From an uncultured Methanotrichaceae archaeon (GTDB taxonomy: Archaea > Halobacteriota > Methanosarcinia > Methanotrichales > Methanotrichaceae): a DNA stretch of 64,000 nt. The stretch is taken from contig CAZFFD010000001.1 in assembly GCA_964518035.1 (NCBI GenBank), positions 9,386 to 73,385 of the forward strand, read 5' to 3'. Both the position numbers and the translations under genes were made by a program. This document shows positions 1 to 64,000 of the stretch, one piece after another (the first letter of the stretch is position 1; the number at the start of each line of letters is the position of its first letter). The notes beneath the pieces were generated by a model. It made no database searches, was not told the DNA's origin, and worked only from the letters and a program-made list of their open reading frames with translations.

Positions 1-1
1 C

Positions 2-256
2 GTGCCTGCGTACCTGGGCGACGATATGGGACAGATCCTGGGGAAGCTGACAGATCACTCCTGCTCAGCCGAGTGTCTGGGCTATCCTCATGCGCTTTTT
101 AGGGCCCACCGGGATATCAGGATCACAGAGCAGGAGGGAGCGGCAGCGCGCGAAAGGCTGATCGCCAGGCTCTCGGAGCTTGGAATGGCTCATCAGGAGA
201 TCAGAATGCTTATGCAGGACTATCACGACATCCTGGAGATGAGAACCGGATTTTAG
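2..256 (+). CDS. nurA: NurA-family 5'-3' nuclease, C-terminal fragment (5' end lies outside the window)
   Basis: The ORF is open to the window edge. The C-terminal GYPHALFRAH resembles the conserved NurA C-terminal motif. It lies directly upstream of herA-mre11-rad50. Confidence 0.5.
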   Translation: MPAYLGDDMGQILGKLTDHSCSAECLGYPHALFRAHRDIRITEQEGAAARERLIARLSELGMAHQEIRMLMQDYHDILEMRTGF

Positions 257-270
257 GAGATGAGTGCAAG

Positions 271-1878
271 GTGCAAACCAATGAGACACGGGCACAGCCC
301 GATAACGCTACGAGTCTGCTCAACCGAAAGGTGATCGAGGGAAAAGATACGACCTACCGCATCGTCTCCAGGAATGTATCCGAGTACCAGTTTATTGTGC
401 CCTTCAATCTACCGGACGAGGAGAGGGTGGAGGTGGGCCAGATCTTTTCAGTCAATGATCAGGGATTGACCTATCTGGCTCGTGTCCTGAACATAGAGCA
501 CAGCTCCAACTATGATGGCCATTGGGACACCACAATGAAAGGCACCCAGTTCTTCGATTCCGATCAAATCTTTAACCGAGTTGTGGCCGAGCCGTTGGGA
601 TGTATAAACAAAAATCTGGAGTTCAAAAAATCCCGAACGCTGCCGACCAAGTTCTCGCCTGTCTCCAGAGCCGAGAGGGAAGAGTTCAAGTTCTTGAGCC
701 AGGTGATGGGTGACATCGAGGTTGGCTATCTCCGAAACGGATCGCGGTTGGTAGAAGAGATTCCTGTGGCTCTGCATAGCGATGCAATTGACCACCACAT
801 GGGCGTCTTCGCAACTACCGGCATGGGCAAATCGAATTTCATGAAGGTCTTTGCAGCTTCATGCATGCGTCTCGCGGCTCAGGGCGATTCAAAGTTCGGC
901 CTCCTTATCGTCGATCCTCATGGTGAGTACCTGAAGGGAAAGAGGAACAGTCAGGTCAAGGGTCTGGTCCATCTCACGAGATACAGAGAAGGCCTTGCCT
1001 GTTACTCTACCGACAGGAGCAACGCAACGGATCCAGGTGTCGAGGATCTGACCATCTCGGAGTGCGAGATATTTCCTGAGGACATTGCGTTGCTCTATGA
1101 GTGGTCCGCTCCCCAAAGAGATGCGCTTGATGCGATATCCAGGATATTTGATCCGAATAGCTGGCTCGATGAGATCAAAACTCCTGAGGGCATGGCCCGA
1201 ATGATGCAGGAGGGCTTCAAGGACAGCACTCTAAATGTGCTCGTGAGACGGATCAAGAATGAACTGGGAAGAAACTCGTACATCAAGAAGAGGTCGAGCC
1301 TTGCCAACATCCTGTCCAATCTGCAGAAAGGCAAAGTGGTCCTCGTGGATATTCCGAGGATGAGCGACAGGTCTGAGCTATTCTTGCTCTCTGTCATATC
1401 CCGCTATATTCTGGAAGAGTACAAGAAAGACGAAAAAGAGGGCGAAGAGTGCCGGAAGAACTGCCTCATCACCATCGAAGAGGCTCAGAGGGTGCTGGGG
1501 GCGGCGAGCAACACATCTCGCTTCGAGAGCATCGCACGCGAGGGGCGCAAGTTCGGTGTGGGGTTATGTGCCATCACCCAGCAGCCCAAGCTCATAGAAA
1601 AGCAACTGCTCTCTCAGTTCAATACCCTGGTTGTCATGGGCCTGGGAGACAGAAATGACCGCCAGCAGCTTGAGGAGTCGGCCAAGCAGGACCTCACCTC
1701 AATGGACATAGAGATCCAGACCCTCGAAAAGGGTGAGGCTGTGGTCTCAACCCTCAACATCCCTTTCCCTGTGCCTGCGAGGATCCATCGCTATGAGGAT
1801 TACATGCGCCGCCTCAACCTTGAAGATCCGCCTGAGAGGCTGATCAAAAAAGGCGGCTTCAAGCCGTTTCTGGAATAG
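271..1878 (+). CDS. herA: HerA-type DNA helicase/translocase (FtsK-HerA superfamily ATPase)
   Basis: 535 aa. Walker A FATTGMGKSNF and Walker B-like LLIVDPHGEY. GTG start 15 nt after the nurA stop. Followed by mre11 and rad50. Confidence 0.85.
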   Translation: MQTNETRAQPDNATSLLNRKVIEGKDTTYRIVSRNVSEYQFIVPFNLPDEERVEVGQIFSVNDQGLTYLARVLNIEHSSNYDGHWDTTMKGTQFFDSDQIFNRVVAEPLGCINKNLEFKKSRTLPTKFSPVSRAEREEFKFLSQVMGDIEVGYLRNGSRLVEEIPVALHSDAIDHHMGVFATTGMGKSNFMKVFAASCMRLAAQGDSKFGLLIVDPHGEYLKGKRNSQVKGLVHLTRYREGLACYSTDRSNATDPGVEDLTISECEIFPEDIALLYEWSAPQRDALDAISRIFDPNSWLDEIKTPEGMARMMQEGFKDSTLNVLVRRIKNELGRNSYIKKRSSLANILSNLQKGKVVLVDIPRMSDRSELFLLSVISRYILEEYKKDEKEGEECRKNCLITIEEAQRVLGAASNTSRFESIAREGRKFGVGLCAITQQPKLIEKQLLSQFNTLVVMGLGDRNDRQQLEESAKQDLTSMDIEIQTLEKGEAVVSTLNIPFPVPARIHRYEDYMRRLNLEDPPERLIKKGGFKPFLE

Positions 1879-1887
1879 GGTGATCGC

Positions 1888-3033
1888 ATGAAGATAATTC
1901 ATCTGGCCGATTCGCATCTGGGATTCTCCAGCTACAGCCGGTTGGATGAGCATGGACGAAACCGCATTGAAGAGATGGTCTACTCCGGATTCAACGAGGC
2001 CATAGAGAGGATCATAGAGCTGCGACCGGATGCGGTAGTCCATTCCGGAGATGTCTTTCATCACGTTCGTCCCAAGATCAGGCCTCTGTTTGTCTTTCAG
2101 AAGGGCCTCCTGAGGCTGATTGAAAAAGGCATACCTGTGATCATAATCAGCGGAAATCACGATGCTCCCAAGAGCTTCTCGCAGACGAGCCCGTTCAGGC
2201 TCTTTGAGGATCTGAAAGGCGTGCACATCGCCCAGAGGTATGAATACGAAAGGTTTGAGGTCGGAGACCACCACTTTCATTGCATACCCTTCTGCCTTGA
2301 GCCTAAAGATTACCTGACTGAGTTTGAAAGGATCGATAGAACAGGAAGAGATGTGCTGGTCATGCACGGTCTCGTGGAGTCGCTTTCCAATAAAAGAATG
2401 AGAAGCGTGGGTGAGCATGAGCTTTCCGACAGCCTCCTGAAAAATGATTTTGACTATATTGCTCTCGGCCACTTCCACGGCCAGGCCCAGATATCCGAAA
2501 ACGCCTGGTATAGCGGATCCCTGGAGTACTTCAACTTCGGCGAAGCCCAGGACCGGAAAGGAATGCTGGAGATAGACCTGGAGACTGGACGGGCGGAGAG
2601 CATTTCAGTTCGGCCCAGGTACATGATTGATCATCCTGCTATAGATTGCGGAGGACTGCGATCCGAGGAGATTGCCGAACGCCTCATGGAGCTATGCCAG
2701 GAGGATGATCTAAAAGATAGGATGGTGCGGATCACCCTCAAAAATGTCAACCGTGCGGCTTACCGGAATATAGATCAGACCAGGCTTTCTCTTCTTGGTG
2801 CGGCCTCTCTGTATTTCAAGATAAAGGCCGAATTTGCGGATGTTGTGGAGCATATAGAGCGGCCTGTAGACCGCCGAACGCTGCATGAGGAGTTCTCACT
2901 TTATCTTGAGGAAGAGTCGTCGCAGAAGAGCGTGCCGCAAAAGATCAAGGATGATGTAATGGCCTACGGTTCCGAGATCATGAAGAAGGCGGTAGAAGCC
3001 AGGCGCAAAGAGGCGTTGGATGCAGCTGAATAA
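1888..3033 (+). CDS. mre11: Mre11 DNA double-strand break repair nuclease
   Basis: 381 aa. Calcineurin-like phosphoesterase motifs IIHLADSHLG, HSGDVFH, IISGNHD and ALGHFH. 9-nt gap after herA. Confidence 0.9.
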   Translation: MKIIHLADSHLGFSSYSRLDEHGRNRIEEMVYSGFNEAIERIIELRPDAVVHSGDVFHHVRPKIRPLFVFQKGLLRLIEKGIPVIIISGNHDAPKSFSQTSPFRLFEDLKGVHIAQRYEYERFEVGDHHFHCIPFCLEPKDYLTEFERIDRTGRDVLVMHGLVESLSNKRMRSVGEHELSDSLLKNDFDYIALGHFHGQAQISENAWYSGSLEYFNFGEAQDRKGMLEIDLETGRAESISVRPRYMIDHPAIDCGGLRSEEIAERLMELCQEDDLKDRMVRITLKNVNRAAYRNIDQTRLSLLGAASLYFKIKAEFADVVEHIERPVDRRTLHEEFSLYLEEESSQKSVPQKIKDDVMAYGSEIMKKAVEARRKEALDAAE

Positions 3034-6000
3034 GCTTGTCATGAAGAACTTCAAAAAGTTTCGGCGGGCGGAGCTGGAGTTCTCTGACGGGCTTACCGGA
3101 ATTGTAGGAAGCAACGGATCTGGCAAGAGCACAATCGTGGATGCCATTGCCTGGGCTCTTTATGGCAACCGGGCCTCGGGAATAAAAAGGGATTTTATCA
3201 GAAATGCCAGGGCGCGAGAGTCTGATGCTGTTGAGGCGAGCCTGACCATTTCGTTGGGAAAGCAGGAGCTGGTCATCTACCGGTCCATGAAAGGAAAAGG
3301 CCTGACACCGGAGGCCTATCTGGTCTTGGATGGCCAGAGAATTGCCACGGGGAGCCGGGAGGTTGATGCCAGGCTCGAGAGCGTACTGAAGATCAGCTAT
3401 CAGGATTTCATGAAGACCTTTTACGCTCGGCAGAAGGATCTGGACAACCTGCTCAAGGAGGGAGCAATGGGCAAGAGGGAATATCTTCTCAAGCTCCTGG
3501 GCCTGGAGGACATCAAGGAATATGCAGTTGATCTGATCAAGACGGATCGGGCGGGTCTCGATGAGAAGAAAAACCGGCTGGCAGGAGCTCTGGCCGAAAT
3601 GGGTGACGTATCTCTCCGCCTGGAGACGGCAGCATCGGATATTCTGGCGGCTAAAACGGATCTGGAGGTGGCCGAGAGGAGGAGAGAAAGCTTGGCCGGG
3701 GTCGAGGAGACGAGACGGCAGGGGCTTGAGGCGATGGCAGAGAGGATGCGATTGCATGGCATTCTCCTGGAGAGGGCGACGAGCATTGAGTCACAGAAGA
3801 AGTCGCTTGATGAGATAGCTCGATTTGAACAGACGAGGCTCATTCAGATCGAATCATCAAAAAAGAGGCTCTCGGATATCGCCCCGCTTCTGGAGAGGCT
3901 TATCGTCATCAAAGAGCGGTTGGATGATTTGGAGCCGAACAGGTCTGTCTATGAGCAGTCTGCCCGGAGCATAGCCTCTCAGGAGGCGGCGCTTGTGGGA
4001 GAGAGAAAGGCGTTGGCCGAGAGCAAGAAAAGGCTCCAGGAGCTGGAGATGGATGCCGCAGAACGCACGGAGCTGAAGCCCCTTGAGGAGGAGCACAACA
4101 GGCTGCAGGACAGATTAGTCTCTCTGGAGGAGTTGAGGGACAGGCACAGGGAGATGCAGGCTGCCATCAAGGAGGAGACTGTCAGGGTGCAGTCCACAGG
4201 GGCCGCTCTCTCTCGCGCCAAAAATCTCAGAGACGATCTGCTCCGGGCAAAGACCCGACTGCAGGAGATATCTGGCTGTCGAGAAGAGGAGACGAGGCAG
4301 AGGGATGCGCTCGCTGAGCTATCTCGGCAAAGAGAGAGACAGAGGGAGCTTGATGGCCTCCTTGCCAGGAAAGGTAGCATAGAGGAGCGTCTGGGCCGGC
4401 TGAAGGTCGAGGCAGAAAAGGCTCAGGAGGAGATCGGCAACATCGGGGACATCGAGGAGAGAGAAGCCGTCCTGCTCAGGCAGGATCGGGATCTAGACCA
4501 GTTGAACAGCGAATTGTCCCGCGTCCTGGCTGATATGAGGGCAAGCTACAGGGTGGCTGAGAATGCTCTCGCAGAGGCAGAGAGATCTCTGAAAAAGGTC
4601 AAAGCTCTCGGAGGAGATGGGCTGTGTCCCACCTGCGAGAGGCCGCTCTTGGGCCAGCGTGATCTGCTCATCGGGAAGTACGAAAGCTCTATGGTCGCGG
4701 CCAGAGGGGAGAAGGAGAAGCTCGCTCTAGGCATTGCCTCTCAAACCGAGAGGATGGAGGGAGCAGCCAGGTCGAGGAGCAATCTGAAGCAAGCTTTTGA
4801 TCTGTTGAATGCTCAAAAGAGTCGGAGAGCTGCTCTGCAGGCCCAGCAGAAGAGCCTGGCCATGCAGATGCACGAGTCGCAGGCCGAGCAGAAGGAGATT
4901 CTGGCCAAAATCGAGGAGCTGGGAGAGGTCTTCTTTGATGCTGCATTGTTCGAACAGGTGCAAGCGGCTCTAAAAGCGCTTGAGCCTCTTGTCCAGGAAT
5001 ACAACCTGCTCCTTTTGCGTCTGAATGATCTGCCTGGCCTTGAGGCTGAGATTGCCAAAAGTGAGAGGGAACTTGAGGCACAGAGAGTGAAGCTTACTGA
5101 GCTGTCTGGCCAGGCGGATGCCTTGGGCTACAACGAATCGGATTTTCTCCTGGCAAAGAAGCGCATAGCCTCGACGAAGCCTCTGCATGACCGATTTCTT
5201 GCCCTCACAGAGAGGCTGGCGACAATTCCCGATCTCGTGGAGAGGCGGCGGAAGCTGGAGCAGGAGGTCGCAGGTCTTGAGAGGGCGCTTCAGGCTTTAG
5301 TTGAGTCGCAGAGGGCGCTGGGCTACGATCCCAGGGAGTACGAGTCGCTTTTCAAGGAGAAGAAGAGTCTGGCGTCATCCGAGAGCGAGAGCCGGAGGAT
5401 TTCTCTTGTTTTGGCTGGAGAGGGCGAGGCCAGAGAGAGGCTGGCAGCTGCCAGAGCGTCATCTGAGAGGCTTGGATCTGATCTGAAAGAAATCATGCGG
5501 CAGGTTGACGCCCTGGCCTACAAAAAGGAAGAGCACGAGAGGGCAAGAGTCGCTTTGGCCAGTGCAAAAGAGGAGCTTGAAAAGGCGAGAGCATCAGTCT
5601 CTGGGCTGCAGGTGCAGATGGGAGTTCTCCTGGCAAAGAAAGAGCGACTGATTCAGGAAGCAGAGCGGAAGGCCGAGCTTGAGAGCAGCTGCAATCAGCT
5701 CTCACGCAGCCTGGAGGTGGTGGATGTTACGCGTGCTCTCGTCAACAGCTTCATGGACCAGGTGCTGATCCGGGTCAAGAATGATATCGCCCGGACAGCC
5801 GGAGAGATCCTGGAGGAGGTATCAGGCAAATACAGCCTGCTCAAGATCGATGATGACTTCAACATTCAAGTCGAGGATGCAGGAGCCTATTACCCCATAT
5901 CCCGCTACTCAGGCGGAGAGATAGACATGATTGCAGTCTCAGTGCGGGTGGCCATCAGCGAGTACTTGATGCGCTTCGGCCCGGGTGGAGAGAGCTACTC

Positions 6001-6199
6001 CTTCCTGATCCTGGATGAGGTCTTCGGCAGCCAAGACCAGGAGCACAGAGAGAAGATGATTCAGATGCTGCGAAGCCTCGAAGATCGCTTTCCCCAGATC
6101 ATTGCCATCAGCCACATCAGCGATGTGCAGGGGCAGTTCGACAACACCGTCCTGGTGGTCGAGGACGAGATTGGAAACAGTCGAGTGGAGGCGATTTAA
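3020..6199 (+). CDS. rad50: Rad50 DNA double-strand break repair ATPase
   Basis: 1059 aa. Walker A GSNGSGKST, very long coiled coil, central zinc hook CPTC (nt 4625-4636), C-terminal signature YSGGE and Walker B LILDEVF. The start overlaps the mre11 stop by 14 nt. Confidence 0.92.
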   Translation: MQLNKLVMKNFKKFRRAELEFSDGLTGIVGSNGSGKSTIVDAIAWALYGNRASGIKRDFIRNARARESDAVEASLTISLGKQELVIYRSMKGKGLTPEAYLVLDGQRIATGSREVDARLESVLKISYQDFMKTFYARQKDLDNLLKEGAMGKREYLLKLLGLEDIKEYAVDLIKTDRAGLDEKKNRLAGALAEMGDVSLRLETAASDILAAKTDLEVAERRRESLAGVEETRRQGLEAMAERMRLHGILLERATSIESQKKSLDEIARFEQTRLIQIESSKKRLSDIAPLLERLIVIKERLDDLEPNRSVYEQSARSIASQEAALVGERKALAESKKRLQELEMDAAERTELKPLEEEHNRLQDRLVSLEELRDRHREMQAAIKEETVRVQSTGAALSRAKNLRDDLLRAKTRLQEISGCREEETRQRDALAELSRQRERQRELDGLLARKGSIEERLGRLKVEAEKAQEEIGNIGDIEEREAVLLRQDRDLDQLNSELSRVLADMRASYRVAENALAEAERSLKKVKALGGDGLCPTCERPLLGQRDLLIGKYESSMVAARGEKEKLALGIASQTERMEGAARSRSNLKQAFDLLNAQKSRRAALQAQQKSLAMQMHESQAEQKEILAKIEELGEVFFDAALFEQVQAALKALEPLVQEYNLLLLRLNDLPGLEAEIAKSERELEAQRVKLTELSGQADALGYNESDFLLAKKRIASTKPLHDRFLALTERLATIPDLVERRRKLEQEVAGLERALQALVESQRALGYDPREYESLFKEKKSLASSESESRRISLVLAGEGEARERLAAARASSERLGSDLKEIMRQVDALAYKKEEHERARVALASAKEELEKARASVSGLQVQMGVLLAKKERLIQEAERKAELESSCNQLSRSLEVVDVTRALVNSFMDQVLIRVKNDIARTAGEILEEVSGKYSLLKIDDDFNIQVEDAGAYYPISRYSGGEIDMIAVSVRVAISEYLMRFGPGGESYSFLILDEVFGSQDQEHREKMIQMLRSLEDRFPQIIAISHISDVQGQFDNTVLVVEDEIGNSRVEAI

Positions 6200-6212
6200 A
6201 ATTATTAATTTT

Positions 6213-7385
6213 TCATGCGAGCGCATACCCCAGTAGCCTTGCCAGACGGATGGCGTCCCAGTCCAGGTGCCGGAGCATTCGTACCATGAGTCTGCTAGGC
6301 CGGTCGATGTCGCCGTGCTCCTCGATTGCTTTTATGAGCCTAGGTTTCGCTGCCAGGTAGCCCACCAGCTCGTCGATCTCGTATGGCTTCATCTTCGCCA
6401 TCATTCGGTTGACTCTCATGCCGATCTCCAGCTCCCGTCCCAGTGCTGCCCTCCAGAGCCGGTCATACTCGGACAGACGCTGAGCTGAGCTGTCGCCCTC
6501 CATTGCTGCGGCAGCAGCCACGCCTCCGGCAATCTTCGCGGCCACCAGTCCGGGATAGACGCCTCCGCCGGATGTAGGCTTGACCTGGCCGGCTGCGTCG
6601 CCCACTGCCAAGAGCCCGTGGACCGCAGTGGCTCCAGGCGGGCCCAGCGGCAGGCCTCCAACATTAAGCGCCACAGGCGAGCCCAGAAGCCTTTTGGCAA
6701 TTATGTCTGATTTCAAAAACGTCCTCAGCCTGTCGCAGCCGCGATCGCTGGCGCATAGCCCGATCCTGGCTGTGCTCTTGCTCAAAGGAATCACCCAGGC
6801 GAAGAGTCCGGAGGCCTGGCCCAGGTGGACCTCGACCTTGTCAGGATCCTCTACTGCAAAGGCTGCCTCCACTTGGGCACCTGAGAGAATGGTCTGCGGT
6901 GGCGCGATGCCAGCTCGGCGGGCCAGAATAGCAGAGACTCCCTCGGCAGATATGACGACTCTGGCTGAGATCTCGCTATCATCAGAGAGTACCAGGATTC
7001 TTCTTTCGCCGTCCATCTTAATCCCTCTCACTCTTGAGCAGAGACGAAGGCTTGCGCCCTCCTGCATTGCCTGGTTCACAAGCGCCCGGTCAAAGAGCCT
7101 CCTGTCCACTACCCAGGCCCGGCGCTCTTTTGCCTTGAAGTCCAGGCGTGCCCCACCCGGCGAAAAAACGCTTGCGCCAAACATGCCTCTCCTAATGAAG
7201 GAGCCAGCTGGAAGCTCGGACTCGGCGAGAGCCTCTCTGCCCAAGAGTCCGGCGCATTGCACCGGCCAGCCCACTGCTGGATGCTCCTCCAGGAGAATTG
7301 TGCTGGCACCGGCTTTGGCAGCATACTTGGCTGCCATGCTGCCAGCCGGCCCGGCACCGATGACGGCTATGTCGAAGATGTCCAT
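6213..7385 (-). CDS. Geranylgeranyl reductase family FAD-dependent oxidoreductase (probable digeranylgeranylglycerophospholipid reductase)
   Basis: 390 aa. N-terminal dinucleotide fold IAVIGAGPAGSMAAKYAAKAG and later LAVGDAAGQVKP, typical of archaeal GGR proteins. Confidence 0.8.
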   Translation of the reverse strand: MDIFDIAVIGAGPAGSMAAKYAAKAGASTILLEEHPAVGWPVQCAGLLGREALAESELPAGSFIRRGMFGASVFSPGGARLDFKAKERRAWVVDRRLFDRALVNQAMQEGASLRLCSRVRGIKMDGERRILVLSDDSEISARVVISAEGVSAILARRAGIAPPQTILSGAQVEAAFAVEDPDKVEVHLGQASGLFAWVIPLSKSTARIGLCASDRGCDRLRTFLKSDIIAKRLLGSPVALNVGGLPLGPPGATAVHGLLAVGDAAGQVKPTSGGGVYPGLVAAKIAGGVAAAAAMEGDSSAQRLSEYDRLWRAALGRELEIGMRVNRMMAKMKPYEIDELVGYLAAKPRLIKAIEEHGDIDRPSRLMVRMLRHLDWDAIRLARLLGYALA

Positions 7386-7686
7386 AATCGAGGTTTGAGT
7401 TGTCAGGCCTCGATGTTAACTTTTTCTGTGTTCAATGATCTTTATCTCTACTCTCGTGCTTCCTTTTTGCCACCACCACAAGAAATATGAGTATGTAAAC
7501 CCTACCGGATTCTCACATGTAGATTACCACTATGATCAATTCATAATCATATAATTCTTGGAAACTGGAATTATCTCAGCTTCGATTAGACATTGTGCAA
7601 TCATAAAAGTTATGAAATTTTAAGACATGATCTCAAATACCTATAAATTATCAACATGGCTTTTTAGTCTCAGGAGGCTAAGTAAA

Positions 7687-9021
7687 ATGGCCCTTGATCT
7701 TAAGACAAAAGACGAAGTCTTTGAAGCAATTGACAAATATAATGTAAGGTTTGTCCGAATTTGGTTTACAGATATCCTGGGCGTCCCAAAGAGCTTTGCA
7801 ATCAACCCCAACGAACTGGAAGGTGCATTCTCTGAGGGCATGGGCTTTGACGGCTCCTCCATCGAGGGCTTTGCCAGAATCCATGAATCCGACATGGTCG
7901 CCAAGCCGGACCCAACCACATTCCAGCTCATCCCCTGGAGGCAGCACGAGAACGCCGTGGCCCGCATGTTCTGCGACATCCAGAACCCCAACGGCACTCC
8001 TTACGAGGGCGACCCCAGGAACGTCCTGAAGAGAAACCTGTCCCGGATCAAGGATAAGGGCTACAGCTTCCTGGTAGGACCGGAGCTTGAGTTCTTCTAC
8101 TTTAAGGGCGAGCATAGCACCGAGACGCTGGACACAGGTGGATACTTCGACCTGACCACCGCAGACAACGCTTCCGACCTGCGCCGTGATACCATCCTGG
8201 CCCTGGACTCCATGGGCATCGATGTCGAGTACAGCCACCATGAGGTCGCACCATCCCAGCACGAGATAGATCTGCGCTACAAGGACGCCCTCTCAATGGC
8301 CGACACGGTCATGACCTACAAGATCACAGTCAAGGAGGTCGCTCGCAGGTACGGCTACCATGCCAGCTTCATGCCCAAGCCCATCTTCGGCCAGAACGGC
8401 AGCGGCATGCACGTTCACCAGTCCCTCTTCCAGGGCAAGAGAAATGTCATGTTTGACGCAGGCGACGCATTCCACCTCTCTGAGGAGGGCAAGTACTACA
8501 TTGCCGGCCTGCTCAAGCACGCACCTGAGATCACAGCTGTCACCAACCAGTGGGTCAACTCCTACAAGCGCCTGGTCCCCGGCTACGAAGCACCTGTCTA
8601 CATCTGCTGGGCCAGAAGGAACAGATCTGCTCTCGTCAGAGTCCCAATGTACAAGCCCGGAAAGGAGGCAGCCACCAGAGTCGAGTTCAGGAGCCCCGAT
8701 CCAGCAGCTAACCCGTACCTGGCCTTCTCAGTCATGTTGGCTGCAGGTCTTGCTGGCATCGCCAACAAATATGATCTGCCAGCACCACAGGAGCAGGATA
8801 TCTACCACATGAGCGATGATGAGCGGAAGAAGGTAGGAATCACATCTCTGCCAGGCAGCCTCAACGATGCCATACAGCTCGCTGAAGGAAGCAAGCTCAT
8901 TCGCGAGGCACTGGGCGAGCACGTCTTCAAGGCATTCATTGCCAACAAGAAGGCTGAGTGGGACGCCTACCGCACGAACGTTACCCAGTGGGAGCTGGAC
9001 AGATACTTGCCTCTGCTCTGA
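7687..9021 (+). CDS. glnA: Glutamine synthetase, type I
   Basis: The ORF track starts at 7627. I prefer ATG 7687, which has AGGAGG about 10 nt upstream and gives the N-terminus MALDLKTKDEV. GS motifs FDGSSIEGF, GSGMHVHQS and NPYLAF are present. Confidence 0.95.
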   Translation: MALDLKTKDEVFEAIDKYNVRFVRIWFTDILGVPKSFAINPNELEGAFSEGMGFDGSSIEGFARIHESDMVAKPDPTTFQLIPWRQHENAVARMFCDIQNPNGTPYEGDPRNVLKRNLSRIKDKGYSFLVGPELEFFYFKGEHSTETLDTGGYFDLTTADNASDLRRDTILALDSMGIDVEYSHHEVAPSQHEIDLRYKDALSMADTVMTYKITVKEVARRYGYHASFMPKPIFGQNGSGMHVHQSLFQGKRNVMFDAGDAFHLSEEGKYYIAGLLKHAPEITAVTNQWVNSYKRLVPGYEAPVYICWARRNRSALVRVPMYKPGKEAATRVEFRSPDPAANPYLAFSVMLAAGLAGIANKYDLPAPQEQDIYHMSDDERKKVGITSLPGSLNDAIQLAEGSKLIREALGEHVFKAFIANKKAEWDAYRTNVTQWELDRYLPLL

Positions 9022-9048
9022 GAGCCCCTATTCGGGCTCACCTTTTTT
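9022..9048 (+). terminator. Hairpin plus T-tract terminator after glnA
   Basis: GAGCCC (9022-9027), a 6-nt loop, GGGCTC (9034-9039), then TTTTTT (9043-9048), immediately after the glnA stop codon. Confidence 0.55.
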
Positions 9049-9271
9049 ATCTAAAAAATTGCGAGGATAAACCATGAAGGGAAAGGAGCCTGAATCGACG
9101 GGCGTTGATCACAACTATTATGAATGTTTCTTAAATAGATATAAAACATTTATTGCGATCACTAGTTGCTCACACGTCATCCTATAGAACAAGACTTGCA
9201 GCGGATCAACATTAAATTGCGGGAAGATAGAAGGTTAATTGAAAGGTCGGTGTCTGGAGTTCAGGATTATT

Positions 9272-10399
9272 ATGCCAAGGATTAGAAGGGAGCTTTACAC
9301 CAAGGATATCTGCGCCTGCTCCATCTTCGGAGCCATGAACCGGGATGGGGAGCGCTTCAATGGGGCCGGCGTAATGAAGGCTATAGCCAACATGCATGTC
9401 CGCGGCAATGGTCTAGGTGGCGGGTTTGCGGCCTATGGCATATACCCGGAGTATGAGGACTACTATGCCATTCATCTCATGTTCACCGGCAAGAGTCTGC
9501 AGGACAAGCTGTCAGCAAAAAAGGAGCTGGATGCGTTTCTCTGCCAGCGCTTCGATGTGGTCTACGATGAAGAGATCCCTCATGGCGATGAGTCAACCGT
9601 AAGCGATCCCCCGTTGGTCTGGCGCTACTTTGCCCTTCCAAATAAAAAGGGTGATGACGCACTGCTCACTGATGAAGACTATGTCGTCTCGATAGTCATG
9701 TGGGTGAACACCAGAATCGAGAATGCTTACATATTCTCCTCAGGCAAAAACATGGGCTGCTTCAAGGGCGTGGGATATCCTGAGGAGATTGGTGAGTATT
9801 TCATGCTCGACCGGCTCTACCGTGCCTACACCTGGACGGTCCACGGTCGTTTTCCCACAAACACCCAGGCCTGGTGGGGTGGGGCTCATCCCTTCAGCCT
9901 TCTGGATACGACCATTGTTCACAACGGCGAGATCTCATCTTACGGCACCAATCGATGGTACCTGGAGATGTACGGATATGCCTGCACTCTCCAGACGGAC
10001 ACAGAGGTCATAGCTTATGCTGCGGATCTGCTCATGAGAAAACAGATGTTGCCCATCGAAATTGTGGCCAAAATCCTAGCTCCGCCCATCTGGAATGCCA
10101 TCGACCGGATGAATGAGGCCGAGAAGAAACTGCTCACAACCTTGAGAATGGTCTACGGACCTCTTCTCATGAACGGACCTTTTGCCATAATAATTGGTCA
10201 GACGGGAAAGATGATCGGTCTGACGGACAGAATCAGGCTGCGGCCGCTTACTGCAGCCACGAGAGGTGAGATGTTCTACCTCTCCTCGGAGGAAGCGTCG
10301 ATTAGACTAATTTCGCCACAGCTTGATCGCGTCTGGACTCCCAACGGAGGAGAACCAGTAGTAAGCGAACTAAACAGCATGAGGAAGGTTTTGCAATGA
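9272..10399 (+). CDS. Archaeal-type glutamate synthase, class II glutamine amidotransferase domain protein
   Basis: The N-terminal region ...CACSIFGAMNRDG resembles an Ntn-type GATase with a Cys nucleophile. It is followed by the FMN and GXGXG domain genes. The start is uncertain: TTG 9239 in the track, ATG 9272 preferred. Confidence 0.75.
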   Translation: MPRIRRELYTKDICACSIFGAMNRDGERFNGAGVMKAIANMHVRGNGLGGGFAAYGIYPEYEDYYAIHLMFTGKSLQDKLSAKKELDAFLCQRFDVVYDEEIPHGDESTVSDPPLVWRYFALPNKKGDDALLTDEDYVVSIVMWVNTRIENAYIFSSGKNMGCFKGVGYPEEIGEYFMLDRLYRAYTWTVHGRFPTNTQAWWGGAHPFSLLDTTIVHNGEISSYGTNRWYLEMYGYACTLQTDTEVIAYAADLLMRKQMLPIEIVAKILAPPIWNAIDRMNEAEKKLLTTLRMVYGPLLMNGPFAIIIGQTGKMIGLTDRIRLRPLTAATRGEMFYLSSEEASIRLISPQLDRVWTPNGGEPVVSELNSMRKVLQ

Positions 10400-11910
10400 A
10401 ATCATTCGTCTTTCCTGAGTTCCAGATCATAAGGGACGAAGAAAAATGCGGCCAGTGTCGGGGCTGCGAACGACAGTGTGCCTTTGGCACTCACACTTAC
10501 GATCCGGTGGCCGACCGGCTGATATCCGATGAATACAAGTGCGTCGGCTGCCAGAGATGCGTGGTATTCTGCCCGAAGGATGCCATTGTGGTCCGTCCAT
10601 CACCATCGTATTACCGGCCCAATGCCTCCTGGTCGCGCGAAAAGCTGGAGGATCTCAAGAAACAGGCGGAAACTGGAGGCGTAATCCTTACCGGGTCAGG
10701 CAACGACAAGCCGTTTTGCATCTATTGGGACCACATTGTTCTCAATGCCTCTCAGGTCACAAATCCCTCGATCGATCCATTGAGAGAGCCGATGGAGCTG
10801 CGCACCTTCCTGGGGGCCAAGCCGGACCAGATGGATATCTCCCTCAAAGACGGCGAGGTGAAGATCAATACTAAACTCTCACCCAACATCATGGTAGAGA
10901 CGCCCATACTCTTCTCGGCCATGTCCTACGGAGCCATAAGCTACAACGCATTCCGGTCGCTGGCAATGGCTGCGAGGAAGTCCGGAACCTTCTTCAATAC
11001 TGGCGAAGGCGGACTGCCCAAAGAGATGAGGGACGAGTTTGGAAAGTACGCTATAGCTCAGGTGGCTTCAGGTCGCTATGGCATAGATGCAGAATACTTG
11101 AACTGCGCTGCTGCAATCGAGATCAAAGTGGGCCAGGGGGCAAAGCCCGGTATCGGTGGACACTTGCCCGGCGAGAAGGTCTCGGCGATTGTTGCACAGA
11201 CTCGCATGATCCCCCAGGGGACCGACGCCATATCGCCGGCTCCGCATCATGATATCTACTCAATTGAAGATCTCTCGATGCTTATTACTGCCCTGAAAGA
11301 GGCGACCAACTACGAGAAACCCATCTCCGTCAAGATTGCTGCGGTTCATAACTTCGCTGCCATCGCCTCAGGAATTGTGCGGGCGGGAGCGGACATCATC
11401 GCCATCGATGGGCTACGAGGAGGAACGGGGGCTGCTCCCAAGGTCATCCGGGACAACGTCGGAATTCCAATTGAGCTTGCCATCTCATCTCTGGACAGAA
11501 GGCTCCGGGGCGAGGGGATCAGAAACAGATGCTCTATCATTGCTGCTGGTGGAGTTCGCTGCAGTTCCGATGTCATCAAGGCCATAGCTCTTGGAGCTGA
11601 CGCAGTTTACATTGGATCTGCGGCTCTCATTGCTATGGGATGTACCCTCTGTCAGAAGTGTTATACCGACAAATGCAACTGGGGAATATGCACTCAAGAC
11701 CCGCGCCTCTCCGGACGGTTGAATGTGGATATCGCGAGCCAAAGGCTTTCCAACCTGATAGCAGCATGGTCGCATGAGATTGCTGAGATGTTAGGCGGCA
11801 TGGGCATCAATGCTCTCGAGAGCCTGCGCGGCAACAGGGATCACCTGCGAGGTGTTGGCCTGCATGAGTGGGAGCTTGATGTGCTGGGAATCAAGGGTGC
11901 AGGAGAGTGA
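10396..11910 (+). CDS. gltB: Archaeal-type glutamate synthase, FMN/Fe-S domain protein with an N-terminal 2x[4Fe-4S] ferredoxin module
   Basis: 504 aa. CGQCRGCERQC and CVGCQRCVVFCP clusters, then glutamate-synthase central domain motifs (GEGG, KVGQGAKPGIGGHLPG, GLRGGTGAAP). The start overlaps the upstream stop (ATGA). Confidence 0.85.
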   Translation: MKSFVFPEFQIIRDEEKCGQCRGCERQCAFGTHTYDPVADRLISDEYKCVGCQRCVVFCPKDAIVVRPSPSYYRPNASWSREKLEDLKKQAETGGVILTGSGNDKPFCIYWDHIVLNASQVTNPSIDPLREPMELRTFLGAKPDQMDISLKDGEVKINTKLSPNIMVETPILFSAMSYGAISYNAFRSLAMAARKSGTFFNTGEGGLPKEMRDEFGKYAIAQVASGRYGIDAEYLNCAAAIEIKVGQGAKPGIGGHLPGEKVSAIVAQTRMIPQGTDAISPAPHHDIYSIEDLSMLITALKEATNYEKPISVKIAAVHNFAAIASGIVRAGADIIAIDGLRGGTGAAPKVIRDNVGIPIELAISSLDRRLRGEGIRNRCSIIAAGGVRCSSDVIKAIALGADAVYIGSAALIAMGCTLCQKCYTDKCNWGICTQDPRLSGRLNVDIASQRLSNLIAAWSHEIAEMLGGMGINALESLRGNRDHLRGVGLHEWELDVLGIKGAGE

Positions 11911-11916
11911 AGGAAA

Positions 11917-12729
11917 ATGTGCAAAACCGTTCCGTTAGACCCTGAGCCGGATACGTCTTCTGCCGGAGATCGGGCAGATGTGGCCGAGATCGATGCCACA
12001 GACCTGCAGACCAAAGAGTTGAACGACCGGCTGAGAGAGATGATGCTCTCCGGAATCAAGAAGGTCAACATCAGAAATGTCTGCGGTCAGAGGTACATCG
12101 GGACCCGTCTCTACACGCCCCAGCATCTCATCATGGATATCGAGATCTTCGGAACACCTGGAAATGATTTAGCCGCTTTTCTTTTTGGCCATAAGATAAC
12201 TGTGCACGGCAATGCCCAGGACGGAGTAGGAAATACAATGGATGCCGGAGAAGTGGTCGTTTTTGGACGGGCCGGAGATATCCTCGGATTTTCCATGAGA
12301 GGTGGCGAGATCTATGTGCGGGACAATTGCGGCTATAGAACGGCACTGCACATGAAGGAGTACAATGAGAAGAGGCCCGTTCTGGTTATAGGGGGTCGAG
12401 CCCAGGACTTCTTAGGCGAGTACATGGCAGGCGGAATTGTGATTGTCCTGGACCTGCAGGGCTTGACTCATCAGTCCAATTTCATTGGCACTGGCATGCA
12501 TGGTGGTGTGATCTACCTGCGTGGCAGCGTGGAGAGCACCCAGGTCGGCAATCAGGTGGCAGTTTCGCCCTTAGATGAGTCTGACCGGGCAGTGCTCGAC
12601 CATTATGTCTCCCGGTTTTTGGAGCGCTTTCCTGAGGTCGGAACGAAGAAGGACGAAATCCTTAATCATTCCTTCGTGAGGCTTACTCCCAAGTCGAAGA
12701 GGCCCTACAACAAGCTTTATACTTATTAA
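11917..12729 (+). CDS. Glutamate synthase GXGXG (alpha-subunit C-terminal / FwdC-like) domain protein
   Basis: 270 aa. Repeated G-x-G-x-G beta-helix pattern (IFGTPGNDL, VHGNAQDGVGNTM, VFGRAGDILG, GGIVIV, HGGVIY). Third gene of the split GOGAT set. Confidence 0.8.
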   Translation: MCKTVPLDPEPDTSSAGDRADVAEIDATDLQTKELNDRLREMMLSGIKKVNIRNVCGQRYIGTRLYTPQHLIMDIEIFGTPGNDLAAFLFGHKITVHGNAQDGVGNTMDAGEVVVFGRAGDILGFSMRGGEIYVRDNCGYRTALHMKEYNEKRPVLVIGGRAQDFLGEYMAGGIVIVLDLQGLTHQSNFIGTGMHGGVIYLRGSVESTQVGNQVAVSPLDESDRAVLDHYVSRFLERFPEVGTKKDEILNHSFVRLTPKSKRPYNKLYTY

Positions 12730-12747
12730 ATATCCGAGAGGGATTAA

Positions 12748-13188
12748 ATGCCGGTATATATTGACATCAGCAGATGCATAGGCTGCCGATCCTGCGAGGT
12801 GGCCTGCCAGCGCGTGCACGGAGGCAAAGGACACGTCAACGTGCATTATGTCGGAGACGCGGCTTCGGTTCCCATATTCTGTCATCACTGCGAGGAGGCA
12901 AATTGCACCAAGGTCTGCTTTACGGCAGCCTTGCACAAAGAGGGGGAACGGACGGCCTATGATGTGAAGAAGTGCACCGGCTGCGGCCTGTGCCGTCTGG
13001 CCTGTCCCTTTGGCGTGGTCTGGACTGATAAGATTGCCCATAAGTGCGATCTGTGCGACGGACGGGAGGGCGGACCCACTTGCATTGTCACCTGTCCGGC
13101 CAATGCTCTATCAACCGATTTCGATCTAGCGTCGAAGAGGGCGCGTTCGCGTGCTGCCAGGGCCGCGGCTCAAGGAGGAAAAAGATGA
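12748..13188 (+). CDS. 4Fe-4S dicluster ferredoxin-domain protein
   Basis: 146 aa. CIGCRSCEVAC, CHHCEEANC, CTGCGLCRLACP and CDLCDG...CIVTCP cluster motifs. Confidence 0.7.
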   Translation: MPVYIDISRCIGCRSCEVACQRVHGGKGHVNVHYVGDAASVPIFCHHCEEANCTKVCFTAALHKEGERTAYDVKKCTGCGLCRLACPFGVVWTDKIAHKCDLCDGREGGPTCIVTCPANALSTDFDLASKRARSRAARAAAQGGKR

Positions 13189-13604
13189 TTAAAGTTGATA
13201 AGGGCTTGTGTCTGGGATGCATGTCCTGCTCGAACGTCTGTCCCAGCCAAAACATCACCAGAAGCGAGTCATCTGAGAAGAGGATCATTCACTGGAAGAG
13301 GTGCATTGAGGAGTGCGACCTCTGCGTGGAGTTCTGTCCGGCCAGGGCGTTGACGCTGGTCCCATTCGACGAGAACGTGCCGGAGCCCGAGGTCTCATTT
13401 GATCTGGTGGCCTGCAGGATATGCAAATCGCGTTATGCAACCGAGCCCATGCTTCAGAGAATTGAGTCTGTCCTGCCACTCAATTTACAGAAGGATTCAA
13501 CGGACCTCGAATGGATCCGCATCTGTCCAAATTGCCGGCGCGATATCGAGGCCGAGAAGGCCACTAAACAGATTGTGATGGAAAGGGGGAAGATGAGCCG
13601 ATAG
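13185..13604 (+). CDS. 4Fe-4S ferredoxin-domain protein
   Basis: ATG 13185 overlaps the upstream stop (ATGA) and has GGAGG upstream. CLGCMSCSNVCP and CDLCVEFCP motifs plus a C-terminal CxxC...CxxC pair. Confidence 0.6.
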   Translation: MIKVDKGLCLGCMSCSNVCPSQNITRSESSEKRIIHWKRCIEECDLCVEFCPARALTLVPFDENVPEPEVSFDLVACRICKSRYATEPMLQRIESVLPLNLQKDSTDLEWIRICPNCRRDIEAEKATKQIVMERGKMSR

Positions 13605-13627
13605 GTGTGGGGCAATTGGCCCTCCTC

Positions 13628-13963
13628 CTAAAAATGTTTTTTAAAACGTCTTTTATTCATAATAGTATATATCAATGTCATCAAGGCAGAAGCTGTGATG
13701 AAATCAATTCCAGGTGTTTCTTTTGTCGAATATGGTTCTGTCGTATAATTTTCATATTCAGATTCCGCGTTCTCATTCCATTCTCGGATATCATCCTCAT
13801 TGGGGGCCATGATGCCGAAGTCCTCGGCTGAGGACATATCATTTTTACTATCGTTGGCTTCTGAAGCCATTGTTGCCTCTGACAGCAAGAGTGCTAGGAT
13901 CAGCCAGACTGCCAGAGCCCAAGACGACGCCATTTGATTTCTCATTGTATTCTCCTGGTTCAT
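13628..13963 (-). CDS. Small secreted acidic protein with a C-terminal hydrophobic anchor (hypothetical)
   Basis: 111 aa. N-terminal hydrophobic signal, Asp/Glu/Asn-rich middle, and a C-terminal TPGIDFITASALMTLIYTIMNKRR tail. One-nt gap to the upstream TPR gene. A+T-rich. Confidence 0.45.
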   Translation of the reverse strand: MNQENTMRNQMASSWALAVWLILALLLSEATMASEANDSKNDMSSAEDFGIMAPNEDDIREWNENAESEYENYTTEPYSTKETPGIDFITASALMTLIYTIMNKRRFKKHF

Positions 13964-13964
13964 C

Positions 13965-16421
13965 TCATATTCCTGTCAATATCTGGGTTAAACCGCTGAA
14001 CAAGTTCTCCGGCTTTGAGGATAGACCTGCCTGTATCGCCCACGAACTCAATATCTGAATGATCAATGGACTCAACAAAGATACAGCAGCAATCCAGATC
14101 TGTGGTTTATCCGCATTAATGAGCTCCAGCTCCTTTTGGGTGTCCTCAATGATCTTTTTAGATATTATATTAATAGACTTCAAATTTTTTGAGTCAAGGT
14201 CTGGCGATTGTGTCTTACTTAAGCAGTCAAATTGCGCAAGCATTTGTTCTTCCAGAAAATTTTTTTCAACAGAGCTTTCCTTCAAACGTTTTATTTCTTT
14301 AAGGGATAAGATCTCATCGAGCCTTTTCTTTGCTTCTATCCCTTGAAGCTGCAAGATAGCAGTCATGGTCTTGAAATCGTTTACTCTCTGCGTCAGCAAT
14401 TTCTTTTGCTTTTGCCTGGAAGTGCGCCAGCCGATGATATATGGAATCAAGAAGAATACTACGAATATTAGAATGGTTAACGCAACCATGATTGGCGTTC
14501 CACTGGGAATTGTGACGAAACCGATATCCAGAGGAGAATTCAATTTAGCCAATTGCCAGCACCAAAGAAGCTGAGACAGATAAAGTGAGTTCAATCCCAG
14601 CCAGCAGAAGCTAAATATCATTGCTGCTTTCCTGAGCATATTGCTGGTTTTATAAGATGTAAGAATCCTATTGGAGGCGATAAAAGAGACAAAAAACCCA
14701 GATAATATTATAAATATCAATTCATATGCCATATCATATGGATTGTTTCCATATTCCTCATACGTCTTTATAATCATTGGCCCGGCACCAAGAATAAATA
14801 ATGATATCAGTGATAATATCCAGAACCAGGTCATTTCGCCGTTGAGATCCTTCTCAAGCGTCGGCCAGATGTCCTTTTCATTCTTCAGGTTGAGGACCCA
14901 TAGGAATGCAGCAAATGCAAGGATGATGAGGGATAAACAAAGGTACTTGAAAACAACCTCTTGAGAAAAATACATATAGATTACAAACAAAAACGAGATC
15001 AACTGAAGGATTAAAGCCGATGGAAAGATTATCTTATAAAATTGTCCCCCATCGATGGTTGAGGTTTTCCTGGCAGGATCTGATGCAATTGATCCGACCT
15101 TTCCCTTCCTTATCAATATTGATGTAATAATAGCTATAACTGTTAAAATAAGAATAATAATTGAAAGATACCATTGGATATCCGATCTGTCATATCCTTC
15201 TTCATGATTTAGTCCATTTTGATATGCTCTGATGGCATCCTCATAGCATCCAAGCTGATAGAGAACATCTCCTTTGCCGTAATACGCCTCCACATTTGTC
15301 GGATCTTGTTTAAGCGCTTGATTAAATGAGGCCAATGCATCAAGATTTCTGTTCTTCAAATGCATCAGTGCCGTTGCATTGCCAATCCATGCGGATGCAT
15401 TGTTCCAGGACGGACCTCTTTTATAAGGTATATCTAATGCATCTCTAAATGCAGAGGTCGCATTTAAATAGTCTTGAAATTTTAAATAGACATTTCCCAT
15501 GCTGCTCTTGACCAGGAATCTATCTCGATCGGATAACGATTCACCGCCAACCAGCAGAGCCTCATGAAGCAGCTTCAAGGATTCCTCAAGCTGCTGATTC
15601 AATTCTGCTGCAATCAAGCCCATATACAAATATGAATAGGGATTCTTTCTGATTTCATTTGAATTTTGCAGGGCCAAGAGCGCTTCATCATATCGTTTCA
15701 AGCGGTTTAAAGCCAGGCCTTTGTTATTCCAGGCTCTTATCTCCTGCACATCATGATTTTTGCCATTTTCTTTCTCTATTAGACCTAAAACAATATCTGA
15801 AATATTATTTGCTTCATTATATCTTTCTAGTTCGATTTGCACCAGAGCAAGATTATTATAAGCATCAAGATAGTTTTCGTTTAGCCTTATGGCTTCATAA
15901 AACGATTTTGCTGCATCTTCATAATTGGCCTTCCCAAGCATGAAGTAGGAGTTGCCTCTATTAAAATTTGCCATGGACTTTGATTTATCATCAGGCAACC
16001 GATTTCCCTGCAATGATTCATTGTAGGCATCCACTGCATTTGGAATGTCATTTTCCAGATAATAGGCGTTTGCCAAATTATACCAGACTTCTCCATGACC
16101 GGGATTATCTAATGACAGCTCGATATATAATTTTAAGGCTTTTGAATTATAATTGTGTTTTTCAGTTATGTTTTCGCTTTTATCTCGGTTCATGCCATAG
16201 CAAACTGCTTCTAAAAATCTTTGTTTTTGTTCATATGTAACGTTAGGTTGGGCAGTGATATCGGCTGGTGAAATTGAATGGCCGCCTGGCGCGACTGGAC
16301 TGATATCTATGTCCTCTCTGCAATCGTTTCCGATGCAATTATCTGCACAGCCAATGCCGGAATCTAGTAATATAATCAAATATATTAATAAAAATAATCT
16401 ATTAGTATCAACTCTAATCAT
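13965..16421 (-). CDS. TPR-repeat protein fused to a polytopic membrane domain (hypothetical)
   Basis: 818 aa. Signal-like N-terminus followed by a Cys-rich stretch, about 8 TPR-like repeats (recurrent W/Y-N-x-G/A-x-A-Y...A...Y/F..A/L), several hydrophobic helices in the middle third, and a charged coiled-coil-like C-terminal part. Confidence 0.7.
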   Translation of the reverse strand: MIRVDTNRLFLLIYLIILLDSGIGCADNCIGNDCREDIDISPVAPGGHSISPADITAQPNVTYEQKQRFLEAVCYGMNRDKSENITEKHNYNSKALKLYIELSLDNPGHGEVWYNLANAYYLENDIPNAVDAYNESLQGNRLPDDKSKSMANFNRGNSYFMLGKANYEDAAKSFYEAIRLNENYLDAYNNLALVQIELERYNEANNISDIVLGLIEKENGKNHDVQEIRAWNNKGLALNRLKRYDEALLALQNSNEIRKNPYSYLYMGLIAAELNQQLEESLKLLHEALLVGGESLSDRDRFLVKSSMGNVYLKFQDYLNATSAFRDALDIPYKRGPSWNNASAWIGNATALMHLKNRNLDALASFNQALKQDPTNVEAYYGKGDVLYQLGCYEDAIRAYQNGLNHEEGYDRSDIQWYLSIIILILTVIAIITSILIRKGKVGSIASDPARKTSTIDGGQFYKIIFPSALILQLISFLFVIYMYFSQEVVFKYLCLSLIILAFAAFLWVLNLKNEKDIWPTLEKDLNGEMTWFWILSLISLFILGAGPMIIKTYEEYGNNPYDMAYELIFIILSGFFVSFIASNRILTSYKTSNMLRKAAMIFSFCWLGLNSLYLSQLLWCWQLAKLNSPLDIGFVTIPSGTPIMVALTILIFVVFFLIPYIIGWRTSRQKQKKLLTQRVNDFKTMTAILQLQGIEAKKRLDEILSLKEIKRLKESSVEKNFLEEQMLAQFDCLSKTQSPDLDSKNLKSINIISKKIIEDTQKELELINADKPQIWIAAVSLLSPLIIQILSSWAIQAGLSSKPENLFSGLTQILTGI

Positions 16422-16564
16422 ATTTATCTGCCCATTATTATTCTTTATAAAATTCTTTTGGCCATATTCTATTTCTTTATTAATAACTCTTTTGGTTCTT
16501 TCCCAGTCTGAGACATGCCAACGTTTATAGCTCTTTTAGAAGCATATACCTCCGGAGGTTTTGC

Positions 16565-17455
16565 ATGAAGAATTTTTCGGCGATCATTGCATTGGCATTC
16601 CTGCTGCTTTTATCAACTGCTTTTGCAGATGATGTCAGCATTGACCAGCTAAAGCAGACGATGATAAAGTCTGCGGATGAGGTTGCATCCTATGATTACT
16701 CACGGATGGCAGAATGCGATATTGTCTACAGAAACGAATCCCTGCAGGACATATTCGAGGCAGCTAAGGCAACGGACGGAAAGGTTAACCTGACTGCAAA
16801 GTCCGGCTGGTGGAGCCATCAGCTCAAGGACACTGGAACGGGAGAGGTGCTTCTCTGGCAAGGATATCTCATAAACGGCACCGAGTACTGGAAAGAGGGA
16901 GACAACTGGACGCAGTTCATCCTCAATGATTCCCAGGCAGTCTTGGATGATTACAATGATCTTCCCGGACAGGTTGAACTCTTGAACTATTCGGATATTA
17001 CTATTACTGGATCTGAAGAGATTGATGGCGAAGATTGCTATAGGCTCACGGCTGAGCCCATTGTTCTGATCCAGAAGGCAATCCTCGGCACTCAGATATT
17101 TGCCTCGTACCTCGCCTCGCCGTTCCCTCTCCCGGATGAACTCGATGTCGCAGATTTTAACTTCGAGAATACCTCAATTATCGAGAACTCAGATGTCTCG
17201 GTTACGGCATGGGTTTCAAAGAACGATTCGCTCTTAAAAAGAATCAAGATCGATTCCAGCCTTACCCTTGATCCTGCGATTCTAAACATAGCTGAACAGA
17301 ACTTCACAATACAGTCGATTTTGCATGAGACTACCGACTACACCGATCTTGGCCAATCTGTGCAAATAGAGCTTCCTTCCGAGGCGTATAATTCATCCTA
17401 CCGCATGCAAGGAGCCGACTGGAGATGGGCTGTATTCGGACTGGTGGAGCCCTGA
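16565..17455 (+). CDS. Secreted protein, possibly LolA-like fold (hypothetical)
   Basis: 296 aa. Clear signal peptide MKNFSAIIALAFLLLLSTAFA and several N-x-S/T sequons. No catalytic motif recognised. Confidence 0.55.
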   Translation: MKNFSAIIALAFLLLLSTAFADDVSIDQLKQTMIKSADEVASYDYSRMAECDIVYRNESLQDIFEAAKATDGKVNLTAKSGWWSHQLKDTGTGEVLLWQGYLINGTEYWKEGDNWTQFILNDSQAVLDDYNDLPGQVELLNYSDITITGSEEIDGEDCYRLTAEPIVLIQKAILGTQIFASYLASPFPLPDELDVADFNFENTSIIENSDVSVTAWVSKNDSLLKRIKIDSSLTLDPAILNIAEQNFTIQSILHETTDYTDLGQSVQIELPSEAYNSSYRMQGADWRWAVFGLVEP

Positions 17456-17470
17456 TTGGAGGAATGAGAC

Positions 17471-17965
17471 ATGATACAATCTAAAATGACCTGTCCTGCT
17501 GCTGGGATTTTATCTGTGCTCAGCATTTTGGCTCTTTTATGCTTGGGCACGGTATGCTGTGCCACTGCACAAGCATCAGCTGATCCAGCCCGAACCCACT
17601 GCGTGAGTTCCGGATATCTGTACAGGACCTCTCCATCGCTTAACGGCGGCCAGGGAATCTGTTCGTTCCCGGATAATAGCTGGTGCGACGCAAACGATTT
17701 CTATAATGGATCCTGCGGCCCGAGGCTCTCGCCCAATATCGTCCCAGGATATGCCTTTGAAACCGGGAGCACGAAAGCTGCATCTATGCAAGAGATCTGC
17801 CTGGCCAGCGGAGGCAAAATCAAGAGTGTTCACACGCCATACGGTGACATCAACGTTTGCGTATTCCCGGACGGCACGACCTGCGACGCGAAGGCGATAT
17901 CTGAGGGAAGATGCGGCGCAGACTACTGGATGATATACGCCCAATCATGGTTGAATGCGCCATAG
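17471..17965 (+). CDS. Secreted protein with two DUF333-like (putative hemolysin) Cys-rich modules
   Basis: 164 aa. Signal peptide, then two copies of the pattern C..SGG......G..C.FPD.(S/T).CD......G.CG. Confidence 0.6.
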   Translation: MIQSKMTCPAAGILSVLSILALLCLGTVCCATAQASADPARTHCVSSGYLYRTSPSLNGGQGICSFPDNSWCDANDFYNGSCGPRLSPNIVPGYAFETGSTKAASMQEICLASGGKIKSVHTPYGDINVCVFPDGTTCDAKAISEGRCGADYWMIYAQSWLNAP

Positions 17966-18028
17966 TTTGGGCACCCTTCTTTTTGGATGAATGGCTTTTT
18001 TATTGATGTAATGCATAATAGAAAGGCA

Positions 18029-18805
18029 ATGAGAAAGATCATCAAGATTGACGAGAGCCTCTGCAACGGCTGCGGCGAGTGCATCACCGCCTGTGCCGAG
18101 GGCGCCATAGAACTGAGGGACGGAATGGCCCGGGTTGTGAGCGACAGCTTCTGCGACGGCCTGGGGGCCTGTCTCGCCGTCTGCCCACAAGGCGCTTTGA
18201 AGATCGAGGAGAGGGATGCAGCTCAGTTTGACGAGTGCGCGGCAAGAGCGCACAGGCAAACAGCGACAGTCAAGCCATTCCACAGACAAAGTGGCCCCGC
18301 AGAAAGAGATCCCACAGATTTCGTCAGCCCATGCACGAGGCCTATCAGCCTCAAAGAGTCCCCGGAGCCCTGTTCCCCCGGCAAAAATGATTTCCAGCAT
18401 GACATGACCAAGAAGGGCGAACCCGGTGAAAACGAGCTATGCGGCTGGCCAATCCAGATGAGTCTCGTCAAACCGTGGGCCCCGTACCTAAAGGGCGCTC
18501 GTCTCCTGGTGGCAGGAGACTGCACAGCTTTTGCCTACCCGGAGATCCAAAAGGACTTCATCCAGGGCCGAGTGGTCCTGGTGGGCTGCCCAAAGCTTGA
18601 CGATACCGGGCCTTTTGTCGAAAAGCTGGCTGAGATCCTCAGGCAGAACGTGATTATGGACATCGCAGTGTTGCACATGACTGTGCCATGCTGCTCACAG
18701 CTTGTGACGCTCGTTGGCGAGGCCGTGAAGCTATCCGGAAAAGATGTGCCCGTAAAGGTCCACGTTATGGGAATAGACGGATTGCTGATTGGAGAAAATA
18801 TTTAG
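18029..18805 (+). CDS. 4Fe-4S dicluster domain protein with a conserved C-terminal Cys-containing domain
   Basis: CNGCGECITACAEGAI and CDGLGACLAVCPQGAL motifs. The C-terminal domain has AGDCTAF, GCPKLDD and VPCC motifs. ATG 18029 is preferred over the track start 17987. Confidence 0.7.
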   Translation: MRKIIKIDESLCNGCGECITACAEGAIELRDGMARVVSDSFCDGLGACLAVCPQGALKIEERDAAQFDECAARAHRQTATVKPFHRQSGPAERDPTDFVSPCTRPISLKESPEPCSPGKNDFQHDMTKKGEPGENELCGWPIQMSLVKPWAPYLKGARLLVAGDCTAFAYPEIQKDFIQGRVVLVGCPKLDDTGPFVEKLAEILRQNVIMDIAVLHMTVPCCSQLVTLVGEAVKLSGKDVPVKVHVMGIDGLLIGENI

Positions 18806-18806
18806 C

Positions 18807-19286
18807 ATGACAGAATTAGAATTCAGAAACGCCGCTATAGAAGACGTCCCTGATCTGATCAAGCTTCTCAAGGAGACGATTGTTGAGGTCTACGGTCAGA
18901 TATTGCCCAGAGATAGGCTGATGCCCTGGATCGAAGGTGACAGGCTCAGAAGCGACGTCAACCTGCTATGGCAAAAGATGATCGTGGCCGAAAAGGAGAG
19001 TGAGATTGTGGCAGTTGCAGCGGCCCTTGACGATAAGGTAGCACTTCTTTGGGTTCATCCTGATCATCAACGAAATGGCATTGGTGGCGCTCTGCTGGAT
19101 ATCGTTGAGGCTGAGCTTGCGAAATCAGGGCATGAGACTGCAAAGCTGGAATGCTTCAGCGATAACGACCGTGCCCTGGGATTCTACCATGCCCGGGGCT
19201 GGAATGTCCTCTGCCAGGAGATGGACGAATATGCAGGGGCCCTGAAAATGGTGATGACCAAGACACTGAAAAAGGACGTCAGCTAG
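18807..19286 (+). CDS. GNAT family N-acetyltransferase (paralog 1)
   Basis: Acetyl-CoA binding motif HPDHQRNGIGGALLD. ATG 18807 lies 1 nt after the upstream stop. Strongly similar to the ORF at 20431-20919. Confidence 0.8.
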   Translation: MTELEFRNAAIEDVPDLIKLLKETIVEVYGQILPRDRLMPWIEGDRLRSDVNLLWQKMIVAEKESEIVAVAAALDDKVALLWVHPDHQRNGIGGALLDIVEAELAKSGHETAKLECFSDNDRALGFYHARGWNVLCQEMDEYAGALKMVMTKTLKKDVS

Positions 19287-19330
19287 GTTTGAGGAAAAGC
19301 TTATACTGTCAATAGTGTAGAAGCAATCTC

Positions 19331-20407
19331 ATGGAACTGCACCGTCGCTTTGACATGGCTGCAGGAGCCCTGGTATTCCTGGTATTTCTGGCAACAGTCT
19401 ACCTGACCAAGGATTTCCTTACCACGATTCTGCTGAGCATTGTCCTGGTATTTCTTCTCAAGCCGCTTTATGCAATATTCCTCCGCCTGACCCAGCAGAG
19501 ACAGATCTCATCATTTTTGTCCATAATGATAGTATTCATATTCATCCTGGCAGTCCTGCTGGGAATCACCACTGTACTGCTGGTGGAGATCTCCAATCTG
19601 GAGAGGTCGGGAGTCTTATCAAGCGACCAGTTTACCATCATCACCCGCGAGACTGATTCATGGGCCAAGAGCACTCTTCCTGTATGGGTTTATGATTACG
19701 TAAACGACACAATTGTGAAATATGTGCAGGAGATAAGCGATATCCCTGTCACGATTGCAACCTGGCTTTTTCCAATTGTGCAGCGAGAGCTCACTTCTTT
19801 TGCTTCCAATCTGCCTGTCCTTTTCGCCCAGTTGATCGTAGTGGTATTTTTTACGTACTATCTCCTCATAGACGGCAAAGAGTTCATCGTCAAGGCTGTG
19901 GAGCTGGTTCCTGGGCCAAAGCAGGCGATTGTCCAGAATTTCCTGCAGGAGCTCAACAGCATCTATACCACTCTATTCACAGTCTACTTCTCCACATCCA
20001 TGTTAAGCGGCGCCCTGGCGGCCATAGGCTTTTCAATGCTTGGAGTATCTTATCCATTTGTGCTGGGGGCAATCATTGGAATATTCACGCTCATCCCGAT
20101 GCTTGGGCCGCCCATCGTGTTTATCCCTATGGCTCTTTATTATATGTTCATCGGGGATATGGCTCGTTCCCTGATAATCCTGGTATTCGGAACTGTGGTG
20201 CTTATGGTGATACCTGAGAACGTGCTGCGACCTCATCTGGCCATGAAGAGCGCGAGGATCCATCCGATAGTCACACTGCTCGCGTACACGGCTCCCATAT
20301 TCGTTGTGGGCCTGATTGGCGTGATCCTGGGTCCCACACTCTACGGCTTTCTCATGGCAGCTTATCGGACGGTCATAAATAATCGGAAGAATAATAAGAA
20401 GACTTGA
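19331..20407 (+). CDS. AI-2E family transporter (PerM/UPF0118-type permease)
   Basis: 358 aa. About 7-8 hydrophobic helices, a length and topology typical of the family, and a conserved-looking C-terminal region (LIPMLGPPIVFIP). Confidence 0.7.
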   Translation: MELHRRFDMAAGALVFLVFLATVYLTKDFLTTILLSIVLVFLLKPLYAIFLRLTQQRQISSFLSIMIVFIFILAVLLGITTVLLVEISNLERSGVLSSDQFTIITRETDSWAKSTLPVWVYDYVNDTIVKYVQEISDIPVTIATWLFPIVQRELTSFASNLPVLFAQLIVVVFFTYYLLIDGKEFIVKAVELVPGPKQAIVQNFLQELNSIYTTLFTVYFSTSMLSGALAAIGFSMLGVSYPFVLGAIIGIFTLIPMLGPPIVFIPMALYYMFIGDMARSLIILVFGTVVLMVIPENVLRPHLAMKSARIHPIVTLLAYTAPIFVVGLIGVILGPTLYGFLMAAYRTVINNRKNNKKT

Positions 20408-20430
20408 CGGTCAAGAGCATAGGGCGTGTT

Positions 20431-20919
20431 ATGGTTCAATTCATACTCAGAAGGGCGACTATTAAGGATGTTCCGAGTCTGATCAAGTTGTGCAAGGAGA
20501 CGATCCTGGAGGTCTACGGTCAGATCCTGCCCAGGGAGATGCTGGAGCCCTGGGTTGAAGGCGACATGGTTATCGAGACTGTCAACAAGCAGTGGCAAAG
20601 AATGATCGTGGCCGAAAGGGCTGGAGTGGTCGTGGGAGTTGCTGCGGCTCTTGACAACAAGATTGACCTTCTCTGGGTTCATCCAGCCCACCACCGAAAT
20701 GGCATTGGGGGCGCTCTGCTGGATATGGTCGAGGCCGGGATCGGGAAATCCGGGCATGGCATCGGAGTGCTGGAATGCTTCTGCGATAATGGCCGTGCCG
20801 TAGGATTCTATCTGGCCAAAGGCTGGCAGCCCCTCCGCCAGGAGATGGACGACGAGGCTGGGGCCATGAAGATGGTGATGACAAAGGCTCTTGTGCAGCC
20901 TAATTCCGAGCGATCATAG
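20431..20919 (+). CDS. GNAT family N-acetyltransferase (paralog 2)
   Basis: HPAHHRNGIGGALLD motif. Aligns end to end with the ORF at 18807-19286, and long nucleotide stretches are identical. ATG 20431 was chosen from the alignment with paralog 1. Confidence 0.8.
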   Translation: MVQFILRRATIKDVPSLIKLCKETILEVYGQILPREMLEPWVEGDMVIETVNKQWQRMIVAERAGVVVGVAAALDNKIDLLWVHPAHHRNGIGGALLDMVEAGIGKSGHGIGVLECFCDNGRAVGFYLAKGWQPLRQEMDDEAGAMKMVMTKALVQPNSERS

Positions 20920-21135
20920 CCAATTGGTCTCAACTCGGCTCGCGTATCTCCTCCAAATTTTCGTTGGTGGGAATCAACAGGCATATTGCAGGCATAATAA
21001 TAGAATTCACTCTCTACAAGCTTCTTTCTGGCAGCCAGTCGGGCGGCGGCTGATGGCCATGACATCTGGTGAGATGGAAAGGTTTATCTCGTTTTATAGG
21101 GCACTATTTTAGTTCAGTTCCATGGAGCTTTTGAG

Positions 21136-22428
21136 ATGGGTAGAGAGAATGGCTTGGTGAAGGGTGATGCTATTGATGTCGCTGAGTTGCTGCTGACTGC
21201 GGATATCTATAATCGCAAGGAAATTTTGACTGAAGACGACCTGCCACCCATAATTCGCAAGCATTACTTCGATCCACAGACCAAGAGCGTAAAAAGGCCG
21301 ATCTACGTAACCAGCGGCGACGTAGAAAAGATTTATGCAATCGATAATGTGAAAGCTGCCATAAAAGATCTCACCTTTGTGGCCTTTGAGGAGTTCGGCT
21401 CCCAGCTCCGGTTAACTGTATTCGATGTGGCAGCCAGGTGGTTTGCGAATCAAAAGGACATGGCAAGAATCCGGTCTAACCCCACCCTGGCCTCTTTTTA
21501 CGAGAACTACGATTCACTGGATGTGAATTATGCAGAAGCCAAAGATGCCAATAAACCACTATCATCCGACAGGGAGTGGATTGAAGCTCGTATAAAGGAG
21601 CTATGCAAGGATTCCAAGGAGGCAGATGATCTTCTCAAGCTGGCTTACATCAAGGCTCCTGAGGATGTGAGGGACAACCTGGCCGGACTGGTTCTGAATG
21701 AAGATCAGAAATCGGAGATTGCAAAGATGGGCAAGGCTCTGAAGAATCGGCAGTATCTCCGGGAGATAGGCCTCTTCGAGATAGGCAAGCTTCTCTTTGT
21801 CGGGCCGCCGGGGACAGGCAAGACCTCAACTGCCAGGGCTCTGTCCAAGTGGTTCTCGCTTCCAATTGTCGAGGTTCGCCTCTCCATGATCACCAGCCAA
21901 TACCTGGGCGAGACGTCCAAGAACGTGGACAAGGTCTTTGAGCTGGCCAAACGGCTCGCGCCCTGCATTCTTCTGATAGATGAGTTCGATTTTGTGGCCA
22001 AGACCAGAACCTCGGACGAGCACGGGGCCATGAAGAGGGCTGTCAACTCACTTCTCAAGGCCATAGACGAGATCAGTCTGGTGGAGCATGGCGTCTTGCT
22101 CCTGGCAGCCACCAACCATCCTCAACTGCTGGATTATGCCGCATGGAGGAGGTTTGACAAGGTTTTGAATTTCCCCCTGCCGGATATGGCGATGAGGCGG
22201 ATGATCCTGGATAAGGTTCTCTCGCGAATCGACGCCGAGGCAGATACGGCAAAGCTGGCTGAGATGACTGAGGGCTACTCAGGCTCGGACCTGAGGCTGG
22301 TGATTCGCGAGGCGGTGCTCAATGCACTCCTGGAGGACAGGAAGCACTTAAGCCAGGAGGATCTAGAGATGTCAATAAGTGAGTTCAGGCAAAGGATCTC
22401 GGACTACAAGAGAAGTGTGGCAGCATGA
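21136..22428 (+). CDS. Classical AAA family ATPase with a unique ~200-aa N-terminal domain
   Basis: 430 aa. Walker A GPPGTGKTS, Walker B ILLIDEFD, and second region of homology AATNHPQLLDYAAWRRFD. Confidence 0.85.
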   Translation: MGRENGLVKGDAIDVAELLLTADIYNRKEILTEDDLPPIIRKHYFDPQTKSVKRPIYVTSGDVEKIYAIDNVKAAIKDLTFVAFEEFGSQLRLTVFDVAARWFANQKDMARIRSNPTLASFYENYDSLDVNYAEAKDANKPLSSDREWIEARIKELCKDSKEADDLLKLAYIKAPEDVRDNLAGLVLNEDQKSEIAKMGKALKNRQYLREIGLFEIGKLLFVGPPGTGKTSTARALSKWFSLPIVEVRLSMITSQYLGETSKNVDKVFELAKRLAPCILLIDEFDFVAKTRTSDEHGAMKRAVNSLLKAIDEISLVEHGVLLLAATNHPQLLDYAAWRRFDKVLNFPLPDMAMRRMILDKVLSRIDAEADTAKLAEMTEGYSGSDLRLVIREAVLNALLEDRKHLSQEDLEMSISEFRQRISDYKRSVAA

Positions 22429-23168
22429 AGGTCACGCTTCTGGGAACCGGCGACGCAATAGGCACTCCCAAGATCGGGTGCAAGTGTCCGGCATGCATGG
22501 ATGCTCTGCGAGGCGGGCGCAGTCGGAGGATGAGGTTTACGGTTCTCATTGAGTCGGATGAGGACGATGGAAGGGTGCTGATTGACAGCAGCCCGGACCT
22601 GCGTTGGCAGCTTTTAAAAAAGGATATCTCCAATGTTGATGGGGTGATCTGGACCCATGCGCATTATGATCATTATGCAGGGTTCGGGGATTTTCACAGG
22701 GTGCAGAGCCATGTGGACGTCTATGCTCTCAAGGGCACAATGGACTACATCCTCAATTATCTCTATTTCTTAAATCCAATGCGTCACGATGAGGTAGCAT
22801 ATCAGCCCTTCGATATTGCCGGGATGGAGTTCACGCTCTTTCCCGTCACCCATCCGCCTTTGGAGACTGTGGGAGTCCGAATCAGAGACGGGCGAAATGC
22901 TGTGGTGATCACGAGCGACACCAAGATGGAGATCCCTGAAGAGAGTCTGGAGATTATGAAGGGAGCCGATTTGATGTTGGCCGACGCAATCACGCCGCCC
23001 GGATACACTATCAGCAAGCACATGACTGCGGACGAGGCCATGATTCTTGGTGAAAGGCTGGGGGCGAAGAGACTGATTCTCACTCACTTAAGCCACCTTT
23101 ACCCGCCTCATGAGATAGCTCTGAAGGAGTGGCCGCTGGGGCATGACATGATGGAGATAGTTCTGTAA
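22425..23168 (+). CDS. MBL-fold metallo-hydrolase (PhnP/COG1235-like)
   Basis: 247 aa. N-terminal LLGTGDAIGTP with a CKCPAC Zn-ribbon-like insert, and the metal motif HAHYDHYAG. The start overlaps the AAA gene stop (ATGA). Confidence 0.8.
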   Translation: MKVTLLGTGDAIGTPKIGCKCPACMDALRGGRSRRMRFTVLIESDEDDGRVLIDSSPDLRWQLLKKDISNVDGVIWTHAHYDHYAGFGDFHRVQSHVDVYALKGTMDYILNYLYFLNPMRHDEVAYQPFDIAGMEFTLFPVTHPPLETVGVRIRDGRNAVVITSDTKMEIPEESLEIMKGADLMLADAITPPGYTISKHMTADEAMILGERLGAKRLILTHLSHLYPPHEIALKEWPLGHDMMEIVL

Positions 23169-23201
23169 GGAAAATGTGCGTCTTGGCGATCTGGCTGGAG
23201 A

Positions 23202-24578
23202 ATGATTATGGTCTATCTTTGTGCCTTTGTGTCTTTGTGGTTAAGTTTTGTTGGTAGGAATGAATGCTCAATTACTACGAATACGATCACCACAAAGGCA
23301 CAAAGGCACAAAGAAAAGAGAACCGCTGCTTCGTCCATAATTATCTTGCTTCTTCTGCTTCTAATGCTGCAGCCGCTCGTTCCGGCAGCCGATTCGACTG
23401 ATGATGAAGTCGATGCTCATGCATTGGCCGCGCCCGCCTCAGCCGAGGAGTCTGTGAAGAGCCTGGCCGCTTATCTGATTGAGCCTGCCGCCAATGATCG
23501 GGAAAAGGCGAGAGCCATATTCAGATGGATCTGCGAGAACATAGATTACAATGTGGATGTTTTCTTCAGCGGGAAAGCTGGTTCCACCAACTCTAGCGAT
23601 GTTCTGAAGAGCCGAAAATCTGTCTGCTACGGCTACTCAGATCTATTTCTGGCTCTTGCAAAAGAGGCGGGACTTGAGGCCCGGAGAATTAAGGGATATG
23701 GCAAGGGCTACGGATACCAGCCGGGCACGAACTTCACGGGCCCCTCCAATCATGCCTGGAATGCAGTCCGGATTAACGGCTCATGGTATCTCGTGGACAG
23801 CACCTGGGGGGCCGGGTATGTGAGCGGCGACGGAAAATATGTGCGCCATTTCGAGGAGCATTTCTTCATGACCCCACCGTCGCAGTTCGTCTTCAATCAC
23901 TTCCCGGAAGAAGAGCAGTGGCAGCTTCTTGATGAGCCATTGTCAAAGCCGGAGTTCGAGGGGCTGGTTTATCTGGAGCCGGACTTTTTCGGGCTGGGGC
24001 TCATGCTTGGAGAAGAGAAGAACGGGACGATACAGGCCGGCGGGGATGTCAATGTCTCCATTTTCGCTCCTGATGATGTGCTGATGATGGTTGCGCTGCA
24101 GCCAGCCGGTGGCGGGGCAGAGCTGGATGGCTATTCATTCTGCCAGAGGGATGGGAGCAGGTATGATCTTCTGGCACGGTTTCCTGCAGCCGGGAGATAT
24201 ATTTTGAAGGCGTATGCCAAAGACAGGAATGATACCGGCGAGTATGATTCTGTTTTGGAGTACCTGATTGTGGCCTCCTCCGGGGATGAAGGCGGATCGG
24301 GGTTTCCCAAGGCTTTCGCGAAGTTCCCTGAGGCGGGCTGCTACCTCGTGAGCCCGCGGCAGGGCAGGCTTGAGGCCGGGAAGAGCTACTGGTTCAGCAT
24401 TCGGGTTCCGGGTGCCGAGGATGTGGCTGTGGTCTCCGGGGAGGAGTGGACGCACCTCGTCGCGAAGCAGGGGGATCTGTTCGAAGGGAATGCGACTGCT
24501 GGGGAGGAGGGTGCGGGGGTGTACGCGAACAACGGGGGCGGGAAGTGGGACGGGGTGGTGAAGTTCGGAGTTGATTGA
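23202..24578 (+). CDS. Transglutaminase-like cysteine protease domain protein, membrane-anchored or secreted
   Basis: 458 aa. Transglutaminase-core Cys-His-Asp pattern (SRKSVCYGYSDLF, NHAWNAV, LVDSTWG). Hydrophobic N-terminus. The start is uncertain because the first ~110 nt consist of an inverted repeat. Confidence 0.7.
   Translation: MIMVYLCAFVSLWLSFVGRNECSITTNTITTKAQRHKEKRTAASSIIILLLLLLMLQPLVPAADSTDDEVDAHALAAPASAEESVKSLAAYLIEPAANDREKARAIFRWICENIDYNVDVFFSGKAGSTNSSDVLKSRKSVCYGYSDLFLALAKEAGLEARRIKGYGKGYGYQPGTNFTGPSNHAWNAVRINGSWYLVDSTWGAGYVSGDGKYVRHFEEHFFMTPPSQFVFNHFPEEEQWQLLDEPLSKPEFEGLVYLEPDFFGLGLMLGEEKNGTIQAGGDVNVSIFAPDDVLMMVALQPAGGGAELDGYSFCQRDGSRYDLLARFPAAGRYILKAYAKDRNDTGEYDSVLEYLIVASSGDEGGSGFPKAFAKFPEAGCYLVSPRQGRLEAGKSYWFSIRVPGAEDVAVVSGEEWTHLVAKQGDLFEGNATAGEEGAGVYANNGGGKWDGVVKFGVD
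23217..23313. repeat. 25-bp near-perfect inverted repeat (1 mismatch) with a 47-nt spacer
   Basis: The left arm is CTTTGTGCCTTTGTGTCTTTGTGGT (23217-23241). The right arm is ACCACAAAGGCACAAAGGCACAAAG (23289-23313). Each arm is itself three copies of an 8-mer, TTTGTGNN. Confidence 0.85.
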
Positions 24579-24881
24579 TCTGTATGCGCTTGACGTATGT
24601 TTTTAGCTCACCACAATCAGTATCTATAAGCCTATTTAGCATCATTCCGTGTCGCTAATTGCTGGGGATCGTTTTATGAGCCAAAACGTCACTTGATATT
24701 GGTTTCTAATTAAATGCATTTTAATACATACTATTGTATTAGGAACTAAAACCAGCATCTATCGAGCATTTCGTGGAGAGCTAAACACATACCGCTTGGC
24801 CACCTCAGAATTGGTTTATATTTTTTAGATATTCCTATAAACTCTTGGTTCCGTCGCAAAAACGAACCGAATAAGCGCGCT

Positions 24882-25298
24882 TTATTTTGAAATATTTTGC
24901 TCCCCTTTTGCCATTGATGACTCAATTTTCCCATGAATCCAAAAAACCACACCCCACAGGAATATTAGAATAATTAAATATGTTAAATAGGTGTCTAAAT
25001 AATATTCAAATTCTGTAAAACTTTTATAAATAATAACAAGTGCTATTATACTAATAACTATAGACGGCGCTAATTTTCGAATATTTCCATTTAAATAACA
25101 TGCAAATAAAATTAAACTAATGCCCAACAATACCAGAGCGGAAACTGTCAAATAAGGGATATTTTGATAATTTTCTTCATAAGAGGCCATTATCAATAGA
25201 TCCTCTTTTAATAATGTTATATGAAATAGAGTCAACAAAGAAAAACATATAAATTCACATCCAATAAATAAAGTAAATTTTTTTAATTGATATATCAT
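24882..25298 (-). CDS. Small polytopic membrane protein (hypothetical)
   Basis: 138 aa with about 4 hydrophobic helices. Its ATG directly abuts the stop of the upstream vWA gene. Very A+T-rich. Confidence 0.5.
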   Translation of the reverse strand: MIYQLKKFTLFIGCEFICFSLLTLFHITLLKEDLLIMASYEENYQNIPYLTVSALVLLGISLILFACYLNGNIRKLAPSIVISIIALVIIYKSFTEFEYYLDTYLTYLIILIFLWGVVFWIHGKIESSMAKGEQNISK

Positions 25299-26660
25299 CT
25301 AACCCATCCTAAAAAAAAAATTTAGCATATCTATAAATCCAATGTTTTTTGTTTTTAATGTTTTATTTAAATTTGTGTTATTTACAGACATAATACTCAG
25401 ACGACCACGTGAGGCAGTACCTAATGGCAATTCCTTTTCCTGCATATTAGAATGCCATGTATACCTAAGCATCGGACCTTCTCTTTCGCTTGGTGAACAG
25501 ATGACAAGAGGGCCTTTTCGTTCCGACACAGTCACAGGTAACGTCATTGGATTAAACGTGTTCTCGATATTGAAGGCCACAGTTGTTGTGCTATTCGGTA
25601 ATAATGCGGATATCTTAACCAGAACTTCGGTTGTACCATCCGGTAGTGGATTAGGCTCAATTATACTTTGGAGCGATTGGCTTTCTTTATTAGTATCTAC
25701 TCGAAGAGAGTTTATATCCGGTTTATTGTAGCAATAAAACCGATCAATTATTTCGACATTATCTGCAACAGATTTATTCATGATATTGTCGAAATGCGTT
25801 CGAAGAGCCTTCTCGATAGTTGCGTTAAGCTCTGAATATAAGTCTGTATCCACCTCTACAAAGTCACTTAACGCTTTATTCAATACATTGACGTACGAAA
25901 CTGCGTATCTTATTTTATTTTCATTATTAGATATATCTGTTAAATATTCATGCAATTCCGATTCATCTGGTATGTCCAATCCAACCGTATATATGTCAAT
26001 TTTATTATCTCTTGCCTCATTTAGCAAATCAGAACTGGCTGGCTTATATTCACCATTTCCAGTTACTAACACTATGAATTGCCTTGTGTGAAGTGGATCT
26101 TTAGGGCGGTTTTCAGGATTTCTAAATATATCAAGCGACGCTTTTATCGGCACTGAAAAATCGGTATTTTCGGTTTGATTGCATTTAAAAAAAACAGGCA
26201 ATTTTTTAATATCATTAGTTGCGTTTTCTAGAGATGCCAATTTATGTGAACGAGGTTCATTATCATTAAGCGAAATAAAACCTAATTTTTTATCATACGC
26301 AAAATCGATATTATCATCCCAACCGACGAGAGAAATATTAAAAATAGCATCAGGATACAATTTAGGTAAATTATTTAAGAATTTCGGAATATCACGTAGT
26401 ACTGCTTTTGTTTGAGTTGACGTCTCTTTAAAGCTTCCTGAGCTATCTAATGCCAACACAAAGTTATAATGTACAATTTTAGGAGTTGTGATCGTATATA
26501 TCATTTGAAATTTTTTCTCCTCATTAATGGGAATTATTTCATTTGTTATACTAATTTCAGTAGCGGTATCGTTTGACTTATCAGCCATCCCACTGGATAC
26601 ATATAAAGTTAATATCGTTATTAATATCAAACCACCTATTATAAATTTTCTCACTAGCAT
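25299..26660 (-). CDS. Secreted von Willebrand factor A (vWA) domain protein
   Basis: 453 aa. Signal/anchor MLVRKFIIGGLILITILTLYV and the MIDAS motif LALDSSGSF, followed by a vWA-like alpha/beta region and a beta-rich C-terminal domain. Confidence 0.7.
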   Translation of the reverse strand: MLVRKFIIGGLILITILTLYVSSGMADKSNDTATEISITNEIIPINEEKKFQMIYTITTPKIVHYNFVLALDSSGSFKETSTQTKAVLRDIPKFLNNLPKLYPDAIFNISLVGWDDNIDFAYDKKLGFISLNDNEPRSHKLASLENATNDIKKLPVFFKCNQTENTDFSVPIKASLDIFRNPENRPKDPLHTRQFIVLVTGNGEYKPASSDLLNEARDNKIDIYTVGLDIPDESELHEYLTDISNNENKIRYAVSYVNVLNKALSDFVEVDTDLYSELNATIEKALRTHFDNIMNKSVADNVEIIDRFYCYNKPDINSLRVDTNKESQSLQSIIEPNPLPDGTTEVLVKISALLPNSTTTVAFNIENTFNPMTLPVTVSERKGPLVICSPSEREGPMLRYTWHSNMQEKELPLGTASRGRLSIMSVNNTNLNKTLKTKNIGFIDMLNFFFRMG

Positions 26661-27063
26661 TTCCCTCCTATAGTTGTAAGGTTTTGTACAGACACAGATA
26701 TATCATTTTCCATTGAGGATTCCTATTTTAGAGTCCTAAAAGCTTGGCATTTATATACTTCTGCACTTCAAGGTGGCATGGGCAAGGGCATAAGGAACAA
26801 AGTTTTAAAGCTGACAGCTGCCAAGGTTAAATACGTAATCCAAGCAAAACGAGTAAAATTGCGACGGTGAACCCAGCCGCAAACTACGTAGCAGGCACTA
26901 TCGCATTTCTCATGTGCCACAAGCAGCTCCGCCCGCGAGCCTGAAATCGCATGTTCGATCTATTCCTCGCACCTCAGACGAAAACTATTTCTCTCTTGCA
27001 TCCGAAACGTCGGACGCTTCGCCCTGGCACAATGAAGCTGCCGGGCAGAGATGCAGAGAAAAA

Positions 27064-28314
27064 ATGGAAATGCTAAACGCCGTGCTTGATGTAAACATTT
27101 CTCTTGTGGCCTTAGCTGCGGTTCTTCTGCTCATTGCAGTGAGACAGGTCGGCAAAAAGAGCCTGGCCATCTGGCAGATCATGCTTCTTGGAGCTGTCGC
27201 AGTCCTCGTCACCGGTCAGGTCTCGCTTCCGGAGGCGGCGGCTGCCATCAACCTGGATGTGATGATTTTTCTGGCTGCGATGTTCGTGATAGGCGAGTCC
27301 ATGCAGGAGAGCGGCTATCTTCTCTATCTGTTCAATCGCATCTTCAAGAGAGCCAGAAATCCGGATCAGCTCGTGCTTCTCATCCTCTTTTCGATGGGAT
27401 TTCTCTCGGCTCTTCTCATGAACGATACCCTGGCAATCATAGGCACGCCCCTCATGCTCTACCTCGCCCGGACGCTGAAGATTTCTGCAAAGCTCCTCCT
27501 TCTCACTCTCGCCTTTGCCGTGACCATAGGCAGCGCCATGAGCCCCATCGGCAACCCCCAGAATCTGCTCATCGCCGTCAACTCAGGGCTGTCCAACCCC
27601 TTCTTCGTCTTCTTGCAGTATCTGATGCTTCCGACCCTCGTCAACCTCGTCCTCGCCTATCTCTTGCTGCGGTTTTTCTACAGGGGGCAGTTCCAGAAGA
27701 GATCGCTTGAGATCGGCTCTGAGGAGATATCTGATCGGGCGCTGGCACGCCTCTCTCGCGTCTCATTTATTCTGCTCTTCGTCCTGATACTGGCCAAGAT
27801 GGCCTCAGTGGTTTTGGGGGCGGCAGACATGTTTCGTCTGACATACATCGCTCTCATCTCAGCTTTGCCAATCCTCCTCTTCAGCGAAAGAAGATGGGAG
27901 GTGGCGAGAAACATCGACTGGTGCACTCTAATCTTCTTTGCTTCAATGTTCGTCCTGATGGACGCAGTTTGGAGGTCGGGGGTCTTCCAGTCCCTTCTGG
28001 CGGGATCAAATGCCGACTTTGCCTCAGTTCCAACAGTTCTCGCCTTCAGCGTCATCATGAGCCAGCTTGTCTCCAATGTGCCTCTGGTGGCTCTCTGCCA
28101 GCCGTTGCTGGTCCATCCCACGGCTGAGGCGCTCATGGCTCTCGCTGCTGGAAGCACAATCGCCGGAAACCTCTTCATCCTGGGCGCTGCGAGCAATGTG
28201 ATCATCATTCAGAATGCAGAGAAGAGCGGCGAGACCATCACCTTCCTGGAGTTCGCGCGGGTGGGTGTGCCTCTGACCCTCCTGAATGTGCTGGTGTACT
28301 GGGCGTTTATCTGA
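27064..28314 (+). CDS. ArsB/NhaD (IT superfamily) anion permease family protein
   Basis: About 416 aa from ATG 27064 (the track start 26914 adds a non-hydrophobic leader). 10-12 hydrophobic helices and the family-like motifs GSAMSPIGNPQNLLI and GNLFILGAASNVI. Confidence 0.7.
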   Translation: MEMLNAVLDVNISLVALAAVLLLIAVRQVGKKSLAIWQIMLLGAVAVLVTGQVSLPEAAAAINLDVMIFLAAMFVIGESMQESGYLLYLFNRIFKRARNPDQLVLLILFSMGFLSALLMNDTLAIIGTPLMLYLARTLKISAKLLLLTLAFAVTIGSAMSPIGNPQNLLIAVNSGLSNPFFVFLQYLMLPTLVNLVLAYLLLRFFYRGQFQKRSLEIGSEEISDRALARLSRVSFILLFVLILAKMASVVLGAADMFRLTYIALISALPILLFSERRWEVARNIDWCTLIFFASMFVLMDAVWRSGVFQSLLAGSNADFASVPTVLAFSVIMSQLVSNVPLVALCQPLLVHPTAEALMALAAGSTIAGNLFILGAASNVIIIQNAEKSGETITFLEFARVGVPLTLLNVLVYWAFI

Positions 28315-28321
28315 AAAAAAG

Positions 28322-28816
28322 CTATTGATTTCTCTCTTTTTCCATCGCCTGCAATCTCTTCACTACAGCCTCAGCGTGTCCCTTAACGGATACCTTCTTC
28401 CAGATATGGGCTACCTTTCCCTGCGGATCGATGAGAAAAGTCGACCGAATGGTTCCGTAGCTCTCCCTGCCGTACATCTTTTTCAGAGCCCAGGCTCCGT
28501 AAGCCTCCATCACCTTATGATCCACATCGCTGGCCAGTTTTATCTCCAGTCCGTTCTTCTCTGCAAACTTCCTGTGGCTGGCAGTTGAGTCTCGGCTGAC
28601 TCCGAGCACCTCGGCGCCAAGCTCCCGCAGAACAGGAAGGGCGGCTGTGAAGTCCAGCGCCTCGCGGGTACAGCCGCTGGTGTTGTCTTTTGGATAAAAG
28701 TACAGCACCAGCCACCTACCCTGATAGTCTTTAGAGCAGATCTCCCGTTCATCTCCACCGGGCAGACAGAACACGGGGGCAATATCTCCAACCTCGACCA
28801 TAAATTGCGCCTCCAT
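28322..28816 (-). CDS. bcp: Peroxiredoxin, Bcp type (thiol peroxidase)
   Basis: VGDIAPVF, VLYFYPKDNTSGCTREA (peroxidatic Cys) and GVSRDS motifs. An alternative start is ATG at 28801. Confidence 0.85.
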   Translation of the reverse strand: MEAQFMVEVGDIAPVFCLPGGDEREICSKDYQGRWLVLYFYPKDNTSGCTREALDFTAALPVLRELGAEVLGVSRDSTASHRKFAEKNGLEIKLASDVDHKVMEAYGAWALKKMYGRESYGTIRSTFLIDPQGKVAHIWKKVSVKGHAEAVVKRLQAMEKERNQ

Positions 28817-29058
28817 TTGAATTGCTTTTTATTTGCACTTCTGGCAATAAAGGGCTGTGGTAGTGGCGGCAGCGGCAATTTGGAGATCATGAAAATCCTC
28901 GCGAATCTCTTAATATTTTCGAAGTTCGCTGGGCATATCCTGCATGCTTTTGTCTTTTGTCTGGCAGAATTTTCATTTGTCAAAGGATAACCTTAATACG
29001 AAGATGTTGGCAGAATACCAATATATTAGCTGATAGCTGAGGTGAATTCCAGATAATC

Positions 29059-29538
29059 ATGGTGAGCACGGGCGGCAGCATGGGCGGAAGCTTTGAGCTT
29101 GACGAGGTGGATAGAATCATCCTTAAGAGTCTCCGGGAGAATTCCCGCATGAGCCTGCAGGAGATATCGAGAAAATCAGGAATATCTGATGCCACCATCC
29201 AGTTCAGGCTCAAGCGCATGAAGGCCAATGGTGCCATAGAGCGGTTCACCATTTCAGCCAATCCGGCAGCTACAGGCTATGTTGTAACTGCCATCATACT
29301 GGTCCAGACTGATGGAGACAGACACGATCAGGCGCTGATGGATCTTGCCAAGATCCCTCAGATCACCGAGGTCTACGGAATACTGGGCGAGTACGACCTC
29401 TTCCTCAAGATCTGGTCCAAGAGCCTGGAAGAGCTGAACGCCATCATAAACGACTGCATCAGATCTTTAGATGGCATTGAGGATCTCCATGAGATCGTTG
29501 TGGTGGAGAGGGCAAAAGAGGAGATGCCTCCGATCTAG
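29059..29538 (+). CDS. Lrp/AsnC family transcriptional regulator
   Basis: 159 aa. N-terminal HTH LDEVDRIILKSLRENSRMSLQEISRKSGISDATIQFRLKRM, followed by an RAM/AsnC_trans_reg-like C-terminal domain. Confidence 0.85.
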   Translation: MVSTGGSMGGSFELDEVDRIILKSLRENSRMSLQEISRKSGISDATIQFRLKRMKANGAIERFTISANPAATGYVVTAIILVQTDGDRHDQALMDLAKIPQITEVYGILGEYDLFLKIWSKSLEELNAIINDCIRSLDGIEDLHEIVVVERAKEEMPPI

Positions 29539-29540
29539 GG

Positions 29541-30707
29541 GTGGAAATGGTGGATTCAGGAAGCGTTAAAGATAAGGCAAAGGATCTGGGCCTGTTGAAG
29601 AAGAAAGACCCAAGCTCTGCTATCATCGAACTGGCAGACTCGCCATTGCCGATAACCGGAGAAAAGAGCCCTGAGAAGCCCAAGATCACCATAATCGATT
29701 ATGATGAGCAGCATTATCATGAGGCAGAGGTTAAAGATGTACAGGAGTGCTTCCGTTTTAAGAACCAGCCTACAGTAACCTGGATCAACATTGACGGCCT
29801 GCATCAGATGGACGTTTTAGAGAAGCTGGGATCATGCTATGGAATCCATCCTCTGGTCCTGGAGGATATCCTCACAGATCAGCGTCCGAAAATTGAGGAT
29901 TATGATGATTACATATTCATAGTGCTCAAGATGCTCTACTACGATGAAGTTGGTGAGAATGAGCCAGGCAACGAGGATGACGATGAGGTCGATGACGGTC
30001 TGGGGGACACCAATCTGGATATGGATCAGGTGAGCATGATCCTGGGACCTAATTTTATAATATCTTTTAAAGAGAAAGAGGTTGATGTATTTAATCCACT
30101 GCGAGACAGGCTCCGCACGGCCAAGGGCAAGATTCGAAAGCAGGGCGCGGACTACCTGGCCTATTCGATGATCGATGCCATCGTGGACCACTATTTCCTG
30201 ATCATGGAGAAGCTCGGCGATAGGTTCGAGGATCTGGAGGATGTTGTCGTCTCCGACCCTGAGCCCGGAATACTGCCCACCATCTACAATCTGAAGAGGG
30301 ATATGCTGTTTTTAAGAAAGTCGGTCTGGCCTTTGCGAGAGGCCATCAGCAAGATGCAGCGGACAGACTCCCCTCTTGTCTCCGAGGCGACCAAGATCTA
30401 TCTGAGAGATGTCTACGACCACACCATCCAGGTGATCGAGAACATCGAGACCTTTCGCGATATGTCTGCCTCGCTCCTGGAGACTTACCTCTCCAGCTTG
30501 AGCAACAAATTAAATGAGGTAATCAAGCTTCTCACCATCATCTCGACCATCTTCATTCCCCTCACGTTTCTTGCAGGGCTTTATGGGATGAACTTCAGGT
30601 TCATGCCTGAGCTTGAATCCCCGTGGGGCTATCCGGCTGTCTTGATATTGATGCTCCTCGTGGTAGTGGTAATGATGATATATTTCAGGAAAAAGGAATG
30701 GGTTTGA
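29541..30707 (+). CDS. corA: CorA family magnesium/cobalt transporter
   Basis: 388 aa. Signature YGMNF (LAGLYGMNFRFMPE) between two C-terminal TM helices. The start (GTG 29541 or ATG 29547) is 2-8 nt after the lrp stop. Confidence 0.9.
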   Translation: MEMVDSGSVKDKAKDLGLLKKKDPSSAIIELADSPLPITGEKSPEKPKITIIDYDEQHYHEAEVKDVQECFRFKNQPTVTWINIDGLHQMDVLEKLGSCYGIHPLVLEDILTDQRPKIEDYDDYIFIVLKMLYYDEVGENEPGNEDDDEVDDGLGDTNLDMDQVSMILGPNFIISFKEKEVDVFNPLRDRLRTAKGKIRKQGADYLAYSMIDAIVDHYFLIMEKLGDRFEDLEDVVVSDPEPGILPTIYNLKRDMLFLRKSVWPLREAISKMQRTDSPLVSEATKIYLRDVYDHTIQVIENIETFRDMSASLLETYLSSLSNKLNEVIKLLTIISTIFIPLTFLAGLYGMNFRFMPELESPWGYPAVLILMLLVVVVMMIYFRKKEWV

Positions 30708-30738
30708 ATATCCTGTTCCACACTGAGTCATTTTTATC

Positions 30739-31770
30739 CTAGGTGGCCTTCCCACTCAGGATCTTCTCGCAGCGCTGCACAATTCTCTCCAGTATGTCCA
30801 TGTCGTAGGGCTGATGCACTGGGACCAGGATCTCGGCCTCCAGCCCGGAGGAGTCTGGCGCAGCAGTGATGCCGTCCTCCTGCACTGCCAGGCGCAGGTC
30901 CTTGGCGATCTCCTCGACCATGGGGGTGAGCGGCTTGATGGGCCTTGCAGCGTTTGCCCTCTTCCGGAACCTTTTGAGCAGAGAGTCTATCTCGGCAGCC
31001 AATGGCTCGACGTCTCCAGCTCCAGCTTCCAGGCAAATTCTCTCTGCGCTCTCCTTGAGCTGGGAAAGCGTTCGCACGCTTGCCTCCAGCATCAAGCCGG
31101 AGTAGTGCGGTTTTACCCGTTCCGCATATCCGGGAGAGAGCACGAGCAGCTCAATCTCCTTGAGCTTCTCCAGGTCTTCAGCCTCCGGCTTGTAAGGGTT
31201 GACCACGATGTAGTCAAGAGCCAGGCGCAGAGCAAGGCTCTCGAACATGGGTGTGACGCCGACAAGCCTCTTGTCTTTGAGCAGAGCTCTCCTGATTGCC
31301 TGGGGGTTGGCAGAACTGATGCCGAAGTAGTCGGCAAAGCCCCGGGTGGTTGTTAGAAGTTTGGTATGCCCCTGCTTTTCGGAGTTGATCAGGCCTCTTT
31401 TCTCAAGCTCTTTGACGTGATCGTAGCTCTTGTTGCCCCGGATCTCTACAAGGTGGCTCTGCTTGATGGGCTGCTTGTAGGCGATGATAGCTAGAGTTCG
31501 AATCAACGGGGCCTCGATCTCTTTTGGGGCGAACGAGAGGATCTTGCCTGCCAGGCCGAAGCGAACCTGCATGGAATAGCCCTCGCCTATCTTCTTGATC
31601 TCGATTCCTGAGTTGCGAATGGCGTAATCAGCTGCGAGGTCGTCCGCAAGTGCCGTCGCCCGCTCTTCAGCCAGCCCGGAGATATCGGACAGCTCTTTGG
31701 GGGTTAGAGTTCTGCCTGAGGCAAAGAGGGCGGCTTCGATTGCAGCTTTGGAGTGTGAGTCTTCGGTCAA
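30739..31770 (-). CDS. scpB: Segregation and condensation protein B (ScpB) with a ~150-aa C-terminal extension
   Basis: N-terminal AAIEAALFASGRTLTPKELSDISGL and a second winged-helix region (LRTLAIIAYKQPIKQSHLVEIRG), typical of ScpB. Same strand as smc and scpA. Confidence 0.75.
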   Translation of the reverse strand: MTEDSHSKAAIEAALFASGRTLTPKELSDISGLAEERATALADDLAADYAIRNSGIEIKKIGEGYSMQVRFGLAGKILSFAPKEIEAPLIRTLAIIAYKQPIKQSHLVEIRGNKSYDHVKELEKRGLINSEKQGHTKLLTTTRGFADYFGISSANPQAIRRALLKDKRLVGVTPMFESLALRLALDYIVVNPYKPEAEDLEKLKEIELLVLSPGYAERVKPHYSGLMLEASVRTLSQLKESAERICLEAGAGDVEPLAAEIDSLLKRFRKRANAARPIKPLTPMVEEIAKDLRLAVQEDGITAAPDSSGLEAEILVPVHQPYDMDILERIVQRCEKILSGKAT

Positions 31771-31912
31771 TGTGATCTTGGGTGGTGTTTTCTTTAAAAG
31801 GGTTTAAGGTTATGCCAGAATGGGTGTCTATGTGGGAGTGGCTATGAATACGATGCATGATCTCTCCGCTGGGTCCAACCCACATAATCCCGCGAGGAAT
31901 CATGAAATCGTT

Positions 31913-32842
31913 CTATTGCTCATAATCGAAGTAATCATGGTCCACTCTTTTTACGGTATAATCTTGCACTTTCGTGACACCTATGTCGTGCTCAATCATT
32001 AACTGGGCAAGGCGTTCCCCATCGATGAGAACGATCTTCCGATCTGATTTTTCTACAAAATCCCAGGCCGCGGGCGTGAACTGAGAGGTCGTAATCATAA
32101 TGCCTTTTTGTGCTTTTTGGCCGCCCAAACTCCCTGCAAAAGCGCGCACTTCCTGGGCGCTAACTGTATTGCTCCATCTCTTCGCTTGGACGTAAACTAT
32201 ATCGAGTCCGAGTTTGTCTTGCTTGATTGTCCCATCGATTCCCTCATCACCGCTTCGACCTGTGACTTGGGCGGCATCGATTGCAGAGCCACCATACCCC
32301 ATTTTCAGGAGTAAATCGATAACCAATTCTTCAAAAAACCTTGAAGAGCATTTCATAATTTGCTCGATGAGATCATCAGATAGTTTTCTAACAATTTCCT
32401 GATAGCTGGCCACTAAAGCTTCTAACGGCGTCTGAAACTTGGCTTCTGCGCCATTGCCCTCTTCGAGATTCCTGGACTCATCACTCGGTGGGCGCGGAGA
32501 TTTATTATGCCACTGTTGGATACCCGGATATCTCATCAAAAGCTTGATGTCAATCTTTGGGGGATTGACTTTGAGGAGGTCCATACCCTGTTTTGTAATA
32601 TGAAAAATCCCTCGGTTGGTATTCTCGATAAGACCGGCTTTCTTCAGGTAGGCTCTGGCCCATGCAACACGGTTATCGAACCTGGCCTGTCTTCCGCTTG
32701 GAAGCAATTCTTTTATTTCAGCTTCAGTAAGGTTGAATTGAGCCGCCAGGGCAGCAGATACGTCGCTGTGTCTATGCTTTTCTCCATCTCCTGTTATTTT
32801 AAGCAACGGCAGCATTATTGTCTGGAAATCCGGAATTGCCAT
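31913..32842 (-). CDS. mrr: Mrr-type (type IV, modification-dependent) restriction endonuclease
   Basis: Mrr_N winged helix (MAIPDFQTIMLPLLK...FDNRVAWARAYLKKAGLIE) and an Mrr_cat PD-(D/E)xK core (GDEGIDG...VYVQAKRW). ATG 32842 is preferred over the track start 32917. Confidence 0.85.
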   Translation of the reverse strand: MAIPDFQTIMLPLLKITGDGEKHRHSDVSAALAAQFNLTEAEIKELLPSGRQARFDNRVAWARAYLKKAGLIENTNRGIFHITKQGMDLLKVNPPKIDIKLLMRYPGIQQWHNKSPRPPSDESRNLEEGNGAEAKFQTPLEALVASYQEIVRKLSDDLIEQIMKCSSRFFEELVIDLLLKMGYGGSAIDAAQVTGRSGDEGIDGTIKQDKLGLDIVYVQAKRWSNTVSAQEVRAFAGSLGGQKAQKGIMITTSQFTPAAWDFVEKSDRKIVLIDGERLAQLMIEHDIGVTKVQDYTVKRVDHDYFDYEQ

Positions 32843-32862
32843 TAGATTGCCTCTAAAAATCC

Positions 32863-33516
32863 CTACCCGTGCCTGCTGATAAACAGCTCCCCGAAGATCT
32901 CCTCCTGTTCGAGCCACACCTGCTTTCTCTGGGCCATGAAGAGCAGTGAGACGTAATTGGTGACTCCGTCCTCAGTCTTGCTGTTTTTGCTGTTTATGTC
33001 CCGGAAGGTGATGGTCGGCTTGTCCATGAACATGTCATCGAGAATGGGCCCCAGTGCCAGGATTCTGTCCTCGATTCCCTCGTCATGAGACAGATCGAGA
33101 ACCTTCTCCTCAGCCTCTGGCCACTTCTCTCTCATGGCCTTCCTCCTGCCCACCATCTCAGCCTTCTTCAGCTCTGAGATCAGCTCGTCGAGGGTGACTG
33201 GCCGCTTGGTGTGCCTTCTTACAGGAGGACGCGGCAGCTGGTCTTCGATCTCCTCCGCCTCAATCTCCTCGACCTCCGGCTCTGGCTCTTCCTCCTTCTG
33301 CTCCTCCATTGTGTCTGACTTGAGCCTCAGAAGAATGCTGGCGTAAAGCAGGGTCCGGGCGGGAATCCTCAGATCCCTCTTCTCAAGGGAATCGATGTAC
33401 TGCAGGAACTTCTCAGTGGCAACAGCTATGTCGATATCCCAGGGATCAATCTCTCCCCTCTTGGCAAGCTCGACCAAAACCTCAGCCGGCTCCCCGAACT
33501 CGAACTCGTCGTCCAT
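32863..33516 (-). CDS. scpA: Segregation and condensation protein A (ScpA kleisin)
   Basis: 217 aa. N-terminal LAKRGEIDPWDIDIAVATEKFLQYI and LLYASILLRLKS, an acidic linker, and a C-terminal winged helix. 10-nt gap after smc. Confidence 0.8.
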   Translation of the reverse strand: MDDEFEFGEPAEVLVELAKRGEIDPWDIDIAVATEKFLQYIDSLEKRDLRIPARTLLYASILLRLKSDTMEEQKEEEPEPEVEEIEAEEIEDQLPRPPVRRHTKRPVTLDELISELKKAEMVGRRKAMREKWPEAEEKVLDLSHDEGIEDRILALGPILDDMFMDKPTITFRDINSKNSKTEDGVTNYVSLLFMAQRKQVWLEQEEIFGELFISRHG

Positions 33517-33526
33517 CGTCTTCGCC

Positions 33527-36500
33527 TCAGCCTGTTGTGCAGATGCCAGTCACTGTTGTGATGTTGTCCTCCTGCATGGTCACGCCCAGGGTGTACTTCG
33601 ACTGGAGTATCATCGGCTTTCTTAGAGAGACCACTATGAACTGGGCCCTGGTTGCGATCTTCTTGATCAGCTTGGCCACTCTCTCCACATTGGCTCCATC
33701 CAGGAACATGTCTATCTCATCCATTGCATAGAATGGAGCTGGACGGTACATCTGAATGGAGAATATGAATGAGAGTGCAGTCAGGCTCTTCTCCCCGCCG
33801 GACATGGCCTCCAGGCGGTGGAAGGGCTTTCCGGCTGGCCGGGCCTTGATTGTCATTCCTGCAGTGAGCGGGTCCTCAGGATTCTCAAGAACCAGGTCTC
33901 CGTCGCCTCTGGAAAGCTCCTGGAATATCAGCTTAAAGTTCTTGTTGATCTCTGTGAAGCTGGCCATGAAGGCCTCCTTCTTCATCTGATCGTACTTCTC
34001 AAGCTTGTCGATGATCGCCTCGCGTTCGCCTGAGAGGGTGCCTCTCCTCTGGACCAGGATGTCATGCCTTGTCAAGACATGATCATACTCCTGAATTGCG
34101 AGCATGTTCACAGGCTCCAGGTTCCTCATGGCCTCCGTCAGGGCTTTGATCTTCTCGGCCACGGTCTCGCTGTTGGGCGGCTCTTCTGTGGGATCAACTC
34201 CACTGCCCTCGATCTGGGCTCTCAGCTCATTGACCCGGCTCCCGATGACATCTCTCGCCGAGACTGTCGCATTCTTCCTGGCATCGATCCTGTCTTTCTC
34301 CCTCAGAGCCTGATCTATCTCCCTCTGCACGGCCAGAGCCTTCTCGACGTGCTGAACTCTCTCGCCCTTCAGCCCATGCAGTTCACCCTCAATCTCTGCC
34401 TCCCGCTTCTCGGCTGCGGCAAGCTGCTCCTTCAGGCCCGAAATCATGCCAGCTGACGCTTCCTTTTTGGCGTTGTCTTCAGCCTTCTCTGCGTCCAGCG
34501 ATCCTCTCTTGGATGACAGATCGGCCAGCTTCTCTTTCAGGCTCTCCTCACGAATCTTGTCCTTGAGGATCTCTGCATCAATCCCGGCTAACCTATCTTG
34601 CAGCCGCTTGATCTCCAGGCCGGCAGCATCAGCCTTCCTGTTAAGCTCCGGTATCTCTGAGCCCTTCAGCTCGCCCTCAAGCCGGTCGATCTTCTGCTGC
34701 ACACCGGATATTCTCTCCTCGGATGTGCCTATCTCGCCCTCAAGAAGCCTGAGCTGTTCCTTGTAGCCCAGAGATTCGCCCTCCATTGCCAGCAGACGCT
34801 CTCGTTTCTCTTTGATGGCGTTCTCCAGTCTAGGCCTGGATGATCCCATCTCGTCCATCTGGAAGGTCTTCTTGGAGATCTCACGGTTCATCTCCTCTAC
34901 CTCTCTTGCGAGCTTTGAGATCTGCTCTTCGATCTGGTCCTGCTTGTCAAGTCGGCTGCTCCTTTCGGCCTCCGCCTCGGCAATATTCTCTGACAGCTCC
35001 ATGAGCCTGGACTTCTCTTCGGCTGCAAACCTCATCTTGGAGCGGTAGTGTCCTCCGGTCATGGCTCCTGACTTCTCAACCAGGTCCCCTTCAAGTGTGA
35101 CCATGCGGTATCGGCCCATGAGCGGCCTCGCCGATGACAGGCTCTCCATCACGAGCGTATCTCGAAAGACATACCAGAAGGCAGGCAGGAACTTGGCGTC
35201 GAAGTCCACCAGGTTAAGGGCAAAGTCCACAACGCCCGGATGGTTGGGCTTGGAGGGGAGGCTGCCCCGTTCCAGCTTGTTCAATGGCAGAAACGTCGCC
35301 CTGCCGATCTGCGACCTCTTCAGGTACTCGATGGCCGAAGAGGCATCCATCTCGTTTGCAGCCACAATGCTCTGCAGACGTGCTCCTGCTGCCACCTCTA
35401 GCGCGGCAGAATAGCGACCTGTGACGTTTCCAAGCTCCGCAATTGTCCCAAAGAGCCCATCCAGCATCTGCCTTTTCATGGCTGACCTGACGGCTTCCAC
35501 TGCTCGGCTGTATCCAGACTTCTCCTCTGCGGCTCTCATCCGGCCATCGCTCTTGGCAAACTCGCTCTGAAGCCTCTGCAGCTCCCTCTCGGCCTCGGCG
35601 ATCTCACGGCGTAGCCGCAGACGGGCGCTCTCCAGGTCGTCTTTGTCCCTTTCCATGTGCATTGCCCGGCTGTTGAGGGACGCCAGCTCGGACTTGAGCA
35701 ACTTTGAATCATGGTCGATGCTGGCCAGAGAGTCCAGAGCCTCTTTTATTGCCGAGGACAGCTCTTCCTTCTCCAGGCCTCCGCGCCTGGTGGCGTCCAG
35801 CAGCCTGTCCCTCTCTCGCACGAGGTCGCCTAGTTTTGACTTTGCCTCCTCTCGGATCTGCCGGGCAGCGGCCAGATCGTCTCTGAGCACTGAGAACCTG
35901 GCATCCGCCTGGGCGAGCTTTGATTGGGCGTCGCCCTGAAGCTCCAGCTGATCCTCGAGCTCACCCCTGAGACTAGCTCCTCGAAGGCTCGCGTCTCTGA
36001 TTTTTTCAGCTAACGATCCTATCTCTTCAGTGACGCTCTCGGTCTGTGTAAAGCAGCTCTTCTGCTGCTTTTCTATGTCTGAGATGGCCTTGTCCATCAT
36101 CTCGATTCTGGCCGCCTCGCGGGCACACTCGCCCTTCAGCTCCTCGATTCTCCTCTTGACCGAGATCTGTTCGTCTTCGCCCTTGTGATTGATCTGCAAG
36201 CTTATGGACTGAAGCCTCGAATTCAGCCGGTCTAGCTCTGCTTTCCGGTCTTCCGACCTCTCCAGAAGAGTCTGGTTCTTGGCGTCAAGTGAGCTGATCT
36301 CTTCATCAAGCCCTGCCAGCTCGGCCATAGCCTCTTTGAGCCTGGCCAAAAGAAGGAACGCCTCTTGCCTGGATAGCTCCTCACGATGCGCCTGGTAGGA
36401 TAGGGCCCGATCCCTCTCGGCCTTGAGCCTGTCGAGCTGGGCTGCCACCTCCTCGATGATCACATCCACCCGGCCAATGCGCTCCCGGACCACATCCAGC

Positions 36501-37045
36501 TCATCCATCGCCTTCTTTTTCTTCTCATCGAACTCGGAGACTCCGGCAATCTCGTCTATGATCTTCCTTCTGTCACCAGGAGTCATCTCGATGATGCGCG
36601 TCACATCGCCCTGCATTACGATGTTGTAGCTCTCGGGGGTAATTCCCGCCTTGGCGAGCAGGTCCAGGAGCTCAGCCTGGCCGCAGGACTTTCCGTTAAA
36701 GTAATAAGAAGAGGCATATTTGTCGTGGTTGACCTTGATCTTTCTTGAGACCTCAATGGTATCCAGGTCCTGGGGAAAGATGCGGCTCGTGTTGTCCAGC
36801 TTGACTGTGACCTGAGCAAAGTCAGGATTCTTTCCGCTTTCGCCCCGGTAGATGAGGTCTGGCAGCCTCTCAGCCCTCATGGCACGCGAGCTTGAGAGGC
36901 ACAGGGCGAAGAGGAGGGCATCGACGATGTTGGACTTGCCTGAGCCGTTGGGGCCTGTGACCGTCACAAAATCGTTCTTGAGAGGGACCCGCACGCTCTT
37001 GCCAAAGGACTTGAAGTTCTTGAGTTCGACCTCTTTAATGTACAA
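33527..37045 (-). CDS. smc: SMC chromosome segregation ATPase
   Basis: 1172 aa. Walker A GPNGSGKSN, two long coiled coils around a hinge (GTIAELG...ALEVAAGARLQ), and C-terminal LSGGEKSLTAL with Walker B FYAMDEID. Confidence 0.95.
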   Translation of the reverse strand: MYIKEVELKNFKSFGKSVRVPLKNDFVTVTGPNGSGKSNIVDALLFALCLSSSRAMRAERLPDLIYRGESGKNPDFAQVTVKLDNTSRIFPQDLDTIEVSRKIKVNHDKYASSYYFNGKSCGQAELLDLLAKAGITPESYNIVMQGDVTRIIEMTPGDRRKIIDEIAGVSEFDEKKKKAMDELDVVRERIGRVDVIIEEVAAQLDRLKAERDRALSYQAHREELSRQEAFLLLARLKEAMAELAGLDEEISSLDAKNQTLLERSEDRKAELDRLNSRLQSISLQINHKGEDEQISVKRRIEELKGECAREAARIEMMDKAISDIEKQQKSCFTQTESVTEEIGSLAEKIRDASLRGASLRGELEDQLELQGDAQSKLAQADARFSVLRDDLAAARQIREEAKSKLGDLVRERDRLLDATRRGGLEKEELSSAIKEALDSLASIDHDSKLLKSELASLNSRAMHMERDKDDLESARLRLRREIAEAERELQRLQSEFAKSDGRMRAAEEKSGYSRAVEAVRSAMKRQMLDGLFGTIAELGNVTGRYSAALEVAAGARLQSIVAANEMDASSAIEYLKRSQIGRATFLPLNKLERGSLPSKPNHPGVVDFALNLVDFDAKFLPAFWYVFRDTLVMESLSSARPLMGRYRMVTLEGDLVEKSGAMTGGHYRSKMRFAAEEKSRLMELSENIAEAEAERSSRLDKQDQIEEQISKLAREVEEMNREISKKTFQMDEMGSSRPRLENAIKEKRERLLAMEGESLGYKEQLRLLEGEIGTSEERISGVQQKIDRLEGELKGSEIPELNRKADAAGLEIKRLQDRLAGIDAEILKDKIREESLKEKLADLSSKRGSLDAEKAEDNAKKEASAGMISGLKEQLAAAEKREAEIEGELHGLKGERVQHVEKALAVQREIDQALREKDRIDARKNATVSARDVIGSRVNELRAQIEGSGVDPTEEPPNSETVAEKIKALTEAMRNLEPVNMLAIQEYDHVLTRHDILVQRRGTLSGEREAIIDKLEKYDQMKKEAFMASFTEINKNFKLIFQELSRGDGDLVLENPEDPLTAGMTIKARPAGKPFHRLEAMSGGEKSLTALSFIFSIQMYRPAPFYAMDEIDMFLDGANVERVAKLIKKIATRAQFIVVSLRKPMILQSKYTLGVTMQEDNITTVTGICTTG

Positions 37046-37438
37046 TGGTTGCCTCCGCTAGGATCATAACCACTGATCGGTTGAAATCTTCTTGGATGCT
37101 CTGGTCTCTCATCCTCGTCAGCTCGCCCTATTCTTAGCGACAAGTTTTCTTAAAGGTATTGATTGTCCGGCGGACCTTTTGCCCTTTGCCCATGCTGCTC
37201 TTCGGCCATTAAGCAGATTCTCTAACTTATGTATGTATTCGAGGATGTATATATTGCTTTCCCATTTGTATCAAGTTCTAGCGCGCTGCTCTGTAATTCA
37301 GTTTGGCCAATATCTCCAGATAGATTATTAGTTTAATTTTGGGGCGCTTCCTAAATCAAAGCACTATCGGTGCCTCGTGTGTTGAATCTCATTTCAATCA
37401 CTTCTACACAAACCTTATCTTATGCTAGGCAAAGTAAT

Positions 37439-38395
37439 ATGCCTGGTGGGATTTATCTGATATCATATGAATTGAGATGGTCTGCTATCTTATTGGCGAT
37501 GTCACTCATGGTTATTCCGATGCACGCGCAGGAGATCAGGGGTGCTATTGCCACTGATACATATTGGTGGACTGCAGATAACTTTGCCGGCTTCTACTAC
37601 GACATTGATTCCGACATTAAGACAGAAGAGCTGATTGCAACTGTCTCTGAGGGCAAGAAACTCCTGGAGCCCGACGGCGTTACATATAACACCAGGGCTA
37701 TGGCAGACGACTTCGAGTTCGAGGATTGGGGGGCCTACAATGTCATCGGCTTCATGGGCGATAAGTACTTCGCGGGCTACCTTGATACCCCAGATACCAC
37801 CGACGACATCCTCTTCGAAGAATCTGATGACGAGAATGTTCTCTTCGACGAGCAGCTCCTGACTATTTTAATGGATAACGACAAGGAGACTATCATGGTG
37901 CCCGGCGTGCCCTTGGAGCTGGCAGAAGGATACAGACTGAACATTAAAAACATAGACAATAACGGCATGCTTCTGGAGTTGACAAAGAATGGACAGGTCC
38001 TTGACTCAAAGATCTTGTTGCCGTCAACATCATTTGCAGGAATGGATGACAAAACATACTGCTACAAGAAAGATATCGGTGACACGAACGGCATTGTGAC
38101 GATCGCGGTTCATTTCAAGAATGCGGTAACCATTGGAAACCAGACAATGGCCACAGTTGATGGACTGTGGCAGCTCTCTGACGAGGCTCGTGATGTGTCT
38201 ACAAACACTGAGTATGACATGATGACAATTCAGACAGTCACCTCTGATTCCATTACAATGAACAACGAGGACAACGATATCACACTCAGCAGGAATCAGG
38301 AAATCCGCCTCATGCCGGGCATCAGCATCAGGACCGCAAATTCCGATGACGATGCACTCAGGTATTACATTTTCTCAGAGATGAAATGCGAATAA
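37439..38395 (+). CDS. Secreted protein with an S-layer-related duplication domain (DUF1608-like, Methanosarcinales type)
   Basis: Signal peptide, then TDTYWWTADNFAGFYYDIDSD. This matches my recollection of the NFAGFYYDLD motif of the Methanosarcina S-layer duplication domain. ATG 37439 is preferred over GTG 37370. Confidence 0.55.
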   Translation: MPGGIYLISYELRWSAILLAMSLMVIPMHAQEIRGAIATDTYWWTADNFAGFYYDIDSDIKTEELIATVSEGKKLLEPDGVTYNTRAMADDFEFEDWGAYNVIGFMGDKYFAGYLDTPDTTDDILFEESDDENVLFDEQLLTILMDNDKETIMVPGVPLELAEGYRLNIKNIDNNGMLLELTKNGQVLDSKILLPSTSFAGMDDKTYCYKKDIGDTNGIVTIAVHFKNAVTIGNQTMATVDGLWQLSDEARDVSTNTEYDMMTIQTVTSDSITMNNEDNDITLSRNQEIRLMPGISIRTANSDDDALRYYIFSEMKCE

Positions 38396-38409
38396 AAAAA
38401 TAGCAGTTT

Positions 38410-38435
38410 GAGCTGGCACGATGTTTTGCCAGCTC
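38410..38435. terminator. Perfect 9-bp stem hairpin between convergent genes (possible bidirectional terminator)
   Basis: GAGCTGGCA (38410-38418), an 8-nt loop containing TTTT, then TGCCAGCTC (38427-38435). It sits between the stops at 38395 (+) and 38441 (-). Confidence 0.5.
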
Positions 38436-38440
38436 TGGCT

Positions 38441-38818
38441 TTACATAACCTCGATCAGGACGCTTCCGTGGCCAAGGCTGCCCTCTGCATCCTTTGCCTT
38501 TAGGCCGATCATATGGTGCCCTTTGCTCAGTTTGGATGGATTGTAGCGGAAGGTGCTCTTTGTGGATAGCGCTCCGTCAATGCTCGAACTCCAGCTATAG
38601 GCATATGGCCCCTTGCCTCCTTTTACGTTGCCGCTGAATGTGATGTCATCATTGCCTTGCAGGATCTCTCCGGCTTTTGGAGAGGATATGGTCACGATGA
38701 GATTTTCTTTGTTTCCCTCTGTCGTTTTTATGGAATTCTTGCTTACAGAGTCCTTCGGTCCGATGCAACCCGCAGCAAGAAGCACAAGGCATATCGCGAT
38801 TAATAGCAGTCCTTTCAT
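38441..38818 (-). CDS. Small secreted or lipid-anchored Ig/PKD-like domain protein (hypothetical)
   Basis: 125 aa. Signal peptide with a lipobox-like LAAGC, followed by a single beta-rich domain (GKGPYAYSWSSSIDG resembles a PKD-type motif). Confidence 0.5.
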   Translation of the reverse strand: MKGLLLIAICLVLLAAGCIGPKDSVSKNSIKTTEGNKENLIVTISSPKAGEILQGNDDITFSGNVKGGKGPYAYSWSSSIDGALSTKSTFRYNPSKLSKGHHMIGLKAKDAEGSLGHGSVLIEVM

Positions 38819-38948
38819 GGGAGTGTTCAGTTGACTTGCGAGAATTTAGCTTCTTCTCTCATGTATGCAGCCCCATGAGCAGCCTTATGTCCTCGCTGTG
38901 ATCCGAAAGCCCAAAACCTTTTTACCCTTTCGAAAAGCACCCCTCTAC

Positions 38949-40166
38949 ATGGATATACTTGCTGATGTCGGAGGAAGACCTGGCCTGGACTGCAATGGCT
39001 TTTGCAGCTACTGCTATTTTAGAGGAGTGAAAAGCGTCCCGCCCTTCGGCTGCAAGTTCTGCATGCCCTTCAAGAAGGGCTGCGACTACTGCTCACGGGC
39101 GATTGTTGAGGGCTACCCAGGCTTCAAGCCAATGGACGCCGTCCTATTCGAAGTGGCAGGAAAATGCATGGGCGAGATCCCGGATAAGGTCACCATCAGC
39201 GGCGGAGGGGACCTGAGCTGCTATCCTGATCTCCTGCCCCTCACCGAGACCCTCTCGCAGGGCATGGTGCCGATTGCTTTAGGCTACACATCAGGAAAAG
39301 GATTCAAGAAGGCTGATGACGCCGCCGCCCTGATCGATGCAGGCGTCACTGAGGTCTCTTTTACGGTATTCTCTACTAGGCCCGAACTGCGCAGAAAATA
39401 CATGAACGACAGGAACGCGGAGATCGCATTATCCAACCTTGAGATCTTCTGCAAGAGCTGCCAGGTTTACTGCGCCGTCGTGCTGCTCCCTGGCATCAAC
39501 GATGGAGCAGAGCTTGAAAAAACCTGCAGCGACCTCGAGGATATGGGGGCAAAAGGCCTCATTCTGATGAGGTTTGCCAATGCCCGTGATCAGGGCCTGA
39601 TCCTCAACAATGCCCCCATCATCGAGGGCATAACACCCCACAAGATCGAGGAGTTCCGAGACATAGTCACCAATACAGCAAAGAGTCATAGGCTGCGGGT
39701 CACCGGAACGCCTCTTTGGGACCCGGTCACAAAAGCGCCCTTCGCGCTCGCCAGCCATCCGGAGAAGGTCTCCACTCTGCCTTCCATTCGCCGGAGCGCA
39801 ACAATCATTACCAGCAGAGTGGCCGAGCCTCTGCTTTCTGCCATATTCAAGCAAATGGGCGAAAAAGTCAATGTGATGTCTCTTCAAAAGGACGTAGGCT
39901 GCCTGATAACAATCGATGACTTCATGGATCTGGATTTGAGCCAGGTCAAGGGCACAGTCATCATTCCTGGCCGGACTCTAGCCCATGAAAAAGAGATCAA
40001 AAAGGCTCTTGCCCGTGACGGCCAGAACAGAATCGTGGCGCGGGGCCCGGACAGGCTTACAGTAGACGGCGAGATGAGCATCTCCATGAGCGAGGAGGAG
40101 GTTATTGATCTGGAGATGGAGGCCTTTGGAGAGTTGATCGAGGCCATCAATGCTCTGGGGATTTAG
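38949..40166 (+). CDS. mmp10: Methanogenesis marker protein 10 (Mmp10), radical SAM methyltransferase for McrA 5-methylarginine
   Basis: Starting at ATG 38949 gives MDILADVGGRPGLDCNGFCSYCYF. This places the CxxxCxxC cluster Cys at positions 15, 19 and 22, as I recall for Mmp10. About 405 aa. The track start 38865 adds 28 aa. Confidence 0.7.
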   Translation: MDILADVGGRPGLDCNGFCSYCYFRGVKSVPPFGCKFCMPFKKGCDYCSRAIVEGYPGFKPMDAVLFEVAGKCMGEIPDKVTISGGGDLSCYPDLLPLTETLSQGMVPIALGYTSGKGFKKADDAAALIDAGVTEVSFTVFSTRPELRRKYMNDRNAEIALSNLEIFCKSCQVYCAVVLLPGINDGAELEKTCSDLEDMGAKGLILMRFANARDQGLILNNAPIIEGITPHKIEEFRDIVTNTAKSHRLRVTGTPLWDPVTKAPFALASHPEKVSTLPSIRRSATIITSRVAEPLLSAIFKQMGEKVNVMSLQKDVGCLITIDDFMDLDLSQVKGTVIIPGRTLAHEKEIKKALARDGQNRIVARGPDRLTVDGEMSISMSEEEVIDLEMEAFGELIEAINALGI

Positions 40167-40230
40167 TGGCAGAGTCTTCGTGGCAGGCCTGGCAGCACGA
40201 CAGGAGAGCTGACTTTGGCTCATCCATCTC

Positions 40231-41016
40231 TCATTTTCCGTCCTCCTTCCGGGCTACAATTATGATCGAGTAAGAGCCGTCCACGTCCTCCACAGTTGGA
40301 TAAGCCGCAACATAAGAGAGCCATCGAATCATCTTCGGAGAATGCATGGCCGGCTCGTCGCCGAGCCTTCCCGCGAGCCTCTTTGCATTGACCAGCTGCT
40401 GCTCTCTTCTGAATAATGCTTTAGACCATGACTGGCCCAGCCTGTAGATAACCTTCATATCGTTCTGCTGGACCAGCCGTTTTAGGGACTTGAAATTAAA
40501 CCACTGTTTATGAGACTTATTTCTCGGCAGCCCTGTGCTGTCGCCTGATTCCGAGAGGACGTTAGGGACCGAGCAGATGAAAAAGCCGCCTGGCTTCAGA
40601 ATTTTCGAGAACTGGGATACGGCCCGAAATGGATCAAGCAGATGCTCGATGGTCTCGAAGCTGACCACAGCGGCAGCGCTGCCTTCGTGAATCTCAGGGC
40701 ACAGGTCCTCTTCGTCCAGGTTCTTGCAGAGAAAATGCAGTTTGTCTGTCTGAAAACTCTGCCGGGCCGCTTCCACCAGGGCTGGGCAGCCATCGACCCC
40801 AATCACCTTTTCGGCTACGTCTGCCAGCTCTGCGGATCCGTACCCCCTGCCGGAGGATATATCGGCCACCAGACCGGGCTTGAGGGGTCTGAGAAAGTCG
40901 GCGGCAAATAGGTATCTTCCCAGGTACTCGGCCTTTCGCCAGACGTTTCCGTCTGCAGCATCGAAGGGATCAATTTGATCCGGACCGCTTCCGCCGTACG
41001 CTAAATATGATGACAT
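40231..41016 (-). CDS. Class I SAM-dependent methyltransferase
   Basis: 261 aa. Motif I VADISSGRGYGS, motif II-like VVSFETIEHL, and post-motif LKPGGFFICSVPN. Confidence 0.8.
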   Translation of the reverse strand: MSSYLAYGGSGPDQIDPFDAADGNVWRKAEYLGRYLFAADFLRPLKPGLVADISSGRGYGSAELADVAEKVIGVDGCPALVEAARQSFQTDKLHFLCKNLDEEDLCPEIHEGSAAAVVSFETIEHLLDPFRAVSQFSKILKPGGFFICSVPNVLSESGDSTGLPRNKSHKQWFNFKSLKRLVQQNDMKVIYRLGQSWSKALFRREQQLVNAKRLAGRLGDEPAMHSPKMIRWLSYVAAYPTVEDVDGSYSIIIVARKEDGK

Positions 41017-41074
41017 CTCTGATGAACAATTGAATGCTAACTATTTATGCATTGAGATCGCAGACATGGGTCTC

Positions 41075-41776
41075 ATGAAAGTATTGGCAATTAACGGCAG
41101 CCCTCACAAGGATGAGGGTAATACTGCAATGATTCTCGGACCTTTCCTTGAGGGCATGAAGGAAGAGGGCTGTGATGTAGAGGTTCTTTTCGTCAAAGAT
41201 CTCGATATCAAGCCGTGCAATGCAGACATGAGCTGCTGGTTTGCTAATCCCGGCACCTGCTATCAGTTGGATGATATGCAGATGGTCCTGCCAAAGATCA
41301 AAGAGGCAGATGTCATAGTTTGGGCGAGTCCTGTCTACTACTCAGGCATGACAGGCCCCCTCAAAATTCTGATGGACAGGCAGCTGCCGTTGTCCATAGT
41401 TCGAAATAGAGCCAAGAAGCAGAAGGTGGTTCTCGTCTCAACCTGTAGCGCCTGGGAGCTTTCCGTGTTCGATCCCCTGATTGTGCAGATGAAAGCCCTC
41501 TACGGGAATCCGGAAGAAGGCTACGAGTTTGCCGGAGCCCTGCTCCGTCCAATGGCCGACAGCATGAGAGAGATGATCAAGGCCGGTGAGACTGCAATGG
41601 TTGACCGCGTCTTTCAGGCAGCGAAGAAGGCTGGCAGCCAGCTAGCTAAAGAGGGAAAGATCTCAGAGGATCTCAGCCAGCAGGTAAGCCGAGAGCTGAT
41701 GCCCCGCGATGCATATTACAAGGCAATGGAGCTGGCACTTGATCAGATCAAAAAGGCTGCAGGAAAAAGTCCTTAG
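41075..41776 (+). CDS. Flavodoxin-like fold NAD(P)H-dependent FMN reductase family protein
   Basis: MKVLAINGSPHKDEGNT N-terminus and IVWASPVYYSGMTGPLK, typical of the FMN_red / iron-sulfur flavoprotein-like family. ATG 41075 is preferred over TTG 41030. Confidence 0.7.
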   Translation: MKVLAINGSPHKDEGNTAMILGPFLEGMKEEGCDVEVLFVKDLDIKPCNADMSCWFANPGTCYQLDDMQMVLPKIKEADVIVWASPVYYSGMTGPLKILMDRQLPLSIVRNRAKKQKVVLVSTCSAWELSVFDPLIVQMKALYGNPEEGYEFAGALLRPMADSMREMIKAGETAMVDRVFQAAKKAGSQLAKEGKISEDLSQQVSRELMPRDAYYKAMELALDQIKKAAGKSP

Positions 41777-41777
41777 A

Positions 41778-42410
41778 ATGTTGCTTCTCGGCGCAGATGA
41801 GGCTGGAAAGGGCCCTGTCATTGGTTCGATGTTTGTGGCCGGGCTTGTGATCGATGAGGAGAGGCTCTTTGACCTGGCGGGCTTCGGAGTCAAGGACTCC
41901 AAGCTCCTCTCTCCTGCGAGAAGAGAGGTGCTGGCCAAAAAGATCGCAGGCATTGCTACAGACCAGTTCATTCTTGAGGTCAAGCCCCAGATGATCGATG
42001 AGCTGCGAGAGGTCATGACAATGAACGAGATCATGGTCAGAAGCTTCTCTACAGTTGTTGCAAAGCTTCATGCCGACAGGGCAATGCTTGATGCTGCGGA
42101 CGTGAATGCACAGAGGTTTGCCAATCGTGTGAAGGCAGCCAGCAAGACTGAAATGCTGGTCCAGGCTGAGCACAAAGCAGACCAGCATCATCAGGTCGTC
42201 TCTGCTGCCTCGATTCTGGCCAAGGTGCGGCGGGATGCCTCCATGCGTGAACTGGAGGAGGTCATGCACTGCAAGATCGGCAGCGGCTATCCTCACGATC
42301 AGGATACATTGAACTTTTTGAGCCAATGGGTGAAGGAGAACCGGGATCTTCCCCCCTGCGCCAGGCATAGCTGGAAGACGGCCCAGCGTATAAAAGCTAG
42401 TTTTATATAG
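41778..42410 (+). CDS. rnhB: Ribonuclease HII
   Basis: MLLLGADEAGKGPVIGSMFVAG (catalytic DEAG motif), DSKLLS, and SAASILAKVRRD. ATG 41778 lies 1 nt after the upstream stop. Confidence 0.9.
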   Translation: MLLLGADEAGKGPVIGSMFVAGLVIDEERLFDLAGFGVKDSKLLSPARREVLAKKIAGIATDQFILEVKPQMIDELREVMTMNEIMVRSFSTVVAKLHADRAMLDAADVNAQRFANRVKAASKTEMLVQAEHKADQHHQVVSAASILAKVRRDASMRELEEVMHCKIGSGYPHDQDTLNFLSQWVKENRDLPPCARHSWKTAQRIKASFI

Positions 42411-42450
42411 GCTGCCTGAAACTAGTTGGCGCAATAGAAGAAGGGATCTC

Positions 42451-43596
42451 ATGGATATAGAGGATACTTTGCTCATGATTCCGGGACCCGTAAAGGTCGC
42501 GCCTCGCGTTTTACGTGCCCTTTCGCGTCCCATGATCAGCCACCGAAGCGGCGACTTCAGCGCAATTTACGGCGACTGCCTGGGGCTTCTCAAGCAGTTC
42601 TTCGAGACCAAGAACGATGTTGTTGTGATGACCGGCAGCGGCACTGTTGGCATGGATGCGGCTGTATCCGGGCTCATAGGCCGTGACGACAAGATTGTGA
42701 CCATATCCAACGGCAAGTTCGGCGAGAGGTTCACCGAGATTGGCGAGAGATATGGCAAAGCAATTCCAGTGAAGTTTGAGTGGGGCACACCCTTCGACCT
42801 GGACCGCGTTGAGGCTGCTCTCGAAGAGGGCGCTAAGGCCGTGGCTATGGTTCACAATGAGACCTCAGTCGGCCTCACAAATCCAGCAAAGGAAGTGGGC
42901 AAGCTCGCCAGAAAACACGATGCGGTCTTCATCGTAGACGGCATATCCTCGATAGGCGGAAACGAGTTTTTGACAGACGAGTGGGGCATAGACATCGCCA
43001 TCACAGGCTCGCAGAAAGCTCTGGCTATTCCACCCGGCCTCGCAGTGGTCTCCACATCGCCGAGAGCCGAAGAGAGATTGTTGCCAAAGAGCGGCAGCTA
43101 TTACGCCGACCTCAAGGCCCACCTGAAGAGCATGAGAAAGAGCCAGCCACAGACGCCGTTCACCCCGGCAGTATCGTTGTTCTTTGCAATGCAGGAGTCG
43201 CTTCACATGGCTGCTGAGGACGGATTTGCTGCACGAAGGGCAAGGACCGCTAGGCAGGCCGAGTCGGTCCGCGCTGCTGCCAAAGCTCTTGGCATCGAGC
43301 TGTTCCCGCGCGTCAACGAGCACTCTCACTACTCAAACACTGTGACCGCCATGAAGATCCCGGCGGGCGTCACGGATGACCAGCTCCGGGGTGGTATGAA
43401 GAAGCAGGGCGTGATCGTCTCCGGCGGTCAGGATGCGATCAAGGGCAAGATCTTCAGGATCGGAACGATGGGAGTATGCTCCACAGGCGACATCCTGCGA
43501 ACCATCCAGACGCTCGAGCTAATCCTGGCCAAGCAGGGCAAGATCGCCTCCTGCGGCGCGGGAGTCGAGGCTGCAAGCCAGGTGCTGGGGATTTAA
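42451..43596 (+). CDS. Class V pyridoxal-phosphate aminotransferase (serine-pyruvate / alanine-glyoxylate / phosphoserine aminotransferase family)
   Basis: 381 aa. LLMIPGPV N-terminus, GSGTVGMDAA, and the PLP-Lys region ITGSQKALAIPPG. Confidence 0.85.
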   Translation: MDIEDTLLMIPGPVKVAPRVLRALSRPMISHRSGDFSAIYGDCLGLLKQFFETKNDVVVMTGSGTVGMDAAVSGLIGRDDKIVTISNGKFGERFTEIGERYGKAIPVKFEWGTPFDLDRVEAALEEGAKAVAMVHNETSVGLTNPAKEVGKLARKHDAVFIVDGISSIGGNEFLTDEWGIDIAITGSQKALAIPPGLAVVSTSPRAEERLLPKSGSYYADLKAHLKSMRKSQPQTPFTPAVSLFFAMQESLHMAAEDGFAARRARTARQAESVRAAAKALGIELFPRVNEHSHYSNTVTAMKIPAGVTDDQLRGGMKKQGVIVSGGQDAIKGKIFRIGTMGVCSTGDILRTIQTLELILAKQGKIASCGAGVEAASQVLGI

Positions 43597-43597
43597 C

Positions 43598-43605
43598 TTT
43601 TTTTT
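43598..43605 (+). terminator. Oligo-T tract (archaeal intrinsic terminator type)
   Basis: T8 run beginning 2 nt after the aminotransferase stop codon. Confidence 0.45.
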
Positions 43606-43694
43606 GTTCACATTAATTTAAATATTTTCTATAATTTTTGCCTGATTTTTGTGATCTTCATGAGAATTTGAGCAGCAAGCTCGGGCAAAAAGCC

Positions 43695-43702
43695 TTTATA
43701 AT
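43695..43702 (+). promoter_or_regulatory. TATA-box-like element upstream of the tubulin-like operon
   Basis: TTTATAAT lies 49 nt upstream of the first possible start (TTG 43751), in a 154-nt A+T-rich intergenic region. Confidence 0.4.
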
Positions 43703-43750
43703 TGTGATAGGTGTAGAGTAACATTCGGTATTTAATGGGGGTTAAGGCTT

Positions 43751-46700
43751 TTGAGCAGAATTATAGCAGACATGATCGATAAAGTATCGGAATTATGTCC
43801 ATCATTATTTAAGAGTTCCAGAAGAAATGGTTCTCGTCTCGCGTTATTCCTATTATTGATATACACAATTTCTGCCTTGGCCCTTGCCCCGACATGTGCA
43901 GCCCAGAGCGGATATGAGATCCGAAATGCTATTGTAAGTCCAGAGTACGGCAACGAGGACTTCACCTACTCGGCTGAGGTATGGATGAGCGACCAGGCAG
44001 CCGCTGAGGTTGGTGCTCTTGCAGTAACTCAATTCAGTCTAAAGCTGAACATTTACAACGACGGCAAGCTCGTCCATTCTGACTCCTCAGATCAGAGGGG
44101 AATGGGTAAGAGCTCTTTTGTCTTCGGCCCCTACAACTTTAAAAATAGGTTCGGCATATCTGAGACGGAAAATGCCACATTCGAGTTCGTCTTCTATGCA
44201 GGTGGCCAGCAGGTCGCAAAGACCAAGAGACTGCTGGGTCCAATTGTCAAGCCCCCAAATCTGACGGGCACTCCGCTGTTTGACAGAACGCCATATTTCT
44301 TCCAGGGCCTCTCAGTCTCAGCAGGCTTCCGGGATATGGACGGCCTCGACCCCAAGCCGACCTGCCACCTTGTAATCTCAGGCCCGATAGGAAAGAGCGA
44401 AAGCAGGATCTGGGAAACGGCAGATGTCTCATGTCGCTCCTCAGGCAATAGCGCCTACACCTGCACACTCAACGAAGACCTCTCCCAATACAGAGACGGC
44501 GGAAACTTCAGCTTCAAGATTGTCTACAACAACCTCAAGGCGCAGCCCCTCAGCTTTGGCCCTTACAATATCACCCTTCGCCCATACACTCCCACTGCAG
44601 ACAGCTTAAAGATCGACAGGAATCTTGATTACACCAATTTCACCATTTCAGCCACCGTTAAAGATGCCTCTGCAAAGCTTGATGAGAGCCTTCCGCAAGG
44701 CCGGCTCATAATAAGCCGTCCGGGCAAGGCAGAAGTAGCTTATGTTTCAACCGAGCCGGAGATTCTCGGCGAAAAGGCGGTCTTTAAATGGACAAATGAA
44801 AATGAACCCGCCCTCTTCAACAGGAGCGATGTAGATCTGAGCAAGGTTGCGCCGTTTTCTGCCAGATTGGAGTACACGAACGAAAGATGGAACCTCTCTG
44901 CCATGAGCCCGACTGCGAGCTTCAACGTCGTAGAGGAGGTTCCAAAGCTGATCAATCCATCGATTCCCGAAAACGTTTACGTATCCTCTGGCGAGATATC
45001 GGCTCAGGAGATGGCTGTGACCGTCGCCTACAGCAAGGGTCCGGGAGACCTCGATGTAAGGCTCGCCGGCCCCTCAATGGATTATGAGTCCACAAACGCT
45101 CCAACCCCGTTGGGTGGCAACAAGTATCAGTACCGCTGGCAGGTCGAATTCGATGATAGCCACGTTAATAACAATTACACGCTGTCCATGTCATTCGTCC
45201 ATGATCAGGTTGAAGGCGGCAGGTATGATTTTGATGACAGAACCATACACGTCTCCCCGGTCTCAGTCCGGTTCCTGCAGGCCAGCGTCGATTCTCTTGC
45301 CGGATGGTGGAATGATAGCTACACTTACTCGCTTAAGATGGACACCACAGTTCCAGTCAAGGTTCAGCTCCAGGTCTATGACCCATGTAGTAGTGACTGG
45401 ATCAAGAAGCAGACAAAGGACGTGGCGGCAGGGACTGCCAGCGCCATCAACTGGACCCTTCAGCCATTTGCATATGATTGTCAGGAGATGGCGGGTCAGA
45501 ACGCAAAGTACAGGTTCAAAGCCATATTCTCGGGCGAGGAGATTGCATCATCTAGGGCTTATGATGGTCCCAGCTTCCTCGGAGCCAAGCCTGTTTTGGT
45601 GTCCATTTCACCTCAGAGCAATCCAATGGTTGTCTACGTATCAGACGAGGGTGCTTCCAGCAGCGTTTCTGCTACAGTCGAGTATGCAGCAGGGCAGGGC
45701 CAGGCCGCTATTCGCCTGGAGGGGCCGGACGGAACCCTGAAGGTGGATGAGCAGAGCCGCGGAGTTGCTCTTGGCGCGAACAGGTACAGATACGACTGGA
45801 GCCTGCCCTTCGATCTGGCAGATGCTGATAAGAGCTTCAATTTGAGCCTTTCCTACAGCCACGCCACGCTTTCAAGCGAGTATCCGCTAGCCGAAAGAAC
45901 TGTAGTTGTCCAGCCCGTCTCCATTAAGTTTGGAGAGGAAGGTGCATCGGTTTCGCCAAACAAGGGAAGATGGAATGATACCTTTGTCTATTCAGTGCCT
46001 GTGGCATCCACCGTCGATGCGGCAGTCAAGCTGCAGGTCTATAACTCATGCAGCCACACCTGGGCAGAGAGGGCCTCAGGAAAGGTTATCGCAGGTGAGA
46101 CGTTGCTCAACATGACTGCGAAGCCGTTCAAGAGCAAGTGCGCTGATTCGGAAGGGGATGTGGCCATCTATCGTTTCGTTGCCAGCTTCGAGGATAATGC
46201 CTTCGAGTCAGATGTTCATTACGGTCCGAGCATCAGCGGCGGAAAGCCTGAACTGATTTCAGTGGACTACAATCCGGTGTTGCATGTGTCCGTTAATTCG
46301 CCCGCCTATCAGTCTGTCAAGGCGATAGTTGACCTGCCGCAGGGACAGGATGCGATTGAGATCACAACAGTTGGTCCGAATAAGAGTCCCGTTACCGAAG
46401 AGATGAATGGTGTCTATCTGGGTGCAACTCGATACTTATTCACCTGGTCGAAAGAGTATGGCAAAGATGATGTCGGAAACTACACGCTCGACATCAAAAA
46501 TGTCCATCCGCAAACCTCAGGAGGAGAAATAACGTTCTCCGGGACAATGGCGGTCGTCCTGGATGAAGCCAGTTCAGGACTGGAGCCAAAGGCCATCGGG
46601 GACGTGAGCTACCTGCCGGTGCTGTTCGTCACTGCCGAAAAAGGGGCCAGCCAGGCGTTTTTCGCTGAGGTCTACTCGCCCGGAGGCAAGGGAACAATGA

Positions 46701-47917
46701 CATTGAATTTGACAGGTGTCGGCAAAAGCCGGGCGGTTGAGATGAGTGCTACCGAGATGGGTGCAAATCGGTATAGATATGATTATGCGGAGCCGTTTGA
46801 TGCATCGAACGCAGGCAACAACTACATGTTCTCATTGGACTATCAATTGGACGGCAAGAGATATGCGTTATTTGACGACCATATTATGCAGGTGGCATTA
46901 GAGGGAACAGAGCCGGAGCCGATATGGGAGCCCAAGCTCATTTTGGAGTATGACACAACCCTGTATGTGCCAGCGGGTGGAAAAGCAGATCAGCTCATCC
47001 ATGCTACCATCAACTACACCGAAAGCGGAGGCATTCTCAAGTTGAATCTGACAGGTCCGAGCAAGAATTTGACCGAAAGCTTGAGCGACAGAGCTATCGG
47101 AGTTGATAGGTATCTGTACGAGGCCGATATTCCATTTGATGAAAACGACATTGGCAATAGCTTTACAATATCTCTCGCATTCAATCACACGAGTCTCGCC
47201 GGCGGAGATTACAGGTTTGCCGATCATTACATGAGGGTTCTCAAGAAAGCTCCTCTGAGTCAGCAGGGCTCTTCCGGAGCCGGGGACAGTGGACAGGGCA
47301 ATCGCGTCTTTGACAACAGCACGGTGACAGTAATTGGCAATGTAACGCCTGGGGTAGGAGTCATCCAGGCATGGGATGAGAAAGATCCCCTTCATGCATT
47401 GACGTATACTCTGCAGCTTCTTAACTGGAGCTCCAAACAGGTGCCCTGGATAGAGCTGTCTGTAAGGCCGTTCGGATCTGATTCGCCCTGGAAGATCGTA
47501 GGGGATAAGAAACGATATAATCCCACCACCGGAAGCGTGAGCTGGACCCTCAAGCCCTTCTGGGAGACGCCGTTCTTTGGATTAGCCGAGTACAGGTTCC
47601 TGATTGACGGAGCCGAGACGGAGGCATTTAAGGGGCCAGAAATCGTGGCAGTAGTATCCGACGCGGCTGATAGCATAAGCGGCAAGATACATTACTTCGA
47701 AGCAACGGTTAATGCTTCAGAGAACCTGACTGTATGCATGGTTGGTGGAGACAGCAGTCTTCCTGAGAACATCAAGGTCTGGACGACCGAGGGCCAATGC
47801 CAATATTATCAGGCGGATAGCGGTGATCAGACATACAAATGGCAAACGGCTGTGGCTCAAGCCCCTCCGTACTACGATTTCGATATACAGATTAGGGACG
47901 AGGAGAGCATAAAATGA
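43751..47917 (+). CDS. Giant secreted repeat glycoprotein (hypothetical; alternating ~100-aa beta-rich modules)
   Basis: 1388 aa. Signal peptide RRNGSRLALFLLLIYTISALALAPTCAAQ. There are five copies of a module carrying G.NRY.Y.W...FD....N(Y/F).(L/F)SLS(Y/F).H, plus at least three or four copies of a second module with a conserved Cys pair and the Y(R/E)F...GP(S/E)I pattern. About 25 N-x-S/T sequons. The start is TTG 43751 or ATG 43772. Confidence 0.75.
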   Translation: MSRIIADMIDKVSELCPSLFKSSRRNGSRLALFLLLIYTISALALAPTCAAQSGYEIRNAIVSPEYGNEDFTYSAEVWMSDQAAAEVGALAVTQFSLKLNIYNDGKLVHSDSSDQRGMGKSSFVFGPYNFKNRFGISETENATFEFVFYAGGQQVAKTKRLLGPIVKPPNLTGTPLFDRTPYFFQGLSVSAGFRDMDGLDPKPTCHLVISGPIGKSESRIWETADVSCRSSGNSAYTCTLNEDLSQYRDGGNFSFKIVYNNLKAQPLSFGPYNITLRPYTPTADSLKIDRNLDYTNFTISATVKDASAKLDESLPQGRLIISRPGKAEVAYVSTEPEILGEKAVFKWTNENEPALFNRSDVDLSKVAPFSARLEYTNERWNLSAMSPTASFNVVEEVPKLINPSIPENVYVSSGEISAQEMAVTVAYSKGPGDLDVRLAGPSMDYESTNAPTPLGGNKYQYRWQVEFDDSHVNNNYTLSMSFVHDQVEGGRYDFDDRTIHVSPVSVRFLQASVDSLAGWWNDSYTYSLKMDTTVPVKVQLQVYDPCSSDWIKKQTKDVAAGTASAINWTLQPFAYDCQEMAGQNAKYRFKAIFSGEEIASSRAYDGPSFLGAKPVLVSISPQSNPMVVYVSDEGASSSVSATVEYAAGQGQAAIRLEGPDGTLKVDEQSRGVALGANRYRYDWSLPFDLADADKSFNLSLSYSHATLSSEYPLAERTVVVQPVSIKFGEEGASVSPNKGRWNDTFVYSVPVASTVDAAVKLQVYNSCSHTWAERASGKVIAGETLLNMTAKPFKSKCADSEGDVAIYRFVASFEDNAFESDVHYGPSISGGKPELISVDYNPVLHVSVNSPAYQSVKAIVDLPQGQDAIEITTVGPNKSPVTEEMNGVYLGATRYLFTWSKEYGKDDVGNYTLDIKNVHPQTSGGEITFSGTMAVVLDEASSGLEPKAIGDVSYLPVLFVTAEKGASQAFFAEVYSPGGKGTMTLNLTGVGKSRAVEMSATEMGANRYRYDYAEPFDASNAGNNYMFSLDYQLDGKRYALFDDHIMQVALEGTEPEPIWEPKLILEYDTTLYVPAGGKADQLIHATINYTESGGILKLNLTGPSKNLTESLSDRAIGVDRYLYEADIPFDENDIGNSFTISLAFNHTSLAGGDYRFADHYMRVLKKAPLSQQGSSGAGDSGQGNRVFDNSTVTVIGNVTPGVGVIQAWDEKDPLHALTYTLQLLNWSSKQVPWIELSVRPFGSDSPWKIVGDKKRYNPTTGSVSWTLKPFWETPFFGLAEYRFLIDGAETEAFKGPEIVAVVSDAADSISGKIHYFEATVNASENLTVCMVGGDSSLPENIKVWTTEGQCQYYQADSGDQTYKWQTAVAQAPPYYDFDIQIRDEESIK

Positions 47918-49437
47918 ATCGGAAATTGATCTGCATTCTGGTCATATTTGCCATTCTCTTATCAGTACAAAACGTGGTAGGCCCGGCCACAAAATCGTCG
48001 GGATCGACCAGCGGAGGTGGCGGTGGTGGGGGCAGCAAGCCGGTCGATATCGACAAATTGCTCAAGGCAGTGGAAGACGGAAAGAAGAACAAGCCGGATA
48101 CGTTCGAAGAGCTGAAGACCATACTCTGGAAGGACCCGATTACAAGCGAAAACTACACTCTTCCCACTGTGCTGATGTACTACAATGGAAATAACACTAC
48201 AGTCAGCCGGACAGAGCCGATAGATATTATCACCGTGGTCACAAACAACAATCCTCTTGAGATGCGGCGGATGCTCGATCTATATCTTGAGGTAAAGGAC
48301 CCTGGGGAGAGCGTGTATCGGCGGGTCAACTCCTGGCCTGAGAAAATTCAGACCAATGAGTATAACGAAAAACACAATACCACTCAGAGGACTTGGACAA
48401 TGCTGCCATCTTTTCTCTACCTTAAAAAGGTCGGAGAGGTGAGGCTGAGAGTTAATGTGAGCGATGGTGTCAATAAATGGAGCACAGCCAGCTATTCCAG
48501 GGTCAATCCGCCGTTTTACGGCGATCTGGTCTTCAATGTAACAAACAGCCTGCCCAACATGAGCTCCTTTGAGGTGACTCCATCGGGTCTCGTCAGATAT
48601 AATGATCCCATTGAGTACAGGTCGATCATTGAAGACGCAGACGGAGATATGCTAAACGTAACCCTGCATATTCTTGATGAGAACGGCAATGAGTTCAAGA
48701 ATGAAACTATCAACACCAAACCGGGTCCTTTGAGCTTCAAAGCCAATGAATATGGATTCTTTGCAGAAAGCGATTCGGGAAAGAACTTCACTTACTACTA
48801 CAGCTATGATGATGGCATAGGCAACGTCAGCAAAGATCCAGAAGCGCCCTTGAAGGGTCCAAATATCAAAAAAGGCGCCAAGCTCTCTGTGGATCGTCTA
48901 GACTTTACCGGCAGTAGCGAAAATTACTACTGGTGGGATAAATATGGATTTTCCATAAGAGCAAAGAACCTGAACCCGGAGGAATACGAGGTCTCATTTG
49001 CCCTCAGCACCAGGACTGAAAACGGTGAATGGAATACGGTGGAGACCAAGACCGAAAAGATCGGATCTGAGCCTGTGGTTGTGCGCTTCAATAAGACCGA
49101 GCCTTTCAGGGTTACCGATGCCGGCAAGACCTTTTATTACCGGGTCAAATACTCGGAGTATGATCAGAGCGGCAAGGATTCTATGGAGACGAAAGGAGCG
49201 AGGATCAACAGGAAGATCGTGCCCTACAGCATCTACAATAGCGTCATGGTCCTGAATCTCTTTCCGATGTTGTTTATTGTCACGATGATCGGATTTTTCA
49301 TGGAGAGATCTCTCAAGAAGGGAGTCGAGGCTCATGAGCGTTCGTCAAGTGGAGCAGGCACCTCCAGGAAGGAAAGTCCAGCAAGAACCGGCAGGAACTT
49401 TGTGGATTCTATCGCCAAAATGCTTAGGAGGAGATAG
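47914..49437 (+). CDS. Type I single-pass surface glycoprotein with a basic cytoplasmic tail (hypothetical)
   Basis: 507 aa. Signal peptide, SGSTSGGGGGGGSKP linker, sequon-rich ectodomain, C-terminal TM helix VMVLNLFPMLFIVTMIGFFM, then a ~50-aa Arg/Lys/Ser-rich tail. The start overlaps the upstream stop (ATGA). Confidence 0.7.
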   Translation: MNRKLICILVIFAILLSVQNVVGPATKSSGSTSGGGGGGGSKPVDIDKLLKAVEDGKKNKPDTFEELKTILWKDPITSENYTLPTVLMYYNGNNTTVSRTEPIDIITVVTNNNPLEMRRMLDLYLEVKDPGESVYRRVNSWPEKIQTNEYNEKHNTTQRTWTMLPSFLYLKKVGEVRLRVNVSDGVNKWSTASYSRVNPPFYGDLVFNVTNSLPNMSSFEVTPSGLVRYNDPIEYRSIIEDADGDMLNVTLHILDENGNEFKNETINTKPGPLSFKANEYGFFAESDSGKNFTYYYSYDDGIGNVSKDPEAPLKGPNIKKGAKLSVDRLDFTGSSENYYWWDKYGFSIRAKNLNPEEYEVSFALSTRTENGEWNTVETKTEKIGSEPVVVRFNKTEPFRVTDAGKTFYYRVKYSEYDQSGKDSMETKGARINRKIVPYSIYNSVMVLNLFPMLFIVTMIGFFMERSLKKGVEAHERSSSGAGTSRKESPARTGRNFVDSIAKMLRRR

Positions 49438-49439
49438 GC

Positions 49440-50081
49440 ATGGACCCGATTGTGCAATTTCTGATAGATAACCTGTTTGCTGCAGGCACGATTGCGTTGG
49501 TCCTTCTCCTCATTATCGCAGCGGCGTTGCACATCAATAACATAAAAAATGTATATAAATTGATGGGCATCCTGCAGAAAAAGACTGTTGACAAGTCTCA
49601 TTTTTATAAAGAGATGACAGTCTCCCAGGGCTCTAATTTTGCTGCACTTGCTTTTGCATCATGGATAATGCTCTTCGTGGCCATCGCATTTCTCTACTTT
49701 CTGGTCCCAACCGTCTATTCCGTGAGCTTTATGGACTTATCCGAACTGGCATCAAATCCTTTTGGGTTTGCCATATTCGGCATAACCGTGGGTCTGTTGG
49801 CAGCAGTTGTTATCTTCTTCCTGGACAAGCTTCCCGATGACCGGAGGGTGTTCAGGTTAACTGAACTCTACAGCTTTTATGCGATCTCCAAGGGCACAAA
49901 GAAGATGATTGGCCTCACATTAATTGCTCTTTACTGCTCGGTGGTTCTGTCGGCTTATGTCGGCACGATTTATCCGGATAGATCTATGGATGCTCAGCTC
50001 ATCAGCCTTGCCCTGTTGATTGTGTCGGCTGGCATCCTGGTAATGCCGATTTATAAAGAAGCCTGGGAGGCGAGAAGATGA
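49440..50081 (+). CDS. Polytopic membrane protein (hypothetical, about 5 TM helices)
   Basis: 213 aa. ATG lies 2 nt after the upstream stop. Hydrophobic helices at about aa 12-30, 66-90, 108-130, 165-185 and 190-206. Confidence 0.65.
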   Translation: MDPIVQFLIDNLFAAGTIALVLLLIIAAALHINNIKNVYKLMGILQKKTVDKSHFYKEMTVSQGSNFAALAFASWIMLFVAIAFLYFLVPTVYSVSFMDLSELASNPFGFAIFGITVGLLAAVVIFFLDKLPDDRRVFRLTELYSFYAISKGTKKMIGLTLIALYCSVVLSAYVGTIYPDRSMDAQLISLALLIVSAGILVMPIYKEAWEARR

Positions 50082-51739
50082 AGCTATGCATTGTCGGAAT
50101 TGGCGGAGCTGGGGGAAAGGTCACCCAGGAATTTTTGGGAAACGAGGATCTTGAGTTTCCTCTTCTATCCAGGATCACCGGAGCAGAATATGTCTCACCC
50201 GGCACAGTACGAGGTATATGGCTTGAAGCCGACAAAAATGATGCCAAGAACATTCAGCACTTTTTCGGAGATCTGACCGAGGACTGCTACCCCTGTTTTT
50301 ATATTCCTCATGATGCCGTCCCGGATGGATGTGATGTTCATAGAATGGTGCAGGAAAAATATGGCTACGATGTGAAAAAGCAGGGATTTGTCAGAGATGC
50401 TCAGTACCTGAAAGCCATATTCGAGATCTTCGATACCGATCTGCAGATACAGGAGACCGTAGCCAGGACCATGACAAAGGAGATGGTTGAGGCAAAAGGC
50501 GGCGTTCCGGCTGCAAACGGTTCATCCAACAGCCAGGCACCAAATCCCATATTTGATAGCGCCTGGAATGCCATAAGGGGGTTCACAACTCTTGGAAAAG
50601 CAGAATGCGACGGCATACTGTTCATAGTCTCCTTCGGCGGAGGAACTGGAACTGGCTTCATCAATCCGATAATCAATCACATCAGGAATGAAGGCAAAGG
50701 GGCCTATCCTGTCTTTGTTTTAGGCATATTGACGGAACTTGGAGACTTCGCAGACAAAGCCCAGTTCTCCAAGGAGGGTCGGAGAAATCTGGCGGCAATA
50801 AGCGCCCTGTACGATCTGCTCACCAAGGGCAGCGGAGCGAATGGAGTGATAATCGTAGACAATGAGATCATGCTGAAGCGGTTCGGCAATGATTACACTT
50901 CTGCCAACCGCTTCATCCATAAGATCATGCAGCCGGTAGTGGCCGCGCGTGACTACCCGGACGAGATCCCCCCCACTCAGGCCATTGCCGAGCATTCTTC
51001 TGGCGGAGTGTCCAGGCCTCCCATATTTGTGCCGCTCTACGCATCACTGCCCAGAGGCAAGGACCCTGAGGATGCTCTGGTTAAAGCCGCCTTGAGCGAA
51101 GAGGGAAGGCTCTTTGCATGCTCGCCTGAGAAGGCGGATTTTGCGTTCGTATTCTGTAGGGGCTACATAGATTCGGATAAAATTAGAGCGGCCCTATCCA
51201 TGGAGACGGGCATCCCCATTAAAAGCATCTGGCCGATGAGAAAGATGGGCGAGGGAGAGAACGAGATATTGATTCTGCTTCGCAATCCCTATGGCGGAGA
51301 CGCTAAAGCCTATCTTCGAGATGATACCCTGGAGGGCAGGTTTTGCAAGGTGATATCGCTGGCCCTGCAGTACATCCGCCAGAGCCCTGAGGCCCTCTTT
51401 TACATGGGCAAAGAAATGAAAAAAGGAAAGGATGGCGAGTCGGACCAGGTGAGGCTCACCGATGCCTCCAGGCAGGCTCTCAAGGCCTACTTCTTCGGGC
51501 CTGACGGCTCAGGCGAAAAGAGTGGCTTTGTCTATGAGCTGAATGAGGCCAGAAAGAGGCTCCGGGACGGAAAGAAGCCCTTTTTCATCGATCCACTGCG
51601 CATCTTCCAGAAGGAGTCAGTCGCCTCTGATGAGGCAAAGAGATCAAATGGGCCGGCCAAGACTGATGAAGAAATTGCCAGGATCGTTGATGCCAGGATA
51701 CAGGAGCTGATCAAGCAGGGTGTGATAAAGACGCCTTAG
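50078..51739 (+). CDS. Divergent tubulin/FtsZ-superfamily GTPase (CetZ-like N-terminus, long novel C-terminal half)
   Basis: 553 aa. MKLCIVGIGGAGGK (T1 loop, very like the CetZ N-terminus MKxxxIGxGQAGGK). Tubulin signature SFGGGTGTG (nt 50636-50656). VIIVDNEIM (tubulin-like DNE, nt 50858-50866). No signal peptide or TM helix. The start overlaps the upstream stop (ATGA). Confidence 0.7.
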   Translation: MKLCIVGIGGAGGKVTQEFLGNEDLEFPLLSRITGAEYVSPGTVRGIWLEADKNDAKNIQHFFGDLTEDCYPCFYIPHDAVPDGCDVHRMVQEKYGYDVKKQGFVRDAQYLKAIFEIFDTDLQIQETVARTMTKEMVEAKGGVPAANGSSNSQAPNPIFDSAWNAIRGFTTLGKAECDGILFIVSFGGGTGTGFINPIINHIRNEGKGAYPVFVLGILTELGDFADKAQFSKEGRRNLAAISALYDLLTKGSGANGVIIVDNEIMLKRFGNDYTSANRFIHKIMQPVVAARDYPDEIPPTQAIAEHSSGGVSRPPIFVPLYASLPRGKDPEDALVKAALSEEGRLFACSPEKADFAFVFCRGYIDSDKIRAALSMETGIPIKSIWPMRKMGEGENEILILLRNPYGGDAKAYLRDDTLEGRFCKVISLALQYIRQSPEALFYMGKEMKKGKDGESDQVRLTDASRQALKAYFFGPDGSGEKSGFVYELNEARKRLRDGKKPFFIDPLRIFQKESVASDEAKRSNGPAKTDEEIARIVDARIQELIKQGVIKTP

Positions 51740-51905
51740 GGCGAGGGGACGAGCAGGGCAGATTGCCCTTGCTCTTCTTCCGATATTTCCAATACCATCG
51801 CCCAAAACTAATAAATATAAAGCACCTCATCCTGATTTTCGTTAATGCTTCTAATGGACGCAATAGTCGGTGCCAGAAATGGCGCAATTTTTGGGGGTTA
51901 AAATC

Positions 51906-52472
51906 ATGCTCAGTAGATTCCATAGTATCACACGATTGGCATTGGTGGCTCTGTCCATCTTTGCCGCAGCAGGAACAGCTCTATCTCTCGATTGGGATAG
52001 CTACACTCCGGCGCACGCGGTCGGAACCGCGGACGACGAATGGTGGACTGCATATCCCGATCAACATGAAAACGCCGGCTCTTCCGTGGAGCACCTTGAC
52101 TGGGTAATAGACGATCTCAAAGACAAGCCGGTGCTTCTTTTTGTGCATAGCAGCAACTGCAAGCCATGTCTGGCCCAGATGCCCAGAGTCCAATCGGCTG
52201 TAGACAGATTTGGCGATGATCTGCATTATTATGATATTCTGGCAGAAGATAGCGGCTATGAAAAGGCCCTTGGCATTTTGGATGTTTATGATCCGGACGG
52301 CGCAACTCAGTATGTTCCCACAACCATCTTCATCACCCTGGCCAAGAGCCCGGAGGGCGTTGTGGATGTGGTCTGGAACAGCCAAATTGATGCCATGAGC
52401 CAGGATGATATCGACTCTTATGTCGAGGATTCGATATACTACTATAAGGCCAATAGAGACTCCTGGAGCTGA
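51906..52472 (+). CDS. Secreted thioredoxin-fold protein (CxxC)
   Basis: Signal peptide MLSRFHSITRLALVALSIFAAAG. Thioredoxin-like active site LLFVHSSNCKPCLAQ. ATG 51906 is preferred over the track start 51870. Confidence 0.7.
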   Translation: MLSRFHSITRLALVALSIFAAAGTALSLDWDSYTPAHAVGTADDEWWTAYPDQHENAGSSVEHLDWVIDDLKDKPVLLFVHSSNCKPCLAQMPRVQSAVDRFGDDLHYYDILAEDSGYEKALGILDVYDPDGATQYVPTTIFITLAKSPEGVVDVVWNSQIDAMSQDDIDSYVEDSIYYYKANRDSWS

Positions 52473-52474
52473 GG

Positions 52475-53890
52475 GTGGCGGCAATACTGGCTTGCAGAAG
52501 GCCAAGCAAGTTGGAGCTGTTGCCGTCGTCTCCTGCAATGCCTTCAATCCTTTTGGCGGCGGCATTTCTATGCGTTCTCTCTGGCTACGCACTGGCCGAT
52601 GAGGCCGTTGTCGCTCCTGCGTTTACTGCTACGGGAGCAGACGGCGAAAACTTCTCTCTCTCCGACTTTTCCGGCGCGCCCCTGATCCTTCACATCACCA
52701 ACATCGAGATCCCGTTATGTGTTGAATGCGAAGAGTCCCTGAAGGGACAGGTGGAGGAGCTGGCAAGGCTCAGGGCCATGCACCCTGAGGTCCAGATAGC
52801 CACATTGAACCTCCGGAAGAATCCCTACTCACGGGACGGCAGGTCCCTGGCCGAGAAGTGGTGGAAGGTCAATGTCACCTGGCCCTGGGCTGAGGACATC
52901 GAGCCTTATGCTATCGGCAGCAAGTACCTCGACTACTGGAATGTGGATGGCGGATCATCCAATCCCACGCTCCTTCTGATTGACAAGAGCGGCAGCATCG
53001 CCGGGGTCTATCACGTCTACGGAGTAGGAAAGGGCGAGATTGATGGGGTCCAGAGCGCTGAGACGCTTTTCAGCAAGGTTAAAGACCTAGATGCCTCGCG
53101 GTGGCAAGGCCTGGAGGGAGAGATATCCAGGCAGGACGTCTCGGCCTTTGGCATGTTCTTGCTGGGCATTGTGACGTCTCTTGCACCCTGCTCAATTGCT
53201 CTCATGATCGCCGTATTCTCCTATGTCATGACCATCAAGAGGAAGGACGAATACCTGAAGAAGAGCGTCTCCTCCTCCAAAGAGGGATTCATGATGGGAA
53301 TAGCCTTCACATTAGGCATGGCCGCGGTATTCTTTGTTCTGGGGCTTTTCATCTCTCAGGTGGGCCTGTTCATCCGCGACTCCCGGCTATTCGATCTTCT
53401 GGCCGGATTGATCATGATTAGTCTCGGCATCAGCAACATCAAGCCTATCGAGGAGATCCTGGAGCCCATCACCTCACGGCTTCGTCCAGCCGGAGGAGAG
53501 CATTGCGAGACCAAAAAGAGCCTGCTACAGAGATCCGTTGAGGCATCTGTTGCCCTTTTCAAGCACTCTGCCTTTGTCGGAGCGTTTGCCCTCGGAATAT
53601 TCTTTGCCCTCGGCTGGGCTCCCTGCGCCCTCTCAATGGTTTTGCCGGTATTGATCTGGCTCGCGTCGCAAGATGTCACTCCTCTGGCCGGAGGCGTGAT
53701 GCTCTTCATCTTCGGAGTAGGACACGGCGTGCCCATCATCCCCATAGCCACATTTTCGAGAGCTGTGGGTGGAAGGATCGGAGAGAAGTATGTCTCCATC
53801 GGTGCCTGGACCACCAAATTCTTCGGAGTGCTGGTGATAGCTGTGGGCGTGGTTTATGCTGCGAGGTATGCAGGATTCCTGTTGTGGTGA
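52475..53890 (+). CDS. Fusion of an extracytoplasmic TlpA/redoxin-like thioredoxin domain and a CcdA/DsbD-type transmembrane electron-transfer domain
   Basis: N-terminal domain with ILHITNIEIPLCVECEE (CxxC). C-terminal six-helix region with CcdA-like SLAPCSIALM and LGWAPCAL motifs. An alternative start is ATG 52538. Confidence 0.75.
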   Translation: MAAILACRRPSKLELLPSSPAMPSILLAAAFLCVLSGYALADEAVVAPAFTATGADGENFSLSDFSGAPLILHITNIEIPLCVECEESLKGQVEELARLRAMHPEVQIATLNLRKNPYSRDGRSLAEKWWKVNVTWPWAEDIEPYAIGSKYLDYWNVDGGSSNPTLLLIDKSGSIAGVYHVYGVGKGEIDGVQSAETLFSKVKDLDASRWQGLEGEISRQDVSAFGMFLLGIVTSLAPCSIALMIAVFSYVMTIKRKDEYLKKSVSSSKEGFMMGIAFTLGMAAVFFVLGLFISQVGLFIRDSRLFDLLAGLIMISLGISNIKPIEEILEPITSRLRPAGGEHCETKKSLLQRSVEASVALFKHSAFVGAFALGIFFALGWAPCALSMVLPVLIWLASQDVTPLAGGVMLFIFGVGHGVPIIPIATFSRAVGGRIGEKYVSIGAWTTKFFGVLVIAVGVVYAARYAGFLLW

Positions 53891-53984
53891 GATAAGGCTT
53901 CGATTCTTTTTTTGTCTTTCTTGTGCTTTGCGGCCCAAAAGCGCCCCGAAATCGCCAGGCCAGGTCTGCGTATCCCGTAACCTC

Positions 53985-53992
53985 TTTATAAT
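53985..53992 (+). promoter_or_regulatory. TATA-box-like element, probably giving a leaderless or short-leader transcript
   Basis: TTTATAAT ends 21 nt before ATG 54013, with no Shine-Dalgarno sequence in between. Confidence 0.4.
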
Positions 53993-54012
53993 CTTCACGA
54001 TAACATGCTGTC

Positions 54013-54624
54013 ATGAAAAATCATTTAGCTCTTCTATTAATCTCACTCATCTTGCTCCTGTCAAACCAGGCAGGTGCATCCTACTGGTTCCAGGTGATCA
54101 ATGTAACTCCCATAGAAATGATGCCCAACAGCGAGGCCAACTTCACCGTATCCGTCAAGGGCCTGGGAAGCGATAGGGCCTACGTGGAGCTGGTCTTCAA
54201 GAACATAACTAAAGGGCTGGACTTCACCTGTCCCAAGATGATCAAAAACGTCTATCCTGCCGGTGTTACCAAATACAACTGCTCTGTCAAGGTCGGAGAT
54301 CTGCCCGAGGGCAACTACTCCTTTGAGGTGGATGTTGCTGCTCATAGCTCTCCATCCGGCAAGAAGGTCGCATTTGTCAATGTGGTAACGGATGCGGGAC
54401 TGCCGGAGGCTCAGCCCGAAGATGAGACAAATCCATCCGGGCAGGCAAATCGCGAGGTTGAAGCAGATGAAAACCATCAGCCCCAATCCAGCATTCTCGC
54501 AGATAACCCTACAGACAACTCTGCCAATAGCCCTGCCGATCAGGAAGCACAGGAGTCGCCAGCGCCCGGAGCCGCTGCAGCAATTCTCGTCTTGATGCTT
54601 GTCATGAGACGGATGGGCAGATAG
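54013..54624 (+). CDS. Secreted CARDB/Ig-like domain protein with a low-complexity linker and a PGF-CTERM-like anchor (hypothetical)
   Basis: 203 aa. Signal peptide, about 110-aa beta domain, acidic/Pro/Asn/Gln linker, and C-terminal SPAPGAAAAILVLMLVMRRMGR. Confidence 0.6.
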   Translation: MKNHLALLLISLILLLSNQAGASYWFQVINVTPIEMMPNSEANFTVSVKGLGSDRAYVELVFKNITKGLDFTCPKMIKNVYPAGVTKYNCSVKVGDLPEGNYSFEVDVAAHSSPSGKKVAFVNVVTDAGLPEAQPEDETNPSGQANREVEADENHQPQSSILADNPTDNSANSPADQEAQESPAPGAAAAILVLMLVMRRMGR

Positions 54625-54783
54625 CTAGCAGAGATAGAGAACGATAGAGACATCCACTCTTTTTTTATCCAAATTTTTTCTTAACGTGCTGTCCTGCAGG
54701 TTCATTTCAAGCCAAATTCACATAGTGGCGTTTATAGTCGCCCAAAACATTTTCATACTACTATTAAGTAATTACATAGCAAT

Positions 54784-55434
54784 ATGAATTCAATCGTCAA
54801 AGTGGTCATGGCTATATGGTTAAGCCTGATATTCGGGTCGGTTGGATTGCCATTGGCTGTGGCCCAGTCGATGCAGTCCGGTGACTTGGCTTCATCCTCA
54901 TCGCCCCAAATCTATGGCTTCAATCTCTCGCCAGAAGAATTGATCCTGGGTGACACGCCCTTTGCTGTTGCCCTGCAAGCTCATGTTGCAGATGATGATG
55001 GCGATATCGATTCAATTGAGGCAATCTTTTCCAGTCCCTCAAAGAGCCAATTCAAGCGAGCCCTCATGAATCACACGAATCTCATATCCGGAGATGCCAA
55101 GAACGGATCTTATGCCACGAACATAGATTTTTCCCAGTCCTGTGAGGTTGGCCTCTGGACTCTTGATTATCTCATTGCCTGCGATAGAGCCGGGAACTGC
55201 AGGAGAATTGATGCAGCTCTTGCTGAGAAGCTCGGCTATCCAGTAAAGCTGCATATCTCAAAAATCTCCGATCCGGATTCTATCCTGGAGTCTGATGGGA
55301 GTTTCGCAGGCAACGACATCTTTCCAGATCCAAATGAGCTGCGGGGCTGGGCAGATTCTGAGAATAGGTTTTCTGCTCAAAAGAAGATCATCATCAATAG
55401 CATATTCAATCGGCCAGCCATCTGCTGGCCGTGA
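54784..55434 (+). CDS. Secreted hypothetical protein
   Basis: 216 aa with signal peptide MNSIVKVVMAIWLSLIFGSVGLPLAVAQS. No recognised motif. Confidence 0.5.
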   Translation: MNSIVKVVMAIWLSLIFGSVGLPLAVAQSMQSGDLASSSSPQIYGFNLSPEELILGDTPFAVALQAHVADDDGDIDSIEAIFSSPSKSQFKRALMNHTNLISGDAKNGSYATNIDFSQSCEVGLWTLDYLIACDRAGNCRRIDAALAEKLGYPVKLHISKISDPDSILESDGSFAGNDIFPDPNELRGWADSENRFSAQKKIIINSIFNRPAICWP

Positions 55435-55437
55435 GTT

Positions 55438-56361
55438 TTACTCTTCTATCTCCCAGCCCAACCGCTCCTTGATGATCAGATAGCTCATCTCCGGGGGAAT
55501 GGCACCAACCTCGGTGCAGATCAGGTCGATGTACTGGTGTGGTGTGACATCGAATGCCGGATTTCTCACTCTGACATGGCTGTACCGGGAATGGTCTGCC
55601 AGGACCTCTCCAGGCTCGCGCTCCTCTATTGTGACCAGCTCTCCCAGAATCGTCTGGGGACTGAACTTGTATGTCTCTGCAGCTACCATGAAGCTTGTCC
55701 TGGCCTCGTGGGCGAAGAGGGCGATCTGGGCCGTGCCGATTTTGTTGACCAGAGTCCCGCTGGCAGTTATCACATCTGCTCCCACAACCACGAGGTCCAC
55801 CTCATTCATGACGCTCCTTGCAGCCGAATCAACTATCAACTCTGTCTCGACTCCCATTTGGTCCAGCATGCCGATAGTGGTGATACCCTGAAATCTCGGT
55901 CGCGACTCAGTGGCTATTACCTTGATGCTCTTGCCGAATTTGTGGGCGGCACTGATGACAGACAATGCCGCCAGGGAGTTGCAGTGGGTGAGGATGACGT
56001 CTCCATCTCTGATCCTCTTGCTGCCTATCTGCCCGATCTTTTCCAGGGCCTTTTCGGAGTTCTCAATGAAGCGATTGGCATTAATGATCACAGACTCGCG
56101 GGCGGCTGCCAGGTCGTCTTTTCTGTACTTCATCACCATCCTTATGGCATTTGAGAGTGAAACCGCGGTGGGCCTGGTCTTGAGAAGGATATCGGATGCC
56201 AACTCCATCCGTTGGTTGAAATCCTCAAGGCTCTTTGCCTCTTCTGTCTGGGAAAAGTCGCGCAAAGCTTTTGCTGCTGCTGTGGCAATTCTGCCAGCTC
56301 CTCTGATTTCCATGCTGCTGATCTTGGCAGAAATTTCCGTTACCCGATCAATAGGTTTCAT
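55438..56361 (-). CDS. eIF-2B alpha/beta/delta-related protein, probable ribose-1,5-bisphosphate isomerase
   Basis: 307 aa. IRGAGRIATAAAKAL, LKTRPTAVSL, THCNS, and VVVGADVITASGTLVNKIGT are typical of the archaeal aIF-2BII/R15P isomerase family. Confidence 0.8.
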   Translation of the reverse strand: MKPIDRVTEISAKISSMEIRGAGRIATAAAKALRDFSQTEEAKSLEDFNQRMELASDILLKTRPTAVSLSNAIRMVMKYRKDDLAAARESVIINANRFIENSEKALEKIGQIGSKRIRDGDVILTHCNSLAALSVISAAHKFGKSIKVIATESRPRFQGITTIGMLDQMGVETELIVDSAARSVMNEVDLVVVGADVITASGTLVNKIGTAQIALFAHEARTSFMVAAETYKFSPQTILGELVTIEEREPGEVLADHSRYSHVRVRNPAFDVTPHQYIDLICTEVGAIPPEMSYLIIKERLGWEIEE

Positions 56362-56408
56362 CTGCCCCTATCTTGCCGGGTTAGGATAAATCCATTTTGC
56401 CATGCTTT

Positions 56409-56816
56409 TCAGGCTGCAAGCGGCGTCTTCCCTCCGAGATATTGATATTTTTGTCCTTCAGGAGATCTTGGTCTGGTGGAGCATCCGTGTCTGCCAGAGC
56501 TGTGCTTTTCGGCCTCAACAAGATAATCGACAATCTTATTCAGGCTGAGCGTGATCACATACTCTCTCATAAGTCCGTCTTCCCGCTTCTTCTCGATCTC
56601 CTTAATCTCAATCCATCTCTTCTGCCAGAATAAAAACAGCATTCTGCTGGCCTCAGTCTCTTCCTGTCCATATCTTGCAGCTCTTTTTAAGGCTGCGTCC
56701 TCCTGGCCACAGAGCCTGGCGATCATTCTGGTGATGCTCTGCAGTTCGCCGAGTTTTTGCAGATATTCGATGAACTCCAGGTATCTACTATCAAGTACTC
56801 TTGCTCTTTCCCTCAT
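56409..56816 (-). CDS. Hypothetical protein
   Basis: 135-aa ORF on the same strand as, and upstream of, the isomerase gene. No motif recognised. The C-terminal third looks like a low-complexity read-through, so the real product may be shorter or differ. Confidence 0.35.
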   Translation of the reverse strand: MRERARVLDSRYLEFIEYLQKLGELQSITRMIARLCGQEDAALKRAARYGQEETEASRMLFLFWQKRWIEIKEIEKKREDGLMREYVITLSLNKIVDYLVEAEKHSSGRHGCSTRPRSPEGQKYQYLGGKTPLAA

Positions 56817-57014
56817 TGCTGCTACCCCTAAATTATTTGTAATGTAATCTCTCTTCGTATAAATAATCTTTTCATAAAATTTAATTTTTGATTTTCTTCG
56901 TTAGGTATATTCTCTAAAACATTTATCGATTAATTGGTCCTTATTTCTTCTTAAATACAGTTTCTTGTACATATTACCTGCAAAAGTTATTAATAGAATT
57001 GCGATCCAAATTAA

Positions 57015-57560
57015 TTGGGGGTGTATGCATTGGAGGCGAACGATCAGGAGTTTTTGCGCGCCATTCATGAAGAGAAGATCAGGACGCAAAATGAGCGCAC
57101 GGAGCTTATCACCATGAAGCTGGCATTTATCACCGTCCTCTTCGGAATCAGTTCAGTCAACGTGGGAATTGATTTGGAAGATATCTTCTGGTTGCTTTAC
57201 TTCGTTCCTCTCGTGGCCATAAGCTACGATTTATACATCATGTCCGCCGACTCCAGGATCAAGCGGGTGGGAACCTTTTTGGGCAGAAATCCTGTCTCCT
57301 TGGCCGGAAAAGCAGAACGAGAATGGGAGCGCTTTTGCTCTAACTTCCGGGATGTAATGGCACCTTCTGCCAATATGTTCTTCTCTGCCATAGTCACAAT
57401 CGGTGCGGCTTTCTTCATTCATGCTCAGGGAGGATGGACTGAAAGAATCATGCGACTGTGGTTTGCTGTCTGGCTAGTGGGATCTCTTGCTCTCATTATT
57501 ATTCTCTGGATGAGGCATCAGTCACTCATTAAAAATATCGGGGACTATGAACAATTTTAG
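57015..57560 (+). CDS. Hypothetical membrane protein (about 4 TM helices)
   Basis: 181 aa with a TTG start. Hydrophobic helices after an amphipathic N-terminus. No family recognised. Confidence 0.4.
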   Translation: MGVYALEANDQEFLRAIHEEKIRTQNERTELITMKLAFITVLFGISSVNVGIDLEDIFWLLYFVPLVAISYDLYIMSADSRIKRVGTFLGRNPVSLAGKAEREWERFCSNFRDVMAPSANMFFSAIVTIGAAFFIHAQGGWTERIMRLWFAVWLVGSLALIIILWMRHQSLIKNIGDYEQF

Positions 57561-57683
57561 GTCATGTAATGGTCGTGCTGCTGACCTCACCAATTATCGT
57601 GATAAAGAAACCTTAATAAAAGCCTATGATCAAGATGGCAAGATACAATTTACAAGGATTATTCACGATCGGTGGGGTTTCTG

Positions 57684-58532
57684 ATGACGATGAAGGAAAA
57701 AGAGATCAAGAGAGCTGTAAAAGAGGGATATGCTCGGATAGCAAAGCAGGCTACGTCTGACTATTCTTCCAAAATATGTGGTGAAGGCATCGAGATTCCC
57801 GAGGAGATCTGCAAGAGGATGGGCTACTCGGAAGAAGAGATATCGGCTGCCCCACCTGAGTCAAATCTGGGTTTAGGCTGCGGCAATCCCGTAGCCCTGG
57901 CGAGCCTCAATATTGGCGAGACTGTACTTGATATGGGGGCCGGGGCGGGATTTGATTGCTTCCTTGCCTCCTCACAGGTGGGACCCACTGGAAAGGTCAT
58001 TGGCGTCGATATCACCTCAGAGATGGTAGATAAAGCCAGGGCCAATGCTCGGAAGGGCGGCTATGTGAATATCGATTTTCGCCAGGGAGATCTGGAGAAC
58101 ATGCCTGTTGCCGACAACTATGTGGATGTGGTCATCTCCAACTGCGTCATAAACCTAGTTCCCAACAAGAGGATGGTATTTCGGGAGGCCTTCAGGGTTC
58201 TCAAGCCTGGCGGAAGGCTGGCCATCTCCGACGTTGTTTTGACGAGGATGCTTCCTGAGTTTGTCAAGAATTCCACCAAGGCCTACATCGGCTGCCTTGC
58301 GGGAGCCATTATGAAGGAGGAGTACCTTCAGATCATCAAGAATGTGGGCTTCACCGAGGTCAATGTTGTGGCGGAGTCAAGCTTCCCGGTGGAGTCTCTG
58401 CTCTGCGAGACCACAGGATCAACGGCAGTAGAGATGCCAATGATCTCCATCACCCAGCAAAAGGAGGTAGCCGATTCCGTCATGAGCATTAAGGTCAGCG
58501 CCAAGAAGCCCGGCTGCCAAATGAATGCATAA
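57684..58532 (+). CDS. ArsM-like SAM-dependent methyltransferase (arsenite methyltransferase family)
   Basis: VKEGYARIAK N-terminus, LGLGCGNP, VLDMGAGAGFDCFLAS, VIGVDITSEMVDKARANA, and DVVISNCVINLVPNK. This is the characteristic ArsM/UbiE-type arrangement with conserved Cys. Confidence 0.75.
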   Translation: MTMKEKEIKRAVKEGYARIAKQATSDYSSKICGEGIEIPEEICKRMGYSEEEISAAPPESNLGLGCGNPVALASLNIGETVLDMGAGAGFDCFLASSQVGPTGKVIGVDITSEMVDKARANARKGGYVNIDFRQGDLENMPVADNYVDVVISNCVINLVPNKRMVFREAFRVLKPGGRLAISDVVLTRMLPEFVKNSTKAYIGCLAGAIMKEEYLQIIKNVGFTEVNVVAESSFPVESLLCETTGSTAVEMPMISITQQKEVADSVMSIKVSAKKPGCQMNA

Positions 58533-58548
58533 GCCAGGAGACGTTCAT

Positions 58549-59592
58549 ATGAGACTTGGGCAGCTTTCGTCCATTTTAGCAATAGTTGTTGCAGCTTTGG
58601 CCACGATCCCCTTGGCAGAGGGCGGCTGTTCGGTTGGCGGATGCGGCAGCGGGGACGAATCCTGGACTGCATCGGCAGATAGCTTCATCAACTCGGATGT
58701 TCCTCTCGTCGGTGTAGTCGCAAGTGCGAATGCTGCTACGGACACTGCCTATTCTCGCAGCTTTCAGGCAGGGATAGAGGTCGGTAAGTCCCTTAACCAG
58801 ACGGGCAGCGGCACAGTTCCCACGCTCACCGGCGCGTATGTGACTCCTGGCACCAGGTCTGAGCTGTTTCTTGCCCCTGAGATGCTCAAGTCTCTGGACG
58901 CGGTCTCCGAGGAGGATGTGGTGCTGGATGTCTCCAATGCTCGGTCTGCCGGACAGGCTCACCTGAGGGGTTCTGTCAATATCCCGGCCAGGAGCTTCTT
59001 TTATGAGAATGGGTCTCTTAAAAACGTCTCTGATCTGGCGACAGTTCTGGGAAGTGCCGGGATCTCTCGCCATGATTCCGTGATGGTCTACAGCGATACA
59101 TTTGCTTCCGGAGAGGCGACGGCTGTGCTTTTGGCACTTACCTATCTGGGGCAGGAGGATGTCCGGGCTCTGGATGGCGGTCTTGACAATTGGATTGGGG
59201 CGAGCCTGCCATTGGAGACGAAAGAGAACGTTCGCTCTCCAGTCGAGTATAAGCCAAGCCTGCAGCCGGAGATTCTCGCAGACTATGATCTTGTCAAGTC
59301 CGGGACTGTGCAGATGGTTGACGCCAGGAGCTTTCAGGATTATGGGGCGTCAAGGATCGGAAATGCCACTTTGATCAACATTGACAGCGTGCTCGATGAA
59401 GGAAGGCTCAAAGCGCGGCTGAACGACACATTCGCCAGGCTGAACGCAAGTCAGACTGTGGTGGTGTACTCGGATGATATCTGTGGAGCATCTGTGGTCT
59501 GGTTCGGGCTTGAGCTGATGGGATACGATGCAAGGATATATTCATGGAATGATTGGCAGGAGCACGAGATGGAAAAGGCCCGGCAAAAGTGA
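58549..59592 (+). CDS. Secreted tandem-rhodanese domain sulfurtransferase-like protein
   Basis: AGGAGA lies 7 nt upstream of ATG 58549. Signal peptide MRLGQLSSILAIVVAALATIPLAEG. Two rhodanese-like halves (VLDVSNARSAGQAHLRGSVNIP and MVDARSFQDYGASRIGNATLI). The only Cys-containing loop, YSDDICGAS, is in the second half. Confidence 0.7.
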   Translation: MRLGQLSSILAIVVAALATIPLAEGGCSVGGCGSGDESWTASADSFINSDVPLVGVVASANAATDTAYSRSFQAGIEVGKSLNQTGSGTVPTLTGAYVTPGTRSELFLAPEMLKSLDAVSEEDVVLDVSNARSAGQAHLRGSVNIPARSFFYENGSLKNVSDLATVLGSAGISRHDSVMVYSDTFASGEATAVLLALTYLGQEDVRALDGGLDNWIGASLPLETKENVRSPVEYKPSLQPEILADYDLVKSGTVQMVDARSFQDYGASRIGNATLINIDSVLDEGRLKARLNDTFARLNASQTVVVYSDDICGASVVWFGLELMGYDARIYSWNDWQEHEMEKARQK

Positions 59593-59980
59593 GGGCGGAC
59601 GGGGCGGAATATACCGATTATCTCTTTTTTAATTGGTGAGCTTGCCGCATTTTATTTGATGCGTGGAAGAGTAGACAGAGTCATGTATCACTGATCAAGG
59701 AAAACAAGGACTGAACTGAATAGAAGTCAACGAAATAAGCAGTAGTCCTTGCGTACACCATTTTGCATTTCCGTTTTGCCTAAAAAGACCGAATCTATAT
59801 TCACGCTACCACGTTTGCAGTACCATCACTGCACCAATCAAGGATTCAACAGAACCCGGCTAGAATAACTGGAATCGCCTACTCAAAGCGAGCATAAACC
59901 ATAATAATCGATATCGTCTCAACGACGGGAGGACAATTTTGCGATAGATTAATAAATGTCCTCCGGTCAGAGATCTATGC

Positions 59981-61024
59981 GTGAAAAGAAAACCATACAG
60001 AATTGAGATAGATTACCCAAAAAATAGGAGCCCTCAATACTACCTAGTAAAAGAGGTAAGAATTGGCGATAAGCATCGGAAAATAAAGAAGTATGTAGGT
60101 AGTGGATATTCGCCTCCATCCCCTGCAGATGTTCAAAAATTTTGCGAAGATTTTGCATATGAAATAGAGCTCAAAGCAGCGCAAAAGAAAGCAGAGATGA
60201 GTTGTGCATTATATAAATCTCATTACCTCACTCCAGAACAAATTGGTTTTCTTGAAGAAATTCGCTTCATTTACCAATCGTTTAATGAATTAATGACTAC
60301 AAATGAATTTGAAGTATATGAAAAAAATTTCGAGATCAAGTATATCCAAGGCACAACCTGCATTGAAGGCAACACAATCTCTTTAAATGAAGCAGCTGAT
60401 TGGCTTTTGCGAGGAGTTCAACCCAAAGACAAGAGTCTGAGAGAGCTCAATGAACATCGAAATTTTATCAATGTGGCGTCTTACAGAAACAAATATAACA
60501 GAAAAATAACGCTAGATTTCATAAAGCACCTTCATGCTCTCATTATGTACAACATAGACGATGATTCAGCAGGAACGTTTAGGAGATCTGATGATATATT
60601 TATATCTGGATGTGATTTTCGTGTTTGCCCATCTGAATTAATCGAACCAGAACTATCTAAATTAATTGATAACTATTATTCCCGTCTCGATGAAGGGTAT
60701 CACCTCTTTGAAGAGGCGGTACTATTTCATCACCAATTTGAGCAGACCCATCCATTTACAAATGGCAATGGGCGAGTTGGCAGAGAGATTTTTAACTATA
60801 TGCTAATGAGGGGAAAATACCCGCGTTTATTATTCTTAGGAGATGGCAGAGACGTGTATCTTAATGCCCTTAGATCAGGTGATAATGAAAATTATGCGGA
60901 TATGATTTCAGTCTTTGCAAAGATAATTCAAGAACAGCGATTTGAAGTCCTTAGAGAGAACTTAAAGAAAGTAGCTGCTCCAATAAAGAAACGTGGTCAG
61001 CTCAGACTTACTGATTATCTCTAG
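59981..61024 (+). CDS. Fic domain protein (probable AMPylase) with an N-terminal auto-inhibitory motif
   Basis: 347 aa. Fic motif HPFTNGNGRVGR (nt 60749-60784). Upstream T-TCI-E-G matches the (S/T)xxxE(G/N) inhibitory helix motif (nt 60353-60370). GTG start. A+T-rich surroundings. Confidence 0.85.
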   Translation: MKRKPYRIEIDYPKNRSPQYYLVKEVRIGDKHRKIKKYVGSGYSPPSPADVQKFCEDFAYEIELKAAQKKAEMSCALYKSHYLTPEQIGFLEEIRFIYQSFNELMTTNEFEVYEKNFEIKYIQGTTCIEGNTISLNEAADWLLRGVQPKDKSLRELNEHRNFINVASYRNKYNRKITLDFIKHLHALIMYNIDDDSAGTFRRSDDIFISGCDFRVCPSELIEPELSKLIDNYYSRLDEGYHLFEEAVLFHHQFEQTHPFTNGNGRVGREIFNYMLMRGKYPRLLFLGDGRDVYLNALRSGDNENYADMISVFAKIIQEQRFEVLRENLKKVAAPIKKRGQLRLTDYL

Positions 61025-61157
61025 GTAAATATTTTTATTTATCTTTTTTGTGTTCTTTGACGATATTGCTTGTCTAACTAGATTTGAGCTAATACCACCA
61101 TGCTTGCACCACCACAAACGAACGCCTAAGGATTCTACAGAACCACTTGTGCATTCC

Positions 61158-61165
61158 TTTATATA
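61158..61165 (+). promoter_or_regulatory. Consensus archaeal TATA box of the thermosome gene
   Basis: TTTATATA lies 51 nt upstream of ATG 61216. A GAGGT Shine-Dalgarno sequence sits at 61206-61210. Confidence 0.55.
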
Positions 61166-61215
61166 GAAGTTCAAACTATAGTTAGATGTTAAGTTAGAAT
61201 TTGTTGAGGTAATTA

Positions 61216-62865
61216 ATGTCAGGACAATTCAGCGGCACACCCATATACATCCTTAGGGAAGGCAGCCAGAGGACTGCTGGTAGAGAGGCACAGAAATCGA
61301 ATATCATGGCGGCCAAGGCCGTAGCCGGTGCAGTCAGGACCACTCTGGGCCCCAAGGGCATGGACAAGATGCTTGTGGACGGCATGGGAGACGTTGTAAT
61401 CACCAACGACGGCGTCACCATCCTTAAAGAAATGGATATCGAGCATCCTGCTGCCAAGATGATGGTGGAGATTGCCAAGACCCAGGACCAGGAGGTAGGC
61501 GACGGCACAACTACTGCTGTGGTGTTGGCCGGCGAATTGCTCAAGCAGGCCGAGGAGCTGCTGGAGCAGGAGATCCATCCGACTGTTATCGCTGCCGGCT
61601 ACCGGGCTGCGTCTGACAAGTCCATGGAGATCTTGAAGGGCCTGGCAATCAGTGTGCTGGCCAAGGACGAGAGCCTTCTTAGGAATATCGCTATCACTGC
61701 CATGACCGGCAAGGGCTCCCAATCCTCTCGCGAGGAGCTGGCTGATATGGCGGTCAAGGCTGTCCAATCTGTGGTGGACGCAGACGGGACTGTAGACACC
61801 GACAACATCACTGTAGAGAAGAAGGTGGGCGGATCTATCGCCGACTCATCGATGGTGAGCGGAGTGGTCATCGACAAAGATCGGCTGCACCCCAACATGC
61901 CAAAGTCCGTCAAGGGTGCCAGGATTGCCCTTCTCAACGCCGCAGTGGAGATAGAAAAGACCGAGGTCGATGCCAAGATTCAGATCACCTCTCCGGATCA
62001 GCTCCAGGGATTTTTGGACCAAGAAGAGAACATGCTGAAGGGCATGGTCGACAAGATCACGGCCACCGGAGCCAATGTGCTCTTTGTCCAGAAAGGCATC
62101 GATGATCTGGCCCAGCACTTCCTGGCCAAGGCCGGGATCTACACAGTGCGCCGGGTCAAGAAGAGCGATATGGAGAAGCTGGCACGGGCTACGGGCGGAC
62201 GCGTAGTCTCCAGCATTCACGAGATCACAGAGAGCGATCTGGGAAAAGCAGGTCTTGTCGAAGAGAGAAAGGTCAGCGATGAGAAGATGACCTTTGTGCA
62301 GGACTGCAATAATCCCAAGTCTGTGTCCATCATCCTGCGAGGCGGAACTGAGCACGTTGTCGATGAACTGGGCCGGGCCATGGAAGACGCGCTGCGTGTT
62401 GTGGGCGTAGCCGTGAAGGACAGGATGCTGGTTGCCGGCGGCGGCGCACCTGAGGTGGAGCTGGCACTGAGACTTCGATCCTATGCTTCCACCGTTGGCG
62501 GACGCGAGCAATTGGCCATCGAGGCCTTCGCCAATGCTATGGAGATCATACCCAAGACCCTTGCCGAGAATGCCGGCCTAGACCAGATTGATTCCCTGGT
62601 CTCTATGAGAAGCCAGCATGAGAAGGGAGTGAAGACTGCCGGCCTGGATATGGATACTGGCAAGGCCATAGACATGCTCAAGCTGGGCGTGGTCGAGCCT
62701 CTGCGGGTCAAGACCCAGGCCATCCAGTCTGCTGCCGAGGCTGCCATCATGATTCTGAGAATCGATGATGTCATCGCCTCCAAGTCAGGCGGACCGGGCG
62801 GCATGCCTGGCGGCGCTGGCGGAATGCCGGGCGGAATGGGCGGCATGGGTGGAGAGGACTACTAG
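61216..62865 (+). CDS. ths: Thermosome subunit (group II chaperonin)
   Basis: 549 aa. [51 protein letters not shown], and the characteristic C-terminal GGMPGG/GGM tail. Confidence 0.95.
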
Positions 62866-62994
62866 TAGAGTCCTAACACCCATTTTAGCTCTTTTTTCAG
62901 CTTTGAGATCAATACCTAAACAGTTGCATGATATTGACAAGCAACCTTTATATTCGTTCAAATTCATCTTTTAGTATCAAAAGGAGTTGGCTGG

Positions 62995-64000
62995 ATGAAT
63001 GGTACCGGAGTCGTATGCCTCTCTGTTTTTGGCATGGCACTGATTATTGCTTTAGCTATTGGCTCTTCTGAAGCCTCGATAGAAAATACAAGCCTTTCAG
63101 CACAAGTGAAGGCCTTCGATCCTGAGAATATGGACCTTTCAGTAAAACCTGGAGATGACTTCTATGAGTATGTTGATGGGTCCTGGATAAAGAGCCACCC
63201 AGTGCCTGCGGATAAATCCCGTTATGGGGAGTTCGATATAGTTAAGGACAGAAACTACGACCTTGTCAGAGGGATAGTGGAGAGCGCAGCCAATAACACT
63301 ACTGCTGTAGAGGGAAGCCTAGATCAGAAGATCGGCGAGTTCTATCGCATGGGAATGGACAATGCCACTTTAGAAAAGCAGCGTCTGGACCCCATCAAGG
63401 ATATGCTGAAGACAATAGACAATATCACCAACATCACTGAAGTCCTGACGGTATCAACCCAAATGATGGACCTAGGAATGGACCCCTTCTTCTCCATTTA
63501 CGCGGCACCAGACAAGAAGAACAGCAAGATAATTATTGCCACCTTAACTCAGGGTGGCCTGGGCCTGCCGGATAGAGATTTCTATTTCAGGCAGGACAAT
63601 GAATCCAATAAAACCCGTGAGCAGTACCTGGCTCATGTTGCCAGGATGCTCATGTTTTTAGGCGACAGCCAAAATATCTCTGAAAATAATGCCAGAACCG
63701 TGATGAGAATAGAGACAAGACTCGCCAACTCATCCTTCACCAACGTAGAAAATACCGATGAGGTCAAGACTTATAACAAGATGAATCAGGCGGAACTTCA
63801 GGTCTTTGCTCCGAGCATTGACTGGTCTCGTCTCTTCAGCGTCCTGGGTCGCTCGGACATATCCGAGGTCAACGTCAGAAATCCATCGTTTTTTAAGGAG
63901 CTGAGCGCCGCCCTGAACAGCGAGAGCATAGATGACTGGAAGACCTTTCTCCGATGGAAGCTGATCTCAGCCACGTCCTATTATCTCAGCTCCGACCTGG
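62995..64000 (+). CDS. M13 family (neprilysin/PepO-like) metalloendopeptidase, N-terminal part (3' end lies outside the window)
   Basis: AAGGAG lies 8 nt upstream of ATG 62995. Membrane anchor VVCLSVFGMALIIALAIG, then the Peptidase_M13_N hallmark KPGDDFYEYVDGSWIKSHPVPADKSRYGEFD. The frame is open to the window end. Confidence 0.85.
   Translation, partial: MNGTGVVCLSVFGMALIIALAIGSSEASIENTSLSAQVKAFDPENMDLSVKPGDDFYEYVDGSWIKSHPVPADKSRYGEFDIVKDRNYDLVRGIVESAANNTTAVEGSLDQKIGEFYRMGMDNATLEKQRLDPIKDMLKTIDNITNITEVLTVSTQMMDLGMDPFFSIYAAPDKKNSKIIIATLTQGGLGLPDRDFYFRQDNESNKTREQYLAHVARMLMFLGDSQNISENNARTVMRIETRLANSSFTNVENTDEVKTYNKMNQAELQVFAPSIDWSRLFSVLGRSDISEVNVRNPSFFKELSAALNSESIDDWKTFLRWKLISATSYYLSSDL

Follow-up and report, generated by a model that had tools for sequence, protein, structure and literature searches.

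A polymorphic four-gene locus of Methanotrichaceae encodes a divergent tubulin-like protein together with membrane and surface glycoproteins

The operon and its four products

The window analyzed here, a 64,000-nucleotide stretch of contig CAZFFD010000001.1 from an uncultured Methanotrichaceae archaeon, contains four same-strand genes, A, B, C and D, at positions 43751-51739 of the + strand. Their products comprise 1388, 507, 213 and 553 aa, respectively. A/B and C/D are each joined by a 4-nt ATGA overlap, and B and C are spaced by 2 nt. The first-pass annotation had described four coupled reading frames of these sizes and junctions, preceded by a T8 run and a promoter-like box, and all of these elements were recovered on rereading. 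The features are as follows.

43598-43605, + strand: T8 run directly 3' of the stop codon of the upstream class-V aminotransferase gene, read from the sequence
43695-43702, + strand: TATA-box-like TTTATAAT, 49 nt 5' of the TTG start of A, read from the sequence
43751-47917, + strand: gene A, 1388 aa, TTG start, with an alternative in-frame ATG at 43769
47303-47914, + strand: C-terminal ~200-aa domain of A, residues ~1185-1388
47914-49437, + strand: gene B, 507 aa
49440-50081, + strand: gene C, 213 aa
50066-50081, + strand: C-D junction, with GGAGG (50066-50070) within the 3' end of C, followed by ATGA (50078-50081)
50078-51739, + strand: gene D, 553 aa

The reading frame 5' of the operon (42451-43596) encodes an Aminotran_5 protein. 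Judged from its sequence, the T8 run is likely an archaeal oligo-T terminator that parts the operon from this gene, and TTTATAAT may act as the promoter of A. The GGAGG and ATGA elements at the C-D junction read as a translational-coupling signature. The 4-nt C-D overlap was kept in 26 of 30 loci, with every cassette type represented, and a GGAGG-like element was located 8-12 nt 5' of the overlap in most. Since the same junctions recur in more than 30 independent loci, the four-gene arrangement is not due to chance.

The hydrophobic N-terminus of A contains a single signal segment (residues 30-48), and the protein holds 26 N-x-S/T sequons as against 10.0 +/- 2.9 in shuffled sequences. A module of ~110 aa occurs five times (Smith-Waterman z 10-26) and carries the motif G.N[RK]Y.Y at residues 455, 675, 891, 1004 and 1117, while a second, Cys-containing module of ~110 aa occurs twice, at residues 505-620 and 730-835 (z 30). 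These repeats were visible only by Smith-Waterman scores against shuffled sequences, and self-BLAST at E 1e-3 detected none. The signal peptide, alternating modules and ~25 sequons initially assigned to this protein were thus borne out. No family match to A was found in Pfam, NCBIfam or PADLOC. The length of A-type proteins varied from 537 to 1644 aa across loci. Distant-locus tblastn matches were confined to residues 1171-1386 of A, and a local jackhmmer search connected the last 230 aa in at least 21 of 22 A-type proteins. The C-terminal domain was the sole part of A common to all A-type proteins, and it tracked the type of B. A is a secreted, sequon-rich modular protein conserved in its C-terminal domain only, and this ~200-aa domain may serve to dock A onto B.

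B begins with a signal peptide followed by a Gly7 linker (residues 34-40). Three beta-sandwich domains were predicted at about residues 85-190, 215-300 and 306-430, upstream of a transmembrane (TM) segment at residues 444-462 (window 49243-49299) and a cytoplasmic tail of 45 aa with a net charge of about +7 that ends in KMLRRR. The protein contains 12 sequons compared with 6.0 +/- 2.1 in shuffled sequences. The ectodomains are Ig/FN3-like and arranged in tandem. Foldseek of B returned only generic tandem beta-sandwich matches, the macroglobulin domains of complement C3/C5, at low TM-score. Among 179 homologs of B, all source-named ones came from Methanothrix or Methanotrichaceae, and none of the 179 had a Pfam family. 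B is a single-pass type I glycoprotein whose ectodomains are three beta-sandwiches and whose short tail is basic, in agreement with the earlier description, which had put the tail at ~50 aa. C, described before as a polytopic membrane protein, has five predicted TM segments. Signal-peptide, TM and domain predictions agreed with the proposed inside-to-outside order from D through C and B to A.

D, the cytoplasmic product, carries all three motifs for which it had been singled out, namely the T1 loop GIGGAGGK (residues 7-14, window 50096-50119), the T4 signature GGGTGTG (residues 187-193, window 50636-50656) and VDNE after strand S6 (residues 260-263, window 50855-50866). The hallmark of its family, E-I-L-I-L-L-R-N-P-Y-G, lies at residues 396-406, and a C-terminal extension of ~110 aa closes in a conserved helix (530-546). 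T1 and T4 were invariant over all cassette types and remote relatives, with the exception of a solo defence-island copy that reads GGRTGSG. In sequence alignment, the T7 region (residues 289-302) is non-canonical and lacks NxDxxD/E. The segment of D aligned to the CetZ2 T7 loop is YPDEIPPTQAIAEH, in which the D and E positions of CetZ2 are not conserved. Depending on the cassette type, this region reads YPxExPPxxA or YPDxxxQDDAPA, with QIDEAD in some remote members. An acidic residue was always present near the T7 region in sequence alignments of the D family. Owing to the missing NxDxxD/E, polymerization-activated GTP hydrolysis by D is uncertain.

An AF2 model of D reached a pTM of 0.74, with about 110 residues at pLDDT <50. 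Foldseek of this model found 908 matches in the PDB at E <= 1e-3, with alpha/beta-tubulin and CetZ2 ranked first (E about 1e-11), as well as matches to viral FtsZ/PhuZ models at E 3e-9 to 2e-4. At the sequence level, D scored 28.7 bits against Pfam PF00091 Tubulin (E 2e-6), below the gathering threshold of 33 bits. The match to Pfam Tubulin_2 (E 0.024) was below the gathering score of 27 bits, and that to NCBIfam TIGR00065 ftsZ reached 10.8 bits (E 0.22) against an equivalog cut-off of 295 bits. The phmmer comparison with CetZ1 gave E 0.22, and the D profile gave E 1.4e-3 over 160 residues for CetZ2, 0.058 for 3ZID and 0.15 for TubZ 4xcq. D is modeled as the two-domain tubulin fold of a Rossmann-like GTPase domain, core helix H7 and C-terminal domain, with intact nucleotide-binding loops T1, T4 and DN after S6, so that the divergent tubulin/FtsZ-like protein first proposed withstood the fold check with a sub-threshold Pfam Tubulin score. 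The D-family profile retrieved 104 representatives among 1.84 billion proteins, far too few to hold the widespread FtsZ, CetZ or tubulin families, and no canonical FtsZ, CetZ or tubulin was among these 104 matches. In sequence terms, the D family appears to be a small, distinct, unclassified branch of the tubulin/FtsZ superfamily.

Conservation, exchange and relatives of the cassette

The four genes, for which co-occurrence and synteny had been proposed as a check, were co-conserved and syntenic across Methanotrichaceae. A layout of secreted glycoprotein, single-pass beta-sandwich glycoprotein, 5-TM protein and tubulin-like protein was present in every Methanotrichaceae locus examined; all of these loci came from D or B matches, and their prevalence across the family is thus that of a biased sample. 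The layout holds at the loci of P0231, P0133, P0142, P0035 and P0028. B and C, in the order B-C-D, were located upstream of each D whose upstream DNA was sampled, save one solo variant. The cassette usually lay between rnhB/aminotransferase and thioredoxin/DsbD genes, with rnhB and the aminotransferase gene upstream in 13 loci and Trx and DsbD downstream in many. It occupies one chromosomal site in most genomes sampled, as several deeply divergent types, and this site is fixed and not a mobile island. In remote low-GC loci, a triad of B-like, 5-TM and tubulin-like genes was found together, with B homology at E 1e-29 to 6e-7. P0164, from these remote triads, gave 25 matches when used as query, nearly all of them metagenome proteins. 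D had no match in GenBank phages (tblastn, 50,697 records) or IMG/VR, and a viral or mobile origin of D was rejected on this ground.

Genomes with flanking proteins 85-94% identical could carry C and D of just 35-45% identity, and the identity of D spanned 39% to 94% among pairs whose aminotransferase was at least 85% identical. The DNA of loci L021 and L028 was 81% identical as far as the last base of B, shared no homology over C-D, and was again homologous after D. Sequence clustering gave 7 clusters for D, 10 for C and 10 for B, combined as mosaics, and mosaic recombination was also detected within A and B. C-D is replaced as one unit with sharp boundaries. Furthermore, the identities of C and D across loci were correlated at r = 0.96. 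The gene for C, the 5-TM protein, is in translational coupling with D, and C co-varies with D and is exchanged with it as one recombination unit; C may thus anchor D to the membrane or serve as its receptor there. L021 and L028 share a B that is 77% identical yet differ in C-D type, indicating that the specificity of B for C/D cannot be tight.

Relatives of D also occurred outside the cassette. Full-length D-like domains, 53-54% identical, were fused to a QatA/PifA-like KAP NTPase, to CHAT+NB-ARC and to DUF4062+NB-ARC. A CHAT fusion was present in the remote group too, and the fusion-bearing L031 has 41% GC. A solo D-like gene adjoined genes for Cap4 nuclease, MC4, AAA_23, HEAT-PNP_UDP_1 and nSTAND, a defence island. 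The PADLOC matches of the fused paralogues fell in their N-terminal parts only (QatA, PifA and PDC-S20 for P0121, chat for P0123). A, B, C and D had no match in PADLOC-DB 2.0 at E <= 0.01, and their assignment to a known anti-phage defence system was rejected for this reason.

Readings of the locus

The polymorphism and the D-like domains in STAND/KAP NTPases, neither of which the first-pass annotation had considered, raise a conflict- or recognition-related reading. Divergence of D, as a cytoplasmic structural protein, to 35% identity between near-identical genomes is unusual for a housekeeping cytoskeleton, better fits a conflict/recognition system and weighs against the structural reading that follows.

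The reading preferred here, tentatively but with a prospect not far from even, is that the four proteins make up an envelope-spanning module, specific to the Methanotrichaceae lineage, that connects the surface to the cytoskeleton and is under diversifying selection. D would bind GTP and assemble at C on the cytoplasmic side of the membrane, perhaps also touching the tail of B, and B would hold A at the cell surface via the C-terminal domain of A. A cytoplasmic tubulin-like scaffold would thereby be coupled to a surface glycoprotein array, and the coupled assembly would position or pattern this array in the sheathed filamentous cell. Viruses or other antagonists that meet or exploit the module would be the simplest account of the polymorphism, and such exposure would also explain the capture of D-like domains by KAP/STAND NTPases.

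An antiviral or abortive-infection role for the cassette itself, with A and B sensing the surface and C and D acting as threshold and effector pair, is unlikely, though it has a real claim on the data. The swapping of deeply divergent types among close relatives, the fusions to KAP, CHAT+NB-ARC and DUF4062+NB-ARC and the solo copy amid defence genes all point in this direction, and tubulin homologs are known in conflict systems of multicellular prokaryotes (PMC7159879). An example, held at the same low likelihood and drawn by analogy with tubulin-containing GTPase-centric systems, would be perturbation of the membrane once D, as an NTP-dependent oligomerizing protein, assembles. The lack of PADLOC matches and of any enzymatic toxin domain in A-D argues otherwise. 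The fixed site lies among housekeeping genes and not in a defence island, the cassette was present in every sampled genome having the site (under the biased sampling), and large N-glycosylated surface proteins are atypical of defence systems.

A division, spacer-plug or sheath-growth machine, in which D marks the place of envelope (cross-wall/sheath-hoop) insertion and A and B are structural or assembly factors, corresponds to the sheath-organizing role suggested in the first-pass annotation and is somewhat harder still to credit. Swaps of C-D at 35-45% identity between near-identical genomes are not to be expected of an essential morphogenetic machine, and remote relatives also occur in low-GC organisms. 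Its appeal lies in the source of all named homologs, the sheathed filamentous Methanotrichaceae, and in CetZ, the nearest solved relative, which controls archaeal cell shape (PMC9856176). Moreover, sheath hoops are disulfide-linked (PMC11576556), and thioredoxin-fold and redoxin-DsbD_TM genes, an extracytoplasmic thiol-disulfide system, lie 3' of the operon in many loci. Against this, the MspA locus Mthe_1069-1072 differs in gene content, and similarity of A or B to sheath (SH) proteins was not detected in analyses that included neither a direct comparison nor a structural model of A.

Polymorphic self/non-self (kin) recognition or adhesion, with variable A/B ectodomains signaling to a matched C-D pair, is very improbable: allelic cassette types at one locus, mosaic recombination within A and B, the tandem Ig/FN3-like ectodomains and a host that forms filaments and aggregates would suit it, but the sharpest replacement boundaries (L021 versus L028) enclose the intracellular/membrane C-D and not the ectodomains, and no homology to any known recognition system was found.

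A bolder extension of the surface-to-cytoskeleton module, with slim prospects, would be a polymorphic archaeal receptor in which D and C form a matched pair swapped between strains under pressure from viruses, and NLR-like STAND/KAP NTPases guard D via a full-length sensor/decoy copy. If true, this would be the first description in archaea of a tubulin system coupled to a membrane receptor. The tubulin superfamily holds a central place in archaeal cell biology and in thinking about how the eukaryotic cytoskeleton arose, yet hardly any functional partners of its non-FtsZ archaeal members are known. D represents a distinct tubulin-like family that, in a major methane-producing genus, is accompanied by conserved membrane and surface proteins of its own. 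For a cytoskeletal protein, the exchange of C-D and the capture of whole D by STAND/KAP NTPases are unusual, and they suggest a link between cytoskeleton, envelope and viral conflict.

Comparison with known systems

As far as the characterized families could be tested, D stands outside FtsZ, CetZ, TubZ and artubulin. Its best sequence-level relative among solved structures is CetZ (H. volcanii CetZ1/CetZ2, 4B46/4B45; M. thermophila CetZ, 3ZID). Both are archaeal and chromosomal, are alike at the N-terminus (MKLxxxGxGxAGGK), and have a helix that follows S10 as well as a C-terminal tail. However, the N-terminal domain of D is larger by ~70 residues, its C-terminus is extended by ~110 aa, and its T7 loop is non-canonical. 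In contrast to D, cetZ has no linked gene for a 5-TM protein or type I glycoprotein, and the cetZ region of Methanosarcinales carries nadA, nadC and nadX (PMC9856176). Methanothrix has a separate bona fide CetZ besides D. The tubulin-superfamily list for M. soehngenii GP6 names FtsZ1, FtsZ2 and CetZ only (Brown & Duggin 2023, PMC9856176); with D scoring below the Pfam Tubulin threshold, its family may have been missed, provided that GP6 carries D. A search for 'tubulin' and 'FtsZ' in transcriptome supplements of M. thermoacetophila retrieved canonical ftsZ alone.

Eukaryotic, Asgard and Odin tubulins and BtubA/B were the top structural matches to D (E about 1e-11, target-normalized TM 0.5-0.6), and they share with it VDNE after S6 and GGGTG[ST]G. 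In contrast to these tubulins, D shows marginal sequence similarity (E 0.5-1.3), has no heterodimer partner gene and sits in a membrane-protein operon. FtsZ and its tethers SepF, FtsA and ZipA offer another likeness, in the idea of a dedicated partner that brings a tubulin-superfamily protein to the membrane, and the variable linker and conserved C-terminal helix of D resemble the linker and peptide at the C-terminus of FtsZ. The partner here is different, since C has five TM segments and is not similar to any of SepF, FtsA and ZipA. TubZ/PhuZ was rejected for D in view of its chromosomal site between rnhB/aminotransferase and Trx/DsbD, the TubZ score given above and the lack of matches in searches that covered phage and viral but not plasmid records.

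The 'Halo.Tub'/CetZ-like groups (PMC9871819) and the 'non-canonical TSF' (PMC9856176), to which D was compared by their descriptions only, are sparse, divergent tubulin-like groups of Methanosarcinia and Halobacteria that have unknown neighbors and quasi-tandem copies; tandem D copies were found in L036. Neighboring genes of both groups are described as unknown or as encoding coiled coils, and no B/C membrane triad is mentioned (PMC9871819, PMC9856176). For A, an identity with MspA (Mthe_1069, the major sheath protein of M. thermoacetophila) was dropped on the basis of differing neighbors, and not disproved. The annotated neighborhood of MspA, with the ABC transporter ATPase Mthe_1066, the second sheath protein Mthe_1070 and the sseA rhodanese Mthe_1071, is unlike A-B-C-D.

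The suggested kinship to computationally defined FtsZ-like families failed for FtsZl1, a coiled-coil protein of about 1000 aa whose C-terminal domain is helical and whose linked genes encode vWA, a TRAFAC GTPase and OmpA/HSP70 (PMC2875224, PMC7159879). With 553 aa, no coiled coil and partners A, B and C that include neither vWA nor GTPase, D is excluded from that family by architecture and neighbors. FtsZl1/FtsZl2 and tubulin-containing GTPase-centric conflict systems nevertheless resemble the D operon as computationally predicted systems that combine a divergent tubulin-superfamily protein with membrane or secreted partners, and conflict-system domain architectures are common to them and to the relatives of D. 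The fused paralogues, finally, are built like STAND/NLR proteins with an integrated non-repeat C-terminal domain, having a CHAT or TIR-like DUF4062 effector, NB-ARC and a full D copy, although the D-like domain in them is only a putative sensor or decoy. Should the guarding of D by such proteins be true, prokaryotes would have a counterpart to the integrated decoys of plant NLRs.

Organization of the operon and its partner proteins

The tubulin-like gene of the window is the last of four genes, designated A to D, that form the following operon.

43751-47917, gene A, 1388-aa protein, TTG start
47914-49437, gene B, 507-aa protein
49440-50081, gene C, 213-aa protein
50078-51739, gene D, 553-aa tubulin-like protein

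ATGA overlaps were located at the A/B and C/D junctions, and B and C were spaced by 2 nt. A T8 run (43598-43605) came after the stop codon of the class-V aminotransferase gene upstream of the operon, and TTTATAAT was found at 43695-43702, upstream of gene A. The four ORFs, their junctions, the T8 run and the TTTATAAT box had all been described in the first-pass annotation, and reading of the window sequence confirmed each of them. The proposed order of the products across the envelope also held, with a signal segment in A, one transmembrane (TM) segment in B, five predicted TM segments in C and none in D.

The single hydrophobic segment of A was N-terminal. Where about 25 sequons and alternating ~100-aa modules had been claimed for this protein, we counted 26 N-x-S/T sequons (10.0 +/- 2.9 in shuffles), five repeats of ~110 aa each (Smith-Waterman z 10-26) and two Cys-containing modules of ~110 aa (z 30). 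Across loci, A-type proteins ranged from 537 to 1644 aa and had only their last ~200 residues in common. The tblastn matches of A in distant loci were confined to residues ~1171-1386, and, of the 22 A-type proteins, at least 21 were joined at their C-termini by a local iterative search. Protein B contained a signal peptide, a Gly7 linker, a single TM segment (444-462), a 45-aa basic tail and 12 sequons (6.0 +/- 2.1 in shuffles), and was matched by no Pfam family. Its model contained, besides three beta-sandwich domains, a pair of short helices, a long helix for the TM segment and a short one at the C-terminus; Foldseek returned for it only generic tandem beta-sandwich arrays (complement macroglobulin domains).

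Several other features of the window were recorded. Directly 3' of the operon (51870-53890) are two genes, one for a secreted protein of thioredoxin fold carrying an NCKPC motif and one for a CcdA-like membrane protein (redoxin+DsbD_TM), a pair kept downstream of the operon in many loci. The pair looks like an extracytoplasmic thiol-disulfide system and may bear on disulfide-linked envelope proteins. It is followed by a gene (54013-54624) for a secreted 203-aa protein with an acidic low-complexity region and no Pfam match, the C-terminus of which, …PAPGAAAAILVLMLVMRRMGR, is similar to an archaeosortase signal of the PGF-CTERM type. A gene for a transglutaminase-core + Ig-like_KY protein lies at 23202-24578, some 20 kb ahead of the operon; the same domain pair also occurs directly 3' of D in locus L035 (L035:10466-12496). 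Two low-GC stretches, 13965-16421 (- strand; 0.39) and 24001-26660 (0.41, against about 0.51 overall), may be acquired segments; one encodes an 818-aa TPR protein and the other a VWA-domain protein (25299-26660). As listed, the flavodoxin-like ORF (41030-41776) and the RNase HII ORF (41709-42410) share 68 nt; the true RNase HII start probably lies further downstream, because homologues start at MRLLGADEAGKG.

Fold and family of the tubulin-like protein

The three motifs claimed for D, GIGGAGGK, GGGTGTG and VDNE, were all present. None of the curated libraries tried (Pfam, NCBIfam) claims the protein: it scored below the Pfam Tubulin threshold (28.7 bits versus 33), reached only E 0.024 against Pfam Tubulin_2, and obtained 10.8 bits against NCBIfam ftsZ, the cut-off of which is 295. 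Sequence searches gave only marginal matches to PDB chains, the best being the archaeal tubulin-like protein CetZ2 (4B45; E 1.4e-3 with a profile of the D family), followed by CetZ1 and the M. thermophila CetZ (3ZID) at 0.058, with tubulins and Asgard tubulins at ~0.5.

An AlphaFold2 model of D, resting on a 20-sequence family alignment, bore out the predicted tubulin fold (pTM 0.74, mean pLDDT 71.6), with low confidence at residues 22-78, 134-152, 445-456 and 514-526. Foldseek matched it to 908 PDB chains at E <= 1e-3, headed by alpha/beta-tubulins and CetZ2 (E about 1e-11), and viral FtsZ/PhuZ models matched as well. On the basis of these structural matches, the fold assignment is solid. A search of 1.84 billion representative proteins with the D-family profile, run without a word index, returned just 104 at E <= 1e-3. 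This number is far below the size of the FtsZ, CetZ or tubulin families, indicating that D belongs to a small superfamily branch of its own. In all cassette types and in the remote relatives, the T1 loop, the T4 signature, the DN after strand S6 and the hallmark E[IV]L[IV]LLRNPYG were fully or almost fully conserved. The T7 region departed from the canonical form, with no conservation at the positions aligned to the catalytic residues of CetZ2 (D and E). D is a tubulin-fold protein with intact nucleotide-binding loops, and is predicted to bind GTP.

Conservation and exchange of the cassette

The proposal of the first-pass annotation was to be given up if, among other conditions, the four genes were co-conserved nowhere else; the result clearly went the other way, the B-C-D triad recurring in other loci. 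In our sample of loci, which is biased as to cassette prevalence, the DNA upstream of D, wherever present and with the exception of one solo D variant, encoded this triad with a signal-peptide A-type protein 5' of B, showing that the four genes are co-conserved. Every D or B homologue with a source name came from a Methanothrix or Methanotrichaceae MAG, and the 24 loci from species-representative genomes were all from Methanotrichaceae or Methanosarcinales MAGs, which assigns the window to a Methanothrix-like archaeon; the phage and IMG/VR collections gave no match to D. The rnhB and aminotransferase genes bordered one side of the cassette in 13 loci, many of which had the thioredoxin-fold and redoxin-DsbD_TM genes on the other side. 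A few genomes had other neighbours, such as DeoC and a YchF-like GTPase (L004) or a VWA/SpaA surface protein (L041, L043). At L041:1-3187, L043:29-3463 and L036:62-2197, where the rnhB and aminotransferase genes are not directly upstream, the cassette adjoins genes for large surface proteins of VWA/SpaA type that carry PGF-CTERM signals.

Loci of 37-38% GC (about 51% in the window) contained remote relatives of D, with profile E-values from 1e-20 to 1e-37. Ahead of these, too, were genes for a 5-TM protein and for a type I membrane protein, the latter with significant homology to B in a local search (E 1e-29 to 6e-7). One of these low-GC loci, L036, carried tandem copies of D. Here, L036:5258-7857 holds a tubulin-like gene and then a second copy split into ORFs of 150 aa and 256 aa, and a further type I membrane protein resembling B is encoded next, at 8111-9802; in this locus the system has been duplicated in tandem.

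The flanking proteins were far more conserved than those of the cassette. In comparison with the window, L027 showed identities of 89% for the aminotransferase and 78% for DsbD, against 51% for B, 30% for C and 36% for D, and L025 showed 84% for the aminotransferase, against 41%, 31% and 35% for B, C and D. Over 105 locus pairs, the identity of D correlated weakly with that of the aminotransferase (r = 0.58), more closely with that of B (r = 0.81), and almost perfectly with that of C (r = 0.96). Among pairs with aminotransferases at least 85% identical, D spanned 39% to 94%. The D proteins fell into 7 clusters and the C and B proteins into 10 each, in mosaic combinations. At the DNA level, L021 and L028 were 81% identical, unbroken from upstream to the final base of B, had no detectable homology over C and D, and became homologous again past D; between the window and L027, homology was gone from mid-B to the end of D. 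The 4-nt start/stop overlap at the C-D junction was kept in 26 of 30 loci, all types included, and a GGAGG-like element lay 8-12 nt upstream of it in most. The C-D correlation, the L021/L028 boundaries and the kept overlap together show that C and D are a co-evolving, co-translated unit exchanged through recombination at a fixed locus. The cassette is polymorphic at a fixed site, with C and D coupled.

Links to conflict systems and possible function

Three representatives were larger proteins that ended in a full-length D-like domain, C-terminal extension included, with 53-54% identity to D.

P0121 (L031:773-3826), KAP NTPase resembling QatA, PifA and PDC-S20, with D-like domain
P0123, CHAT, NB-ARC and APAF-1-like winged helix, with D-like domain
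P0130, DUF4062 and NB-ARC, with D-like domain

The GC content of L031 is 41%, and its host may differ in genus from that of the window. The remote group also included a CHAT fusion, P0383 (precomputed CHAT family), which could be aligned with about 37% of a remote D relative used as query. A solo D-like gene, P0106 (L001:6639-8270, L002:6765-8396), encodes a protein that shares 54% identity with D and whose T4 motif has degenerated to GGRTGSG. It occurs without B or C, and a HEAT-repeat/PNP_UDP_1 gene follows it after 94 nt. Genes for Cap4 nuclease, MC4, AAA_23 and nSTAND/PNP_UDP_1 proteins are found nearby, so that its setting resembles a defence island. There is precedent for tubulin homologues in conflict systems (PMC7159879). 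None of A, B, C and D matched any PADLOC model.

Our tentatively preferred reading, a composite whose contacts are predicted, is that D would assemble at the membrane on C and that B would keep A at the surface via the C-terminal domain of A, the module thereby linking a scaffold in the cytoplasm to an array of surface glycoproteins. Pressure by viruses or other antagonists would then account for both the polymorphism and the STAND/KAP fusions. That the cassette is a conflict system in itself seems unlikely, and a dedicated machine for septum, plug or sheath somewhat less likely still. A kin-recognition or adhesion system is improbable.

By the membership tests run, D falls outside CetZ, FtsZ, FtsZl1 and TubZ/PhuZ; some overlap with the 'Halo.Tub'/CetZ-like groups described by Santana-Molina et al. 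(PMC9871819) is possible. In the searchable literature, no paper was found on Methanothrix together with tubulin or FtsZ, and none of those combining Methanosaeta with tubulin describes this locus. For M. soehngenii GP6, Brown & Duggin report FtsZ1, FtsZ2 and CetZ only (PMC9856176), and the membrane triad is described neither there nor by Santana-Molina et al. The fold is already known; the system is real and conserved, and apparently undescribed so far. With this locus, an archaeal tubulin-like protein gains partners that can be put to the test. It is also unusual for a cytoskeletal gene pair to be exchanged as a cassette, and the capture of the D domain by STAND/KAP NTPases adds further interest. 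Among known systems, D would work most like a CetZ or FtsZ provided with a dedicated membrane tether.

Follow-up and report, generated by a model that had tools for sequence, protein, structure and literature searches.

A tubulin-superfamily protein that lacks the canonical T7 catalytic residue is encoded with membrane and surface proteins in Methanotrichaceae

Introduction

What might a methanogen do with a tubulin-superfamily protein that keeps its nucleotide-binding loops, lacks the canonical catalytic residue and is encoded directly behind membrane and surface proteins? The tubulin superfamily is at the core of cell division and cell shape in all domains of life, and each of its characterized families (FtsZ, CetZ, TubZ, PhuZ, BtubAB and the Odin/Asgard tubulins) has revealed a new use of the same polymer. 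In all tubulin-family polymers, the loop between helices H7 and H8 (T7) enters the nucleotide pocket of the neighboring subunit. Few acetoclastic methane producers on Earth are as important as Methanothrix and, to our knowledge, the assembly of its sheathed, plugged filaments is poorly understood.

We analyzed a 64-kb stretch of DNA (64,000 nucleotides; hereafter the window) from an uncultured Methanotrichaceae archaeon (assembly GCA_964518035.1, contig CAZFFD010000001.1, positions 9,386 to 73,385). The gene of interest, gene D, is the last of four consecutive genes that we call A to D (Table 1). The analysis followed up an earlier note on this DNA, which had described gene D as encoding a tubulin-superfamily protein.

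Table 1. Coordinates in the window of the gene D cassette and of the elements of the gene D protein
Feature	Position	Strand	Basis
TATA-box-like TTTATAA within the AT-rich spacer upstream of gene A	43696..43702	+	Sequence
Gene A, secreted surface protein, 1388 aa	43751..47917	+	ORF, hydropathy
Gene B, membrane-anchored (bitopic) protein, 507 aa	47914..49437	+	AlphaFold, Foldseek
Gene C, membrane protein, 213 aa	49440..50081	+	Hydropathy
Gene D, tubulin-superfamily protein, 553 aa (subject of this study)	50078..51739	+	
GTPase domain with insertions, gene D aa 1-272	50078..50893	+	AlphaFold, alignment, Pfam
T1 loop GIGGAGGK, gene D aa 7-14	50096..50119	+	Sequence
T4 signature GGGTGTG, gene D aa 187-193	50636..50656	+	Sequence
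T6 motif DNE, gene D aa 261-263	50858..50866	+	Sequence
T7 loop, gene D aa 289-299, between H7 (aa 273-288) and H8 (aa 300-308)	50942..50974	+	AlphaFold, MAFFT, residue counts
Canonical tubulin/FtsZ C-terminal domain (H8, S7, H9, S8, H10, S9, S10), gene D aa 300-405	50975..51292	+	AlphaFold, Foldseek, conservation
Clade-specific helical extension, gene D aa 406-512	51293..51613	+	AlphaFold, alignment
Flexible linker and charged amphipathic C-terminal helix, gene D aa 513-553	51614..51736	+	AlphaFold, conservation
Hairpin GAGCAGGGCA / TGCCCTTGCTC and T-rich run, just 3' of the gene D stop	51751..51781	+	Sequence

Results

The open reading frame of gene D is real: it starts with ATG, codes for 553 amino acids (aa) and has a GGAGG 8 nt 5' of its start. 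The T1-like, GGGTGTG and DNE motifs lie exactly where the earlier note had placed them. Conservation was scored over 72 family members that are 33-89% identical to the gene D protein. In this set, T1 residues G7, I8, G9, G10 and G12 are invariant, GGGTGTG is unchanged in 72/72 members, and D261 and N262 of T6 do not vary. Also invariant are a block comprising G96, D98, K100, G103 and R106, and T4 together with N196-P197. Judged from sequence, the nucleotide-binding loops T1, T3-like, T4 and T6 are intact. In the AlphaFold model, T4 follows strand S4 (aa 179-186) and leads into helix H4 (aa 192-204). We found no second paralogue of gene D within the window.

Pfam Tubulin (PF00091) matches aa 3-212 of the gene D protein with E=2e-6 (28.7 bits versus a gathering score of 33) and matches 68/68 family members, at best with 3.7e-9. 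Together with the Foldseek matches described below, this is far above chance and upholds the assignment to the tubulin superfamily. The N terminus is CetZ-like, as had been claimed, with MKLCIVGIGGAGGKV compared to MKLAMIGFGQAGGKV in CetZ. The spacing from T1 to T4 is indeed unusually long, at 180 aa, which implies large insertions; the corresponding distance is ~100 aa in CetZ (in 4b46, gene D residues 171-219 align with chain residues 92-138) and ~130-140 aa in tubulins (in 7evb, gene D residue 178 aligns with chain residue 131). Two loops of the GTPase domain, aa 22-42 and aa 134-151, have low pLDDT, and the second is variable in length and of low complexity in the family alignment.

The AlphaFold model (pLDDT 79.6, pTM 0.81) contains the complete order of elements from H7 through T7, H8 and S7 to S10. 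Using Foldseek, we matched it to alpha-, beta- and gamma-tubulins with E ~2e-12 and probability 1.00 over ~500 columns, and the highest TM score on target, 0.71, was to CetZ2 (4b45). On this model, the gene D protein is a complete two-domain tubulin/FtsZ fold. The last ~250 aa had been considered novel, a claim that fails for residues ~300-405: the predicted order H8-S7-H9-S8-H10-S9-S10 and the ~500 aligned columns identify these ~105 aa of the C-terminal half as the standard C-terminal (activation) domain, which is closed by a near-invariant LILLRNPYG. Only aa ~406-553 (~150 aa) are family specific; they form a helical extension that leads via a linker to a terminal helix. The extension has predicted helices at aa 418-441, 462-473 and 484-496 and conserved YFFG and RL..G..PFF...RIF motifs, and G..P.F is also seen in sequences of a wider clade. 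The linker falls below pLDDT 50 at aa 515-527. The helix that follows (aa 530-546) has the conserved pattern D-E-x-x-I-x-x-I-V-D-x-R-I, a hydrophobic moment of 0.46 and a mean hydrophobicity of -0.25, and is a candidate partner-binding tail.

The earlier note had also reported that T7 could not be recognized. This is correct for the motif, as searches by regular expression with NxDxx[DE] and GxxNxD came back empty, but the loop itself is there, connecting H7 to H8. The loop holds a motif of its own, R291-D-Y293-P294-D-E296, with the family form R-(D/N/H)-Y-P-x-E. R291 is found in 68/72 members, Y293 in 65/72, P294 in 72/72 and E296 in 54/72. Position 296 is Ala in seven members and another non-acidic residue in six more, while position 292 is His or Asn in 32. 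Model confidence is low in this region (pLDDT below 50 for aa 290-295).

In a MAFFT alignment that bridges to CetZ and canonical relatives, Pro299 stands at the first T7 Asp and Ala302 at the catalytic Asp/Glu. Position 302 is never acidic, being Ala in 65 members, Gly in four, Pro in two and Ser in one. An alternative HMM alignment to CetZ2 instead places I303 and H306 at the catalytic positions, and the residue correspondence across T7 and H8 is therefore uncertain by ~4 residues. Under either alignment, a conserved acidic residue is absent from aa 299-312 of the 72 members. A third alignment, by hhalign between the family profile and a CetZ-like protein, stops at the start of H7 and gives no T7 mapping. 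The canonical pattern is kept in relatives, as D-T-A-E in CetZ-like proteins and D-I-Q-D in three other FtsZ-like proteins, and part of the wider clade keeps D-E-A-D or D-E-S-E. By these alignments, the gene D protein is without the canonical T7/H8 catalytic acidic residue. Because this residue is missing, the proposal that the protein is a polymer or switch with altered hydrolysis is a reasonable reading of the sequence. E296 and D292, which lie in the same T7 loop, could act as substitute catalytic residues; since both are replaced by non-acidic residues in some members, neither is strictly required.

We compared the protein with the known families. Among solved structures, CetZ (4b45, 4b46, 3zid) is closest by sequence, with a profile match to CetZ2 of E=5.7e-4. 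The two share the N terminus with T1, a GGGTG(S/T)G T4 and a VDN(D/E) T6, and occur in the same organisms. Unlike CetZ, which has ~350-400 aa, the gene D protein is ~160-200 aa longer, has T1 and T4 separated by ~80 more residues, lacks the catalytic D-x-x-E of T7/H8 (VIDTAEI or VVDTSEV, for example, in CetZ) and carries both the long helical C-terminal extension and an invariant operon with membrane and surface proteins.

Similarity of fold is highest to the eukaryotic-type tubulins, including the Odin/Asgard tubulins and BtubA/B, which are the top Foldseek matches. As in tubulins, T1 and T4 are far apart with a long H1-S2 loop, helices follow S10 where tubulin has H11/H12, and DNE of T6 resembles the tubulin motif DNEA. 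Beta-tubulin, too, lacks an acidic residue at the catalytic H8 position, where it has Lys. In contrast to tubulins, however, the gene D protein has neither a Tubulin_C (PF03953) match nor the GxxNxDxxE motif, and sequence similarity is not significant (E 0.17-2; OdinTubulin, E=0.17). We saw no sign of a heterodimer partner.

The N-x-D-F-A-D T7 motif of FtsZ is absent, FtsZ_C (PF12327) matches none of 68 family members with the E limit relaxed to 10, and FtsZ sequences in the PDB match only around T4, with E of 0.03 or worse. TubZ gives E=0.068 by sequence. In BFVD, PhuZ (E=3e-4) and phage FtsZ-like proteins (1e-9) are weaker matches than tubulin and CetZ, and gene D lies in a chromosomal context, unlike the plasmid and phage genes of TubZ and PhuZ.

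Two divergent families described by Makarova and Koonin (2010; PMC2875224) deserve comparison. FtsZl1 (Pfam Tubulin_2, PF13809) comprises proteins of ~1000 aa in which a coiled coil and a C-terminal domain of alpha-helices are present but recognizable elements from T6 to H7 and the canonical C-terminal domain are missing (PMC2875224). Like FtsZl1, the D family has a divergent tubulin-superfamily GTPase domain with its own T1-T4 inserts and an operon with membrane or secreted proteins. Tubulin_2 weakly matches 63/68 family members; with the gene D protein it reaches 14.3 bits, far below the cut-off of 27, and covers only the T4 region (aa 180-247). As the model also contains H7, T7 and the entire C-terminal domain, we rejected membership in FtsZl1. 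The proteobacterial FtsZl2 retains T7 and has no conserved gene neighbors (Makarova and Koonin, 2010; PMC2875224). By its published description, it resembles the D family in its T1-T4 inserts and has ~300 aa of mixed alpha/beta structure after the GTPase core, but differs from it in taxonomy, T7 state and operon.

The D family is essentially confined to Methanotrichaceae, although rare environmental relatives exist. In at least three assemblies the gene is present twice. Searching 1.84 billion proteins with the family profile yielded only 105 cluster representatives; CetZ-like proteins surfaced only at ~1e-5 to 1e-4, and this exhaustive search found no bacterial relatives. The narrow reach of the profile, together with the modest CetZ2 match, bears out the view that gene D lies outside canonical CetZ and FtsZ. 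One partial protein of the wider clade is labeled proteobacterial, probably through mis-binning; cluster look-ups and the profile search returned almost no organism names for this clade. At NCBI the gene D protein is annotated as hypothetical, its Pfam score is below threshold and the family is absent from NCBIfam. In a 2023 survey of archaeal tubulins, both M. soehngenii and M. harundinacea have separate entries for FtsZ1, FtsZ2 and CetZ, and the D family is missing. Our literature search found no paper that describes it.

The strongest clue, which the earlier note had missed, is an invariant operon with a 5-TM protein, a membrane-anchored beta-sandwich protein and a giant secreted glycoprotein. 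The genes are tightly packed in the order A-B-C-D, with D last, wherever upstream DNA sufficed. Among 79 GTDB loci, all those that extend far enough upstream keep the order B-C-D, even where D is only 33% identical. The most frequent C-D junction is -4 nt (about 50/72 loci), and in the window the stop of gene C overlaps the start of gene D by 4 nt (ATGA). As read from gene order, such adjacency shows a functional linkage and not physical contact. The TTTATAA upstream of gene A is a candidate promoter for the four-gene unit, and the hairpin with its T-rich run behind gene D may mark the end of transcription. The thioredoxin-like and DsbD-like genes further downstream were considered as cassette members and rejected, as their adjacency is not conserved in loci L001 and L002 or in the P0120 contig.

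In the gene A protein, a signal/TM segment lies at the N-terminal end (aa 30-48) and there are 26 sequons for N-glycosylation; translation may in fact begin with the ATG at 43772. The body of the protein varies between loci, and in distant ones conservation is often limited to the last ~190 aa (aa ~1193-1388). The gene B protein combines a signal peptide, a linker rich in Gly and a hairpin of helices with three beta-sandwich ectodomains and a TM helix (aa 443-476), which is followed by a short basic cytoplasmic tail whose sequence is not conserved; its model (pLDDT 75.8) matched complement MG, FnIII and Ig-like arrays in Foldseek. For the gene C protein, five TM helices are predicted, with the N terminus out and the C terminus in by the positive-inside rule; its cytoplasmic loops would then be aa 31-66 and 129-155. 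Searches of Pfam, NCBIfam, PADLOC, PHROGs and PDB sequences gave nothing above noise for A, B or C; a holin-like match for C (E=0.023) and a C2 match for A (E=0.21) were weak and dismissed as chance.

The arrangement extends to the wider clade, where a triad of B-like, 4-5-TM and tubulin-like proteins is present in 7/7 loci. The B profile matches the equivalent gene there (5e-39 to 2e-4), whereas the C profile barely picks up its counterparts; the C position is nevertheless filled by a 4-5-TM protein of 173-233 aa in all seven. In two of these loci (L082 and L093), a vWA protein, the hallmark neighbor of FtsZl1, lies upstream. In addition, a complete D-type module is fused to the C terminus of defense-type NTPases: a KAP/QatA-like protein (PADLOC 4e-57), one with CHAT and NB-ARC, and one with DUF4062 and NB-ARC that lies beside HicAB, MNT and MqsA toxin-antitoxin genes. 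These fusion proteins stand alone, without B or C.

Discussion

Our main reading, to which we give a probability of about one half, is that the gene D protein binds GTP, is impaired in hydrolyzing it, and serves as a scaffold or polymer that is tethered to a surface complex. Like other tubulin-family proteins, it would bind GTP and assemble head to tail. As the T7 loop inserted by each subunit would carry no catalytic carboxylate, hydrolysis would be slow or absent, and the polymer or oligomer may be a stable GTP-loaded scaffold and not a dynamic filament. The co-translated 5-TM protein C would tether it beneath the membrane, probably through the C-terminal helix of D. C may in turn associate with B, whose ectodomain would hold the conserved C-terminal domain of A. 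The four proteins could thereby form a trans-membrane assembly that, in these methanogens with their sheathed filaments, positions or organizes a glycoprotein structure at the surface.

More tentatively, the B-C-D triad may represent an unrecognized archaeal trans-envelope system in which a stable sub-membrane polymer of the tubulin family patterns or anchors large surface glycoproteins. In it, the membrane-anchored B would present the beta-sandwich ectodomains, C would act as the adaptor with its five TM helices, and D would be the tubulin-like protein with altered catalysis; the targets in Methanothrix could be sheath elements, spacer plugs or the cell-cell junctions of the filament. Capture of the D module as the C-terminal domain of STAND/KAP immune-type NTPases would, if true, be the first case of a tubulin-family domain in such sensors. 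In either form, the cassette points to an undescribed cytoskeleton-to-surface system in Methanothrix. A full tubulin fold without the canonical catalytic residue makes the D family a distinct case, and its conserved link to 5-TM and surface proteins is a concrete candidate for a connection between the archaeal cytoskeleton and the envelope. Naming the family would fill a gap in Pfam, NCBIfam and the 2023 survey.

The missing residue can be read in other ways. One explanation is that D is an ordinary dynamic, GTP-hydrolyzing cytomotive filament in which a relocated T7 acid, E296 or D292, is catalytic. The strong conservation of RDYPxE fits this idea, as does its location in the loop that reaches the neighbor's nucleotide pocket; we nonetheless consider it unlikely, since both positions are non-acidic in some members, and we know of no tubulin-family protein that uses this position for catalysis. 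Alternatively, D may not polymerize at all and may instead, as a switch that binds GTP or as an assembly factor, gate the insertion, export or anchoring of A and B through C. The lost catalytic residue and the tight translational coupling to C would suit a switch, and Makarova and Koonin provide a precedent, having raised the absence of filaments as the less likely possibility for FtsZl1 (PMC2875224). However, the C-terminal domain is complete and, like T7, strongly conserved in D, and in known members these parts mainly make longitudinal contacts, leaving a non-polymerizing protein rather doubtful. Least probable, and already largely refuted, is the view that D is just a diverged paralogue of CetZ or FtsZ that serves in cell shape or division as usual. 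Although the N terminus is CetZ-like and CetZ2 is the best match among solved structures, that match is modest, the CetZ chains in the PDB have only ~350-395 aa, T7 has no D-x-x-E, the operon context is different and invariant, and M. soehngenii and M. harundinacea have their own FtsZ1, FtsZ2 and CetZ.

The cassette might also be a conflict or surface-variation system, serving for example in virus exclusion or receptor masking, with D as a signaling or effector module and not a cytoskeletal protein. Gene A is highly variable, some assemblies have two paralogous cassettes, and D-type modules occur in the KAP/QatA-like and NB-ARC fusions. Yet PADLOC and PHROGs are empty for A, B, C and D themselves, housekeeping genes flank the cassette in the window and in locus L001, and the fused NTPases lack B and C; we regard this explanation as improbable.

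Identification of D as a divergent tubulin-superfamily protein

D is the final gene of a compact four-gene unit (see table). Its ATG start overlaps the stop codon of the preceding gene and lies 8 nt downstream of a GGAGG sequence. The open reading frame and the T1, T4, and DNE motifs fall where the earlier note had placed them. The window belongs to a Methanothrix genome; assemblies of Methanothrix or Methanotrichaceae encode an identical protein as well as over 300 homologues, each annotated "hypothetical protein". The window protein scores 28.7 bits against Pfam Tubulin (PF00091), below the threshold of 33, and an NCBIfam search gave no match. PF00091 was matched by all 68 aligned family members (best 3.7e-9), while FtsZ_C and Tubulin_C were matched by none of the 68, even allowing E values up to 10. 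The nucleotide-site residues are intact: T1, T4 with N196-P197, and D261-N262 are invariant in members down to 33% identity with the window protein, as is a G96/D98/K100/G103/R106 block ahead of H3.

As the earlier note had proposed, T1 and T4 lie unusually far apart, at 180 aa in D versus ~100 aa in CetZ and ~130-140 aa in tubulins, spacings taken from the positions where those proteins align to D. The extra length comes from a low-confidence H1-S2 loop and from an insertion after H3, part of which is low in complexity and variable in length.

An AlphaFold2 model built from a 68-sequence alignment was confident (pLDDT 79.6, pTM 0.81) and predicts a complete two-domain tubulin/FtsZ architecture, with five more helices after S10. 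In a Foldseek search of the PDB, the model matched α-, β-, and γ-tubulins at E ~2e-12 over ~500 alignment columns; the best TM-score on the target was 0.71, for CetZ2 (4b45). PhuZ and phage FtsZ-like proteins gave weaker matches. Given this architecture and these matches, the claim of a novel C-terminal half of ~250 aa is right only in part: ~105 aa correspond to the standard C-terminal domain, and the family-specific portion is a conserved tail of ~150 aa.

In two family members (P0096 and P0112) and in giant relatives of 600-1260 aa (P0189-P0203), one or many copies of a ~90-aa module are inserted after the tubulin core and ahead of the C-terminal helix. The module, roughly F(C/S)WD.(I/V)PG.D...L..FL.....I.WA.NA.I.K.DD..TI.V ... 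L.VK.E.G.LNIY, matched no Pfam family in the proteins scanned.

Coordinates of the features of the window and of D (window positions in nucleotides, D positions in amino acids)
Feature	Position	Length	Description	Basis
A	window 43751-47917	1388 aa	signal peptide, 26 N-glycosylation sequons, no known domain
B	window 47914-49437	507 aa	signal peptide, Gly-rich linker, helical hairpin, three β-sandwich domains, TM helix, short basic tail
C	window 49440-50081	213 aa	five predicted TM helices
D	window 50078-51739 (+)	553 aa	tubulin-like protein
Thioredoxin-like gene	window 51870-52472 (+)		weak AhpC-TSA and Thioredoxin_8 matches
DsbD-like gene	window 52475-53890 (+)		fused Redoxin + DsbD/CcdA-type transmembrane protein
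ORF	window 54784-55434 (+)	216 aa	sub-threshold DUF7743 match (E=2e-4), otherwise uncharacterized
GTPase domain	D 1-272			AlphaFold2
T1	D 7-14		GIGGAGGK	sequence
H1-S2 loop	D 22-42		low confidence
Low-complexity stretch	D 134-151		in insertion after H3
T4	D 187-193		GGGTGTG	sequence
DNE	D 261-263			sequence
H7	D 273-288			AlphaFold2
H7-H8 loop	D 289-299			AlphaFold2
H8; S7; H9; S8	D 300-308; 316-324; 331-339; 355-361			AlphaFold2
H10; S9; S10	D 366-377; 384-389; 395-402			AlphaFold2
Helical extension	D within ~406-553		family-specific; conserved YFFG and RL..G..PFF...RIF motifs
Linker	D 515-527		disordered
Terminal helix	D 530-546		conserved, charged, amphipathic

The catalytic position of the T7 loop

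Neither NxDxx(D/E) nor GxxNxD occurs anywhere in D. The earlier note had found no recognizable T7; the motif and the catalytic acid are indeed absent, but the loop itself is present between H7 and H8. We compared T7 by aligning the family core with ever more distant relatives from an exhaustive profile search. CetZ-like proteins have the canonical D-T-A-E and three other FtsZ-like proteins have D-I-Q-D; the wider clade of rarer environmental relatives has D-E-A-D or D-E-S-E in part and N-L-D-W-S-Q in another part. The first Asp, at position 299, is retained by many paralogues inside the family (17/72 members), whereas the window protein has Pro there. Three residues later, at the equivalent of FtsZ D212 and α-tubulin E254 in this alignment, the residue is Ala in 65, Gly in four, Pro in two, and Ser in one of the 72 members and is never acidic, in keeping with the original reading of an altered T7.

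An HMM alignment to CetZ2 moves the register by four residues and selects positions 303 and 306, neither of which has a conserved acid. Since its alignment ends at H7, hhalign left the register unsettled. No position from aa 299 to 312 holds a conserved acidic residue among the 72 members. Thus, although the exact register is uncertain, these alignments robustly indicate that the family lacks the canonical catalytic carboxylate. The loop also contains a family-specific motif, R291-(D/H/N)-Y293-P294-x-E296, in which R291 is conserved in 68, P294 in all, and E296 in 54 of the 72 members.

Distribution and novelty of the family

Of 1.84 billion cluster representatives, just 105 proteins matched the family profile at E <= 1e-3, and CetZ-like sequences were confined to the weak end. 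The profile therefore places D outside the CetZ and FtsZ clades, and the separate placement anticipated for D is borne out.

Scanning one genome per GTDB species, we found 79 loci, which lie in Methanotrichaceae (Methanothrix, Methanocrinis, and M. harundinacea) or in MAGs labeled only Methanosarcinales, Methanobacteriota, or uncultured archaeon. The sole exception, locus L033, is a 3-kb contig (CAZHLQ010000056.1) in a MAG labeled as the bacterium Gudongella sp.; it carries a family member with 56% identity to the window protein and part of gene C upstream, and mis-binning of a Methanotrichaceae contig is the most likely explanation. At least three assemblies have two loci each (L037 and L056; L052 and L059; L027 and L061), and the family therefore includes paralogous subfamilies. 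Four wider-clade proteins (P0165, P0167, P0168, and P0173) start with MRECKIGVGGCGG, resembling the eukaryotic tubulin N terminus (MREC/MREI...GQ(A/C)G); the likeness may be coincidence.

A 2023 survey of the archaeal tubulin superfamily credits M. soehngenii GP6 and M. harundinacea with only FtsZ1, FtsZ2, and one CetZ, and with no "non-canonical" member. The D family was missed by that survey, and our literature search found no publication on it. It is a previously undescribed family of the tubulin superfamily that has a conserved system of its own. Makarova and Koonin (2010) defined two other divergent families. FtsZl1 proteins differ from D in being ~1000 aa long, with a coiled coil and without H7/T7 and the C-terminal domain; this different domain content, together with a Tubulin_2 score for the window protein of 14 bits versus a cut-off of 27, rules out FtsZl1 identity. 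By its published description FtsZl2 also differs from D, being proteobacterial, retaining T7, and having no conserved neighbors.

A conserved membrane and surface cassette

Three genes, A, B, and C, directly precede D. A TATA-like element lies 5′ of A, and a hairpin followed by a T-rich run lies 3′ of D. The β-sandwich domains of B resemble MG/FnIII/Ig arrays. Using tblastn on the 79 loci, we found B, C, and D in this order wherever a locus had sufficient upstream DNA, even at 33% D identity. Gene A varies between loci, and its conserved part is often just the last ~190 aa. The commonest C-D junction is a 4-nt ATGA overlap (~50/72 loci) and B-C spacing is mainly -4 or +2 nt, which indicates translational coupling.

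All seven wider-clade loci that we retrieved have the same core: a secreted or anchored, β-rich B-like protein; a membrane protein of 173-233 aa with 4-5 TM helices; then the tubulin-like gene. We tested five of these loci with profiles: that of Methanotrichaceae B matched the B-like genes with values from 5e-39 to 2e-4, and that of C detected one counterpart only, weakly. The shared core means that the B-C-D triad is older than the Methanotrichaceae and behaves as a single functional unit. Upstream of the triad in two wider-clade loci (L082 62-2197; L093 3888-6728) is a vWA surface protein that carries a PGF-CTERM archaeosortase signal, echoing the vWA association of the unrelated FtsZl1 family. 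TPR proteins are encoded 3′ of the tubulin-like gene in L084, L093, and possibly L082. We consider the identity and anatomy described here very likely to be correct, and the cassette and the wider clade give the finding a significance beyond the first claims made for D.

Predicted function and alternatives

All our statements about the function of the D system are predictions. D would bind GTP and, like its relatives, self-associate longitudinally. The inserted T7/H8 would bring no catalytic carboxylate, so that GTP hydrolysis in the assembly would be slow or absent, and the assembly would act as a stable scaffold. A comparable case is β-tubulin, in which a Lys faces the non-exchangeable, non-hydrolyzed GTP site. 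The co-translated five-TM protein C may recruit D to the membrane, plausibly through the linker and terminal helix of D, a contact that would be like that of the FtsZ C-terminal peptide with its anchors. B would partner C, and its ectodomain would dock the variable glycoprotein A by A's conserved C-terminal domain, linking a cytoplasmic tubulin-family assembly across the membrane to a surface structure. We put the probability of this whole mechanism, a GTP-bound D scaffold tethered via C and B to A, at about 0.4. As speculation, candidates for the surface structure in Methanothrix include the sheath, spacer plugs, and cell-cell junctions.

That D is an ordinary CetZ or FtsZ paralogue is largely excluded. 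With E296 or D292 as a relocated catalytic residue, D could in principle be a normal dynamic GTPase, but 13 of the 72 members have no acidic residue at position 296. A further alternative is that D is a non-polymerizing GTP switch or assembly factor that serves the membrane proteins. The variability of A, together with proteins in which the entire D-type module is fused to defense-type NTPases, suggests instead a conflict or surface-variation system. In the fusions (P0122, P0123, and P0130; loci include L086 773-3826 and L087 1171-4314), the module is C-terminal to a KAP NTPase (PADLOC QatA 4e-57, PifA), to CHAT + NB-ARC, or to DUF4062 + NB-ARC + WHD_APAF1. One of them, in L087, is surrounded by HicAB, MNT, and MqsA-like toxin-antitoxin genes. 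However, PADLOC and PHROGs recognize none of the cassette proteins. The fusion genes are solitary, without B or C.

Another relative, P0386, also contains a CHAT domain. In the window, the thioredoxin-like and DsbD-like genes that follow the cassette have a TATA-like element of their own and no conserved link to the cassette in other genomes. Right after the tubulin-like gene of L082 is a second tubulin-like copy in two ORFs, 6608-7060 (150 aa), which has T4 and VDN, and 7087-7857 (256 aa), which begins at the PIIVPCY strand; this copy is either a frameshifted or pseudogenized tandem paralogue or an assembly error.
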